64,000 nucleotides of DNA from Octopus sinensis (Eukaryota). The position numbers and the translations under genes are program-made. Below are positions 1-64,000 of the stretch, one piece after another (within the stretch, counting starts at the first letter, position 1; each line of letters begins with the position of its first letter). Below the pieces are notes generated by a model, which did not search any database, was not told where the DNA came from, and saw only the letters and a list, made by a program, of their open reading frames with translations. The DNA is taken from NCBI RefSeq assembly GCF_006345805.1, contig NW_021832595.1:45010-109009 (forward strand). The letters are read 5' to 3'.

Positions 1-388
1 GCTGGCCCCCGTGCCGGTGACACGTAAAAGCACCGTCCGTTCATGGCCATTTGCCAGCTCTGTCTGGCCCCGTGTCGGTGGCATGTAAAAGCACCATCCG
101 TTCGTGTCCGTTGCCAGCATTGCCTGGCCCCGTGCCGGTGACACGTAAAAACACCATCCGTTCGTGGCCGTTCGCCAGCTCTGTCTGGCACCTGTGCAGG
201 TGGCACGTAAAAAACACCCACTACACTCGCGGAGTGGTTGGCGTTAGGAAGGGCATCCAGCCGTAGAAACACTGCCAAATCTGACTGGGCCTGATGAAGC
301 CCTCCGGCTTCACAGACCCCAGTTAAACCGTCCAACCCATGCTAGCATGGAAAACGGACGCTAAATGATGATGATGATGATGATGATA
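1..388 (+). mobile_element. Abundant RTE-LINE-related 3' tail/SINE with ~62-bp internal subrepeats and (GAT)n tail
   Basis: Ends ccaacccatgctagcatggaaaacggacgctaaatgatgatg. The same tail recurs many times (e.g. 7140-7320, 21310-21475, 58985-59155; minus-strand copies near 4750, 10310, 21750, 36530, 37360, 54190) and follows RTE ORF2 remnants at 20400-20630 and 61900-62110. Confidence 0.75.
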
Positions 389-497
389 TTACTTTGTCTT
401 CAAATAATTTCCTGTATTTACCCACTGAACTCCCCAGCTCACCCCTAATCCCTCACCAACGAAATGATTTTATCTTTTTACTTTTTCATAATTTTAG

Positions 498-2029
498 TTG
501 TGCTGGACGTTTGTAGCAGAGATCATATACTGCAAAATGTGGAGTTAGATGTTCAACCGTTCTGGGAACCATGTGAAGAAAATACCATTTCAAGCCAGCA
601 AGTCCATGACTATTTACTACCTTCCAAGTTCCATCTGACTTTCTTACAGAAACATAAAATCATAGTTAATGACCAATTAATGAGATGGGCTGAAGTAATT
701 TGGAAAGATTCCAAGTTTAATAAACTGAAATTAAGTTATTCTGAAGGAAATTTGAAGCAAATTGAACAACGTTTGGAAGAGTTATTAAATTCCATTATGT
801 TGAAATTATTGATGTTCCAACCGATATTTTTGAAGAAGTTGCTAGAACATTTAAAAGTGAAGAGGATAAGGTGTATTTTTATTTTGATAACCGAAATTTC
901 CAAGCTAATATTTTGGGATTTAATAAAAGTAACGTGATTAAAATGAAAAACAGACTTTTGGATACTTTTAGAAGGAAATGTGAGTTTAATTTAAATATTC
1001 ATGAAAGACGTATTCTATCTGGTCACAGATTTTTTGAGCAGGCAGAAAGACAATTTGAAGGTCTACAAGTCAGAATTCATGGTAACAAAGTTGTTTTTGA
1101 ATGCCAGTATTCCAAAGTAGCTAATTGTCAAAATAGTATGTATAAAATTCTTCAATCAATGGTTAAATCTGAATTGTGTTTGCCTTAAATACTGGAATGA
1201 TCATAAATAAAAAACCAGTGAAAGAATATCTTGATGACAAACTGAGGAACAAGAATTGTATTGGTTCATGGGAAACGGGTGATGGTGATTCAGTAATACT
1301 TATGCAAGTGATAAAACACATCTTTCACTTTTGGAAATAATTCTGAAACAAACTTTTGTTGCCAATACATTGAATTTTATTGATAAAATTAAGGATACTC
1401 CAAATTATGGAAAGTGGCTGACATTTGTTGAAAAACTAAAAGAAGAGTTTCCAGATTTCCATTTTATTGGAGAAAATTCTATTGTTGCTATTGATGCTGT
1501 AGTTAATGCTATAAAAAACAAAATTGCTAACTTTAAGCAATCTTTAACTTATGAATCTTATATATTGATGCCTCTTGAACATTTCCTCTTTCTTAAGAGT
1601 TCAAAGAACAAGAAATCAATGACTTTGGTGCGAAAAATAAAATTAAGAATGTGTGTCTCAAAGATTATAAGTTACACCTGGAAGGAACACAAGAGCAAAT
1701 TAAAAAACTGGAAACATTTATAGAAAATTTAAGAAAGGATACCAGCTCACAAGAAGTGAAATTAGAAATGTTTAGATTTCGAGAATTTCTGCAGAGTGAA
1801 GAAGGAAACACTTTCTTGTGTGAAATGCAGAAGAAATCTGAGAGTATAATATCTTTAAATTCAGATTTAGGAAGTGAAACAGACGGAATACTAAATTTTG
1901 TGTATAAAAACTGTGAAATAGTGTTGAAGGAAGATGACATCACGACTCTGGACACAGATGCTATTGTTAATGCTGCAAATGGTAAATTGGATCATAAGGG
2001 AGGAATTGCGGCAGCCATTGTGCAGAAAG
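498..2029 (+). CDS. PARP14: Exon A (large): end of RRM-like/KH-like region plus start of macrodomain 1; four -1 frameshifts as assembled
   Basis: Acceptor ttttag at 492-497, donor AAG/gtgagt at 2030. ORFs 464-937, 871-1188, 1331-1723, 1651-2037 and an unlisted frame 1188-1300 join into one stop-free frame if one base is added at 795, 1185, 1300 and 1603. Ends ...[32 protein letters not shown]. Confidence 0.85.
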
Positions 2030-2224
2030 GTGAGTAATACCATTTTTTATAGTTCATGTTTCTTTTAGATCCAAGTGTGGTTGAGAGGCTTGCTTCCTGA
2101 CCATGTGGTTTCAAGTTCAATCCTACTCAGCATTTTGGACAAGTGTCTTCTATTATAGGTCAATAGTTGGCCAAAGCCTTGGGAGTGGGTTTCGTTGATA
2201 GAAACTGAAAGAAGCTCATTGTAT

Positions 2225-2276
<52 letters not shown>

Positions 2277-5200
2277 GGGGGGTAACCAGGTGTAAATGAA
2301 CATCACCATCACACACTTTTTACTTATTATATATTGTTCATTCATTTTTATACTTTTTGATATCTAGTTATACGTTTTATAAAAATATATTTGTTATTTA
2401 TGTTTTGGTTTATGTCTATCACTGTTTGAGTTGCATAATATTGTGCCATTTCCAGTCTTCCATGAAAAACATGTCTGACCATGGAAAAATATTCCCTCAT
2501 TTGGAAACATGTGGCAATTGGCTACAAGAAGGACATCCAACAATGGACATTAAAATACGGTGGTGGTGAATTGTTTATAGATTTGAGACACTTGATCACT
2601 GACCAGTCCCCAAAATCTGGATAATTATAAATGATTGCAGCAATGTTACATTCCATTTAAAGAAACTTATGTCTGATGCAATGCTGATCTCTTCTTCTGT
2701 TACACTCCATTCCATACCACTTGTGTCTCTCATGCTTCTATGTAGTTGCTCATCCTACTTTCCCCTCTCTTATCTCCTCTCTATCACTCACGTTCATCAT
2801 TCCTTGCCATGTTACTCTTCCTCTTATCTTTATGTCCTTTTTTCCCCTTCATTCTTAAACTCTCCTACCATTATCAACTGCAAATGTTTGCCAAGTCCTG
2901 AACTGCCCTTAACTACAATTCAAAAAATATTGTCGTTCAGGTTTGGAAAACATCCCCTCCCTCCAAATGTCCCCACCACCTACATGACCTACAAGCCTGT
3001 AGCTCTTTCCCTTCTCGTGTCACTAAACCTGAATTCGCCCTTTGCTCTTCCCTACACTGCCATACATTTCCCTTCCTCTCTAGCACCACCATCTTCACTG
3101 GTGCTCACGACTGCTCCTTCCATATCATTGATTCCTTCTCTTGCACCTTCCGTAATCTGATTTACTCCATCCCCTTCACTCTTTGCCATTCCCCATACAT
3201 TGGACCGACTGGTTGCTGCCTGTTTGATGAACACCTTCACATCATCAAGCTCTGTAATGACCCCCTGGTCTTGTGCCATTACTGCTTCATTGCTCATTCC
3301 CTGCAACATCTGTTCATGTTCAGACTGGCTTTGTAACAAATGCCACCCAGACTCCTGTCTCCATATAGAACGGGAAATAATTCTCCTTCTCTGTAGTCAA
3401 GTCTCTTACAGTCTAAATTCTGCATCCCTTTTCATTTCAAACCCTCCTTCACCTACAAACCACCCACTACTTACATTCCCAGTGTCCCCTCAACATCTAC
3501 CCACCCACACACACACCTACTCTACACTGTTGAACTCATTACCCAACACCACATTCAAACAGCATGTACACACATCCACATGCACTCATTCCTTCTCCTC
3601 CTCCTTTGCCCACACTGGCACCCACCCACCCCTCATGCTACCCATCCTCACGCTTATAACAGCAACTATATCATAACACACCTACACTTCCCAACACCTA
3701 CCACTTTCCTCACCCATCTTCCACCAAACACCTCTATCCAGTTTCACACTTAACACATTGAATCGGATGTCTGATAGTTTCATAAATATACACACAAAAA
3801 TAGAAAGCAGGGGCGCACACACATACACACACTCACACAAGATATGCACTCAATAGCTTCATATATACACACACACATCTACACATACACGCATAAACAC
3901 ACACTTCTACACATAAACTCACAAACACACACACAGTGTACATGCACACAATAGCTATATATATACATCCTCTTGCTTGCACACACAGTTGCATTGCATA
4001 AGCCTTATACACACACACATAAACCAAAAGGATGGACTTACATACACACATGCATAGATACTTATACACAGTACTCACACACATGTGTGCTCACATACAC
4101 GTGTCAAGTTCATAGTTGTCTCCCTTGTCACTAGCACTTCAAGTCAGCTCTCATAGATGTCTCCCTAGGTTGCCAGAACCACTCACATCTTCAGCAACCT
4201 CTTCCTCCTCTCATCATTTCAGCTTGTAGTGACACTCTGACACAAGTTTCTCCTCTTCTCTCTCTATTTTTCTCTCTCTCTTCTTCTATTCCTTTTGTCA
4301 AAGAGTAGGCTCAGAATGTTAGACACTTCCTAATTTCTCTAAGCATAAAGTTGATACGCTTCTGCTGTGGAGGACAGGTCTTCTTGAGCACAGCAAGCCA
4401 CCAGGTATCTTGGTCCTTTGTCATCTCGTCCAAAAGGTTCACCGTTCTCAGGTTGTTCTTCAGTACTTCGCCCTGTTTTCCTGGGCCTCCCTCTTCCACA
4501 AGCCCCATCCACTTTGAATGTACAGCACTTCTTCGTGGAGCTGTCAGCATCCATCCACATCACATGTCTAAGCCAGCACTCTCTTCTCTCACACACTGCA
4601 TCTAATTCTTCTTATGCCAAACTTCTCAATACACTAACATTCTGTTGCATATATATACATATACACACTTGTGTGTGTATATATAGAAGTAACGTATTAT
4701 AGAATTAAAATATAATACATATATTGATATAATATATCACAATATCATTATCATCATTGCTTAATGTCCGTTTTCCATGTTGGCATAGGTTGGTCAGTTT
4801 GACTGAAAAAGGCAGCAAGTGGGCAGAAACGTTAGCACGCGAAATGCGTGATGGTATTTCGTCTGCCATTAAGTTCTGAGTTCAAATTCCGCCGAGGTTG
4901 ACTTTGCCTTTCATCCTTTCGGGGTCGATTAAATAAGTACCAGTTATGCACTGGGGTCGATATAATTGACTTAATCCGTGTGTCTGTCCTTGTTTGTCCT
5001 CTCTGTGTCTAGCCCCTTGTGGGCAGTAAAGAAATAGGTTTGACTGAAAACTGGTAAGCCAGGGGATTGCATCAGCTACCAATCTGATTTGGCAAAGATT
5101 CTACGGCTTGATGCCCTTCCTAATGCCACCCACTCTGAGAGTGTAGTGGATGTTTTTTACATGCCACTGGCACGGATGCCATTGGCCTGACACTGGCATT

Positions 5201-8035
5201 GGCCATGACTACAGTCTCACTTGTTTTGACAGGTCTGTACAAGCACGGTATCTTACCAAAGGTCTCGGTCACCTGTGACTGCTTCCATGTGACCCAATGC
5301 TCAAACGGTGCTTTTTGTGTGCCACTGGCATCAGCCATGACTATGGTTTGACAGGTCCTCACAAGCTCAGCATATCACCCAACATCTGAAGGGTGCTTTA
5401 TATGGGCCAGTTATGCTACAATGGCATTGGCCATTACTCCAATCTCACTTGGCTTGACAGGTCATCTCAAACATCACATATTGTCAAAGATCTTCGTCAC
5501 TGCCTCTGTCAGGTTCAAAGTATGAAGGTCATGCTTCACCACCTCATCCCATTTCTTCCTGGATCTACCTCTTCCACATGTTCCCTCCACTGTTAGGGTG
5601 TGACACTTCTTCATACAACTGTCCTCATCTACATGCATCACATGACCATACCAGTGCAGTCATCCCTCTTGCACACAACATCTGATGCCTCTTATCCCTA
5701 ACTTTTCTTTCAAGATGCTTACACTCTGTCAAACATACACACTGACATTGCACATCCAGTGAAGCATACTGGATTCATTTCTTTCAACCCTACATATGTC
5801 CTTGGCTCTCACAGCCCATGTTTCACTGCTATGTAGCGTAGCTGTTCGCACACAGGCATCATACAATCTTACTTTCACCTTTGGTTGCCAGCAGGGTCAG
5901 GAGCTCTCTGAATTTTGCCCTGCCATTTTTATTCTCACTGCTACACTCTCAGAGTATCCACCTCCACTGATGATTTGGTCACATAGATAACAGAAGCTAT
6001 CTACTACCTCTAGCTTAGACCTCTGGCATTTGATGGAGTCTCTTTTCTGTACATTTCTAGTGTTTATCGTACATGTGCCTACTCCACACACACAAACTTT
6101 TTTCCCTGTTAATCTTCCTTTGATATTGCTGCACCTTTTATGTGTCCATAGCTTACACCAGGTACATCTTACGGAGTTGCTACCTATGCCTTTTCTTCAG
6201 ATTGAGCAGGGATATTTGGAGGGATTTGTGATTTGTCTGCCTTACTGCTTTCAGTTTTGCCTGGTTAACTCTAAAGCCCTTCAATTCTAGACCTTCTTTC
6301 TATACTTAAATATATTAATTTATGATATATATTAACATATATTAGCATGTATTAAACAGAAACTTAAGAAAGCAAATATCTTTGCAGGTGGGTTTGAAAT
6401 TCAGGCGGAATCTAACAAAATTATGAATCAAAGAAGGAGTGAACTGAAAACTGGAGAAGTAGTGTCAACTAAAGCTGGTAAACTCAAATGCAAGACTATC
6501 ATTCATGCTGTTGGACCCGTTTGGAATAATGGACGAACCAATGAAATTTTTCACCTTTCAAGAGCTGTTCAAAATTGTTTGGCATTCCTTGAAGAAAAGT
6601 CTTATACATCAATTGCAATTCCTGCCATCAGTACAGGTAAGAATTTACCATTTTTATTCTGTTCAAATTATTTGGTATAGAAATAGTAATTACACTATTT
6701 AGTGTATAGCAAGGCAACTATCCTGTCCCTCTATTCTAACCTCTCCCCTGGCACCCATCCACTTCCCTTGGTTTCACTCCCCCTCTCAACTAAAAGCCTT
6801 TGTCTTGCAAGTAACTTGGCCATCCCACAGGTGCTTTTTACGTGACACCAGCTCCTGTGACGGTGTCACATAAAAAGCACCCAGTGCATTCTCTAAAGTG
6901 GTTGGCATTCTGTAAAGGAAGGGCATCCAGCCATAGAACCTATACCAAAAGAGAAAATTGGTGCCTGGGCAGCTCTCTGGCCTTGAAAACAGATGTGAAA
7001 TGATGATGATGATGATAATGACTGGTGTCCGTGTCGGTGAATGCCGCTTGACTGGCGTCCGTGTCCGTGACATGTAAAAGCACAAACTGATCGTGGCCGT
7101 TTGCCAGCCTCCTGTAGCTCCTGTGCTGGTGGCACCTAATAAACACCCACTACACTCACAGAGTGGTTGGCGTTAGGAAGGGCATCCAGCTGTAGAAACA
7201 CTGCCAAACCAGACTGGAGCATGGTGCAGCCTCCATGGCTTACCAGACCCCGGTCGAACCGTCCAACCCATGCCAGTATGGAAAACGGACGTTAATGATG
7301 ATGGGGATGATGATGATATATTATTGTAGGAGATGTGGCAGCATGGTTAAAAAGCTGATGTTCCACATGATTTCTGATTCAGTTCCCTGGCAAGTCTTTT
7401 ATTATAGACATGGGATGGCCAAAACCTTCTCAGTGGATTTGGTAGCCAGGAATTGAAAAGAGGCCTGTTGTGGCACAACTGACATTCTACAAGTACACTA
7501 TTTGTTGTTGTTGTGTGAGTGTGTGACAGTCCCGGCACCCAAGCAGACAATTCTTGTCTGCCAACACTAACAATATGAGTGCCTTTATGAACCATATGAG
7601 AGGTTCTCTCACAGTAAATAACATAGCATTTGGTGCTCAAACACAACATCCACATTTAGTTGGATATAAAAATTGCCTGTTGGTATTACTATTGCTTCTG
7701 TTGCTGTTAATTACCTTTTTCATAGGCTTGCTAGCTATTTGCAAAATCAGTGCCTTAACAGATACTGAAATTCTATACATGGTCAATAGATTTGGCTGTT
7801 ATGTCTCCACTAGATGTCTTCTACTGAAGAGTCCAGGCAGGATGAAATCATGTCATCGTAGCAGATGGTTCTCGTCTGTTAAAAATATAAATATGAGTAA
7901 TTTTATGCACCCAAGGCCCTGTGGGAGGTCCTCTTGAGGTAAATAATGCAGTTCTCTCTGTTCTAACATGACCTTTATGTTAAGTTGGATATAAAGATTG
8001 CTTTTCATATTAATACTGCTTGAGTCAACAATAAT

Positions 8036-8070
<35 letters not shown>

Positions 8071-8445
8071 ATACGTACATATATATATTTGTACATATAT
8101 ATATATATATATATCTGTATATACAAACATAGAAGAGATACCTGAAGAATAGGATATCTGACTCGCTAGAAAGAGCAGTTAAAAACACCAAGCCACCAAT
8201 TGTTGTAATTCCCAAATTATTTTTCAATCACTTTCGGAATTACAACAATTGGTGGCTTGGAGTTTTTAACTGCTCTTTCTAGCGAGTCAGATATCCTGTT
8301 CTTTGGGTATCTCTTTTGTGTTTGAATGTACACTGTATTCTTCTCTGAATGATATATAGTCTATTGACTAATTTTTTCTCTCTAGTCCATTGGTAACTAA
8401 GAATTTTTCGATAAATATTCTTGTTACCCTAAGTTTTTAAATATA

Positions 8446-8502
<57 letters not shown>

Positions 8503-8744
8503 ATAATATTAGGGAATAAATCCAAACTTACAGGGAAAAATGGGATTTAGGATTAAATCCAATCTTATTGTATAAATATATTATATTATATTATATTATA
8601 TTAAATTAAATTAGAGATAAAACCACTATTAGGCAAATCAAACAGTGAAAAACATAAGCCAATACATAAAATTAATTTTAAAATATAAAGTTAAAAATAA
8701 AAAATTATTTAAATAATTTAAACTTATAAATTATATATATATAT

Positions 8745-8790
<46 letters not shown>

Positions 8791-11363
8791 ATTTTTATAT
8801 TTATATATTATTTTATTTCTTAATTAATTAATTAATTAATTTTTTTTATATATCAAAAGTATTAAAAGTTTAATAGAAGATAAAGAGTAAAACACTACGA
8901 TCGTTTCATGGCTGTACCAATTCGAATAACAATAATTTAAATTCAATTAATAATTCGAGTTATGGTTACAGTCAATCTTCAGGTTAATTGAAATATGTTA
9001 AAAATAATCAGAAATATTTAAACAATATTTTTAAGATATAAATAATATAATAATTTTACTTATAATAAACTCTATTATCAAACTAGAAACTTAAAACTTA
9101 ACAATTATGATTATATCAAAATCAATTATAATGTTAAATATTAATTTCAATTTATAAGGTAGGAAACACACCAATAATCTAATATCGGTAATAGTCTATA
9201 TCTAATTACATAAATATTAAAAAAAACAAAAAAACTATTATATACAAATTATCAATGAAAATATATAAATGTATATAAATATTATAATTAAGATCTAAAA
9301 TAATCTCTATAAATAAATATATATGTACATATAATAAAAACCTAATAAATTAATTTTTCATATTTAAAGATGAAATAGCTAATTTTAAAAATACAAACAA
9401 ACAAACTTAAACGAACTTTCAGAAATCTTATGTAAAATACTTATAGAAATAATCAATTCGTAGTTATATAGTATCGAATAAATACTATAAATATAATTAT
9501 CAATGGGAATAACTAGCGAATATCAATTTTAAAAGACAATAACTAAGTTATGCTATTAAGTTAGACAGGGCCTGGACCAATCTTTAGTCGAAACATATCT
9601 AAGTTTATCAAAGTTTATCTAATTTTAATTATAAAAAATTTAAAACTACAATTAATACTATTAATACATGTATATACAAAAGCCTAACTTTAGATACCTC
9701 CACTTGCAAAGACCTGTTGAAGTAAGTGAAATCATTGTTGTGGCTGATGACAGAACCGCCTAATTGGTACCTGTGCCGGTGGAACGTTAAAAGCACCATT
9801 CGAGTGTGATCGTTGCCAGTGCTGCCTAACTGCTTCCTGTGCTGCTGGCACGTAAAAAGCACAATTCAAGCATGGTCATTGCCAGCGTCGCCTGACTGGC
9901 TCCTGTGCAGTTGGCATGTAAAAAGCACAACTTGAACATGGTCAATGCCAGTACCGCCTGACTGGCCCTTGTGCCGGTGGCATGTTAATGCATGCACTAC
10001 ACTCTCGGAGTGGCTGGTGTTAGAAAGGGCATCCAGCTATAGAAACTTTGCCAGATCAGATTGGAGCTTGGTGCCAGCCAACAGTCATACCGTCCAACCC
10101 ATGCCAGCATGGAAAGCAGACATTAAACCTTCATTGCACTGTCCTAACTGGCCCAAACTTCGAAGTCACTGTCAGTAATATTCCTGCCCAAATGTAATGA
10201 ATTTGTTCTCTACAAAAGGAGAGAGTAAACTATCCGATTAGTATGAAATTGTTCCTATTATAACTGAACATAGAAGCAAACATTAACTACATATAAATAT
10301 CATCATCATCATTTAATGTTCGTTGTCCATGCTGGCATGGGTTGGATGATTCGACTGGGTTGGCATGCTGGAAGGCTGCACCAGGCTCCAGTCTGATTTG
10401 GCATATTTCTCTACAGCTAGATGCCTTTCCTAATGCCAACCACTCTGAGAGCGTAATAGGTGCTTTTACGTGCCACAGGCACAGGTGCCATTTGTATGAT
10501 ACTGGTATCTGCCATGACTGCAATTTTGCTAGGCATAATGGGTCTTCATCTCATAATGCCCAAGGTCTTGGTCATTGCCTCCATGAGGCCCAAGACTCGG
10601 AAGGAGCTTGGCCACTTTGCCTCCATGAGGTCCAGCACTCGAAAGGAACTCAAACATCTCACCTCCGTGAGGCCCAACATTCAAATGGAACTCAGCTTCT
10701 TTGCCTCCATCAGATCCAATGCTTGAAAGGAACTAGTCACTATGCCTCCATGATGCCCAAGGTTTGAAAGGTACTCAGGTATTTTTGCCACTGAGAGGTC
10801 TAATGCTCGAAAGGTACTCAGCCACTTTGCCTCCATGAGGCCCAACATTCAAAAGATGTTCTTTAGGTGCCACCAGCATAGTTTCACTTGGCTTAATAGG
10901 TCCTCTTAAGCAGAACACATCGCCAAAGGTCTCGGTCACTTGTCTGCCTCTGTGAGGTTCAAAGGTCATGCTTCACCACCTCATCCCATTTCTTCCTGGG
11001 CCTACTGCTATCACAGGTGCCATCCACAGTTAGAGATCAGCACATCTTTACATAGCTGTCCTCATCCATATGCATCACATGACCATACCAGCATAGGTGT
11101 CTCTCTTGAACACCACTTCTAACACTTTATACATATGTGTGTGTAATCAAATGATAGTTATAAACAAGGATCACCATCTTACAAGCATTTCTGATCTTCA
11201 ATGAAAACATGTGTGGCCATGGGGCAATATTAGCTTCCTTGGCAAGGGCTGGTGATAGGAATGTCAGCTACACATAGAAAATTTGCCTCAACCAATTCCA
11301 CCTGAAGCATGAAAAAAGAGACATTAAAGTTATTATTATTATCATTATTATTATTGTTATTTC

Positions 11364-11397
<34 letters not shown>

Positions 11398-14300
11398 TAA
11401 CTGTACAAACAACGAAGAAAAGAAACGTGTTCAAGAAGAGAGAGAGACAAACTTAGATCTTATTAAATACTGTCGTATATTAATGAGTGTAAAGACCCCC
11501 CACCCCCGGTCATGAATGGCCATGATATTGCACCTAGAAAGTTCTCCTCTGTCTATTAAAGAATCTTCTTGTAAATGATGGAATTGTGTTGTTTCTTGGT
11601 ATTGCAGCTGATAAATTACTGAAATTATATCATATGTTAATCTATATGTATAAAACAAAGTATGTCTGTGTTTGTAATATGTATGTATTTCTACAGTTTT
11701 CAACTGATTTTCACCAAACTTTACACACACATTACTTATGTGCCATGGATGTTTATGCACTATAACATTTTGTCCAGAGCTCCCACGCAATGTGACAAAC
11801 TGACCATAAAAAAGTTCTTTACATGGCTTTTTCTCTAAAAACTGCAGTTTTTAACTGATTCTCTCTCTCTATTAATCTCTTTTCCTTTTTCCCACTTTCA
11901 CATATACAAATATTCATTTCTTTCTTTCTCTCTCTCTATTTCTCACTCTCACTCTATTTCTCACGCTCTCTCTAACTCACTCTCTCTCTATTTCTCACTC
12001 CCTCTCTCTCTATTTCTCACTCACTTTCTCTCTCTTTCTCACTCTCTCTCTCTTTATTTCTCACTCTCTCTTTATTTCTTACTCTCTCTCTCTATTTTTC
12101 ACTATATCTCTCTATTTCTCACTCTCTATTTCTCCCTCTCTCTATATTTCTCACTCTCTCACTCTCTATTTCTCCCTCTGTCTCTCTCTCTCTATTTCTC
12201 ACTCTCTCCCTCTCTATTTCTCTCTCTATGAAAATTGGCTTCAGTGTGTTTCAGTTTTGTCGTGCGTATATATATATATATATATATATCGTTGTCTTCA
12301 TGCTATCTGAATGTTCTCCCCACAACATTACTTTGCTTATTTTAAGTTTCCTGCACTCTCTCTATTTAAATGCACCATTTACATTTCTCCCTCTATCGGA
12401 AACCATTGTGTAATATTGTTTCCCTTTCATTCTTTCACTTTTGTGTGTGTGTTTGTGCATTCAATAAGGATGAAAATAGTACAGGACATTTCAAACCTTG
12501 ACAATGATGATGTCACTTATACAAGTGTGTATGTATCTCTGAGTGTATGTGTGTGTGGGTGTACGAGTGTGTGTGTGTCTCTCTGACTGTGTGTGGGTTT
12601 TCACACTAGGTACATTATTAAACACATGCACATCTACACATATGCATACACATGTGATGACTGATATGCGTGAATGTATGTCTGCATGTGTCTCTCTTAT
12701 TATATGTATATGTCTGTTTGTGAGAGTGTATGTGTGCGTATCGTCGCATGTGTATGTGTCTGTGAGTGCGTGTGTGTTTGCGTGCCCACTACCTACATCA
12801 GTGCTTTTCAAACTTTTTGCTGGAGCAGAACCCCAAGGAAACATTCCACTGGCTCGAGGAACCCCTGTGCAATAATTTAATAGTCTTATGCACACATATC
12901 TGCACAAGAGACTTAAAAATTACTGCCAATTTTAGCAGTTTTGTAACTTTTTGCGGAACCCCTGGACTGTACTGGTGGAACCCTAAGGATCCGTGGAACC
13001 CTGGCTGAAAACCACTGACCTACATTATTAAACAAGCTATCATCTACACAACCTCTTGACAAAAAACAATTACGTGGAAGGTCCAAATTATATGAAAATA
13101 CATATCTACCGTTCCATTAACAGTTCATAATTATTGCAGCAGTTACAAGGGTGCAGGGTATTTGCAAATTGCTTATATTTGGTTAATTTATACAGTATAC
13201 AAAAATATAGACATACTACATGCTTTCAAAAATAGAGATTAATGTATATTTTTTCTATGTTTATAATTTTTTGTTTAGAATATTGAAAAAAATTATGCCA
13301 CCAAAGGAAAAACATAATCTTTCCAGAAACATCTATAAAGCAAGGAGTGCAGAAAACTGAAGGCGAGAGTCTCAAGAGATAATGGACATAAGACTTTGTC
13401 AACATCAGTAAAAGCATACTGTTGTTGTTAAGCAACAAGATGGGTAAAGGTGATTAGGTGATGGTCACGGGCTTAGGGGCGGGAGACCCCAGACCTTGGG
13501 AAAAAAAAAAAAAACTTTGGTCGTCTTGTAGTTGAGGGCTCTTCGTTGACACCCGACATCACTGGGAGGTGGCCCTCGAAGTCGCTGGAAATGGAGATCT
13601 CCAGGTCCAAATTCTTGAACGGCGTAGAAGCATGCTGCAGCATGTCAGATGTAGTCTCAATACAGAAGGGGCATGACACTTTCCAAAGAACACCAAACGC
13701 ATGCTGCAACGCATCAAATGGAGTCTGAAGACAGAAGATGAGACTTTCTGAACATCAGCAATGGCATGCTGCAGTACATCAGATGGAGTCTCAAGAGGGA
13801 AGAAGGGACATGACACTTTCCAAAGATCACCAAACACATGCTGCAACACATCATATAGGACCTCAAGAGAGAAGGGAGATGAGACTTTCTGAAGATCAAC
13901 AAAGGCATTCTGCTGGACATCAGATGGAGTCTCAAGACAGAAAGGAGATGAGACTTTCTGAAGATCAGCAAAGGCATTCTGCTGGACATCAGATGGAGTC
14001 TCAAGACAGAAAGGAGATGAGACTTTCTGAAGATCAGCAAAGGCATTCTGCTGGACATCAGATGGAGTCTCAAGACAGAAAGGAGATGAGACTTTCTGAA
14101 GATCAGCAAAGGCATTCTGCTGGACATCAGATGGAGTCTCAAGACAGAAAGGAGATGAGACTTTCTGAAGATCAGCAAAGGCATTCTGCTGGACATCAGA
14201 TGGAGTCTCAAGACAGAAGGAGATGAGACTTTCTGAAGATCAGCAAAGGCATTCTGCTGGACATCAGATGGAGTCTCAAGACAGAAAGGAGATGAGACTT

Positions 14301-17300
14301 TCTGAAGATCAGCAAAGGCATTCTGCTGGACATCAGATGGAGTCTCAAGACAGAAAGGAGATGAGACTTTCTGAAGATCAGCAAAGGCATTCTGCTGGAC
14401 ATCAGATGGAGTCTCAAGACAGAAAGGAGATGAGACTTTCTGAAGATCAGCAAAGGCATTCTGCTGGACATCAGATGGAGTCTCAAGACAGAAAGGAGAT
14501 GAGACTTTCTGAAGATCAGCAAAGGCATTCTGCTGGACATCAGATGGAGTCTCAAGACAGAAAGGAGATGAGACTTTCTGAAGATCAGCAAAGGCATTCT
14601 GCTGGACATCAGATGGAGTCTCAAGACAGAAAGGAGATGAGACTTTCTGAAGATCAGCAAAGGCATTCTGCTGGACATCAGATGGAGTCTCAAGACAGAA
14701 AGGAGATGAGACTTTCTGAAGATCAACAAAGGCATTCTGCTGGACATCAGATAGAGTCTCAAGACAGAAAGGAGATGAGACTTTCTGAAGATCAGCAAAG
14801 GCATTCTGCTGGACATCAGATGGAGTCTCAAGACAGAAGGAGATGAGACTTTCTGAAGATCAGCAAAGGCATTCTGCTGGACATCAGATGGAGTCTCAAG
14901 ACAGAAAGGAGATGAGACTTTCCCAAGATCAACAAAGGCATTCTGCTGGACATCAGATGGAGTCTCAAGACAGAAAGGAGATGAGACTTTCTGAAGATCA
15001 GCAAAGGCATTCTGCTGGACATCAGATGGAGTCTCAAGACAGAAAGGAGATGAGACTTTCTGAAGATCAGCAAAGGCATTCTGCTGGACATCAGATGGAG
15101 TCTCAAGACAGAAAGGAGATGAGACTTTCTGAAGATCAGCAAAGGCATTCTGCTGGACATCAGATGGAGTCTCAAGACAGAAAGGAGATGAGACTTTCTG
15201 AAGATCAGCAAAGGCATTCTGCTGGACATCAGATGGAGTCTCAAGACAGAAAGGAGATGAGACTTTCTGAAGATCAGCAAAGGCATTCTGCTGGACATCA
15301 GATGGAGTCTCAAGACAGAAAGGAGATGAGACTTTCTGAAGATCAGCAAAGGCATTCTGCTGGACATCAGATGGAGTCTCAAGACAGAAAGGAGATGAGA
15401 CTTTCTGAAGATCAGCAAAGGCATTCTGCTGGACATCAGATGGAGTCTCAAGACAGAAAGGAGATGAGACTTTCTGAAGATCAGCAAAGGCATTCTGCTG
15501 GACATCAGATGGAGTCTCAAGACAGAAACGAGATGAGACTTTCTGAAGATCAGCAAAGGCATTCTGCTGGACATCAGATGGAGTCTCAAGACAGAAAGGA
15601 GATGAGACTTTCTGAAGATCAGCAAAGGCATTCTGCTGGACATCAGATGGAGTCTCAAGACAGAAAGGAGATGAGACTTTCTGAAGATCAGCAAAGGCAT
15701 TCTGCTGGACATCAGATGGAGTCTCAAGACAGAAAGGAGATGAGACTTTCTGAAGATCAGCAAAGGCATTCTGCTGGACATCAGATGGAGTCTCAAGACA
15801 GAAAGGAGATGAGACTTTCTGAAGATCAGCAAAGGCATTCTGCTGGACATCAGATGGAGTCTCAAGACAGAAAGGAGATGAGACTTTCTGAAGATCAGCA
15901 AAGGCATTCTGCTGGACATCAGATGGAGTCTCAAGACAGAAAGGAGATGAGACTTTCTGAAGATCAGCAAAGGCATTCTGCTGGACATCAGATGGAGTCT
16001 CAAGACAGAAAGGAGATGAGACTTTCTGAAGATCAGCAAAGGCATTCTGCTGGACATCAGATGGAGTCTCAAGACAGAAAGGAGATGAGACTTTCTGAAG
16101 ATCAGCAAAGGCATTCTGCTGGACATCAGATGGAGTCTCAAGACAGAAAGGAGATGAGACTTTCTGAAGATCAGCAAAGGCATTCTGCTGGACATCAGAT
16201 GGAGTCTCAAGACAGAAAGGAGATGAAACTTTCTGAAGATCAGCGAAGGCATTCTGCTGGACATCAGATGGAGTCTCAAGACAGAAAGGAGATGAGACTT
16301 TCTGAAGATCAGCGAAGGCATTCTGCTGGACATCAGATGGAGTCTCAAGACAGAAGGAGATGAGACTTTCCCAAGATCAACAAAGGCATTCTGCTGGACA
16401 TCAGATGGAGTCTCAAGACAGAAAGGAGATGAGACTTTCCCAAGATCAACAAAGGCATTCTGCTGGACATCAGATGGAGTCTCAAGACAGAAAGGAGATG
16501 AGACTTTCTGAAGATCAGCAAAGGCATTCTGCTGGACATCAGATGGAGTCTCAAGACAGAAAGGAGATGAGACTTTCTGAAGATCAGCAAAGGCATTCTG
16601 CTGGACATCAGATGGAGTCTCAAGACAGAAAGGAGATGAGACTTTCTGAAGATCAGCAAAGGCATGCAGCAGCAGCACTTAATGCTGAATCATTAAAACG
16701 TTTAGCTCACCAGATTACGCAGAGGTTCAATAGAATAGCTCTCAGAATCAGGTCACATACAAATTCGCTCTTCACAACACCTGGAGATTCTTTCAGATAT
16801 GATCCATCGCATTCTTATAAAAATGATAATTCTGTCCAAATCGGTGACCTTTCTTGTCATTTGTGCAAAGCTTTTACATTAACTCCACAAATGTTTTGTC
16901 ATCAATGCAGCACTTTCATGTATCACCTGTTTCATATATATACAAACTATGCCCTTTTAATCCCGAGCAACACCGGGTATCTCTGCTAGTTATATATATT
17001 TTGAGTAAGAACATTTGTTGGATTAAATGTGTTGTATACTTTATTTATTACAGGTATTTTTGGTATACCCATAGAAGAAGGAACCAAATGTACAGTAAAG
17101 ACGATAAAGAATTATCTTGATACTCACACAAATTCTAAAATAAAACATATATGTTTGATTGATGTACGGAAGGAAGTAATCAGAGCTTTTAAGCTTCATC
17201 TAGAAATGGTGTTTGGAATCAGTAAAAGCAGAGGTAGGACTTGTTATTTGTTTGATATTTTAGTGAAAACTTAAATGATTTATTTCAGGTGTTAATTATG

Positions 17301-20300
17301 ATTTTTCCTCCTCCTTCAGTCAACTTTTATCTGATTCCTATTATTGGTTTATGGGCACAGCCATGGATTTGTGGTTAAAAAGATTCATTTCTAACCATGT
17401 TAATTCCCAATGTAAGGCAACTCAAGAAAATATCTTCTAATATGGCCAAAGTCTTGTCAACTGGTTTAGAAGATAGAAACTGATACAAGGGCCCCTCATA
17501 TATGTACTGTGTGTGTTTGTACTCTTGTCTTGACATCATGTGATGGCTGTAAACGAGCATCCCCAGCATACAGGTGAGGTTGTTTGTTTCCTGTCTTCTG
17601 TGGAAACCATGTCTGGCCAGGGGGAAATATTACCTTGCTTGGAAACAGGTGAGGGTCAGCATCAGGAAGAGCATCCAGCTATAGAAAGTCTGCCTCAATA
17701 AACTAATCTGACCCATGCAAGCAGGGAACAATGGATGTGAAAACAAGGATGATGATGTTTAATTTATTGCAGTTGATAAAATACTCTTGTCTCACTCTGT
17801 GAATCCTGTCTTGTATAAATAACGAAGGATAATTATAATTATTTATCTGATACATTGTAAACATGAGTATTGCTTGTAATTACTATGAAGTTATAGATTC
17901 CCCCCCCCCACCTCAAAAGAAAAGGGCTTTTTCAATAAGTGAATGACTTCTCAGTTTCTCTGACTAAAAATTAAAATTTAGTGCAATTTTTTTAATGACT
18001 TCTTTCTTTTTTGATTTGTTATTATCATCTGCAGCAGTGGTGGGGGTGGGGTCTTTTAGCAGGGATGCAGTCAGTAAGGTGAGGGTGGACAATGAGTATA
18101 GCGATTAATCTAAGGTACAGGTAGAGGTTCACTAAGGATTGGTCCTCAGTCCCCTTTTGTTTATCATAGTCCACTAGACAATAACAGGGCAATTTAAGAT
18201 ATGCTGCCCCTGGGAGCTCCTCTATGCTGATGAACTTGTTCTCATAGTTGAATCACTTCCAGAACTAAAAAAGAAATTTCAGGTGTGGAAGCAAGGTTTA
18301 GAATCAAAGGGCCTTAGAGTTAACCTGGCAAAGACCAAAGTTTTAGTAAGTAGGAAGGCAGACAAATTACAAACCCCTTTGGGTAGATGGCCCTGCTTGT
18401 TCTGTTGAAAAAGCATTGGCAGAAGCTCCATGTGATGTATCCAGTGCAAGCGATGGATACATAAGAGGTACAGCAATATCAGAGGAAGGTTAACTGGGAA
18501 AATAGTTTTGTGTTTGGAAGGGGCACAGGTACAATAAATACTAAAAATGTACAGAAAATAGATTCCATTAATTGCTAGTGGGGTAAGCTAGATAGCTTCT
18601 GTTATGTAGGTGACCAAGTCAGTAGCAAATTGGATGCTCTGAGAGTGTAGCTGTGAGAATAAGATTAGGTTAGGTGAAAGTTCAGAAAGCTCCTAACTCT
18701 GCTGGCAACAAAAGGCCTCTCCTTCAGAGTGAAAGGCAGATTGTAGGATGCCTGTGGGAAAACAGCCATGTTCCATGACAGGGAAATGTGGGCTGTGATC
18801 ACAGAGGACATGTGAAAGATATGAAGCTAGAAGATAGAAATAATTACAGAGGTAACAAATTGTTGGTTCAGGTGATGAAGGTTACAGAGAGAGTCATAAC
18901 CCAACTAATTAGGGAGAAACTTAGTCTAGATGAGATGCAGTTTGGGTTTGTGCCAGGGAGAAGCACCACTGGTGCTATGTTTCTGGTAAGGTAACTGTAG
19001 GAGAAATGCCAAGCCAAATCTTGTCTTTTGTTGACTTTTGACAGCGTCCGCTCATCCCATATCTGGTGGTCACTGTGGAAACTAGGGATAGACGAGTGGT
19101 TGGTGAGATCTGTACAACCCTTGTACAGGAACGCTACCAGTAAGGTGAAGGTGGGCAACAGGTATAGTGAAGAATTTGGAGTACAAGTAGGGATTCAGCA
19201 AGGAATGGGTGCTCAACCCCCTTTTGTTCATCATAGTTCTCCAGGCAATAACAGAGGAATTCAAGACAAGCTGCCCCTGGGAGCTCCTATACCCTGATGA
19301 CCTTGTTCTTATAGCTGAATCACTACCTGAGCTAGAGAAGAAGTTCAAGGTATGGAAACAAGATCTAGAATCAAAAGGCCTTAGAGTTAACCTAGCAAAA
19401 ACCAAAGTCATTGTAAGTAGGAAGGCAGACAGATCACAAATCCTCTCAGGCAGATGGCCCTGCTCAGTCTGTAGAAAAGGTGTAGGTAGAAACTCCATAA
19501 GCTGCACCCATTGTAATCTTTGGACACAAAGGAAGGTTAACAGAGAAATTAACTTTTGGTATGTGGAAGGTGCACAGGTACAATAAACACTGAAAATGCA
19601 CAGAAAATAGACTCTATCAACTGCAGGTTAGAGGTAGTAGATAGATTCGGTTACCTAGGTGACCAAGTTAGTAGTGGAGGTGGATGTTCTGAGAGTATAG
19701 CTGTGAGAATAAGATTAGGCTGGGCAAAGTTCAGAGAGCCCCTGCTTCTGTTGGTAACAAAGGACTTCTCCCTCAGAGTGAAAGCCAGATTGTATGAAGC
19801 CTGTGAGTGAACAGCTATGCTACATGGCAGTGAAACATGGGCTATGACAGCCAAGGACATGTGTAGGCTTGAGAAAAATGAAGCCAGTATGCTTCACTGG
19901 ATGTGCAATGTCAGTATGCATGTTCGACAGAGTGTAAGCATCTTGAGAGAAAAGTTAGGCATAAGAGGAATCAGATGAGGTGTGCTGGTATGGTCATGTG
20001 ATGCATATGGACAGGTGTGTAAAGAGGTGCCAATCTCTAACTGTGGAGGGAACTTATGATAGAAGTAGACCCAGGAAGACATGGGACAAGGTGGTGAAGC
20101 ACGATCTTCAAACTTTGAGCCTCACAGAGGCAATGATTGGTGACCGAGACCTTTAGTGATGTGCTGTGCTTGAGAGGACCCCTTCAAGCTATGTGCACCC
20201 ATGCCAGTGGAACATAAAGAACGTCTTTTGAACTTTGGGCCTCACAGAGGCAAATTAGCTGAGTTCCTTTCAAACATTGAGCTTCACAGAAACAAAGTGG

Positions 20301-23300
20301 CTGAGTTCCTTTCAAGTGTTGGGCCCACAGAGGCAATGACTGAGACCTTTGGCATTATGTTGTGTTTGAGAATATGACCCATCATGCCGAGCAAAATTGC
20401 AGTCGTGGAAGATACTGGTGTTGCACAAAATGACACCCATGCCGGTGGCATGTAGAAGCACCCATTACACTCTCAGTGTGATTGACATTTGGAAAGACAT
20501 CAGCTGTAAGAACCATGCCAAATCTGACTGGAACCTGGTACAGCTTTCCAGCCTATCAGCTTCAGTCAAACCATCCAACCCATGTCAGCATGGAAAGTGG
20601 ATGTTAAATGACGATGATTATGATGATGATTTACATTTTAAACAAATCAAAATAGATGAACATCAATGGAATTTGTATCTTTGTGGTACCAGTGCTGGTG
20701 GCACACAAGAAAACCATCCGAACGTGGCTGTAGCCAGTACCGTATCGACTGGCCTCTGTGCTGTGGGCACGTAAAAAACACCATCCGATTGTGGCCGTTC
20801 GCCAGCCTCATCTGGCACCTGTGTCAGTGGCACATAAAAACACCATCCGAAGACCCGGCAAGACTAGTCAGGCCATAACCCGTGGCCCCTACCTGGGACG
20901 TAGTCAGTCTAGCTGTGCATACCTTCCTTCTTGTGACACTTGTGAAGACCTGTTGAGGCAAGTGAAAATCAAATCAAAAAATCAAAACAAATCAAAATAG
21001 ATGAACATCAATGGAATTTGTATCTTTGTGGTACTAGTGCCGGTGGCACACAAGAAAACCATCCGAACGTGGCCGTAGCCAGTACCGCATCGACTGGCCT
21101 CCATGCTGTGGGCACGTAACAAACACCATCCGATCGTGGCCGTTCACCAGCCTAATCTGGCACCTGTGTCGGTGGCACATAAAAACACCACCCGAGCGTG
21201 GCCGTTCGCCAGCCTCGTCTGGCACCTGTGTCGGTGGCACATAAAAACACCACCCGAGCGTGGCCGTTCGCCAGCCTCATCTGGCACCTGTGTCGGTGGC
21301 ACATAAAATCACCCACTACACTCTCGGAGTGGTTGGCGTTAGGAAGGGCATCCAGCTGTAGAAACACTGCCAGATCTGACTGGCCTGGTGCAGCCTTCGG
21401 GCTCCCCAGACCCCAGTTGAACCGTCCAACTCATGCTAGCATGGAAAGCGGACGTTAAATGATGATGATGATGATTCTTTAAGAGAGAAATTTCTTGAAA
21501 TAAGTGTTTTATCTTCTTACGTCCAATAATGTTGAACCAAGAGTTATAGCGTTGTCTGACTCTGAAGTATTTACGAGAGGCCATTTAGCTCTGGAAGCCT
21601 TCTTCAACTGAATAACCAAGTTTCTTTCCTTGAACAGCTTAACCTGTTAGAAATTACTTATCACATGACCATCAGCCTGAGTCATGTGATGTGGTAAGCA
21701 GGTAAATTGTGTGAAGCAGACAACACTGCCATATGAGTGAGATATACATCATCATCGTTTAACGTCCGTTTTCCGTGCTAGCACGGGTTGGACAGTTCGA
21801 CCGGGGTCTGGGAAGCCAGGGGCTGCACCAGGCTCCAGTCTGATCTGGTGAAAGAAAAATTACAAGAAAGGTTTTAAAATGTACCATATATACATACATA
21901 TATATATATATATACATATATATATGTATATATATGTGTGTGTATATATATATATATATCCTTGATTAAAGTTTAAAGATTATATGTTTATTTTGGACTT
22001 CTGGTCACACATATGCAATAATATACAGCAACTGGTCTGAGTATTACCTGTACCATACCCATACATGTATGTCCCAACAGATTTCTTTCCCTATAGTTTC
22101 AAGAAAAACATAATTTTTTAATGAAATTTTCTATAAATAAGCTTCAGATGGTATAAATTCCAATTCTATTGGAACATGTTGTAAAAAACAACAAAAAAAC
22201 CCCACTCAAAAACAAATATCTGATGTGTATCAATATTTATGTATGCTATCCCAGCAATTTATATTTTTGCATCAAATTCCATTATTATCCTAATATACAC
22301 ACCTTGAAAGATATTTGTGGAAATTTTCCTTTAAAAATAGCCATTTTCCCAAAAGTTATGAGGAAACGAATTTGAGTTTATGTGAATTTTCTGAAAAACC
22401 TCTCTCCACTCCCTCAAAAACATTTTTTCACACCAAATTCCCAACTTAGTGGAATCTACACCATCTGAAGCCTGTTTTAATAAATGTTTTAAGCAAAAAC
22501 GTTTCATAAGAGGTGGAAGATCACATTTTACTAACCAGTTTCACTGTTTTCAGACTTTGAAAGTTTCAAGTATGTTCTTCAATGTATTTTTAGTCCATTT
22601 GGTAGAAGAAATAGATGGAAATAACGTTATATAGCCTTGTTGCTATATAAAAGGTGTGTGTGTGTGGGGGGGGGGGGGGAGAATGACTACAAGTTAGCAT
22701 GTATTCTCTTGCTAAATCATATTTTCAGAAAGGAATACCATTACTATTTATATGGAATAAAGTAGTTCTTTTAAGAGAGAGAGAAGAATGTTCAATTGTT
22801 TATTTTCAGGAACCACATCATTCAACGCATCCCTTCTTGGTCCACAACAGAAAGCAGCCCCTATGACACCCAGAACTAATGTGGCATCCGGAGAAAATGC
22901 TGGCATCAAAATACAACTAATGATTGGTTCAATTTCTAATGCATCTGTGAGTAAATAGATTCACTTAACATATTTATATTTAATTGTTATTTCATTTGCA
23001 AATGAGGAATCATTTCCAGTTAATTAAAACATTTTCTCAATCAAACTCAAACATTTTATTTCCTTCACATCTGATATCTTGAGTATATCTTTTGCTAACT
23101 TTAACAACCGCAGACTTACTACAGCCATTCTGTAGAGCCTTACTTAACAACAATATCAACTGCAACAATGTATCTCTCTTCTCCACGGAATGTTCCTTAG
23201 CTGTTTACCATTAATTACTTTTGTAGGTTGATGTCATCGTTAACAGCACCAATAAAAACCTCCTGCTTAATAATGGTTCTATCTCCAATTTATTCTCAAT

Positions 23301-26193
23301 GCTGCTGGTCCCCAGATACAAAGCGAATGTAGCCAGAAATATCCTCAAGGTATTTCTACTTCTGAAGTAGCCATAACTAAAGGATATAACCTCAAATGTA
23401 AGAATGTTTTTCATCTGGCATTACCGCCCTGGGGTGTAAACTCCTCACATTCAGTAAGTATTATTCATATGTATTTGATTTATTGAAACAGTTAATGTTT
23501 GAAGAGAACCTTATGCATGTTGTGTGAGAATCATAAAGCAAATGTCAGCATCCTGTTTAATATTTGTTCTTCCAAGTTATCATTGGAAGGAAGCAGAAGA
23601 TATCGATGAACAGGACACTTTTATATATAAATAGAAGGAAAAAAGCCTCATGGCCTAACAACAGTTATGTGACTGATAAATAAGACTATATTCAAACATA
23701 TTTCTGTGTTTTACTGTCTGTATTGGTGAGTTTTTCTCTGTCATGGCACGAGCACTAGAGAGGTAGTCATGTCCTCAACAACACCAAAGACTCCTCTTGG
23801 GTCTGCATTGTCTCTCTTCATTCACCTATCATTTTACACGGTGGATTGGGTCTGTTTTATTGTAGCAGCATCATGAGTGAGGTTGCCTTGTCCCTTGCAG
23901 GACTAAAGAGTGATAGGAATGACAGTTGTGTTTAGCAGTGGCAGGAGTGAGAGGAGTTGTGAGAGGAGGATATATTTATTACAACTTAATGGTTTCTTCC
24001 TGTAATAAGAAAATAATTTAATAAAATGTTCATTATCAATTACTAAACAATTATTTTTTTTAGACTCTGGCAAACTTGACTCAAATAATAACCATTTGTC
24101 TGGGGAAAGCTGAGAGAAGAGGAGCAAAAAGCCTTGCATTTCCTATATTAGGGGCTGGAAAATTGAGGTACCCCATTGAAAACCTACCCAGAACTATGTA
24201 TGAAGCAGTGAAAAACTACTCAAAGCAAAATTCAAGCCAGATCAAAGTTGTAAACTTTGTGGTTTATCCTCAAGACACAGAAATAGTAAAGGTTGGTTGA
24301 TGTATTTGTTGTTTGTTGTTTTATGTTGATATTCTTGGAATTCACCAAAACAAAGAAAATATTCTGCAATAAACAAAGGAAATCGAAATGAAAATAAAAC
24401 TTAGAATCATGCTCGTTATTTATCACCTGTTTTCCATGCTGGCATGGGTTGGACAGTTTGACAGGAACTGGCTAGGCAAAGAGCCAAACCTGGTTCCATT
24501 CTTTGTTTTGGTATGGATTCTGCAGTTGAGATACCCTTCCTAACATCAACCAATTTACAGAGTGTACTGGGTGCTTTTTACGTGGCACCAGCACCGACAG
24601 AATTACCAATTATCTTGCAAGACAAGAACCCCTCAACTGGACGGGAGTGGGGGGAATGGTACTGGTCGGCTGTGGCTTTGCGCCAGTTGAAAGACTTAGG
24701 GTATACTGGGGACAGAGAGAGGTATCTTGCTGTAGAGTAGTTACATGAATGCCCCAGTTGGAAGGAAAAGGAAAGAAGGGGTCAGATAGTAAGATAAAAA
24801 GAGTGATAGTGAGAGATATGATGGTGGAGATGTGATGGGACATGCCCTCGAGGGAGATGGGGTGGTGAGGATAGGTAAGGGGATATAGAGGCTTCAGCTG
24901 GGTGAGGGGGGCAGGATGAGATGATTGTAACAAATGATGCAGTGAAATATAGAAATGGCTTGTGGGGTTGCAGTAGATATATGTGGGTATTGAGGGCAAT
25001 AGTAGATAAGCAAGGAGTTGATGATGGAGAGCAGCAGAGGGAGAAGAGAGAAGGTGCAGAAAGGAGGTGGGGTTAGTATGTGCCTATTCTGCTCTCAGGT
25101 AATAGAGGAAATGGTGGATGTTAGGAAATGAAATGTGTGTGTATGGAATGGGAGAGAAGGTTGACATGGCAGCGCCCCTCATGGACAAACATTATCGTTA
25201 TTTGGATATCAATTCTGTTCTGGTGGGCATGTCTTCTTAAGTACAGCCATGTACCATATATCTCATCCCTTTGTCATCTCCTTCATAAGGCTCACTGTTT
25301 TGAGATTGGCCTTCAATTCTTCATCCCATGTCTTCCTGGGGTCTCCCCCTTCCATAGCTTCCAACAACATCAAATTCCAACTTGATATTTTTCGAATTAA
25401 CCCAAAACATATTCTGTAATTAATGAAGGAAATGATTATGAAGATAAAATATGGAATCAGTTTTGTAAATTTATTTATTGGTGTCTTAGAATTCTTCAGT
25501 TGGAATGTTGGAATCTTTGATGTGTCTCATGGCCCTGTCTTCCATACTTATAGGTTAGCTTGGTTTTCTTCAACTCTTCCATTCCATGATTTAATTCTTT
25601 GTAACTTGATATGGATTCAGTGTAGCTATGCTGTGCCTTAACTTGCTAGTAATGGCAACCAAGTGTCCCTTGCTCTCATTTAAATTGGATGAGTTTTAAG
25701 GGTGTTCAACAGGATACTTTCTGCTATTTGTTTCAGCCCTTGGCATTCTGAGTTCAAATCCTACTAATGCTGTATTAACCTTTTATCGCTTCACAATTGA
25801 TAAAAATCTCCCAATCTTGATGGCTGGATTGGTGGAACTGGAAGAATGACATTTCTTCTGTGGTATTTGTTTCAGTACTTGGCATTCTGAGTTCAAATCC
25901 TGCCATGGCGTTGCCGGAGTGTTAACTTAAACCATCCTTTGGTTTCACACCAACCCTCGGCACCTTGGCTATGTTTACTGGAATTCCCTTTGTCACAAGC
26001 ATTTCAGCGACGTGTCTGGTTTGAGGAAATTTAAGATTTCAGCAAAGAAGGAAGGGGAAATGTTTTAACTTAGTCTGAATCTAACAAAAGACTTGCTTGC
26101 TGTTTGAATTGGTCAGTGACTGAGTGAATTCAGCTGAAGATTTTTATGATGTCAACAAGTAATGTTCACAAGTATTGAAGAGAGTGATAGAGG

Positions 26194-26235
<42 letters not shown>

Positions 26236-29200
26236 AGGAAATACATGTGCTTTTAACAATAAGTTCAGCATGGGTATCAGTCTGGGTGTTTTAAAGAACT
26301 GATTTCCTTATGACTTTATTATTATTGAGTGAGAGAGCAGCGCAAGCCATCAAAGTGACACTGGAATAAAATATACGAAGCCCAATATACCCATCATGAC
26401 AACCCGTCTGATAAGGGTACACCAGGCACATGCATCACAACCATATGTGCATGGCATGGTGATCTCATATCAAGATAAACAGCGCATGACCTTGCAGGTC
26501 AAGTAGCCCATCCTGCTCAAAAGGTCCCTGAATAACGATTGTTTAAGGATATTGAATGAAATACCCATGTTTCCAGAGGTGAATTATCCAAACCCCAAAT
26601 AATTCCTCTCAACACATGGCTATGATGCTCCCTCACTACTTCTGCTCAAACAACTGTGGTACTGAATTGTGGTATTGAGCAGAATATTTGCTGCAGCCCA
26701 TCTTTCATACCAAGACAAAACAATGTACATGATAATACTTCCAATCAGTTAAGGACAGAAGCTATGACTGTCACTGCCTGGTCCTGCATCAGGGCATTTA
26801 TTATTATCATTATTATTATTATTATTATTATGAAAGCTTCTCAGATGGTTCTTAATTACCAGTTATTCTTTACTTGAAAACAGTCAACAACAAATCACCA
26901 AAGGTTTTCCAAGTAGTGCCTTCTCCTATGACTCAAAGAAACAATACTCTCCTTAAAATGCAAGCTGTACCCAACAATGCTGACTTCTGAATTACCTCGA
27001 GCCTGACAGCAGCTCCAATATTCTTAATATGTTTTACAAAGCCCTTGGAAACTGCTCCTAATGCTCCAGTTACCACTGGTGTCACCATTATTTTCCCCAT
27101 GTCCCATAACTTTTCTATCTCGTCCCAGACTGATACCATGCTGAACTTATTGTTAAAAGCACATGTATTTTCTCTCTCTCTCTCTCTCTCTGACCCTCTG
27201 CCTTTTTACCCTTGCTCTCTCTCTTCTGTTTCCTTATCTTTCACCCTCAAATTGCCTGGTATTGCAACATCTACTATCTTTGCTTCTTTTTCATCTTTAT
27301 GGATGATCATGATATCTGGTTGTCTCGCCTCTATGACTTGGTTGCACTGTATGTTAAAATCCCAGAGTATTTTGTAATGATCATTTTCCATTTCTCCCTG
27401 TGGCTTGTGTTCATACCTATTTCCTTTACTACCCACAAGGGGCCAAACACAAGGACAGACAAACGAATTAAGTCGATTACACTGACCCCAGTGCGTAACT
27501 GGTACTTATTTAATCGACCCCGAAAGGATGAAAGGCAAAGTCGACCTCAGCGGAATATGAACTCAGAACATAGTGGCAGGCGAAATACCGCTAAGCATTT
27601 CGTCTGGCATGCTAACGTTTCTGCCAGATTGCCACCTTAATACCATTGTTCTACTCTTTCAAGGTTTGCTTTACTACAGCCAGTAGACGTATCTGGCTAC
27701 ATTGTCATATCTCCTTTTATATTCATGTTGTGCAAGCTTACGGCACTCACCAACAATATGGCTTATACTTTCTCTCTTCTCAGAGCACATCCTACACTGT
27801 GGCAAGTCAGTGCTTTTATCAATGTGATATTTAGAGGAGTTTGTTCTGAGAGCTTGTTCTTGAGCGTTGCACACTAATGCCTCCAGTAGGCCCTTTTAAG
27901 TCTCCTTTCTGCAGCCATTGCCAGGTTCTATTCCAATTAATCTCATCTTTATTCTTCAAGAACTGACTGTGCATTTTCTTGTCCTACTAAATTTCCTTCA
28001 TCTGATTTCTCTAGTCTTCCTTAAATCGTGTTGGATCTACGGCTGCGTTCACTTTTAAGGTTCCCTGCATTTTCACTGCTTCAATCCTTTCTTCTTTATT
28101 CCCCTTGACATACCAAGCCAGGCTATTCTCCTCTTCCTTGACACACCATTCACAACATACCAATCCCTGTCGTCCTTCCCTCCTCCTTTACATACAACCT
28201 TGACACATCACTCTTGGGGTTCTAATTTCTTGTTCATTGTCATTAATTTACATGTTCTCTGGTCTATCTCTTGTAATTCATGCTTCTATCAAGATACTAT
28301 TCCTGCCCCATATCTCATCAAAGCAACAGCCCATGTGTTAATTGCTCTAATCTTATTGCAGCCATTTAGCTTCAATTGGAGCACAAGCCAAATTTCCTTC
28401 AAATACTCTTTCCTTAACTTTTCTTTGATCTCGTGTTTATTCATCTTATCTCTTTCAATGATACCCAGGTACCTATATCCTTCCTCTCTGAATTCCCTTA
28501 TAGTTTCATTACTTTCCAGGTTGATCCTATGGCTTTTACTGATTTCCCCCCCTTTTGAGAATCATTACACCACATTTCTTGATCTCAACTTCCATGCCAA
28601 TATCTTTGCTAATCATCTGCACAGTTGCCATCAAGCTCTCAATTTCTTTCTCAGTCTTAGTGAATAGCTTTAGGTTACTAACCCCAAGATTCCGAGTTTG
28701 ATTCCAAGCAGTGACCTGAACAACAATAACAACAACAACTACCTTAGGTATGAGAACCCAAGTTCAAAATTTCCTCAAAATGCCTGATGAAAAGCTAGAG
28801 GGTATATCAGTCGAAACGTTTTAACAACAAACAAGATGAGGACAAAAATCCATCAAATATAAATAATGTAAATAATGTACTTAATTCCTCATCTCTTAAA
28901 TATAGAACTGTAATACCAGAACTTTGTTTCCTGTAGTATTTCTCTCAAGGGGATCATTCCCAGCATGAATATCAGTGGGAACACGCTGTCCCCCCTGGAA
29001 GATTCCTCTCTTGATTTTCACCTCTCCTAATACTTGATGCACCAGCTGTCAACTGCATTCTCCAACATTTCATGCTGTTCCATATAAGGTTGGTGGTGGT
29101 GGTCTGCTGCTGCTGCTTTTGTTTGTTTGTTTATTGAGTGAAGCAGTCTTCGTCCCAGAGCTCGCAAGATCGCGCCTCTATAGTAGGAGAAGGCGGAAAC

Positions 29201-32200
29201 GTGGTCCTTTGCTATTTGTAAGACCCGCAGAAGAGAAAGCAGGTCAACCCCCAATACCGAGAGCTTCAACGGATGGATGAATGCGCATCCAGGCTCAGTG
29301 GTTGCGTAGCAAGTCGGGGACAAGAAACAGGAAGAAAGAATGAGAGAAAGTTGGGGGTGAAAGAGTACAACAGGGGTCGCCACCACCCCCTGCCGGAGCC
29401 TCGTGGAACTTTAGGTGTTTTCACTCAATAAACACACACAACGCCCGGCCTAGGAATCAAAACCGCGATCCTCCGACCACGAGTCCACTACCCTAACCAC
29501 TGGGCCATTGCACCTCCACTTGCTGCTGCAGCATTGAAATAATTGGTGTATATTCAAGGAAGAATAATTGAGTAAAATAATGTAAACCAATATTGAAATA
29601 GAAGAAACATTTGAGACATGAAAATGCATATTAGTTTTTGAATAGCGTCTACTTTCACAGAAGCACATTGCCATCTTGGGATGTCTTTAAAGAGGGACTT
29701 TAGTTCATGAAACTGGTGAAGAATATAATAAAACTAACACTATGACCATGCGAGTACTGTCCAAATCTCCGACCAATCACATACAGCTTGCTGGCATTCA
29801 ATTGGCGTATCAAGTTTCGGGCATTTTGATTGGGTTTTGGACAGAAAATTCACAAAAAAGTCACTTCTATTGATGTTTTAATGGCTTTGCGAGGTGACTG
29901 GGGAAATGTAAAGATGTGCACAACCACCCTTGGACGGTTTTGAATGACCATAGAAAGTGCGAGCCCTCTAACTGAAAAATTATGGATTTGTATAAAGGAC
30001 ACACACACACACAGACATTTTGCCATTTATATATATAGAGATGACTGAGAGAGAAATAATCATTCAACTAGTTTTCTGAAACGATTGAATGAAGGACACC
30101 AAGGTAGATGGTGCCTCTGAGTTGTCTAGGTTGATTGTGTATTGGGGAGAGATTGAGGTAAAAACAGTGACAGACAGAGAGAGAGAGAGAAATATTTTTG
30201 GAAGAAGGAATGTAAATCTTTATTCTTTCTGTGTATCTCTCTCTCTCTTTCTTTCTCTCTTTCTCTATATAACACACACATACATGTACACACAGATACA
30301 TTCTTATATATGTATTATCATGATGATGATGATGATGATGGTGATGATTATGATAATCTCAAAAACAGATTTAAGAAAACACAATAAAAGTAGTAAAACG
30401 GATTTGTAGTATCATCATTTTCACCCCCACCCCCACCCCCACCCCCAACACCACAACAACCACCACCACCACCACAACCAGCACCACAACCAACACCACA
30501 ACCACCAACACCACAATCACGAACACCACAACCAGCACCACAACCACCAACACCACAACCACCACCACCACAACCACCAACACCACAACCACCAATACCA
30601 CAATCACCAACACCAACACCACAACCACCAACACCACAACCACCAACACCACAACCACCAACACCACAACCAGCAACACCACAACCACCAAGACCACAAC
30701 CAGCACCACAACCACCAACACCACAACCACCACCACCACAACCACCAACACCACAACCACCAATACCACAATCACCAACACCAACACCACAACCACCAAC
30801 ACCACAACCACCAACACCACAACCACCAACACCACAACCACCAACACCACAACCACCAACACCACAACCACCAACACCACAACCAGCAACACCACAATCA
30901 CCAAGACCACAACCAGCACCACAACCACCAACACCACAACCACCAACACCACAACCACCACAACCAGCACCACAACCACCAACACCACCACCGCTGCCAC
31001 CATAATAATAATTATCATCATAACATCCACTTTTCTGTGCTTGAATGGGTTGGATAGAATTTGTTGAGATGGATTTTGTATGGTTTGGCGCCTCTCCTGT
31101 CACCAACCCTCACCACCTTCCAAGGGAAGTAACTGTTTCCCCATTTTACAGAATATCACAAAATATTAGAAACAAAGGGCACCACTTGCATAACAGGGAC
31201 ACCCGCTTACAACTATCACACAATGTCAAGGCAAGGAGACATGCACACACACACACACGTATGACAGGTTTCTTTCAGTTTCTGCTTACCAGACCTATTC
31301 GCTGGGCTTTGTTTGGCCTAAGGCTGTAGCTGAAGAGACTTGTCCAAGGTGCCATTCATTGAGACTGAACCTAAATTAAGTCAATTAAAAGCAATAGCAA
31401 CAGATGCAGTATTAATATCAAAAGGTAAATTTTACATCCAACTAAATGTGGATGTTGTGTTAGAACACTAAATACTGTGTTACTCACCTTGAGAAGACCT
31501 CTCATATTGACGCATGCTGCATAAAAGCACTCATATTTATACTGCTAGCAGATGACAATCATCTATCTACTGGCACCAAAACTACCACATCACCTATTTT
31601 CGCTCTGCCTGGATCCATCAGTGACAGACATCCAAAAGCAACATAATAGCCGAATCTCACTGTCAGTCATATGTACACTTTTATGTCTTTTTGGACATTC
31701 ATGTTGCAAATAGCCAGAAAGCTCATTAAAGGTAATTAATAGCCGGAAGGCTTATTAGAAATAATGAATAGCCACAAGGTTTATTAAACATAATTAATAG
31801 TTAGAAGGTTTATTATAGATAATTAATAGTTAGAAGGTTTATTAGAAAAAATTAATAACCAGGAGGTTTATTAAAGATAATTATTAACCAGAAGGTTTAT
31901 TAAAGATAATTATTAACCAGAAGGTTTATTAAAGATAATTATTAACCAGAAGGTTTATTAAAGGTAATTAAGAGCCACAAAGCTGATTTTTATTTTGATG
32001 TTGATGTACTTGACTCAGTAGGTCTCCTCAAGCACAGCATATCACCTTACGATCCAAGGTACTTTTAAGTGGGCTGGTTATGCGAAACTGGTGTGGGTTA
32101 CAGCTGTGAACTCACTTTAATTGCCGGGTCTTCTCAGTCACAGCATATCTCCAGAGGTCTCGGTCTTTCGCCATTGCCTCTGTGAGGCCCAATGTTCAAA

Positions 32201-35200
32201 GGTCATGCTTCACCACCTCATCCCATGGCTTCCTGGGTCTCCCTCTACCCAAGATTTCTTCCACTGTTTGAGAGTGGCACTCCTTCACACAGCTCTCCTC
32301 ATCCATCCGTAGTACATGACCTTACCAATGCAAACGTCTTTCTTGCTTGCCACATCCAATGCTTCTTATGCCCAACATTTCTCTCGGGGTGCTTACACTC
32401 TGTCGTGTGTGCACACTGACATTACACATCCAGCAGATCATGCTAGCTTCATTTCTTTCAAGCCTACACATGTCCTCTGCAGTCACGGCCTATGTTTTAC
32501 TGCCGTGAAGCATGGCAGTTTGCTCACATGCATCCTACAATCTATCTTTTACTCTGAGCAAGAGGCCCTTTCTCACCTATAGGAGTAGAAGCTTTCTGAA
32601 CTTTGCCCAGGCAATTCTTATTCTAGTGGTAACGCTCTCTGAGCATCCACCCCCACTACAGACTTGTTCACCCAGATAGCAGAAGCTATCAACTACATCT
32701 AGTTTCTCCCCTTGTCATGTGATGGAATCTATTTTCTGAGCATCTGTGGTGTTTATTGCCCCTGTGCATCTGCTGCACATGAAAGCTATCTTCCCGGTTA
32801 ATCTTCCTTTGATGTTGCTGCACTTCTTATGTGTCCATAGCTTACACTGGGTACATCTTATGGAGTTTCTACCTACACCTTTTCTACAGATCGAACAGGA
32901 CCACCTGCCTGAAATGGTGCGTGATTTGTTTGCCTTCTTACTTTTTTTAGCATAACATGTTATCATCATCATCATTATTATCATCGTCTAATGTCCATTT
33001 TCCATGCTGGCATGGGTTGGGTGCTTCGACTAGAACTTTGGTCTTTACAACATTGACTATAAGGCGCTTCAATTCTAAACCTTGCTTCTACACCTGAAAT
33101 TTCTTCTCTAGTTCTGGTAGTGATTCTGCTATGAGGGCCAGGTCATCAACATAGAGGAGTTCCCAGGGGCAACCTGTCTTGAATTCCTGTTATTTCCTGG
33201 AGGACTATGATGAATAAGAGGGGGCTGAGGGCTGATACTTGGTGAACCCCTACTTCTACCAGGAATTCTTCACTATACTCATTGCCAACACTAACCTTAC
33301 TAACGGCCTCTCTGTATAGGGCTTGTACAGCCCTTATTAACCACTCATCAATCCCCATTTTCTGCATCGCCCACCAGATAAGGGATTGGGGGACCCTGTA
33401 AAAGTCCACAAAAGCTAAGTATAGGAGTTTATCTTTGGCTAGTTATTTCTCCTGCAGTTGCTGCACCAGGAATATGGCATCAGTGGTGCTTCTACCTGGC
33501 ACAAAACCGAACTGCATCTCATCTAAGCAGACACTCTCCCTAATTAGTTGGGCCATGACCCTCTCCCTGACCTTCATCACCTGATCCAGCAATTTGATAC
33601 CCCTGTAGTTATTTCTATCTAAAGCATCACTTTAACCTTTGTAGCAGTTGACTATGGTGCTGCTACACCAGTCATTGAGTATGACTCCATCATGAACTAC
33701 CTGGTTTACAATGCGGGTGACTAGGCCATAGCCCACACCACCAGATGTTTTAAGCATCTCAGCAGTGATTCCTGATGGACCAGGGGCTTTTCCTGGCTTC
33801 ATAACCTTAATTGCTTTATCTACAAGGGTGCTGTCTATTCGGATAGCTGGTCCCTCTACTGTGGCAACATTTGGCTGGCTCTCCTCCTCCAGTTCATTTT
33901 CCACGTTCAGCAGTCTTTCATAATGGCTTCTCCAAACCTCTTTCATTTCGGAATCATTAAAAGCAAGTGCACCATCATCCATGCGGACACATTTCTCTCC
34001 TGTGACATCACAATTTTCTCTCACACACTGCAATCCGAAATACTTCATTTCTTTGGTCTTTATGTTGCTGGACATTGGCAAACTTCTTTTCTGCTTCGCC
34101 CTTGGCTATGTATGCCTGTCTCCTAGCCTCCTTTCTGGCTATCTGGTATGGTTCCCTGCTACCCCAACCCCTCCAGGCCTGTTTCATTGCTCTGATGGCT
34201 CTGTCTACTATATTATTCCACCACCACATAACTCTAGGTCTGGAAGGGACTTTGCACCATCTGTGGACTTGGTCTGTGGCACTCAGTAAGCTGTCCCGTA
34301 GGAATTTCCAGCTACCTTCTATGTCCGAGGACTGTAGCTCCTCCTCCCTCTCATCATATTTCTTGATGAGGATATCCCTAAATCTCAGATCATGTGAAGG
34401 GTTCTTTAGCTTCCAAATCCTTCTTTTCTGGATTGGTCTGCTTCTTGGAATCCTTCTGGCCTCGAGTCTAAAGTCACTAATGACTAGTCTATGCTGGGGG
34501 TACATTCCATACCTGAGAGGGTCTTTGTATTTAAGAGCAACCCTGCGTCCCGCTGTCTGGTGAGGATGAAATCAATCTGGCTAGCAGAGTCACCTGATTG
34601 ATAGGTTATCAGGTGGCTGCTTGGCTTCCTGAACTTAGTGTTGCAGACTAAAAGGCTACATGCATCACAAAACTCCAGTAGCCTGGTTCCATCTTCTTTT
34701 CAGGAACCAATACCATTATGCCCATGTACACCAGTGAAGATACCGGATTGCTGTCCAACATGCTCATTAAAATCTCCAGCTGCAAAGATGAGGTCATTGC
34801 CACTCATCTTTGAGGCAGCCTGTAGAAGGGTATCATAAAAATGGTCCTTCAGAGCATTTGGTAGGGCCACTTGCAGGGTCATAGGCAGAGATAATTGTAG
34901 CTATACTATTCTGCAAGACTAGCCTGAGCTTAAGCACTCTATCACATACCCTGACAACCTCTATGACCTTATCCACCCATTTCTCCACAAGGAATATACC
35001 TACACCCCCTACTCCATCGATGTTACCTTCCCAGAAGATTTTTATACCTATGTGCCTTGCCTGTGAGGACACTAGCTGAAGCTTCTCTCCATCTTACCTC
35101 TTATGGCAATTTTCTGTCATGTAAATTGTAGCAGTATGGGCAGCGAAATGTGATGTTGATGGTTCAATGTATGTTGTCGGGTGTCGCCGATGGAGATAGG

Positions 35201-38200
35201 ACGACATCAAAGTAAAACAATGAGGATTGTAGTTTAAATAATTTATTTGATCCACACTTGCATCTACGTGTTGGATACTCAAAGTTTAATTTACAATATC
35301 AATGAAGGCTGCTACATGAAGTTACCAACAGCTTTGAGGTGGCAAAGTAAAAATAACAACAGGAGAAGTAGAATGTTGATTTGATGAAAGAGTGCATGGC
35401 ATATTTTGTGTCTGTGTGTGCATTGAACATTTGGTTGAGTTGTGTTGTTTTTCTGTCCTATCTTTTTGTGTCCTGCTACTGTGTTGTGTCATTGGCTATC
35501 ATAATTCGCTCATGCTGACTATGTGGCTCTCTGTTGGCTGCTTACCTGTTGCAAGCTGCCTGCTTATCTGTCCTGTATCTAAGGTCACTATTTATAATGG
35601 TCATCCTAGCAAGAAGAACAGACATACCATTGGAGTCCTTACTACTTATCTAGGTCACCTGCTGTCCAGTTGAACCTTCAGTGACACAGCTCAGGTTAGA
35701 AATCCATCCATCACATTTTGACAGGATAAAGAAATTTCTGTCACACCTGTTCGGCCAGTGGTGGATCAGGTCAGCGAGAATCCTTAGATTCAGTTTCGAA
35801 TCTCAGCTCAGAAAATGAAATGTTAGTTTTTACATAAATAAAAGTTTATGTTAGTTTAAAAGATTTATCCAAAAAATCTTATTTAACTGTAATTTTTAGA
35901 ACAACATGTGGGTGAAGGTAAATAATATGCACACCCAGTGTTTAGGGCTAGGTTTAGGGTTTAGGGTTAGGATTACATGGAAGACGGATGGTGTGTGTAT
36001 TCTTTAACTCTGCCCAATTCATGTTATGTTACCAATAGTTTTCTTTCATATAAATAAATTTTGACTTAAAAATTTGCCAGTAAAGTCTTATAAAATGACA
36101 ATGTTCCAAAAGATGTAGATGTTTATATGATATACATGAAAATAAGAGTGAACAAAATATACTTAAAAAACAACTATATTTTGTAGTCATTATCCGTAAT
36201 CTACTCCCAAAACACTTCAGTAGCTCTATTTTGCATCACTTGCAAACTCATATGTTCTATGATCATTAAAGTGCAACGACCTCCACAATAACCAGCCTTC
36301 AATTTGATTTTCTGTTCCTAGATTAATCAGAAACATAGATTGCTGTGCTACTCATAAACCTTCTCGGTAGTTCAAGTAACTGGGGAAAAAATAACACCAA
36401 AGCAACTTAAACTGTCCAAAGGATGGGTGCGTTTCTTAGTTAAAAATAATTAATAGCCATAAGGCGTATTAAAGATAATTAACTGTCAGAAGGTTTATTA
36501 AAGGTAATTATTAAACAGAAGGTTTCATCATCATCATCGTCGTTTAACGTCCGTTTTCCATGCTGTCATGGGTTGGACAGGCTCCAATCTAATCTGGCAA
36601 AATTTCTACAGCTGGATGCCCTTCCTAATGCCAACCACTTTGAGAGTGTAGTGGGTACTTTTTACATGTCACCAGCACATAAGCCAGTCAGGTGGTACTG
36701 GCATCAACCACGCTTGAATGGTGCTCTTTTACATGCTACCAGCACGAGTGCCAGTCAGGCGGCAGTGGCAATGATCACGCTCAAATGATGCCTGTTATAC
36801 ACCACTGGCACAGGTGCCAATCAGGTGGTCCTGTTATCAGCCATGACAAGGATTTCACTTGCCTCAACAGGTGTTCGTAAGTGCAGTTTATTGCAGTTTA
36901 TTAAGTTACTCTTAAATGGGCTGGTAATACTGCACTGGCATAGATCATGTTTATGGTCTCACTTGCATTGCCGGGTCTTCTTAAGCACAGCATATCTCCA
37001 AATGTCTCAGTCACATTTGAAAGTCGTGCTTCACCACTTCATCCCAGGTCTTCCTGGGTCTACTTCTTTCACAGGTTCCCTCTCTTGCTAGGGTGTGACT
37101 CTTTTTCACATAGCTGTCCACATCCAAACGCAACATATGACCATACCAGCGCAGTCGTCTCTCTTGCACACCACATCTGATGCTTCTTAAATCCAACTTT
37201 TCTCTCAAGGCAGTAACACTCTGTTGAGTATGCACACTGACATTACACATCCAGTGGATCATACCAGCTTCATTCTTTGCAAGCTTGTGCATGTCCTCAG
37301 TAGTCACAAAGATAATTAATAGCCAGAAGATTTTATCATTATCATTATCATCATCATCATCATCATCGTTTAACGTCCACTTTCCATGCTAGCATGGGTT
37401 GGACGGTTCGATTGAGGTCTGGGAAGCCGAGGAGGCTGCACCAGGCCCAACCACAAGGCTTATTAAAGGTAATTAATAGCCAGGAGGTTTATTAAAAATA
37501 ATTAATAACCACAAGGCTTATTAAAGGTAATTAATAGCCAGAAAGTTTATCAAAAATAATTAATACCCAGCAAATTTATTAAAAGTAAATAATAGTCAGC
37601 AAGTTTACTAAAAATAATTAATAGCCAGGTCTATTAAGAATAATTACTAACCAGCAGGTTTATTAAAAATAGTTAACAGCCACAAGGTTTATTAAAAATA
37701 ATTAATAGCCAGAAGGCTTAGTAAAGATAATTAATAGCCAGAAGGCTTATTAAAGATAATTAATAGCCAGAAGGTTTATCAAAGATAATTAATTGCCAGA
37801 AGGCTTATAAAAAATAATTAATAGCCAGAAGACTTATTAAAGATAATTAATAGCCAGAAGGTTTATTAAAAATATTTAATAACAAGGAGGCTTAATAAAG
37901 ATAATTAATAGCCAGCAAATTTATTAAGAAAAAATCTACTACATATGTGGAAATCTGTGGGTGTGTTTGTTTGTGGAGTTGTTATCTAACTCCTCCTACA
38001 TCGTTTTATCGATTTTGATGAAACTTGACACATGAGTAGAATTTATGTCTAGAAAACTAGTGACATACTTAGATTGTTGGAAAAATCGATAATAGGGCCC
38101 TTGGAAGGGATTCTTATAAGTACTACATATAACTAATATATTATTTTTAAACATCCAAGGGAAATAACCCATTCGCTCCTGAAAGGGATCCTTATATATA

Positions 38201-41200
38201 AATATAGCCAAGGGAAATAACCCATTCATGTTCATAAGTTATTTGGTATAAATCAAATTGAGTATGCTTATTTCTTAGTATTTGAACTATTTGAGTTATT
38301 TTCACAATTTATCCAGTACAATGCTTAAACAAGTAAATAGTATTTACCTAAACAATAGATCCACCTATTTCGGTTAGTGACTTATTCATGAATTTAACAA
38401 CACTAGCGCCACTGAGGGTAATATTCTCTGTGAATGCACAAAAGCTTTTTTCAGAGTTATTCACTTTGAAGTGTTATTATCTCATATCTGATTAGCCTGT
38501 TATTACATAACATGCTTCACAATTTTAGTATACATAACTTATTAGTATTTCCTAATAAGTTCTATAAACTCTGGGAACATATTAACCCCTTACCCAACAA
38601 TTATTTTGAAAATGAATGTATTTTTTCAGACATATTTTTTAATTGTTTTATTTTACTATGTTTTGAATGGTGATTTCGAGGTATATTTCAAACCTTATTT
38701 ATTATGAATTTTAATTCAATAATATTGATTTTAAATTACCGCTTTGGGCAGAAACGAGTTAACCTGTTTTTTTCATAAATCATATTACTTTTACAAAAAA
38801 TCATGTTATTTTATTTGGTTATCTTATTTTCCAAATTTAGAATGAATGATCAAAACATGATTGTTTACTTCTGTTGATTTTATTACTTCAAAACTTAGTA
38901 ATGACAAAAAAGAGAGACAAAATAATGAATTATCATCATCAGAGCTCGACATGGTGGGGTTATAATATAAAGGTATAAAAAAAAACAACGTAAAAACAAA
39001 GTGAATACTTCTATTCATAAAATGTGCCTTCCAACCCTTCAACTGTCTCCAGGTGACTAAATCATACTCGGTCTTCAATGCCTTACTCAAGCGAAAGGTG
39101 GCAGAAATCGTCACTGCCAGAGGTATAAAGTGAGTGAATATACTCGTATTTGTCAAAAAAGAGTTTATAATAGACAAAGGAACTCGTTTGCTGTCGATTT
39201 TGGCGAGTCTATCTTTTGACGAGTTAACTTGCCAGAGATAGAAAAAAACGATTTCGGTCAAAACGCATATATTCGTTTCTGCCGGGTAAGGGGTTAAAGC
39301 CCTTTTCGGAGCTACTTTATTTGAATTCTTACTATTGGGTAATTAATTTCATGTTATTATATAACTGACTTCACAATTTGGGTATTCATAACTTATTAGG
39401 AATTCTTAAAAACAAGATCCTGTGTAAATACACAAAAACCGTTTTAAGGGCCACATACTTTGTATTGTTGTTACTGGATTAGTGAAACAATTATGAGAAT
39501 GAAACCAAGGAATAAGCCCTGCTTTCCTGGGAATTACTGGGTACATCAGATAGTAATTAATTGCCAGAAGGTCTATTAAAAATAATAACGATAGAAGCAG
39601 TATTAATACCAAAATATAATATTTATGCCTTTCCACTGTAACAAAAAAATGAAGGAAATTTCTGTCCACTGTAGAATTGTTTGAGAACCTTTTTCTCTTT
39701 GAATCTTTTCTCTTTTCTTTGTTATGAAGGACCACGGTCTGAATTGTCAGGTTTCCTCTCATTCTTCCTTACAATGTAAAAATAATTACCTTGTACTCCT
39801 GTTTGTTCCTGAAATAGCTTTGGACAAACAGGATGTAACAAAAACGCCTCAAATTCAACATTCTTGATAGACATTTTGACTGCAAACACAAGGTTCAACG
39901 GTTCTAACCATGATGGTAACTGGATAGAAAAAAAAACAGTAGAACTTCAGCTACATGAAGACACCATTACCACATGTTTAACTTCACTAACACCATGTTG
40001 GTGGCCATGTAAAGCATGGGAGGTTTTTCTGCTCTATTCACTGTATTACCATATTGACACAGGTCTCATGTCTCCCAAAAGGCAGGAAGGCCATGGATAG
40101 AATATCTTTGATCTGAGTGACAAAGTAATTTTCCTCATTTCCTTATTACAGAGTAGAAATAAATCATTAAATATTTCAAATATTTTGTTTTTATTAAATT
40201 AAATCTCTTCTCTTTGCAAAAATGGGAAAATAAAAATATAAATTGATTCTTTTTTGTTTTAACAGGAATTTGATGAATATCTCCGAAACAGAGGTAAAAC
40301 ATTTGTTTGTTAATATTGAATATTACGGTGTCTTGTCATGTCATTCTATGTTAAACATTACTGATAATTACTATTTTGGTTTTATTTCTGCAAGGAATTA
40401 TGTTGATAGCAAGTTACTACCTGCAGCCTCAGGTAGCCACAAGTTTTTAGCAGTCTTTCAAGTGCTTACAACCCTCCTGATAATCCTTGCTGTACCTAAA
40501 AGACAAACTTTCTGTAGAAGCTCTTCCGGGTATTCTATTTCAATATCCTTCAGCCATTTGTCTATATTTTGGCTTCCTGTTCCCAACACACCAATTATTA
40601 TAGGCACCACCTTTACTGTTTGCATGCTCCAAATTCTTCCTATTTCAAATTTTAAGGGATTGTATTTACTTTGTTTTTCTTCTTCTTTACGATCCTGGAA
40701 TCAAACAGACATGATGGGTCGATAAGTAAGCAGCTTCTCTTTTCCTTATCTATGACTGTAATATCTAGTCTATTGTTTTCTAACTTTTTCTCCATTTGAA
40801 TAGGAAAGTCCCATAAAATCTTACATTTCTCCAACTCCAATTCTCTTTTGACTCAATGATTGTGCTTTGTGTTTCCAGCTTCAAATCCCCATTTCTGGCA
40901 CAGTTTCCAGTGTAAAACTTTTACAACCTGGTCGTGCCTCCGTTTCTTATATTCTTCCTGTGCCAACTTGGGGCATTCTTCCACGATGTGTGCCATTGAC
41001 TCATTCTAAGTTCCACAGGCTCTACATTTTTCTGACACATTCTCTCCATATATATTTTTACTCAAGTTGTTTGTTTTTATCGCTTGATCTTGGACTGTTA
41101 CAATTAGGCTCTCTGTTTCTTTTTTTAATTGGCCCCTTTTTAACCAAGCCCAGGATTTTGTTCCACAATATGTCTTTAGTGACTCTCCAGAATTGGCCAT

Positions 41201-44200
41201 GCAGACGTTCCTCTTCAATCTGTCTGACATGATATCTTTGCATTTCATCCTTGTCCTTCTATCCTATTACATGCTTGATCCTCTTTTTTTTTATTCATTT
41301 CACAGAAAGTTCTTTCAGAAATAAGACTAAACTTTGTTTCTTGCACAGAAGATTGCTTGCTTCCAGTTTTGCACTCCCAAGCAACAGCATTCTGGGAACT
41401 ACAGTACCATTTGGATTAGGATTTGCTAATAGGTTCAGATATCTATAATACAAGACATTAAGAGGGTTAAAGTATGTAAACTGAATAAAAATATTAGATT
41501 TAGAATTGAACCAAGCCTCATAAAATCTAACCAAAAAATATAAACTTGATATTGATTCTAATTGGTTGTAATTCTTATTAAAAGACTATCTTGAACATTA
41601 TAATTTCTAATTGAAGAGAAGAGCTTTGGACTTTGTGATGAAGAAATTATTCTAAAATACCATCTTGCAATAAACTAAAATAACGTCTTTTGAGAGGGGA
41701 GTTAACTCTTCAATGTCTTATGAGAGGGGAGTTAACTCATCAATGTAGTCTTCCATGACCATCTCATGTGTGATGATACAACATAAGTTACATCCAATTA
41801 TTACTTTAGGAAAAAGAACCATAAATGTAATCTGATTGTAAATATTAAATTAATTAATAGTTATTATCATACTTAATGAGCTGATTCATTACCTCATTAA
41901 TTGAAAGTTTATAGCTAGGCTCCTACTGAGTTTTGAACCATCACACTCAGGTTCTTCAGCATGGAACCATATTGTCAGCAAAGGAAAACCAGTTATGGAA
42001 AATAAATCATGCCACTATGAAAGGCGCTAACACCTCTGTGAACATGGCTTGGCCAATCAGATCAGCTGATGTACAACCAAGGGCAATGGAATTTTCCCAC
42101 CAAATAGTCTGGTCAAACGTTTTTTGGAAAACCCTGCTGGGCATTATAAAAATTCTTATTTTGCATTTCTAGACAGAATGAGCTCTGATACTTCACAGAT
42201 GTTCTCACTTTTCTTTTTCTGCTTAGAACAACCTACGGTGCTTCTCAAAGCTGTGTCAGTCAGTTTTGTGAGAAGACATTTTCATTGTTTCTATTAATTT
42301 TTTTCTCAGTAATTATGAACTGTCTTTGTATTACTATTCAGCATATTATACAGTGAAAACTTGTACTTATTTCCATTCAGTATCACTTGACTATTACTTT
42401 AGCAAGCAGAAGAATATGTGGAAATATGTGGGTATGACAAAAGGTCCTTTCAGAACCATATTTAACAATCCTAAAAATTTCCATTAATGTCCAGGAGAGA
42501 CATAATGCCACAACCCTGGCTAGACACATATGGTTATTGAAGAAAAATGCCATGGATTATAACATCAAGTAGAGAGTGATAGGGAGGTGCAACCGTTACT
42601 TCAATAGTAGCAGACGGGGAAGGTTAAACCTTGCTTAGAAAAGAACAATATTCAAGAACTCTCTTCATTCAGACACTTAACTAAAGCCTAAACTGCAAGG
42701 GTGAGTTTTACTTCCCTGGGCATGGATACATTGTAACTCCAACGTCTGGCAGCTGACCTGGCAGACACCCATAAAATTATTAACCATATTACAAACAATA
42801 ACTCTGAGCACCTTTTCAAACTTCATCTGTCTAACACCCGTGGACATGTTTACAAAGTCAGAAAACAGCACAATTCCCATGACTTTCGGAAACATTTTTT
42901 CACGCTAAGAGTTGCTGAAGCATGGAACAAACTGCCGGTATCAGTTGTTAGTTGTCGGAGCACTGTATCCTTCAAAACTTCCATGCTTCCTGAGATTCGC
43001 CAATACTACACCTGATTTTCTCCCCTCCATACACACGCAAGCATGTATCTGATTCATACACTGTTCGCTTCCCAGACATTTGTACATTACTGCATATACT
43101 TTATATGCACTTTTGACAAGTTGTGGTGCACCTGAGCACTGTATACAATAATTTCATTATTATTATTATTATATGCCTGCATGAAAAATAGTATGTGATC
43201 AGTTATCTACAAACTCTACCATAACATTACGATTTCCACCAGCAGTCTTTCCAACACCACAACCTAAGAGTCCAATACTGACTACACCGAACCATATGCA
43301 CATAAACACATAGATATGCATCCGCATGAGTTTAAAGGTTTGGGTGCCTTCCCATGTCCTCTTTCAAAGTCCCTGCTTCCTGCACCAACTCCATACTGCC
43401 CACACTCAAACTCCACTTTACTGGCAGTTATTTCTCACTCAGGGATTTGGGGCCAGGGACATAACCTTTGATGGAGTCCCTTCACTAGCTGTCTCCTACA
43501 GCAACCACAACCAGATGTGTTACTTAAGATATTGTAAACTTTATGATTAACGTAACTTCTCTGTTGACAAATGTACAAGTGCCTGGTATTTCTCTTATGG
43601 AGTCTTAGACAATTTATATGCCTTGCTCATCATTTAATGTCCATCTTCCATTTTGGCTTGGGTTAAGCAGTTTGACAGGATCTGGTGAGATGCATTAGGC
43701 ATGATTTCCATGGCTGGCTGCCCTTCTTAATACCAAGCACTTCACAGTGTGGACCGGAAGCTGCTTTTTCCATGACCCCAGTGCTAGTAAGGTCACCAAG
43801 TAACTTGTAATAGAAAGTGAAAAATGGAAAGAGCCCTGTAAAAGTGGGTGGGAGTGAATTTGGGAGACGGGTAGGTGGCTTTATATCCGGGGTAGGAGAG
43901 GTTTGATAGAGGGTCAAGTAGGGGTGTCTTGATATGGGGGAAATTCACGACTTGCTTATATTTTTTACAAAAGTGAATGAAAGTAGCTGGAAGGGAGAAA
44001 GATGGTGGTCATAGGGTGCAAGTGCATACTCTCAGTTTGCAAGGATGTGTGTATGGGGAGAGAATATAGAATGTGGATGAGGAAGGTAAGAAAGAGAGGG
44101 TAATTTCATAAGAATATGGGATGAGAGGCGTGGCAGATGGTTAGTGATGGGGCTAGAGGTGGATGTAGTGAGTGAGGAACAATGGTTTGGGGTGGAGTTG

Positions 44201-47200
44201 ATGGCAAATATCTGTATGGAGTGGGGCAAGTGAGAGTTAGATGAGGTTTGGGTAGGAGGGAGTGACAAGTAGCAACGTAGGAGTAGCAGAGGAGAGCAGC
44301 AGAATCATAAATTCATAGACAAGGAAGTGCAGAGATGATGCACAGGATGTGACAGTGGAAGGGATGGGTTGATGATGATGATCAACTGGGACAGAGATGG
44401 GAGTTAGAGATACATGAGGATGGCTATAGTGAGTGGGGAGACAAAATTGGAGGGAGTATTGATAACGGATGTGAGAGGGCGTTGGGAATAAATGCATATA
44501 GGAGAAGTGTTAAACATCAAGAATGGCAAACTAAGATGTAGCTAAGAGTGGGAAGGGAAAGATTAGGGAAGGGGCAAAAAGGGATGATCGATGGAAGGTT
44601 GTACGAACGGAGATGATGATGATGATGAAAGAGAGGCAACTGGTATTAATGAAAAGGGGTGAGAAGTGTTGTGCAGATTCTGCTCTCAAATGCTTACAGC
44701 AACAAAGTAGGGCCATAGTTAGAAGTGTAATGGAGGGATGGGTGTTAGGAAAATGAGATGTGGTGAAGGGTATGGTTGACATGGGCAAATGTCAGTGTAG
44801 GGCCCAACATGGACAGGAATAAGCACAATGCATTTAGGACCTCACTTTTGCTATGATGGATGTGTCTTTATATGTCATTTTGTTCAACTTGCATCAGTAG
44901 GTGTGTGGCCAGGTGGAAAACTGCACCAGACTTCTGTACATGCCAAAACAGACATAGAGGTCTGGTGCCATCTTCTACCTGGCAAGTTCCTGTCAAATGA
45001 TCCAACCCATGCCAGCATGGAAGGTAGATGTTGAACGATGATGATGGTCATAATGATGACACACTGATATTTGTTTATTTCCAGAAACTAAATTATCAAG
45101 CCCATCCTTTCCTGGTCCACAACAGAAAACAGTCTCTATCATACCCAGACCTTATATGACATCCGGAGAAAATGCTGGCATTAAAATAAACTTAATGATT
45201 GGTTCAATTTCTAATGTATCTGTGAGTAAATAGATTCACGTAACATATTTATATTTAATTGTTATTTCATTTCCAAATGAGGAATCATTACAGTTAATTA
45301 AAACATTTTCTCAATCTAACTCAAACATTTCATTTCCTTCACATCTGATATCTTGAGTATATCTTTTGCTAACTTTAACAACCTCAAACTTGCTACAGCC
45401 ATTCTGTAGAGCGTTTCTTAACAACAATATCAACTGCAACAATGTATCTCTCTTCTCTCCATGAAATGTTCCTTAGTTGTTTACCATTAATTACTTTTGT
45501 AGGTTGATGTCATCGTTAACAGCACCAATGAACACCTCCAGCTTGACAGTGGTTCTATCTCCAAATTTATTCTCAATGCTGCTGGTCCACAGATACAAGC
45601 TGAATGTAACCGGAAATATCCTCAAGGTATTTCTACATCTAAAATAGCCATCACTGAAGGATATAACCTCAACTGTGAGAATGTAATTCATCTGGCATTA
45701 CCTCCCTGGGATGAAAATTCATCTGATTCAGTAAGTATCAATCATATTATATTGATTTATTGAAAGAGTTGTTGTACAACCCTAGGTTATCATTGATCCA
45801 GCATCTCTGTGGCATGAACGGAATTGTCCATAAAACTATGCACAATCCACAGATGTGTTTTTCCAGTCATACAACACTTCCGTCTGCTTCAAGACAGAAG
45901 CATGTACTTTGATGTCCAGTGATGTACAGTTTGGGCTACAGTGTGACAGTCTGGTGTTGTGGTATTCTGTACAATTTCCAAAGCATGGATTCTGGTTGTT
46001 TGAAATTGATGTAGACTCTATTGTAGATATTCCCTGAACATTTCGACTCAACCATAGTCTCTTGTGTGCAGTGTAGAGTCTTTTGTGCCTGTGGCGCCCT
46101 GCCTTGTGGGTGGTTTTGTTGCTTCTTGCAGTATGTTCTCACCCAGATTTCCCTCTTGTAAATAATAATTAATCTCTCCTCTTCCCTATTATTTTTTTGT
46201 TAATTACAAAATTCCACCTGAATTACACTGTGCAACCACCAAATCTTGGAACATTTCTCTTTCCATTCACGGCATCCATATCTTCACTCAGACCAGACTT
46301 CCTGCTATCACATGATCTGTGTTGATCCTTCTGTCACATGATCCATGTTAATCCAATGACCACATGATCTGTTAATCCAATAATCACTAGAAGTTGTTTA
46401 ATGTTATTTGAATCTGTAAAACATTTCTGTTTGAAACAACAAATTCCATGTGCAATGTGTTGATCAAAGAATATATTCATCACTTACATTATTTACATTT
46501 GATGGATATTTGTCCTCATCTTGTTTGTTGTTAACACAACGTTTCGGCTGATATACCCTCCGGCCTTCATCAGGTGTCTTGGGGAAATTTTGAACCTGCG
46601 TTCTTATTCCTAAGGTATTTTTCAATGTTAATATTATTATTATTATTATTATTATATTATTATTATTATTATTATTATTGTTCAGGTCACTGCTTGGAAT
46701 CAAACTCGGAATCTTAGGGTTAGTAGTCCATGGGCATATGGCATAGTGGTTAAGAGTGCAGGCTATTAACACCAAAATTCTCAGTTCGATTCCAAGCAGT
46801 GACCTGAACAACAACAACAACGATGACAACACCACTACCACCACCAACAACAACAATAATAATTATAATAGTAATAATAACAACAACATCGAAAAATACT
46901 TTAGGAATGAGAACCCAGGTTTGAAATTTCCCCAAGAAACCTAATGAAAGCTGGAGGGTATATCAGCCGAAACGTTGTTAACAACAAACAAAATGAGGAC
47001 AAATATCTGTCAAATGTTAATAATGTACATAATTCCTCCTCTCTTAAATATAGAACTGAAAGAATATTTTCATTACAACTTAATGATTTCTTCCTGTAAT
47101 AAGAAAATAATTTAATAAAATGTGAATTATCAATTACTAAACAATTATTTTTTCAGATATTGCGAAACTTGACTAGCATGGTAGACACTTGTCTAGGAAC

Positions 47201-50200
47201 TGCTTCATGTCTTAGTGCAAAAAGCCTTGCATTTCCTATATTAGGAGCTGGAGTATTGAAATATCCCATTGAAAAACTACCTGGAACTATGTATGAAGCA
47301 GTCAAAGAGTCACCTCGAAAATACGATATCAAAGATGTTTACTTTGTTGTTTTCCCTAAAGACACAGAAATAGTAAAGGTTGGTTGACGTATTTGTTGTG
47401 CATTGTATCATGTTCCTCCTCCTCCTCATCATCATCATCATCACCATCATCATCATCATTATCACCATCACCACCACCACCACCACCATCGTCATCATCA
47501 TTTACTGGGGAGCTGCACCAGATTCCAATCTGATTTGGCATGGTTTCTATGGCTGGATTCCCTTCCTAACACCAACCACTCCAAGTGTGTAGTAGTGCTT
47601 TTTACGTGCCATTGGCATGGGTGCTAGCTACACAATACTGGCATCAACCACATCTATGAGCCCACTTGGTTTGACAGGTCTTCTTAAGCATGCTATATTA
47701 CCAAAGCTCTCAGTCACTTGTCACTGTCTCTGTGAGGCCTAACTATGATTTCACTTGGCTTGATGAGGCATTTCAAACACAGCATATCGCCAAAGGTCTT
47801 GGTTACCTCTGTGAGGCTCAATGTTCTATGGTCATACTTCACCACCTCATCCCATGTCTTCCTGGGTCTGTCTCTTTCACAGGTTCCCTCCACTATTAGA
47901 GTGTGTGGCACTTCTTCACACAGCTGTCCTTGTCCATGTGTATCCCATGACCATACCAGCACAGTCGTATCTCTTGCACACCACATCTGATGCTTCTTAT
48001 GGTTAAGTTTTTTTCTCAAGATGTTTACACTCTGCCATGTATGCACACTGACATTGCACATCTAGCAAAGCATACTGGCTTCATTTCTCTCAAGCCTACA
48101 CATGTCCTTGGCTGTTATAGCCCATGTAGCATGGCTGTTCACACACAGGCTTCATAAATCTGCCTTTCACTGAGAGAGGCCCTTTGTTGCTTGCAGGGGT
48201 AAGGGCTCTCTGAACTTAGCCCAGCCTATTCGTATTCTCACGGCTATGCTCTCAGAGCTTCCACTCCCACTACCGACCTGGTCACCTAAGTAATGGATGT
48301 TATCAGCTACTTCTAGTTTACCCCGCTGGAATTTAACTCTACCTGTGATTCTGCCAGACACAAAAAACTGATTTTCCTGTTAAACTTCCTCTGATATTGA
48401 TGCACCTCTTATGTGCCCCACAACGTGCATTGGGTACATTTTATGGAGTTTTTACCTACACCGTTTCTATAGATTGAGCAGAACCTGAAGGGGTTTGTGA
48501 TTTGTCTGCTCTTCTACATGCTAAGACTTGGGTTCTTGCTAAAATCCTCTAAGGCCTTTGATTCAAGACTTTGCTCCCACACTTAAAATTTCTTCTCTAG
48601 TTCAGGTAGTGATTCAGCTATATGAAGAATGTCATCGGTATAGAGAAACTCCCAGGGGCAGCCCATTTTAAATTCCTCTGTTATTGCCTGGAGGTCTATG
48701 ATGAACAAGAGGGAGCTGAGGACTGATCATTAGTGAACTCCTACTTTTACCCTGAATTCTTGGCTATACTTGTTTCTAACCTTCACCTTACCTATAGCAT
48801 CCATGTACATGTCTTGTACAGCACTCACCAACCACTCATCTATCTTTAGCTTCTGCATTGACCACCAGATAAGGGAGTGGGGGACCCTGTCAAAGGCTTT
48901 CTCCATGTCAACAAAAGCCAGATACAGGGGTTTATCTTTGGCTTTCTATTTCTCCTAAATTGCCTAACTATGAATATAGCATCAGTTGTGCTCTTGCCTG
49001 ACACAAATCCAAACTGTATCTCATCAGATTGTGTCGTATAGCCAGCTGGAGACAATATCTCCTGGGACTAAATTACAGTAACATTAGTCCTAAACCAGGA
49101 CTGACTACGAAATCCATACTTGTTGCAAAGTGTCCAATGGACAAGCCTGGCTATATTGTCATGGTGTCTCATATATTTCTTCTGGGCTAGTGGTGTACAT
49201 TGGCTAGTAATATGCCATATGGTTTCACCGTTTTGTCCACAGATTCTGCACTTATCACTTTTTGCTGTGTTGTCTATTCTGTATTTTATGTAGTTTGTTC
49301 TTAGTGCTTGCTCTTGGGCAGCACAGATTAGTGTCTCTGTTTTTGGTTTTAAATCACTTTTAGTCATCCACAGCCATCATTTTTCTCTGTCTGTCTTATC
49401 TTCAACATCCCTATGAAATTGACCATGCATTTTACTTTTTAACCCACCTATTTTCAGTTTCATTCATTTTCAATTTTTTGTATAGTGCTTTATCTTTGCA
49501 ATCTTTCATCCTACACAAGCCTGACCTTCTTACTTCTAATAATAGCAGTTCCATAGCATTGTTTACATACCATGCTATGTTGTTTTCTTCTGCTCTAATG
49601 CTGTGCTCGCATCCAATAAGTCCTCTTCCCCCTCTTTTTCTTGCTACATACAGTCTGTCTGTGTCACTTTTTTGCATGGAGTGCCCCATATCTAGTTAGC
49701 AACTTCCTTGTCTCTCTGTCTAAGCTGTTTAGTTCGTCTACTGTCCATGCGATTACTCCTGCTCCATATCTAAGGAGTGAAACTGCCCAGGTGTTGATAG
49801 CTGCAATCTTATTCTGTCCATTTAATTTCGACTTAAGGATCAGACTCAGTCTGTGCAAGTACTCCTCCCTAAATTTTTCTGTCATTTCTTTTTCCATCAA
49901 TTTATCCATTTCCAAAATACCCAAGAACTTATAGCCCGTCTCTTCTATCTGCTTCATAACATCCCCTGATGGTATCGATAGCTCGTCCATACATTTGATT
50001 TTGCCTCACCTCAAGACTAACACACCACACTTTCTCAATCTGAACTCCATTCTGATATCAGCACTGAAATATACACCCTATCAACAAGGGAACTGACTTA
50101 GGCTTCATCTTTACCATAAAATTTGAGGTCATCCATGAATAACAAATGGTCGACATTTTGTTGGCGGCTTTTGGATACATACCCAGCCTTTGCTTTCCTA

Positions 50201-53200
50201 AGAATCAGTGTTAGTGGTATCAAGCACAGTACAAATATCAGTGGGGACAAGCAGTCCCCTTGGAAGATGCCCCTCCTAATTTCTACTGACCCTAAACTTC
50301 TTCTGTATGCTGTCAGGTCCATCCTCCAATTCGTCATACTTTCTCCAAACAATCGCTCAACATTCGATGCAATACCAAATAGGTTCATACACTCCATAAT
50401 CCAAGAATGTGGGATCATATCGTACGCCTTATGATATGGCTAAGTTACTTTTCCTCCTCTTGCAGTCTCTGAGCACAGTTTTATCTATCAGGAGTTGATC
50501 CTTGGTACCTCTGCACTTACGCTTGCAACCCTTCTGCTCATGTGGCAGGACTCCATTTTTTGCCAGATGTTCATACATTGACTCTGCGAGTATTCCAGTC
50601 AATAATTCCCACATAAGTGGCAAACAGGATATCAGCCTGTAATTGTCTACTGTATTGCCTTTTTCAATGTTTTTCAGGCACAGCACTGTCCTACCAAATG
50701 TCAACCACTCTGGTATTACTTTGTCAGCATTTGACCAAGTGTTGAGTTGCGCAACTATTCGGGCATGACATTCACCAAAACTTTTGTTCCAGTAGATTTA
50801 AACCCCATCTGGTCCCGGTGCTTTCCAGTTGCTAATTTTTTTGCTGATTTCTTTCATTTCCCTAACTGAAATGACTAGTTCTGCCTATTTTGGACAGACT
50901 ACTGTTTGTTTCAGTTCTTGCAGCCATTCAGCATCCTTCTTGCGCTCCTTGTCTTTGCTCCAGATGTCACCCGAAAACCTTTCACTTTAAATGTTATTTG
51001 GTCACGCTACAAGAAAAAGAAGATAATTTTGAACAACTGCTTCAAAATCTCCAGCTTCTATTTCAGGATTACAAATTTACATCAAGCCAAAGTATTTCAA
51101 CACAAATATTCTTCTTTTGTTTTAATTAGTTTTGAAAATAACGAAGAATAAAGTAAATTAGCTTTGTCATTATTGAGCTGGTGTTTGGACACAACATGGA
51201 ATCTTGATACCAAATTCAATTCCGTGAATAATTTTTTACAGTCACTTAAACAAGCAAATTTCATTTCTTTTATTCTGTAAGTAAAAATTCCTCCCCAAAC
51301 TACAGAATATTCAAAAGCCTGTCCATCATAGGAAGTTATTCTATGATACAATAAATGGAAATATTAATTTAAAACAATATTTGTGATAGAAACAATGAGT
51401 TAAAACATTGCATTGTAATTAGCAGAAATTAATTATTTTCTCATTGAGTAATGATAAATTATTTGCTTACTTTTAACAGAAATTTAAAGAATATTTCCAA
51501 CAAATGTCAGCAGATGGCTCAGCTGTAACATCAGGTAAATTGTTTCTTTTTTCTTATATTAAATATCATTTAGGAAGAAACTAGGGACAGTTTTTCTGAT
51601 CACCATCATCATCATCATCATCATCATCATCATTATTATTGAGTTAGAGAGGAGCACATGCCATCAAATTGACATTGGGGTACAAATATATGAAGCCCAA
51701 TAAATGGTATTAGTTTTTGATTCACCCTCGTATGTTTTTAAACATTTTGAATTTGACATGTTTTGTACTCAACAATAACAACAAATCCAAAGAACAACAC
51801 CTCTAAAATTATATTTAAAAAATAGGCAAATAAAGAAAAAAAGAGATATTTGTAGTTAAAAAAAAAGATTTTTGAGAAGAAATCAAAGAAATCATCAGCA
51901 TCGTTTAACATCTGGCATAGGTTGTGTCAGGACACAGAAAGGGTCTCAATTAAAATGCTAATAGTGAGAATAACAACAACTTCTAAATACGGACAAGTTT
52001 TGGTCTGAGAATGGGAAAAATTGTGTCACAAGTGATTTTGTTTCCTTATGAGAAAAACTTATTCAGGAGTGGTGGGCAAGGTAGAAGATAGTGTACCTCT
52101 ACCTTACAAAAAGGAAAGGGCTTTCTGCATGCCCTTAAAACAATGACTAAAAGAGGCATTAGCCAATGTATGAAACAACATTTTATTCATTGACCAGAAG
52201 AAAGCTTATGCTGCCATTTGCCTGACCTTCAAGACCAATGGTGAGACATGAGAGCAGGTAGAAAGAGGGCAAAAAACATTCACTCATGGGCCCTTAATGC
52301 ATTGCATTGTCAAATGGGACACAAAAGCGACAGCAATGACAGCATCAACAGTGACCTTGATCCCTCGTCTGTTGTCACCTTTATAGGGTTAGTAGAGAGT
52401 GCAAAGGTAACCTTACTCAGGAAGGGTCAGTATAAATTTATAAATCCTAATGGGCCATGAAAACCTCAAGTCCATTCTAAGGCCATGACCCATGATGTGT
52501 TCAGAACACAAAGCAATAATTCTACTGCTGGAAGGCTGAGCCTCATGTCACGCTTAACCGTAAAGACTACAATAATTAACTGTGACAACTTAAAACTAAT
52601 TACCCAAATGATGTGGGGTACAACATGTCACATACAACCTTAGAAATACTTGTGGGTGCCTTTGGATGCACCAAGTTTCCAGAAGAGATGTGACAAGGAG
52701 ACACAGTACAGACAAGAGAAACATATAAGGAGAATCCACCACCACCACCACCACCACCCTCACACCCCAGATTCACTCAATTGAAGTTCACAGTTCTTTG
52801 TGAAACAAAAGAAGAACTGATGGAGCCATCATGTGCACCAAAAGAAGACAAAATTAAGCATCCGCAAGTTGAATGAAGAGGAGATGGACTCTGCTCTGAT
52901 TTTGTGCAACACCCATACAAGAGAACACTAGCAAAAGAATCACATGAGCTATCCATGAACCACTAATGTGCAATTTTGTAGAGGATGTGGAATATTTCAT
53001 CCTTGGGATAATAGTAAATTTGTCCAGTTGTACCTTTGAATATATGTTTCTTTACTACCCGCAAGGGGCTAAACACAGAGAGGACAAACAAGGACAGACA
53101 AATGGTTTAAGTCGATTACATCGACCCCAGTGCGTAACTGGTACTTAATTTATCAACCCCGAAAGGATGACAGGCAAAGTTGACCTCGGCTGAATTTGAA

Positions 53201-54160
53201 CTCAGAATGTAACGGCAGACGAAATATGGCTACGCATTTCACCCAGCATGCTAACAGTTCTGCCAGAACACCACCTTATCTTTTTGTCCTGCACCTTTGA
53301 ATATAGCAGTTTGAATGAGTGGCAGAAAGTCAATATTGTTGGGATATTCTGGTTCAACTTTCTGGTTCGACTTAGCTAAGTTGATTTCCCCCTCCACATG
53401 GGTTGCTTTCCTTAAATGCTTTCCAGGTCTTTGAATTAAATTATATTTTGCTTAAATTATTGTGTTTCATATATGTTTATATATTATTCCTTGTTTATGT
53501 TGAATTGTTATTGTGTTTGTTGCATAATGTGAAAGGGCCTCTGAGTCAACTTAGCAAAGACCAAAGTAGGCAAACAGACAGGACTGTAGTCGCTTCAATA
53601 TATAGAAAAGGTGTATGTAGAAATTCCATACAGTGTACCTAGAGGTAGCAGATTGCTTCTGCTCTTTAGGTAGATTAATTAGCAGTGGAGGTGGATGTAC
53701 TGAAAGTATAGTTGCTAGAAAAAAAACCAGCTTGAGAATGTTCAGAGACCTTCTACTTCTGTTAGTAACAAAAGTCTGCACATATTTTATACCTGCTTAG
53801 TGCTACCAGTTATCCTTCTCTTGAAACCACTTCATTTGACATCCATTCATCATTCTCAACAGCATCACTTCTGACATTATTTTCCACTGCATCAATATTT
53901 CTTGCACTTTCCATTGTGTTGTTGCCTTTATTGAACTCATAAAGCAAAATATGGCGAATATGCTCCTTTGCCTCTGTCATTATAGCTTTGAAAAAATAAC
54001 TGTTAAAATCGAACTGCACTCTTCAAAACTTGCACTAAGAATAAGTAAAAGGTAAAATTACTACCTGCTTTGATAGCAAGTTAATGCAGGTAGTTTATCC
54101 CATACCCCTCTAACTTTGGTTCATGCAAATGAAAGAAATCACATTACTTATGGGATGATC

Positions 54161-54192
<32 letters not shown>

Positions 54193-57072
54193 CATCATCG
54201 TTTAACGTCCGTTTTCCACGCTAGCATGGGTTGGACGGTTCGACTGGGTTCTGGCAAGCCAGGAGGCTGCACCAGGCCTCAATCTGATCTGGCAGTGTTT
54301 CTTCAGCTCGATGCCCTTCCTAACACCAACCACTCCGAGAGTGTAGTAAGTGCTTTTTACATGCCACCACCACAGGGGCCTGAGGAGCTGGCATTGACCA
54401 TGTTCAGATGGTGCTTTTTATGTGCCACTGGCATGGGAGCCAGTCAAGGTGGCACTAGCATTGGCCATGTTTAGATGGTGCTTTTTACATGCCACCATGG
54501 GGATACATACATACATATATATATATTTCGTTCTTGGATTTCGCTTTCGGATTATAAGGCACATACCCAGACACAACAGTATATATATATATACATATAT
54601 ATAAACCATAAAAAATCAGAAGGCATGAGAAGTGAATATATATTTAATTACTTGTCAACCTTTTGGGGTGTATTTATAATTTCAGTGCATAATGAATTAT
54701 TTGTACATGTCTGAACTAAAATGCATGTTAGGTATTATACAATACGATTGTACGAGTTCTGATCAATAAGTATCCGGACTGGGGCTATAAAAACAAAACT
54801 GCAATACATACCAATTTGGCATTTAATCTTCTTCAAAATAATCCCCTTCAGAAGTCACACACTTAATCCAGCACTGTTTCCAGTGATGGATGCATTCCTG
54901 GAACTCGTTTTCTGGGATAATCAGTAGCAGCCTTCTTGCATTCACTTTGATTTCTTTGACATCCTGAAACCTTCCTTTCAAATGATTTTTGGTAAGAGGA
55001 AAAAGTCAGAAGGGGCGAGATCTGGGAAATACCGTGGCTGCCAGACCTTGAGAATCCTGTGCCTAGCCAAAAACTGTTGCACAAACTGCACTGAATGGGC
55101 AGGTGCATTGTCATGGTGCAATTACCACTCACCAGATGCATCCAACTGTGGCCTTTTCCAATGAATAGCATCTGGCAAATGCTACAAAATGTCACAGAAG
55201 TACTCCTTGTTTACTGTCTGACCAGATGGAGCATACTCATGATGAACAAATCGCCTTGTAGTCAAAGGAAACGGTCAACAGTGTCTTCACATTGCTTCAA
55301 GTCATGCTTTCTTTGGTCTCAGAGAGGTTGAGGGTCTTCTTCTGCAAAGACAGAGCCTTTGTTTCAAGGTCATAGCCATAAACTCACGAGTTATCACTTG
55401 TTATGACTGTTTTCAAAAAGTTTTCATCGTTCTCAAGACAATCAAGGAGAACTTGTGCAACTGAAACCCAATGATGCATTTTACATGCCACCAGAACGGG
55501 AGCCAGTTAAGGGGCACTGGCCACAGCTATGATTTTGGTTTTACTTGACTCAACAGGTTTTCTTGAGCATATCATATCGCCCGACACATCAAAGGTACTC
55601 TTAAATGGGCCAGGCATGCAACATTGGCATTGGCCATGGCTGTGATCTCACTTTAGTTGTCAGGTCTTCTCAATCACAGCATATCTCCAAAGGTCTCGGT
55701 TTCCTGTCATTGCCTCTGTGAGGCCCAATGTTTGAAGGTCATGCTTCACCACCTCATCTCATGTCCTCCTGGGTCTACCTCTTCTACAGGTTCCTTACAC
55801 AGTTAGGGTGTGGCACTTCCTCATGCAGTTGTCCTCATCCATACGTAACACATGACTGTGCCAACATAGACACCTCTCTTGCACACTACATTTGATGCTT
55901 CTTTTCTCTCAGGGTGCTCACACTCTGTTGTGTATGGACACTGACATTATACATCCAGCGGATCATACTAACCCCGTCTCTTTCAAGCCTACACATGTTT
56001 TCAGCAGTCATGGCTCTTGTGGTAGAGGTAGACCCAAGAAGACAGGAGACAAGGGCATGACCTTTACTGTCAGCATGTAAAATCACGTTCTGAGTGTTGG
56101 GCCTCAATGCAGCAATGACAAATGACTGAGGCCCTTGACCATATGCCATACTTGAGAAGACCCATCATGCTGAGTGAAATCATAGTCATGGCAGATACTG
56201 GTGTCACACAAATGGCACCCATGCCAGTGGTATGTAAAAGCACCCATTACACTCCCAGAGTGGTTGGCGTTAAGAAGGGCATCCAGCTATAGAAAAATCA
56301 GAATGGACTCTGTTACAGCCCCTCAGCTTATCTGCCCTGGTCAAGCTATCCAATCTATACCAGCATGGACAATGGACTTTAAATGACAATGATGATGATA
56401 AGGATGACGATGATGATGATGATGACGATGATGATGATGACAACTATGATGATGATGACAACGATGATGACGATGATGACGACAATGATGATGATGATGA
56501 TGATGATGATGAATTAGAGAGATTTGAAATTTGAATACAAACAAAGAAGAAATAATTTTAACAACACTCGATATCATTCACTATGCAGAGTCCCAGGATG
56601 GTAGCAGTGGTCTGAAATAGTCATATTGTAAATATGTACATATGTACTAGATGGTGATGTATAGCAATAATTAAAGAGCAGTTGATATCACTCCCCACAG
56701 GGATAAGATGATAGTCTTTTTCAGGTTAACTTCATTATCTCAGGAATTGACACCTCTTCGCTAAACAGAAAAGCAAAGAACACTAGAATTAATATTGAAT
56801 GTTGAAGTGTCAACACAAGAAGTCTTCTGCTGATTGCTTGGTTATTTTTCTTTGACAAAATGAATATTTCTTTTATTTCAGATGATGAAGATGACGAAGA
56901 TGAAGAAATAGAAGATAATGTCTCTACTGGTCAACACGATGATGGTGTCACCTTGAAATTCTTTGCTAAATACCAAAATCTTGACAATGCTATAGAAACT
57001 GTTAAAAAAGAATACCTTTCTCTGTTGACCACTGAGGAAATACCATTTGATACAAATTTAACAGAATCTCGA
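498..57072 (+). CDS. PARP14: PARP14-like macro-PARP, internal part; 12 exons (498-2029, 6388-6636, 17054-17233, 22810-22946, 23227-23453, 24064-24291, 40266-40293, 45085-45221, 45503-45730, 47157-47378, 51480-51534, 56882-57072); gene continues beyond both ends
   Basis: All exons have AG/GT splice sites with mutually compatible phases. Joined frame gives three macrodomains ([25 protein letters not shown]...IIHAVGPVW...IPAISTGIFG; twice VDVIVNSTN...[12 protein letters not shown]...AFPILGAG) preceded by a long KH-like region and followed by an acidic linker, i.e. the PARP14/9/15 layout. WWE and ART domains are not in the window, so PARP14-like is a family call, not proven orthology. Confidence 0.88.
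2075..2230 (+). mobile_element. tRNA-derived SINE ending in (TA)n
   Basis: gtggttgagagg...caagttcaatcc (A/B-box-like), then ttggacaagtgtcttct...gccaaagccttgggagtgg; similar copies at 7330-7510 and 17370-17520. Confidence 0.65.
4815..5037 (+). mobile_element. tRNA-derived SINE with Meta-domain-like core
   Basis: gagttcaaattcc B-box followed by gcctttcatcctttcggggtcgattaaataagtaccag, resembling the MetaSINE central domain; minus-strand copies at 27420-27640 and 53048-53277. Confidence 0.7.
5380..6300 (-). mobile_element. RTE LINE 3' ORF2 remnant
   Basis: Degenerate [29 protein letters not shown] and MCNVSV motifs shared with other RTE copies. Confidence 0.75.
6388..6636 (+). CDS. PARP14: Exon B: macrodomain 1 core
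   Basis: tttgcag acceptor; [45 protein letters not shown]...[10 protein letters not shown]; donor gtaaga; phase 1-1. Confidence 0.95.
7550..8020 (+). repeat. Unclassified ~320-bp repeat unit, about 1.5 tandem copies
   Basis: aatatgagt..ttttatgc..gaggt motif at ~7572 and ~7891; acacaacatccacatttagttggata shared with the minus-strand copy at 31390-31720. Confidence 0.55.
8134..8314. repeat. Long inverted repeat (~83-bp arms, 15-nt loop)
   Basis: 8134-8216 agagatacctgaagaataggatatctgactcgctagaaagagcagttaaaaacaccaagccaccaattgttgtaattcccaaa is the near-perfect reverse complement of 8232-8314 (few mismatches). Confidence 0.9.
8480..9650. repeat. Extremely AT-rich segment, possibly a Penelope-related non-autonomous element
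   Basis: Very low GC, flanked by (TA)n; contains a hammerhead-like motif on the minus strand at 8892-8988. Confidence 0.4.
8892..8988 (-). ncRNA. Hammerhead-ribozyme-like motif (decayed, long helix II)
   Basis: Minus strand CTGAAGA-t-TGACTGTaACCA...TGGTACAGCCA-t-GAAA-CGATCG-TA with palindromic ACGATCGT helix III; helix I weak and helix II base is U-U. Confidence 0.4.
12799..13017. mobile_element. hAT-family MITE (219 bp) nested in the Helitron
   Basis: TIRs CAGTGCTTTTCAAAC / GCTGAAAACCACTG; perfect 8-bp TSD ACCTACAT at 12791-12798 and 13018-13025. Confidence 0.92.
13738..16668 (+). repeat. 69-bp tandem array, ~40 near-identical units plus a few degenerate 5' units, encoding [23 protein letters not shown] (STPR-like 23-aa repeat)
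   Basis: Unit atgagactttctgaagatcagcaaaggcattctgctggacatcagatggagtctcaagacagaaaggag; three AAA>AA deletions at 14217, 14837 and 16354 split the ORF. Confidence 0.95.
17054..17233 (+). CDS. PARP14: Exon C: macrodomain 1 C-terminal part
   Basis: ttacag acceptor; (G)[59 protein letters not shown]; donor gtagga; completes the AISTGIFG motif. Confidence 0.93.
18040..20630 (+). mobile_element. Two adjacent degenerate RTE LINE RT/C-terminal fragments plus 3' UTR
   Basis: [48 protein letters not shown] (YADD-like), [19 protein letters not shown]; 18040-18790 repeats part of 19100-19800. Confidence 0.88.
22810..22946 (+). CDS. PARP14: Exon D: linker plus first strand of macrodomain 2
   Basis: ttttcag acceptor, gtgagt donor, open frame [46 protein letters not shown]; 137 bp, phase 1-0; paralogous to 45085-45221. 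Confidence 0.88.
23227..23453 (+). CDS. PARP14: Exon E: macrodomain 2 core; one -1 frameshift as assembled
   Basis: ttgtag acceptor, gtaagt donor; [20 protein letters not shown](K)[14 protein letters not shown]...FHLALPPWG; AA at 23287-23288 where the paralog 45503-45730 has AAA. Confidence 0.9.
24064..24291 (+). CDS. PARP14: Exon F: macrodomain 2 C-terminal half
   Basis: tttttag acceptor; [37 protein letters not shown]...[12 protein letters not shown]; donor gttggt; 228 bp, phase 0-0. Confidence 0.93.
26320..26800 (+). repeat. Unclassified interspersed repeat (~500 bp)
   Basis: gagagcagcgcaagccatcaaagtgacactgg...aggtccctgaataa...gagcagaatatttgctg; second copy 57370-57905, partial copy 51640-51700. 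Confidence 0.8.
26890..28660 (-). mobile_element. R4/Dong-like LINE 3' fragment (CCHC knuckle + restriction-like endonuclease), interrupted by a SINE
   Basis: AQEQALRTN...[26 protein letters not shown]...[22 protein letters not shown]; adjacent to a (TAA)n tract. Confidence 0.85.
28660..28910 (+). mobile_element. tRNA-head/hammerhead short element, copy 1 (5' truncated, decayed)
   Basis: gagtttgattccaagcagtgacctgaacaacaa...CTGATGA (28784-28790)...GAAA (28813-28816)...aaatatagaactg; homologous to 46495-47058. Confidence 0.8.
29120..29520 (-). mobile_element. tRNA-derived SINE
   Basis: Minus strand starts gtggaggtgcaatggcccagtggttagg...ggttttgattcc (A and B boxes); ends in an (AAAC)n tail. 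Confidence 0.7.
29600..30041 (-). mobile_element. Helitron-like 5' end fragment
   Basis: Minus strand A|TCTCTATATATATAAATGGCAAAATGTCTGTGTGTG; no CTAG 3' end found. Confidence 0.4.
30420..30995. repeat. 15-bp minisatellite (ccaacaccacaacca)n derived from CCA/CAA triplets
   Basis: Directly visible; the minus strand reads (GGCGV)n. Confidence 0.9.
31700..31975. repeat. 29-bp minisatellite (taattaatagccagaaggtttattaaaga)n
   Basis: About 9 units; further arrays at 36450-36525 and 37450-37930; single units at 37310-37335 and 39545-39580. Confidence 0.9.
32000..35090 (-). mobile_element. RTE LINE, largest copy in the window (APE + RT + PHD-like finger + C-terminus), degenerate
   Basis: APE: [36 protein letters not shown]-like; RT: [30 protein letters not shown]; frameshifts and stops; small SINE tail inserted near 32960-33030. 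Confidence 0.92.
37935..38230 (+). mobile_element. Helitron-like 5' end fragment
   Basis: A|TCTACTACATATGTGGAAATCTGTGGGTGTGTTTGTTTG...atcgattttgatgaaacttgacac, typical of non-autonomous Helitron 5' ends; 3' end not identified. Confidence 0.45.
38586..39293. mobile_element. piggyBac-type non-autonomous element (708 bp)
   Basis: TTAA|CCCCTTACCC ... GGGTAAGGGG|TTAA with TTAA TSD at 38582-38585 and 39294-39297. Confidence 0.9.
40266..40293 (+). CDS. PARP14: Exon G: 28-bp micro-exon ending macrodomain 2 (EFDEYLRNR)
   Basis: Strong pyrimidine tract plus aacag acceptor, gtaaaa donor; supplies the required phase 0 to 1 link between exon F and exon D'; resembles KFKEYF of exon G'. Confidence 0.7.
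40540..41450 (-). mobile_element. R4/Dong-like LINE 3' fragment
   Basis: [20 protein letters not shown]...[15 protein letters not shown]...[10 protein letters not shown]. Confidence 0.82.
42690..43175 (+). mobile_element. CR1/L2-clade LINE 3' end
   Basis: [34 protein letters not shown], 3' UTR ending in (ATT)n; homologous to 62270-62717. Confidence 0.85.
45085..45221 (+). CDS. PARP14: Exon D': linker plus first strand of macrodomain 3
   Basis: ttccag acceptor, gtgagt donor; [46 protein letters not shown]; same length as exon D. Confidence 0.88.
45503..45730 (+). CDS. PARP14: Exon E': macrodomain 3 core
   Basis: ttgtag acceptor, gtaagt donor; [42 protein letters not shown]...[15 protein letters not shown]; intact 228 bp. 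Confidence 0.93.
46495..46730 (-). mobile_element. tRNA-head/hammerhead short element, copy 2 (inverted, head truncated)
   Basis: Reverse complement of the adjacent copy 3; best-preserved hammerhead core. Confidence 0.85.
46533..46578 (-). ncRNA. Minimal type-I hammerhead ribozyme motif (Penelope-type)
   Basis: Minus strand gACAC-CTGATGA-A-GGCcG-gagggtatat-CaGCC-GAAA-C-GTT/GTGTt: helix I ACAC/GUGU, core CUGAUGA and GAAA, helix II GGC(T)G/CAGCC, palindromic ACGU helix III, putative GUU cleavage site. Confidence 0.65.
46732..47058 (+). mobile_element. tRNA-head/hammerhead short element, copy 3 (full head)
   Basis: A-box TGGCATAGTGG 46739-46749, B-box AGTTCGATTCC 46783-46793, (AAC/AAT)n spacer, hammerhead remnant CTAATGA 46941-46947 ... 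GAAA 46969-46972. Confidence 0.85.
47157..47378 (+). CDS. PARP14: Exon F': macrodomain 3 C-terminal half
   Basis: tttcag acceptor; [37 protein letters not shown]...[12 protein letters not shown]; donor gttggt. Confidence 0.93.
47600..49030 (-). mobile_element. RTE LINE RT-to-3' fragment, degenerate
   Basis: [44 protein letters not shown]. Confidence 0.85.
49070..50990 (-). mobile_element. R4/Dong-like LINE RT to CCHC fragment
   Basis: [52 protein letters not shown]...[18 protein letters not shown]. Confidence 0.9.
51480..51534 (+). CDS. PARP14: Exon G': end of macrodomain 3 ([18 protein letters not shown])
   Basis: ttttaacag acceptor, CAG/gtaaat donor; phase 0-1 links F' to H. Confidence 0.78.
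53790..54165 (-). mobile_element. Mariner transposon 5' remnant
   Basis: [29 protein letters not shown] matches the mariner transposase N-terminal HTH; TA plus TIR-like end near 54165. Confidence 0.75.
54753..55470 (-). mobile_element. Mariner transposase C-terminal remnant with TIR
   Basis: Minus strand [19 protein letters not shown]...[15 protein letters not shown] and [14 protein letters not shown]-like end; TA|CGAGTTCTGATCAATAAGTATCCGGAC terminus. Confidence 0.85.
56882..57072 (+). CDS. PARP14: Exon H: acidic linker and start of post-macro region
   Basis: ttttatttcag acceptor; (D)[48 protein letters not shown]...ESR; donor gtaagt; phase matches G'. Confidence 0.8.
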
Positions 57073-57989
57073 GTAAGTTATCCACAATATTACAGAGTTT
57101 TTATTTATTCGCTTGTTTATTTATTATTGTCATCATTTTCTGATTGAATTGCATTTTATTTTCAATTTCCGACCAGGTTTCAACTAGAGACCTAAGTTAC
57201 ATAATGGAGGGAAAAAACTGAGAATGTGGGCAGTTGATGCCAACACAGTGTTTTGGGTCCCATAGATTGTTGGTTTCCCAGCATGGACAGAAACCACATG
57301 TTGAGCAAAAGAGTAAAAGCTTGCTTGATCTCGTTTTTCAGTATGAATGTATTATTATTATTATTACTATTATTAAGTGAAAGAGCAGTGCATGCCATCA
57401 AAGTGATACTGGGGTAAAATATATGAAGCCCAGTATACCCATCATGACTGATAAGAGTACAACAGGCACATGCATCACAACTGTATGTGCATAACATGGT
57501 GACCTTATATCAAGATAAACAGCACATGACTTGCAGGTGGGGCCCAGTTAGAATTTTCTTCAGGTCGACTAGCCCATCCGGCTCAAAAGGTCCCTGAATA
57601 AGGGTTGTTTAAGGATGTAAAACGAAACACCCATATTTCCAAAAGTGAATTATTCAAACCCCAAAGAATTCCTCTCAACACATGGCTATGATGCTCCCCC
57701 ACTAATTCAGCTCGTGATCAGAGATGCACATATCGTCACCCACTAAAGGACATGCTCAACTGGTTACGGTCAAACAATTTACAAGCAAATCTGTGATAGT
57801 GAGCAGAATATTTGCTGTTGCCCATCTTTTATATCAAGACAAAACATGCACAGGATAACACTTCATTCAGTTAAGACCACAAGCCATGAAAGTTACTGCC
57901 TATTATTTATTATTATTTTTTGTTTTTCTTTCAAGTTTGTTTCTACTTCTTGTTGGGTGTCTTCATGACACCTAGAGCAAAAAACTCAC

Positions 57990-59155
57990 TGTGTACATAG
58001 ATAAGCAAGAGGACATGAGTAAGCTTGCAAGGAATGAAACCAGTATGTTCCACTGGATGTGTAATGTCAGTGTGCATACACAACAGAGTGTAAGCACCCT
58101 GGGAGAAAAGATGGATTTAAGAAGCACCAGATGTGGTGAGCAAGAGAGACGACTGTGCTGGTATGGTCATGTGTTGCAAATGAATGAGGACAGCTGTGTG
58201 AAAAAGTGTTACACCCTAGCAGTTGAGGGAACCTGTGGAAGAGGTAGACTCAGGAAATCCTGGAATGAGCTGGTGAGGCACAACCTTCGAACATTGGGCC
58301 TTACTGAGGCAATGACTAGTGACCGTGACTTTTGGAGACATACTGTTCTTGAGAAGATCCGGCAAGCCAAGTGAGACCATACCATACCCCATGGCCTATG
58401 CCAGTGGGTGTAACCAGTCCATTTATGAATACCCCTCATTCATTGGACAATAAACCTTGCTTGTGAAGACCTATTGAGGTGAGTGAAATCAAAATCAAAA
58501 TTGCTGACATGTCCAACGACAGTACCACCTAATTGGCACTCATGCCAGTGGAATGTTAAAAGCACATCCGAGTGTGGGATGTAACTGGGCCACTCATGAG
58601 TACCCCTCATTCCTTGGACAATGAACTTTGCTTGTGAAGACCTATTGAGGTAAATGAAAACAAATCAAAATCACTGACGTGGTTGAGGACAGTACCGACT
58701 GATTAGCACTGGTGCCAGTGGAACATTGAAAGCACATCTGAGCGTGATCGTTGCCACGACCACGGATTGGCTCCCATGCCAGTGAAAAGCACCATTCAAG
58801 CATGATCATTGCCAGTATCGCCTTAACGGCACATGTGCTGGTAGCACATGAAAACCAACATTTGAGCGTGGCCATTGTCAGTGCTTCTGGACTGGTTCCC
58901 ATGCAGGAAGCACATAAAAACACCTTTTGAGCATGAGCGTGGTCGTTGCCAGAACCACCTAACTGGCCTTCGTGCCGGTGGCACATAAAAAGCACCCACT
59001 ATACTCTCGGTGTGGTTGGCATTAGGAAGGGCATCCAGCTATAGAAACTTTGCCAGACCAGATTGAGCCTGGTGCAGCCTCTAGCTCACCAGTCCTCATT
59101 CAAACCATCCAACCCATGCCATCATGGAAAGCAGATGTTAAATGACAATGATGAT
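57990..59155 (+). mobile_element. RTE LINE C-terminal fragment with subrepeated 3' UTR
   Basis: [17 protein letters not shown]...GTCGRGRLRKSW, followed by the shared tail and (GAT)n. Confidence 0.8.
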
Positions 59156-59219
59156 GACACCAGCTTGTTCATTTACAAAATCAAATGAATTTTTGTAGAA
59201 AGCAAAATTTGTAATTCAA

Positions 59220-62110
59220 ACTTCAGGAAACCTGCCAGTCACCTGTTCGCCTATCAGACTGGTGGGCACACTAGTCAGATTGACAACATTCTCTCTAGGA
59301 AACAGGAAAGATGGCTGCTCATAAATGCCAAAATTTTCCCAGGTGAAGAAAATCACCCCACAAAATAGGTTAGTGGTTATTGTGTTCAGGATCAGGGCTA
59401 AATGGCTGCCCAGAAGATAGCAAGGAAGGGTCTGGAAGCTTAAGGATTTTGTGAGTGGACAGATGAAAAAGAAGAGACCATAGCATCACATAATGTGGAA
59501 GACAACTGGAGGTTCCTACAGGATAACCTGTTGAGGGTTACTGACCAGATCTGTGGTTGGTACAAAGTCCCCAGTTGACCTAAGGAAACATAGTAATGGA
59601 ACAATGTAATTTACAGGTCTGGAAGGATTGGAATTGTAGTGGTAGCAGGGAATTGTATCAGATTGCCAGAAGGGAAGCTTGGAGACAAGTTTACATAGCC
59701 AGAGGGGAAGTAGAAAAGAATAGATTTACAAACATTCTGCATTTGGAGGATCAGAGACTTGAAGTGTTTTGAATTGCAAGATAGTGTGTGAGAGAGAATC
59801 ATGATGTCATAGGAGAGAAATGTGTCTGCATGGGTGATGGTGCACATGCTTTTAATGATTCTGCAAAGAAAAAGATACCACTATGAAAGGTTGCTAAAAG
59901 AAGAGAATGAATGGGAGAAAGAGAGTCTGCCAAATGTCGACCAGACTGAAGGATCAGCTATCCAAATTGACAGTACCTTGGTAGATAAAGCAATTAAGGA
60001 TCTGAAGACAGGGAAAGCCCCCTGCCCATCAGGAATAATTCTTGAGATACTTAAAATATCTGGCTGTGTAGGCTATGGTCTAGACACCCCTATAGTCAAT
60101 GAGGTGGTACATGAAGAAGTCATACTCAATGACTGACGTAGCAGTACCAAGTCGACTGCCACAAAGGTAAAGGTGATGCATTAGATACGAATAATTACAG
60201 AGGTATCAAATTGTTGGATCAGGTGATGAAAGCCACGGAGAGGGTCATAGCCCAACTAATTAGGGAGGGAATTAGTTTAGATGAAGTGCAGTTTGGGTTT
60301 GTGCCAGGGAGGAAGCACCACTGATGCTATATTTCTGGTAAGATAACTGCAGGAGAAACTCCCAGCCAAAGATAAACCTCTGTACTCGGCTTTTGTTGGC
60401 ATGGAGAAAGCTTTTGACAGGGTCCTCCAATTCCTTATCTGGGGTTAATGCAGAAACTAGGGATAGGCGAGTTGTTAGTGAAAGTTGTACAAGCCATGTA
60501 CAAAGATGTTGTCAGTAAGGTGAGGGTCGGCAACAAGTATAGCAAAGAATTCAGGGTACAAGTAGGGATTCACCAAGAATCAGTCCTCAGCCTCTTCTTG
60601 TTCATTATAGACTTCCAGGCAATAACAGAGGAATTCAAGACAGGCTGCTCCTGGGAGCTCCTCTATGCTGATGACCTTGCTCTTATAGCTGAGTCACTAC
60701 CAGAACTAGAGAAGACGTTCCAGGTATGGAAGCACGGTCTAGAATTGAAGGGCCTTAGAGTTAACCTGGAAAAAACCAAAGTCTTAGTAAATAGGAAGGT
60801 AGATAAATCACAAATCTCTTCAGGTAGATGACCCTGCTCAATCTATAGAAAAGGTGTAGGTAGTAACTCTGTAAAATGCACTTGGTGTAAGTTTTGGAAA
60901 CATAAATGGTTCAGCAGAGGAAGGTTAACTGGGAAGATAGGTTTTGTGTGTGGAAAGTGGACAGGTACAATAAGCACCAAACATGAACAGGAAATAGATT
61001 CCATCACATGCCAGTGGAGAAAACTGGAAGTAGTCAATAGCTTCCATTGCCTAGGTGATCAAGTCAGTTGCAGAGCTGGATGCTCTGAGACGATAGCTGC
61101 TAGAATACGAATAGGCTGGGCAAAGTTCAGAGTGCTCCTTCCTTTACTGGTAACAAAGGTCCTCTCACTCAGAGTGAAAGGCAGACTGTATGATGCCTGT
61201 ATACAAACAGCTATAGTACACGGCAGTGAAACATGGACTGTGAGTGCTGAGGACTTGCATAGGCTTGAAAGAAATGAAGCTAGTATGCTTCACTGGATGT
61301 GTAATGTTAGTGTGCATGCATGACAAAGTATCAGCATCCTGAGAGAAAAGTTGGATATAAGAAGCATCAGATGTGGTGCGCAAGAGACACGACTGTGCTT
61401 GTATGGCCGTGTGATGCGTATGGATGAGGACAGATGTGTGAACAAGTGTTACAATCTAGTGGTGGAAGGTTAGACCTAGGAAGGCATAGAATGAGGTGGT
61501 GAAGTACGCTCTTTGACTGTTGGGCCCCACAGAGGCAATGACAAGCGACCAAGACAGTGCTTAAGAAACCTCTAAAGAAAAAAAAAGCCAAGTGAGATCA
61601 TACTTGTGGCTGATGCCTGTGTCGCATAAGTGGCCCATTAAAAGCACCCTTCAATCTTTGGATGATATGCTGTACTCATGAAGACCTGTTGAAACGAGTA
61701 ATGTCATGGCCGATGCTAGTGCTGTCTGACTGGCACCCATCCTGACGGCATGTCAAAAGTACTGTTCGAGTGTTTGGCCTCATGGAGGCAGTGACAGGTA
61801 ACCAAGACCCTTGGCGATGTACCATACTTGTGTTGATTTGTCAAGCCAAGTGAGACGGTAGTCATGGCTGATGCTGGTGTGAGGTCAATGGCATCCATGC
61901 CAGTGGCACGTAAAAAGCACTCGCAACACTCTTGAAGTGGTTAATGATAGGAAGGGCATCCAGCTGTAGGAACCAAGCCAGATCAGACTGGAGCCTTGTG
62001 TGCCTCCCCCACCATCTCACCCAGCTTACCAAGTTTTCAGTCAAAGCATTCAACTCATGCCAGCATAGAAAGCAGATGTTAAATGATGATGATGATGATG
62101 GTGGTGGTGA
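59220..62110 (+). mobile_element. RTE LINE (APE C-terminus to 3' UTR), degenerate
   Basis: [52 protein letters not shown], 3' tail with (GAT)n. Confidence 0.92.
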
Positions 62111-62269
62111 TGGTGGTTATCGTTCTCACATCAACAATTTTCTACTCAGTACGTAACATAATTTTCAGTTTCTTTTTTGATCAGTCCAAATCTTCTTACA
62201 ATCACTGGCTTCATAATCACATTGATATACCACATTTTCCAATTTCAATGAGCATCTCTTTATATTATT

Positions 62270-62717
62270 ATTATTATAATAATAATAATAATAATAATAT
62301 AATAATAATAATAATTGTGTACAGTGCTCAGGTGCACTACAACTCATCTAAAGTGTATGTATAATCAGGTGTAGTTTCGGCGGATTTCGGAAAGCATGAG
62401 GGCCTTAAAGGATGCAGTGTCATGGCAGTCAACAACTGACGCAGGCAGTTTATTCCATGCTTCAGCAACTCTGAGTGTGAAAAAATGTTTCCAAAAGTCA
62501 TGGGAGCTGTGTTGTTTTCTGACTTTGTAGGCATGTCCACGTGTGTTAGACACATGGAGATCAAAAAGGTGTTCAGTGTTGTTGTTGGTGAGGTGGTTGA
62601 TAACTTTGAGGGTGTTTACCAAGTCCGTCGCCAGACGCTGGAGCGTCAGTGAATCCATGCCCAGGGAAACAAGGCGCTCAGAATATGGTAGGTGTCTGAT
62701 GGAGGGTATGCGTTTAT
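62270..62717 (-). mobile_element. CR1/L2-clade LINE 3' end
   Basis: [40 protein letters not shown]; (TAA/ATT)n tail. Confidence 0.85.
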
Positions 62718-64000
62718 CATTCAGTAGTTTTATTTTTATAACGTGCTTTCACTTCACTACCGAGCGCAGCTCTGTGTGCCTTGGGTATGTGCTGTGGTTT
62801 GTTGTGATGCTCTGATGGTTACTGTATTGAAAGTGTTTTGCGTAGGATGTGTGCAGTGCCTAGTAGTGCAATTTTCTGTATGATATATGTGTTCGTAAGT
62901 CCTGGTGTTTTAGTTATGCATTTGTCTGAATATTTTTTTATCATGCCTAATGCATCTACTATGATAGGAATTGTTTCTGTTTTTAGATTCCACATTCTAG
63001 TTACCTCTGTTTCCAGGTCTTTGTATTTCGAAAGTTTCTCCATTTCTTTTAGAGACACGTTGTCATCTGCTGGTATTGATACATCAATTAGAAAGCATTT
63101 TTTTCTTCATGATCTCTGACAACTATATCTGGTCTATTGGCCTTAATTTCTTGATCTGTGTGTATTGGCATATCCCAGAGTATGGTTGCTTTCTCGTTTT
63201 CTGTGACCTTTTCTAGTGTGTGCCTATACCATCTTTTTTCTGTTGTTATTCCATAATGTTGGCATAGCTTCCAGTGTATGTAGGTTCCAACTCTGTCATG
63301 TCTGTGAATATATTCCTTCTTAGCCAGGACTGGGCAGCCAGAGATAATATGATTTATTGTTTCTTGTCCATCTCCACATATTCTGCAGTTACTTGTTATA
63401 TTTCTTTTCATTACATGTTTTTGGTAATTTCTAGTGGGGAGGCTTTGGTCTTGTGCTGCTATTAAAAATCCCTCTGTCTCTGCTTTCAATCCTGAGCTTC
63501 TCATCCACTGCTGGGATTTTTCTTTGTCTATTTCTTTTGCATTTAGTTTAATCCAGTACTTGCCATGAAGGGGCTTTTCTTGCCATCGTTTTATCATGGT
63601 CCGTTGCTGTTCTAGTTTTAGTTTTGATTTCATTTGCTTTATAGCTTTTGTTATGTTTTCTTCTTCTTCTTCATATTTGTTAGGTAGTATGATTTCTTGT
63701 TTGCATTTGTCAGCTTCTTTAATTACTGAGAACAATTTTTTATTTTTCTTATGATTTGCCGCTATTTGTATCAGTTTTCCTTCCTTCTGAGGTAGATATT
63801 TTTGCAGTCCTATGGTGGTTATTTTATAATAGTTTTCCAGCTTTATAAGGCCTCTACCACCTTCTATACGTTGTATATATAGCCTTTCTATGTCAGATTT
63901 TGGGTGATGCATCCTAGATCCTGTCATTATTTTTCTTGTTTTCCTATTATTTTGGTTAGTTCATTTAGCATCCAGTTAAGGATATTGTAGCTGTAACTTA
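62718..64000 (-). mobile_element. R4/Dong-like LINE 3' part, relatively intact, runs off the window
   Basis: 279-aa ORF with HHPKSDIERLY...GGRGL, TEGFLIAAQDQSL, CRICGDGQETINHIISGC, RHDRVG, RPDIVV; frameshifted C-terminus QKIALLGTAHILRK. Confidence 0.92.

What the first reader, a model, noticed from the sequence alone, without database searches (positions are those of the whole stretch)
22810..23453. Duplicated exons diverge 3-4 times faster than the intron between them: accelerated protein evolution
Manual count versus 45085-45730: D-E intron 12 substitutions plus 3 small indels in ~280 bp (~4%). Exon D has 24 substitutions in 137 bp (~17%), with 19 amino-acid changes versus 3 silent codons. 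Exon E has 28 in 228 bp (~12%), with 17 amino-acid changes versus 8 silent codons. F/F' is also heavily replaced, while ligand-loop motifs ([20 protein letters not shown]) are kept. Established: primate macro-PARPs (PARP9/14/15) evolve under recurrent positive selection linked to host-virus conflict. Inference: a similar arms-race signature in a cephalopod.
Basis: partly seen in the sequence, partly recalled or inferred. Interest (0 to 1): 0.7.

Follow-up and report, generated by a model that had tools for sequence, protein, structure and literature searches.

The report
Octopus macro-domain cassettes: similar introns, diverged exons
Two repeated macro-domain exon sets in an octopus PARP14-like gene do differ far more in their exons than in their introns. 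The main cause appears to be DNA exchange between gene copies that keeps the introns alike, with signs of selection for variety in the exons, and not a simple burst of fast protein evolution.

Summary
It breaks [12 protein letters not shown] and gives a TAG at 23368-23370.

The two blocks are macro-domain cassettes (exons D-E-F) of one + strand PARP14-like gene. The same contrast holds in seven more cassettes from O. vulgaris, O. sinensis and O. bimaculoides. Both cassette introns differ by about 2-5% among the window, O. vulgaris and O. sinensis cassettes. Exons differ by 8-30%, and flanks do not align.

Synonymous sites are as inflated as replacement sites (window pair pS 0.21, pN 0.165, omega 0.74). 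So the intron is not a neutral clock for these exons. Exchange between cassettes is strongly supported (PHI p<=0.002; a mapped breakpoint inside the D-E intron, p=0.0005). The most diverged stretch, the 5' half of exon D, is a disordered linker. Its sequence types are old.

A family-wide codon test still finds a class with omega about 2.7 (LRT 25.3; 0 of 114 null simulations with recombination reach it).

This looks like a new member of a known kind.

The parts
6342..6650 (+). Upstream macro-domain exon ('macro A') of the same gene
   Evidence: Pfam PF01661, 79 bits. 87% identical to the N-termini of O. vulgaris P0008 and P0011.
17050..17232 (+). Second exon of macro A (183 nt)
   Evidence: tblastn with P0011 residues 71-131, 82% identity.
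22796..24327 (+). Cassette 1 homology block. It runs from 14 nt upstream of exon D to 36 nt downstream of exon F. Alignment with other family cassettes ends sharply at both edges.
   Evidence: Sliding diversity and per-region distances. blastn against loci L001-L006.
22810..22946 (+). Exon D1 (137 nt, enters in phase 1). The 5' 81 nt encode a disordered linker. The 3' 56 nt encode the first strand of the macro domain.
   Evidence: pLDDT is below 50 for residues 1-29 of the copy 2 model.
22947..23226 (+). D-E intron of copy 1 (280 nt). It is 4.7% diverged from copy 2 and 1.4-6.8% diverged among the eight cassettes other than O. bimaculoides L003.
23227..23453 (+). Exon E1 (227 nt). It carries a 1-nt deletion in the A run at 23287-23288, and the shifted frame ends at TAG 23368-23370.
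   Evidence: Translations. Nine-cassette alignment.
23454..24063 (+). E-F intron of copy 1. Its middle part is 3-4% diverged from L001, L005 and L006, and it is replaced by unrelated sequence in copy 2 and in L002.
24064..24291 (+). Exon F1 (228 nt, intact)
40266..40293 (+). Linker exon (28 nt, EFDEYLRNR plus 1 nt) that would join F1 to D2 in frame
   Evidence: tblastn and direct reading of the splice sites. The same join is seen in P0010.
45085..45221 (+). Exon D2 (137 nt)
45222..45502 (+). D-E intron of copy 2 (281 nt)
45503..45730 (+). Exon E2 (228 nt, intact)
45776..47060 (+). Middle of the E-F intron of copy 2. It is unrelated to the same part of copy 1 and contains repeat copies that match 28676-28913.
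47157..47378 (+). Exon F2 (222 nt, two 3-nt deletions). It is the most divergent F exon in the family, 21-24% from all others.
51480..51534 (+). Second linker exon (55 nt, [18 protein letters not shown] plus 1 nt)
56881..57159 (+). C-terminal exon region shared with O. sinensis P0007. Boundaries are approximate.
   Evidence: tblastn, 61-82% identity. No Pfam family.

Best explanation
The two blocks are two macro-domain cassettes (exons D, E and F) inside one octopus PARP14-like gene. They belong to a family of such cassettes found in several octopus genomes.

The cassettes exchange sequence by gene conversion or unequal crossing-over within a sharply bounded block of about 1.5 kb. This exchange keeps both cassette introns nearly the same in all copies. 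The exons do not get homogenised. They keep old, different sequence types, so synonymous and replacement sites are both 3-4 times more diverged than the introns.

The likely reason is selection for variety in the macro domain, because a class of codons shows omega above 1. So the intron is younger than the exons around it. It is not a neutral clock for them.

What is shown:
- the gene structure
- the family-wide contrast between introns and exons
- the mosaic structure
- one mapped exchange breakpoint
- the site-class signal

What is inferred:
- that selection protects the exons from homogenisation
- that the targets are viral or other ADP-ribose-related factors
For: Gene and family:
- Both cassettes are Macro domains (Pfam PF01661, 76 and 77 bits).
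- Their closest solved relative is human PARP14 macro domain 2, by sequence and by fold (TM 0.67-0.73).
- Linker exons place both cassettes in one reading frame.

Family-wide contrast:
- Nine cassettes have mean intron p 0.048, pS 0.129 and pN 0.134.
- Both introns are 3-4% diverged among W_c1, L001, L005 and L006, while exons are 9-20% diverged and flanks do not align.
- In the window pair, synonymous sites exceed the intron 4.5-fold (Fisher p=7e-7).

Exchange between cassettes:
- PHI p is 0.0005-0.002, and 47% of informative site pairs fail the four-gamete test.
- O. sinensis cassette L004a is a chimera. Exon D and the first ~60 nt of the intron match W_c1. The rest matches its neighbour L004b. 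The breakpoint lies inside the D-E intron (max-chi2 51.9, p=0.0005).
- Multi-nucleotide motif states such as KVVNF and KDVYF are shared in a patchwork.

Old exon types:
- The linker differs by 12-32% between types. It differs by only 4.9% in the pairs W_c1/L004a and L005/L006.

Introns look unconstrained:
- The middle of the E-F intron is replaced in two intact cassettes.
- For W_c1/L004a, the intron (4.7%), exon D (3.6-4.9%) and the nearest 400 nt of flank (about 5%) diverge alike.

Selection:
- M2a vs M1a LRT is 25.3.
- The result survives removal of the window copies.
- Null simulations do not reach it.
Against: - The introns of the window, O. sinensis and O. vulgaris cassettes are intermixed and do not cluster by species. 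The homogenisation may therefore be older than these species, or partly due to constraint.
- The D-E intron is never interrupted in nine cassettes and is very even in length. Some constraint on it cannot be excluded.
- Only 8-9 cassettes were sampled, and only two of them come from the window's genome.
- The codon models are my own implementation, with branch lengths fixed from M0.
- Wrong trees inflate the LRT to 33-41. The simulations cover only one form of recombination.
- Which residues face the ligand was judged from alignment and predicted secondary structure, not from coordinates.
Confidence: 0.55

Rival explanations
1. A recent duplication was followed by accelerated amino-acid change under positive selection, and the intron shows the true, young age of the copies.
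For: - Exons are 2.6-3.7 times more diverged than the intron.
- There is a family-wide site class with omega above 1.
- Copy 2's private changes are 25 replacement to 5 silent. Its replacement rate exceeds its private intron rate (p=0.005).
Against: - Synonymous sites are just as inflated, and pairwise omega is 0.74 (0.57 in the core).
- Flanks outside the 1.5-kb block do not align, so the duplicates are not young.
- Linker types are shared across species and differ by only 4.9% between orthologs.
- There are clear mosaics.
- Changes that look private may come from paralogs of the window's genome that were not sampled.
Confidence: 0.12
2. The cassette introns, above all the D-E intron, are held constant by purifying selection on an intronic element, such as a splicing control element, an RNA or an enhancer. 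The exons simply evolve at a near-neutral rate.
For: - The D-E intron is 265-291 nt long and uninterrupted in all nine cassettes.
- Its central part has a diversity of 0.015-0.03.
- An antisense ORF of about 53 codons is intact in most copies.
Against: - No Rfam match.
- No fold better than shuffled sequence, with z of -1.1 and -0.7.
- The antisense ORF has no Pfam family and no clear third-position bias (3/7/9 variable sites).
- The E-F intron is just as conserved, yet it is replaced in two intact cassettes.
- In the orthologous pair, the intron diverges like the neighbouring pseudo-exon and the near flank.
- An exchange breakpoint lies inside the intron.
Confidence: 0.15
3. Relaxed constraint. 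One or both cassettes are decaying pseudo-exons, and the replacement changes are neutral.
For: - Frameshift in E1.
- The O. sinensis counterpart L004a has a stop and two frameshifts.
- Family omega is near 1.
Against: - Neutral exons cannot exceed a neutral intron 3-fold.
- Copy 1's private changes are 9 silent to 10 replacement, which looks like purifying selection. The frameshift is therefore very recent or an assembly error.
- M2a beats M1a.
- All splice sites and the other exons of copy 1 are intact.
Confidence: 0.08
4. An exon-targeted mutation process raises the substitution rate in exons at both silent and replacement sites. This has been proposed for some venom gene families.
For: Both pS and pN are about 3 times the intron divergence. 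This is what a mutational cause would give.
Against: - No difference in substitution spectrum between exons and intron. Transitions and transversions are about 1:1 in both, with no A-to-G excess and almost no CpG.
- Orthologous exon D diverges like the intron.
- The mosaic patterns explain the data without it.
Confidence: 0.05

Closest known systems
Human PARP14 macro domain 2, and the primate macro-PARPs PARP9, PARP14 and PARP15, which evolve under recurrent positive selection (Daugherty et al. 2014, PMC4038475)
   Same: - Macro fold. It is the best match by sequence (3Q71, 3VFQ) and by structure (5O2D, 3Q71).
- The loop motifs are conserved.
- A codon class with omega above 1 is present.
   Different: - The octopus family proteins on record are short (114-311 aa) and carry only PF01661.
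- No PARP catalytic or WWE domain was seen.
- Here the variety lies among many paralogous cassettes that exchange sequence. In primates it lies among orthologs of one gene.
MHC multigene families, in which recombination homogenises some segments while selection keeps antigen-binding exons diverse (for example badger MHC class I, PMC3434948)
   Same: - Different histories for neighbouring segments.
- Breakpoints in introns.
- Homogenised parts lie next to diverse, positively selected exons.
- Types are shared across species.
   Different: - Octopus is an invertebrate and the domain is intracellular.
- No allelic data are available.
- All three exons, including a disordered linker, stay diverse.
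- The ligand or target is unknown.
Snake venom toxin genes: 'accelerated evolution' and ASSET. Intron segments are more than 85% similar while exon segments are switched (PMC2711939, which cites Nakashima et al. 1993 and 1995).
   Same: - Introns are much more alike than coding exons.
- Replacement and silent rates are similar.
- Exons show segment-wise patchwork.
   Different: - The product is not secreted and is not a toxin.
- Here a recombination origin of the patchwork is shown statistically.

Membership tests
Macro domain (Pfam PF01661) | Profile match above the curated cut-off | tested here: met
   Copy 2 scores 75.6 bits and copy 1 (with X at the frameshift) 77.1 bits, against a cut-off of 22.
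Macro domain (Pfam PF01661) | Macro fold | tested here: met
   AlphaFold2 model with pTM 0.74. The core (blocks of residues 31-150 and 161-190) has block-mean pLDDT of 76-97. Foldseek top hits are PARP14 macro 2, with E 1e-13 and TM 0.67-0.73.
Macro domain (Pfam PF01661) | ADP-ribose binding or hydrolysis | not testable with these tools
   Loop motifs ([16 protein letters not shown]) are conserved in the alignments.
Macro-PARP (PARP9/14/15 type) | ADP-ribosyltransferase (PARP catalytic) domain in the same protein | tested here: inconclusive
   All 12 octopus family proteins carry PF01661 only. The C-terminal exon in the window has no Pfam family. The window may not hold the whole gene, and not every ORF was scanned.
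Multigene family under diversifying selection with homogenised non-coding parts (MHC-like or venom-like) | Introns less diverged than the adjoining exons, including at silent sites | tested here: met
   Intron 0.048, pS 0.129-0.156, pN 0.132-0.134. Both introns show it.
Multigene family under diversifying selection with homogenised non-coding parts (MHC-like or venom-like) | Recombination or gene conversion among members | tested here: met
   PHI p<=0.002. Breakpoint in the L004a chimera, p=0.0005.
Multigene family under diversifying selection with homogenised non-coding parts (MHC-like or venom-like) | A codon class with omega above 1 | tested here: met
   M2a vs M1a LRT 25.3. 0 of 114 null simulations reach it. 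LRT is 17-32 without the window copies. This is my own implementation, so it should be repeated with PAML or HyPhy.
Multigene family under diversifying selection with homogenised non-coding parts (MHC-like or venom-like) | Selected sites lie on the ligand- or target-binding surface | tested here: inconclusive
   Sites with posterior above 0.9, placed on the model's secondary structure:
- Loop 1: residue 56.
- The helix after loop 1: residues 67 and 70.
- Loop 2: residue 154.
- Also residues 78, 104 and 113, the 132-140 helix and the 172-180 loop.
No coordinates were available to measure distances.
Pairwise 'accelerated evolution' (dN/dS above 1 between the two window copies) | dN/dS above 1 over the domain | tested here: not met
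   Omega is 0.74 overall and 0.57 in the folded core. It is 4.5 only in the 27-codon linker, on 1.5 silent differences. This is not robustly significant: Fisher p is 0.03 or 0.13, depending on rounding.

The most novel reading that the evidence does not exclude
Octopuses may keep a diversified repertoire of stand-alone and tandem macro-domain cassettes as an innate antiviral recognition or erasing system for ADP-ribose marks. New variants would arise by cassette-level gene conversion under diversifying selection. Each cassette plus its linker is an in-frame module (621 nt), so variants might also arise by optional inclusion of cassettes in the mRNA. This would be an invertebrate, intracellular analogue of diversified immune receptor families.
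Probability: 0.2. Interest if true: 0.75.

Novelty: new member of a known kind. Interest (0 to 1): 0.5.

Why it matters
Little is known about how cephalopods fight viruses. In vertebrates, macro-domain PARPs are among the fastest-evolving antiviral genes.

This family of exchangeable macro-domain cassettes shows signs of selection for variety. That would point to ADP-ribose signalling as a field of host-virus conflict in molluscs too. It would also give a compact system (1.5-kb cassettes) for studying how gene conversion and selection together shape a repertoire.

There is a methodological lesson as well. In families that exchange sequence, an intron is not a safe neutral yardstick for the exons beside it.

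Tried and rejected
- **Conversion tract limited to this pair.** I first suspected one centred on the D-E intron. I dropped this because the intron is equally similar in all nine cassettes.
- **D-E intron as a uniquely constrained element.** I then thought this because the E-F intron showed a mean diversity of 0.21. That figure was an artefact of one cassette (L002) whose intron is replaced. Without L002, the E-F intron is as similar as the D-E intron.
- **Structured RNA in the intron.** No Rfam match. Folding z-scores are -1.1 and -0.7.
- **Antisense coding exon in the intron.** The ORF is present, but it has no Pfam family and no clear codon-position bias.
- **RNA-editing-like or methylation-like mutation signature in the exons.** None was found.
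- **Star and random trees as a robustness check.** They raise the LRT. They therefore show inflation, not robustness, and I replaced them with null simulations. The first simulation attempt timed out, and one search did nothing.
- **Loci that could not be fetched.** P0008 and P0002 (gene range too long) and P0012 (not on record). Nakashima et al. 1993 is not held.
- **Species of the window.** It could not be fixed. The syntenic O. vulgaris locus differs by 3.6-10.6% outside the cassette.
Full report
**1. The observation**

blastn of the window against itself finds the pair 22796-23493 vs 45071-45770 at 89.3% identity over 702 nt. From the splice sites and the reading frames I placed the exons as follows:
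- Copy 1: exon D1 22810-22946, intron 22947-23226, exon E1 23227-23453.
- Copy 2: exon D2 45085-45221, intron 45222-45502, exon E2 45503-45730.

A MAFFT alignment gives these counts:

| Region | Mismatches | Divergence |
|---|---|---|
| Exon D | 24/137 | 17.5% |
| Intron | 13/279, plus 3 gap columns | 4.7% |
| Exon E | 28/227 | 12.3% |

The exon vs intron difference has Fisher p=5.7e-5.

The contrast repeats beside exon F. The last 93 nt of the E-F intron are 93.5% identical. Exon F (F1 24064-24291, F2 47157-47378) differs by 24%.

**2.

E1 is 227 nt, not 228. One A is missing from the run at 23287-23288. The other eight cassettes compared all have AAA there. Read from its splice acceptor, E1 goes out of frame inside [12 protein letters not shown] and stops at TAG 23368-23370.

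Every other feature of copy 1 is intact: D1, F1 and all six splice sites. Copy 1's private substitutions are 9 silent to 10 replacement, which looks like purifying selection. So the lesion is either very recent or an assembly error. I cannot tell which without reads.

**3. What the thing is**

A protein search with copy 2's D+E+F translation finds 12 octopus proteins at 65-75% identity, from O. sinensis, O. vulgaris and O. bimaculoides. The sources name them 'PARP14-like', and all carry only the Macro domain.

Both window cassettes pass Pfam PF01661. The closest solved structures are those of human PARP14 macro domain 2, by sequence and by predicted fold (pTM 0.74, TM 0.67-0.73).

Mapping the family proteins onto the window gives one + strand gene:
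- macro A exons at 6342-6650 and 17050-17232
- cassette 1 (D1, E1, F1)
- a 28-nt linker exon at 40266-40293
- cassette 2 (D2, E2, F2)
- a 55-nt linker exon at 51480-51534
- a C-terminal exon near 56881-57159

A cassette plus its linker is 621 nt and runs from phase 1 to phase 1. It could therefore be skipped in frame. That last point is an inference.

**4. The contrast is family-wide**

I fetched genomic loci for six family proteins. Together with the two window copies, they gave nine D-intron-E cassettes.

Homology between paralogs is confined to a sharply bounded block, from 14 nt upstream of exon D to 36 nt downstream of exon F. Outside it, paralogs do not align.

Inside the block:
- The D-E intron differs by 1.4-6.8% among the window, O. 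vulgaris and O. sinensis cassettes. It differs by 6-11% from the O. bimaculoides cassette.
- The middle of the E-F intron differs by 3-4% among W_c1, L001, L005 and L006.
- The exons differ by 8-17% (E), 7-24% (F) and 12-32% (5' half of D).

**5. Why the intron is not a neutral clock here**

Nei-Gojobori counts give these values:

| Comparison | pS | pN | Omega |
|---|---|---|---|
| Family, D+E+F | 0.156 | 0.132 | 0.82 |
| Window pair, all | 0.213 | 0.165 | 0.74 |
| Window pair, folded core | 0.240 | 0.148 | 0.57 |
| Window pair, 27-codon linker | 0.072 (1.5 differences) | 0.274 | 4.5 |

Silent sites exceed the intron 4.5-fold (p=7e-7). Positive selection on amino acids cannot do that.

The substitution spectrum is the same in exons and intron. 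A special mutation process is therefore not indicated.

**6. Evidence for exchange between cassettes**

- The PHI test gives p=0.0005-0.002, and 47% of informative site pairs fail the four-gamete test.
- One event can be read directly. O. sinensis cassette L004a shares its upstream flank, exon D and the first ~60 nt of the intron with window copy 1 (3.6-4.9% divergence). From window-equivalent position 22998-23016 onward it follows its tandem neighbour L004b, with exon E at 4.0% against 12.4% from copy 1. Max-chi2 is 51.9, p=0.0005.
- Multi-nucleotide motif states in exon F are shared in a patchwork across cassettes and species.
- In O. vulgaris, exon D is tandemly duplicated at the syntenic locus. 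This is another trace of unequal exchange.

**7. Age of the exon types**

It encodes a segment that the structure model leaves disordered (pLDDT below 50 for residues 1-29). Its types differ by 12-32%, but the orthologous pair W_c1/L004a differs by 4.9%, the same as its intron at 4.7%. Copy 2's type ([14 protein letters not shown]) recurs in P0010.

The divergence between D1 and D2 is therefore old. It is not fast.

**8. Are the introns constrained instead?**

The evidence is mostly against this:
- No Rfam match.
- No fold better than shuffled sequence.
- The antisense ORF in the intron has no family and no clear codon bias.
- The middle of the E-F intron is replaced in two intact cassettes, copy 2 and L002.
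- For the orthologous pair, the intron, pseudo-exon D and the nearest 400 nt of flank all diverge by about 5%.

Against my view, the D-E intron is never interrupted in nine cassettes. Also, the introns do not cluster by species among the window, O. sinensis and O. vulgaris. I keep this rival at 0.15.

**9. Is there positive selection at all?**

I wrote a Goldman-Yang codon likelihood with separate neighbour-joining trees for the three exons.
- M0 omega is 1.50 for D, 0.94 for E and 0.62 for F.
- M2a beats M1a with LRT 25.3 (p=3e-6), with about 30% of codons at omega about 2.7.
- Exon E alone gives LRT 18.9.

Wrong trees inflate the statistic to 33-41. I therefore simulated the null model with tip labels reshuffled every 8 or 3 codons. 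Of 114 replicates, none reaches 25.3; the maximum is 11.7. Dropping copy 1, copy 2 or both leaves LRT 17-32.

Sites with posterior above 0.95 include residues before and after binding loop 1, one residue in the diphosphate loop (GAG-x), and surface helices and loops.

It does not rest on the exon/intron contrast.

**10. Conclusion**

The best reading is that gene conversion homogenises the cassette introns, while selection for variety keeps the exons different. This pattern is known from MHC genes (PMC3434948) and resembles the conserved introns and switched exon segments of snake venom genes (PMC2711939). The background claim about primate macro-PARPs is correct (PMC4038475). A full-text search found three papers that mention both PARP14 and octopus. 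Judged by their titles and abstracts, the two that were listed are not about this family.

I rate this as a new member of a known kind, of moderate interest.

Noticed in passing
window 13645-16665: A 69-nt tandem repeat with 43.8 copies and 96% matches. The period is 23 codons. Long ORFs are open on both strands, and one + frame reads [23 protein letters not shown] per unit. It lies in the intron between the two macro A exons. It has no match in the syntenic O. vulgaris locus L001.
   Followed up: partly
L001 45901-46026 and 46198-46305: In O. vulgaris, exon D is tandemly duplicated about 270 nt apart. The window's D1 aligns to the first copy through its upstream flank and to the second copy through its downstream side.
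   Followed up: partly
L004 4862-5560: O. sinensis cassette L004a lies upstream of the annotated gene. It has an in-frame stop in exon D and two 1-nt deletions in exon E, and no exon F was found for it. By its flank and exon D it is the counterpart of window copy 1.
   Followed up: partly
window 45776-47060 and 28676-28913: The E-F intron of copy 2 holds two inverted copies of a repeat that also occurs at 28676-28913. They replace the sequence present in copy 1 and in most other cassettes.
   Followed up: no
window 16987-17757: This 770-nt stretch around exon 17050-17232 differs from O. vulgaris L001 by only 3.6%. Other syntenic non-coding stretches differ by about 9-11%. So introns near this other exon of the gene are also unusually similar.
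   Followed up: no
window 22663-22682; 30422-30992; 31709-31977 and 37451-37935: A run of about 20 G lies 130 nt upstream of exon D1. There is a (CACCAC)n-type array of 570 nt. Two arrays of the same 29-nt repeat lie 5.5 kb apart.
   Followed up: no
window 5000-6300, 18000-20200, 32000-34200, 47700-49000, 55500-56000, 58000-61600: Many copies of one or more dispersed repeat families, 70-80% identical and in both orientations, fill the long introns. A 279-aa ORF lies at 63088-63927 on the - strand. By my blastp of six-frame segments, its translation matches another stretch at 49071-49376.
   Followed up: no
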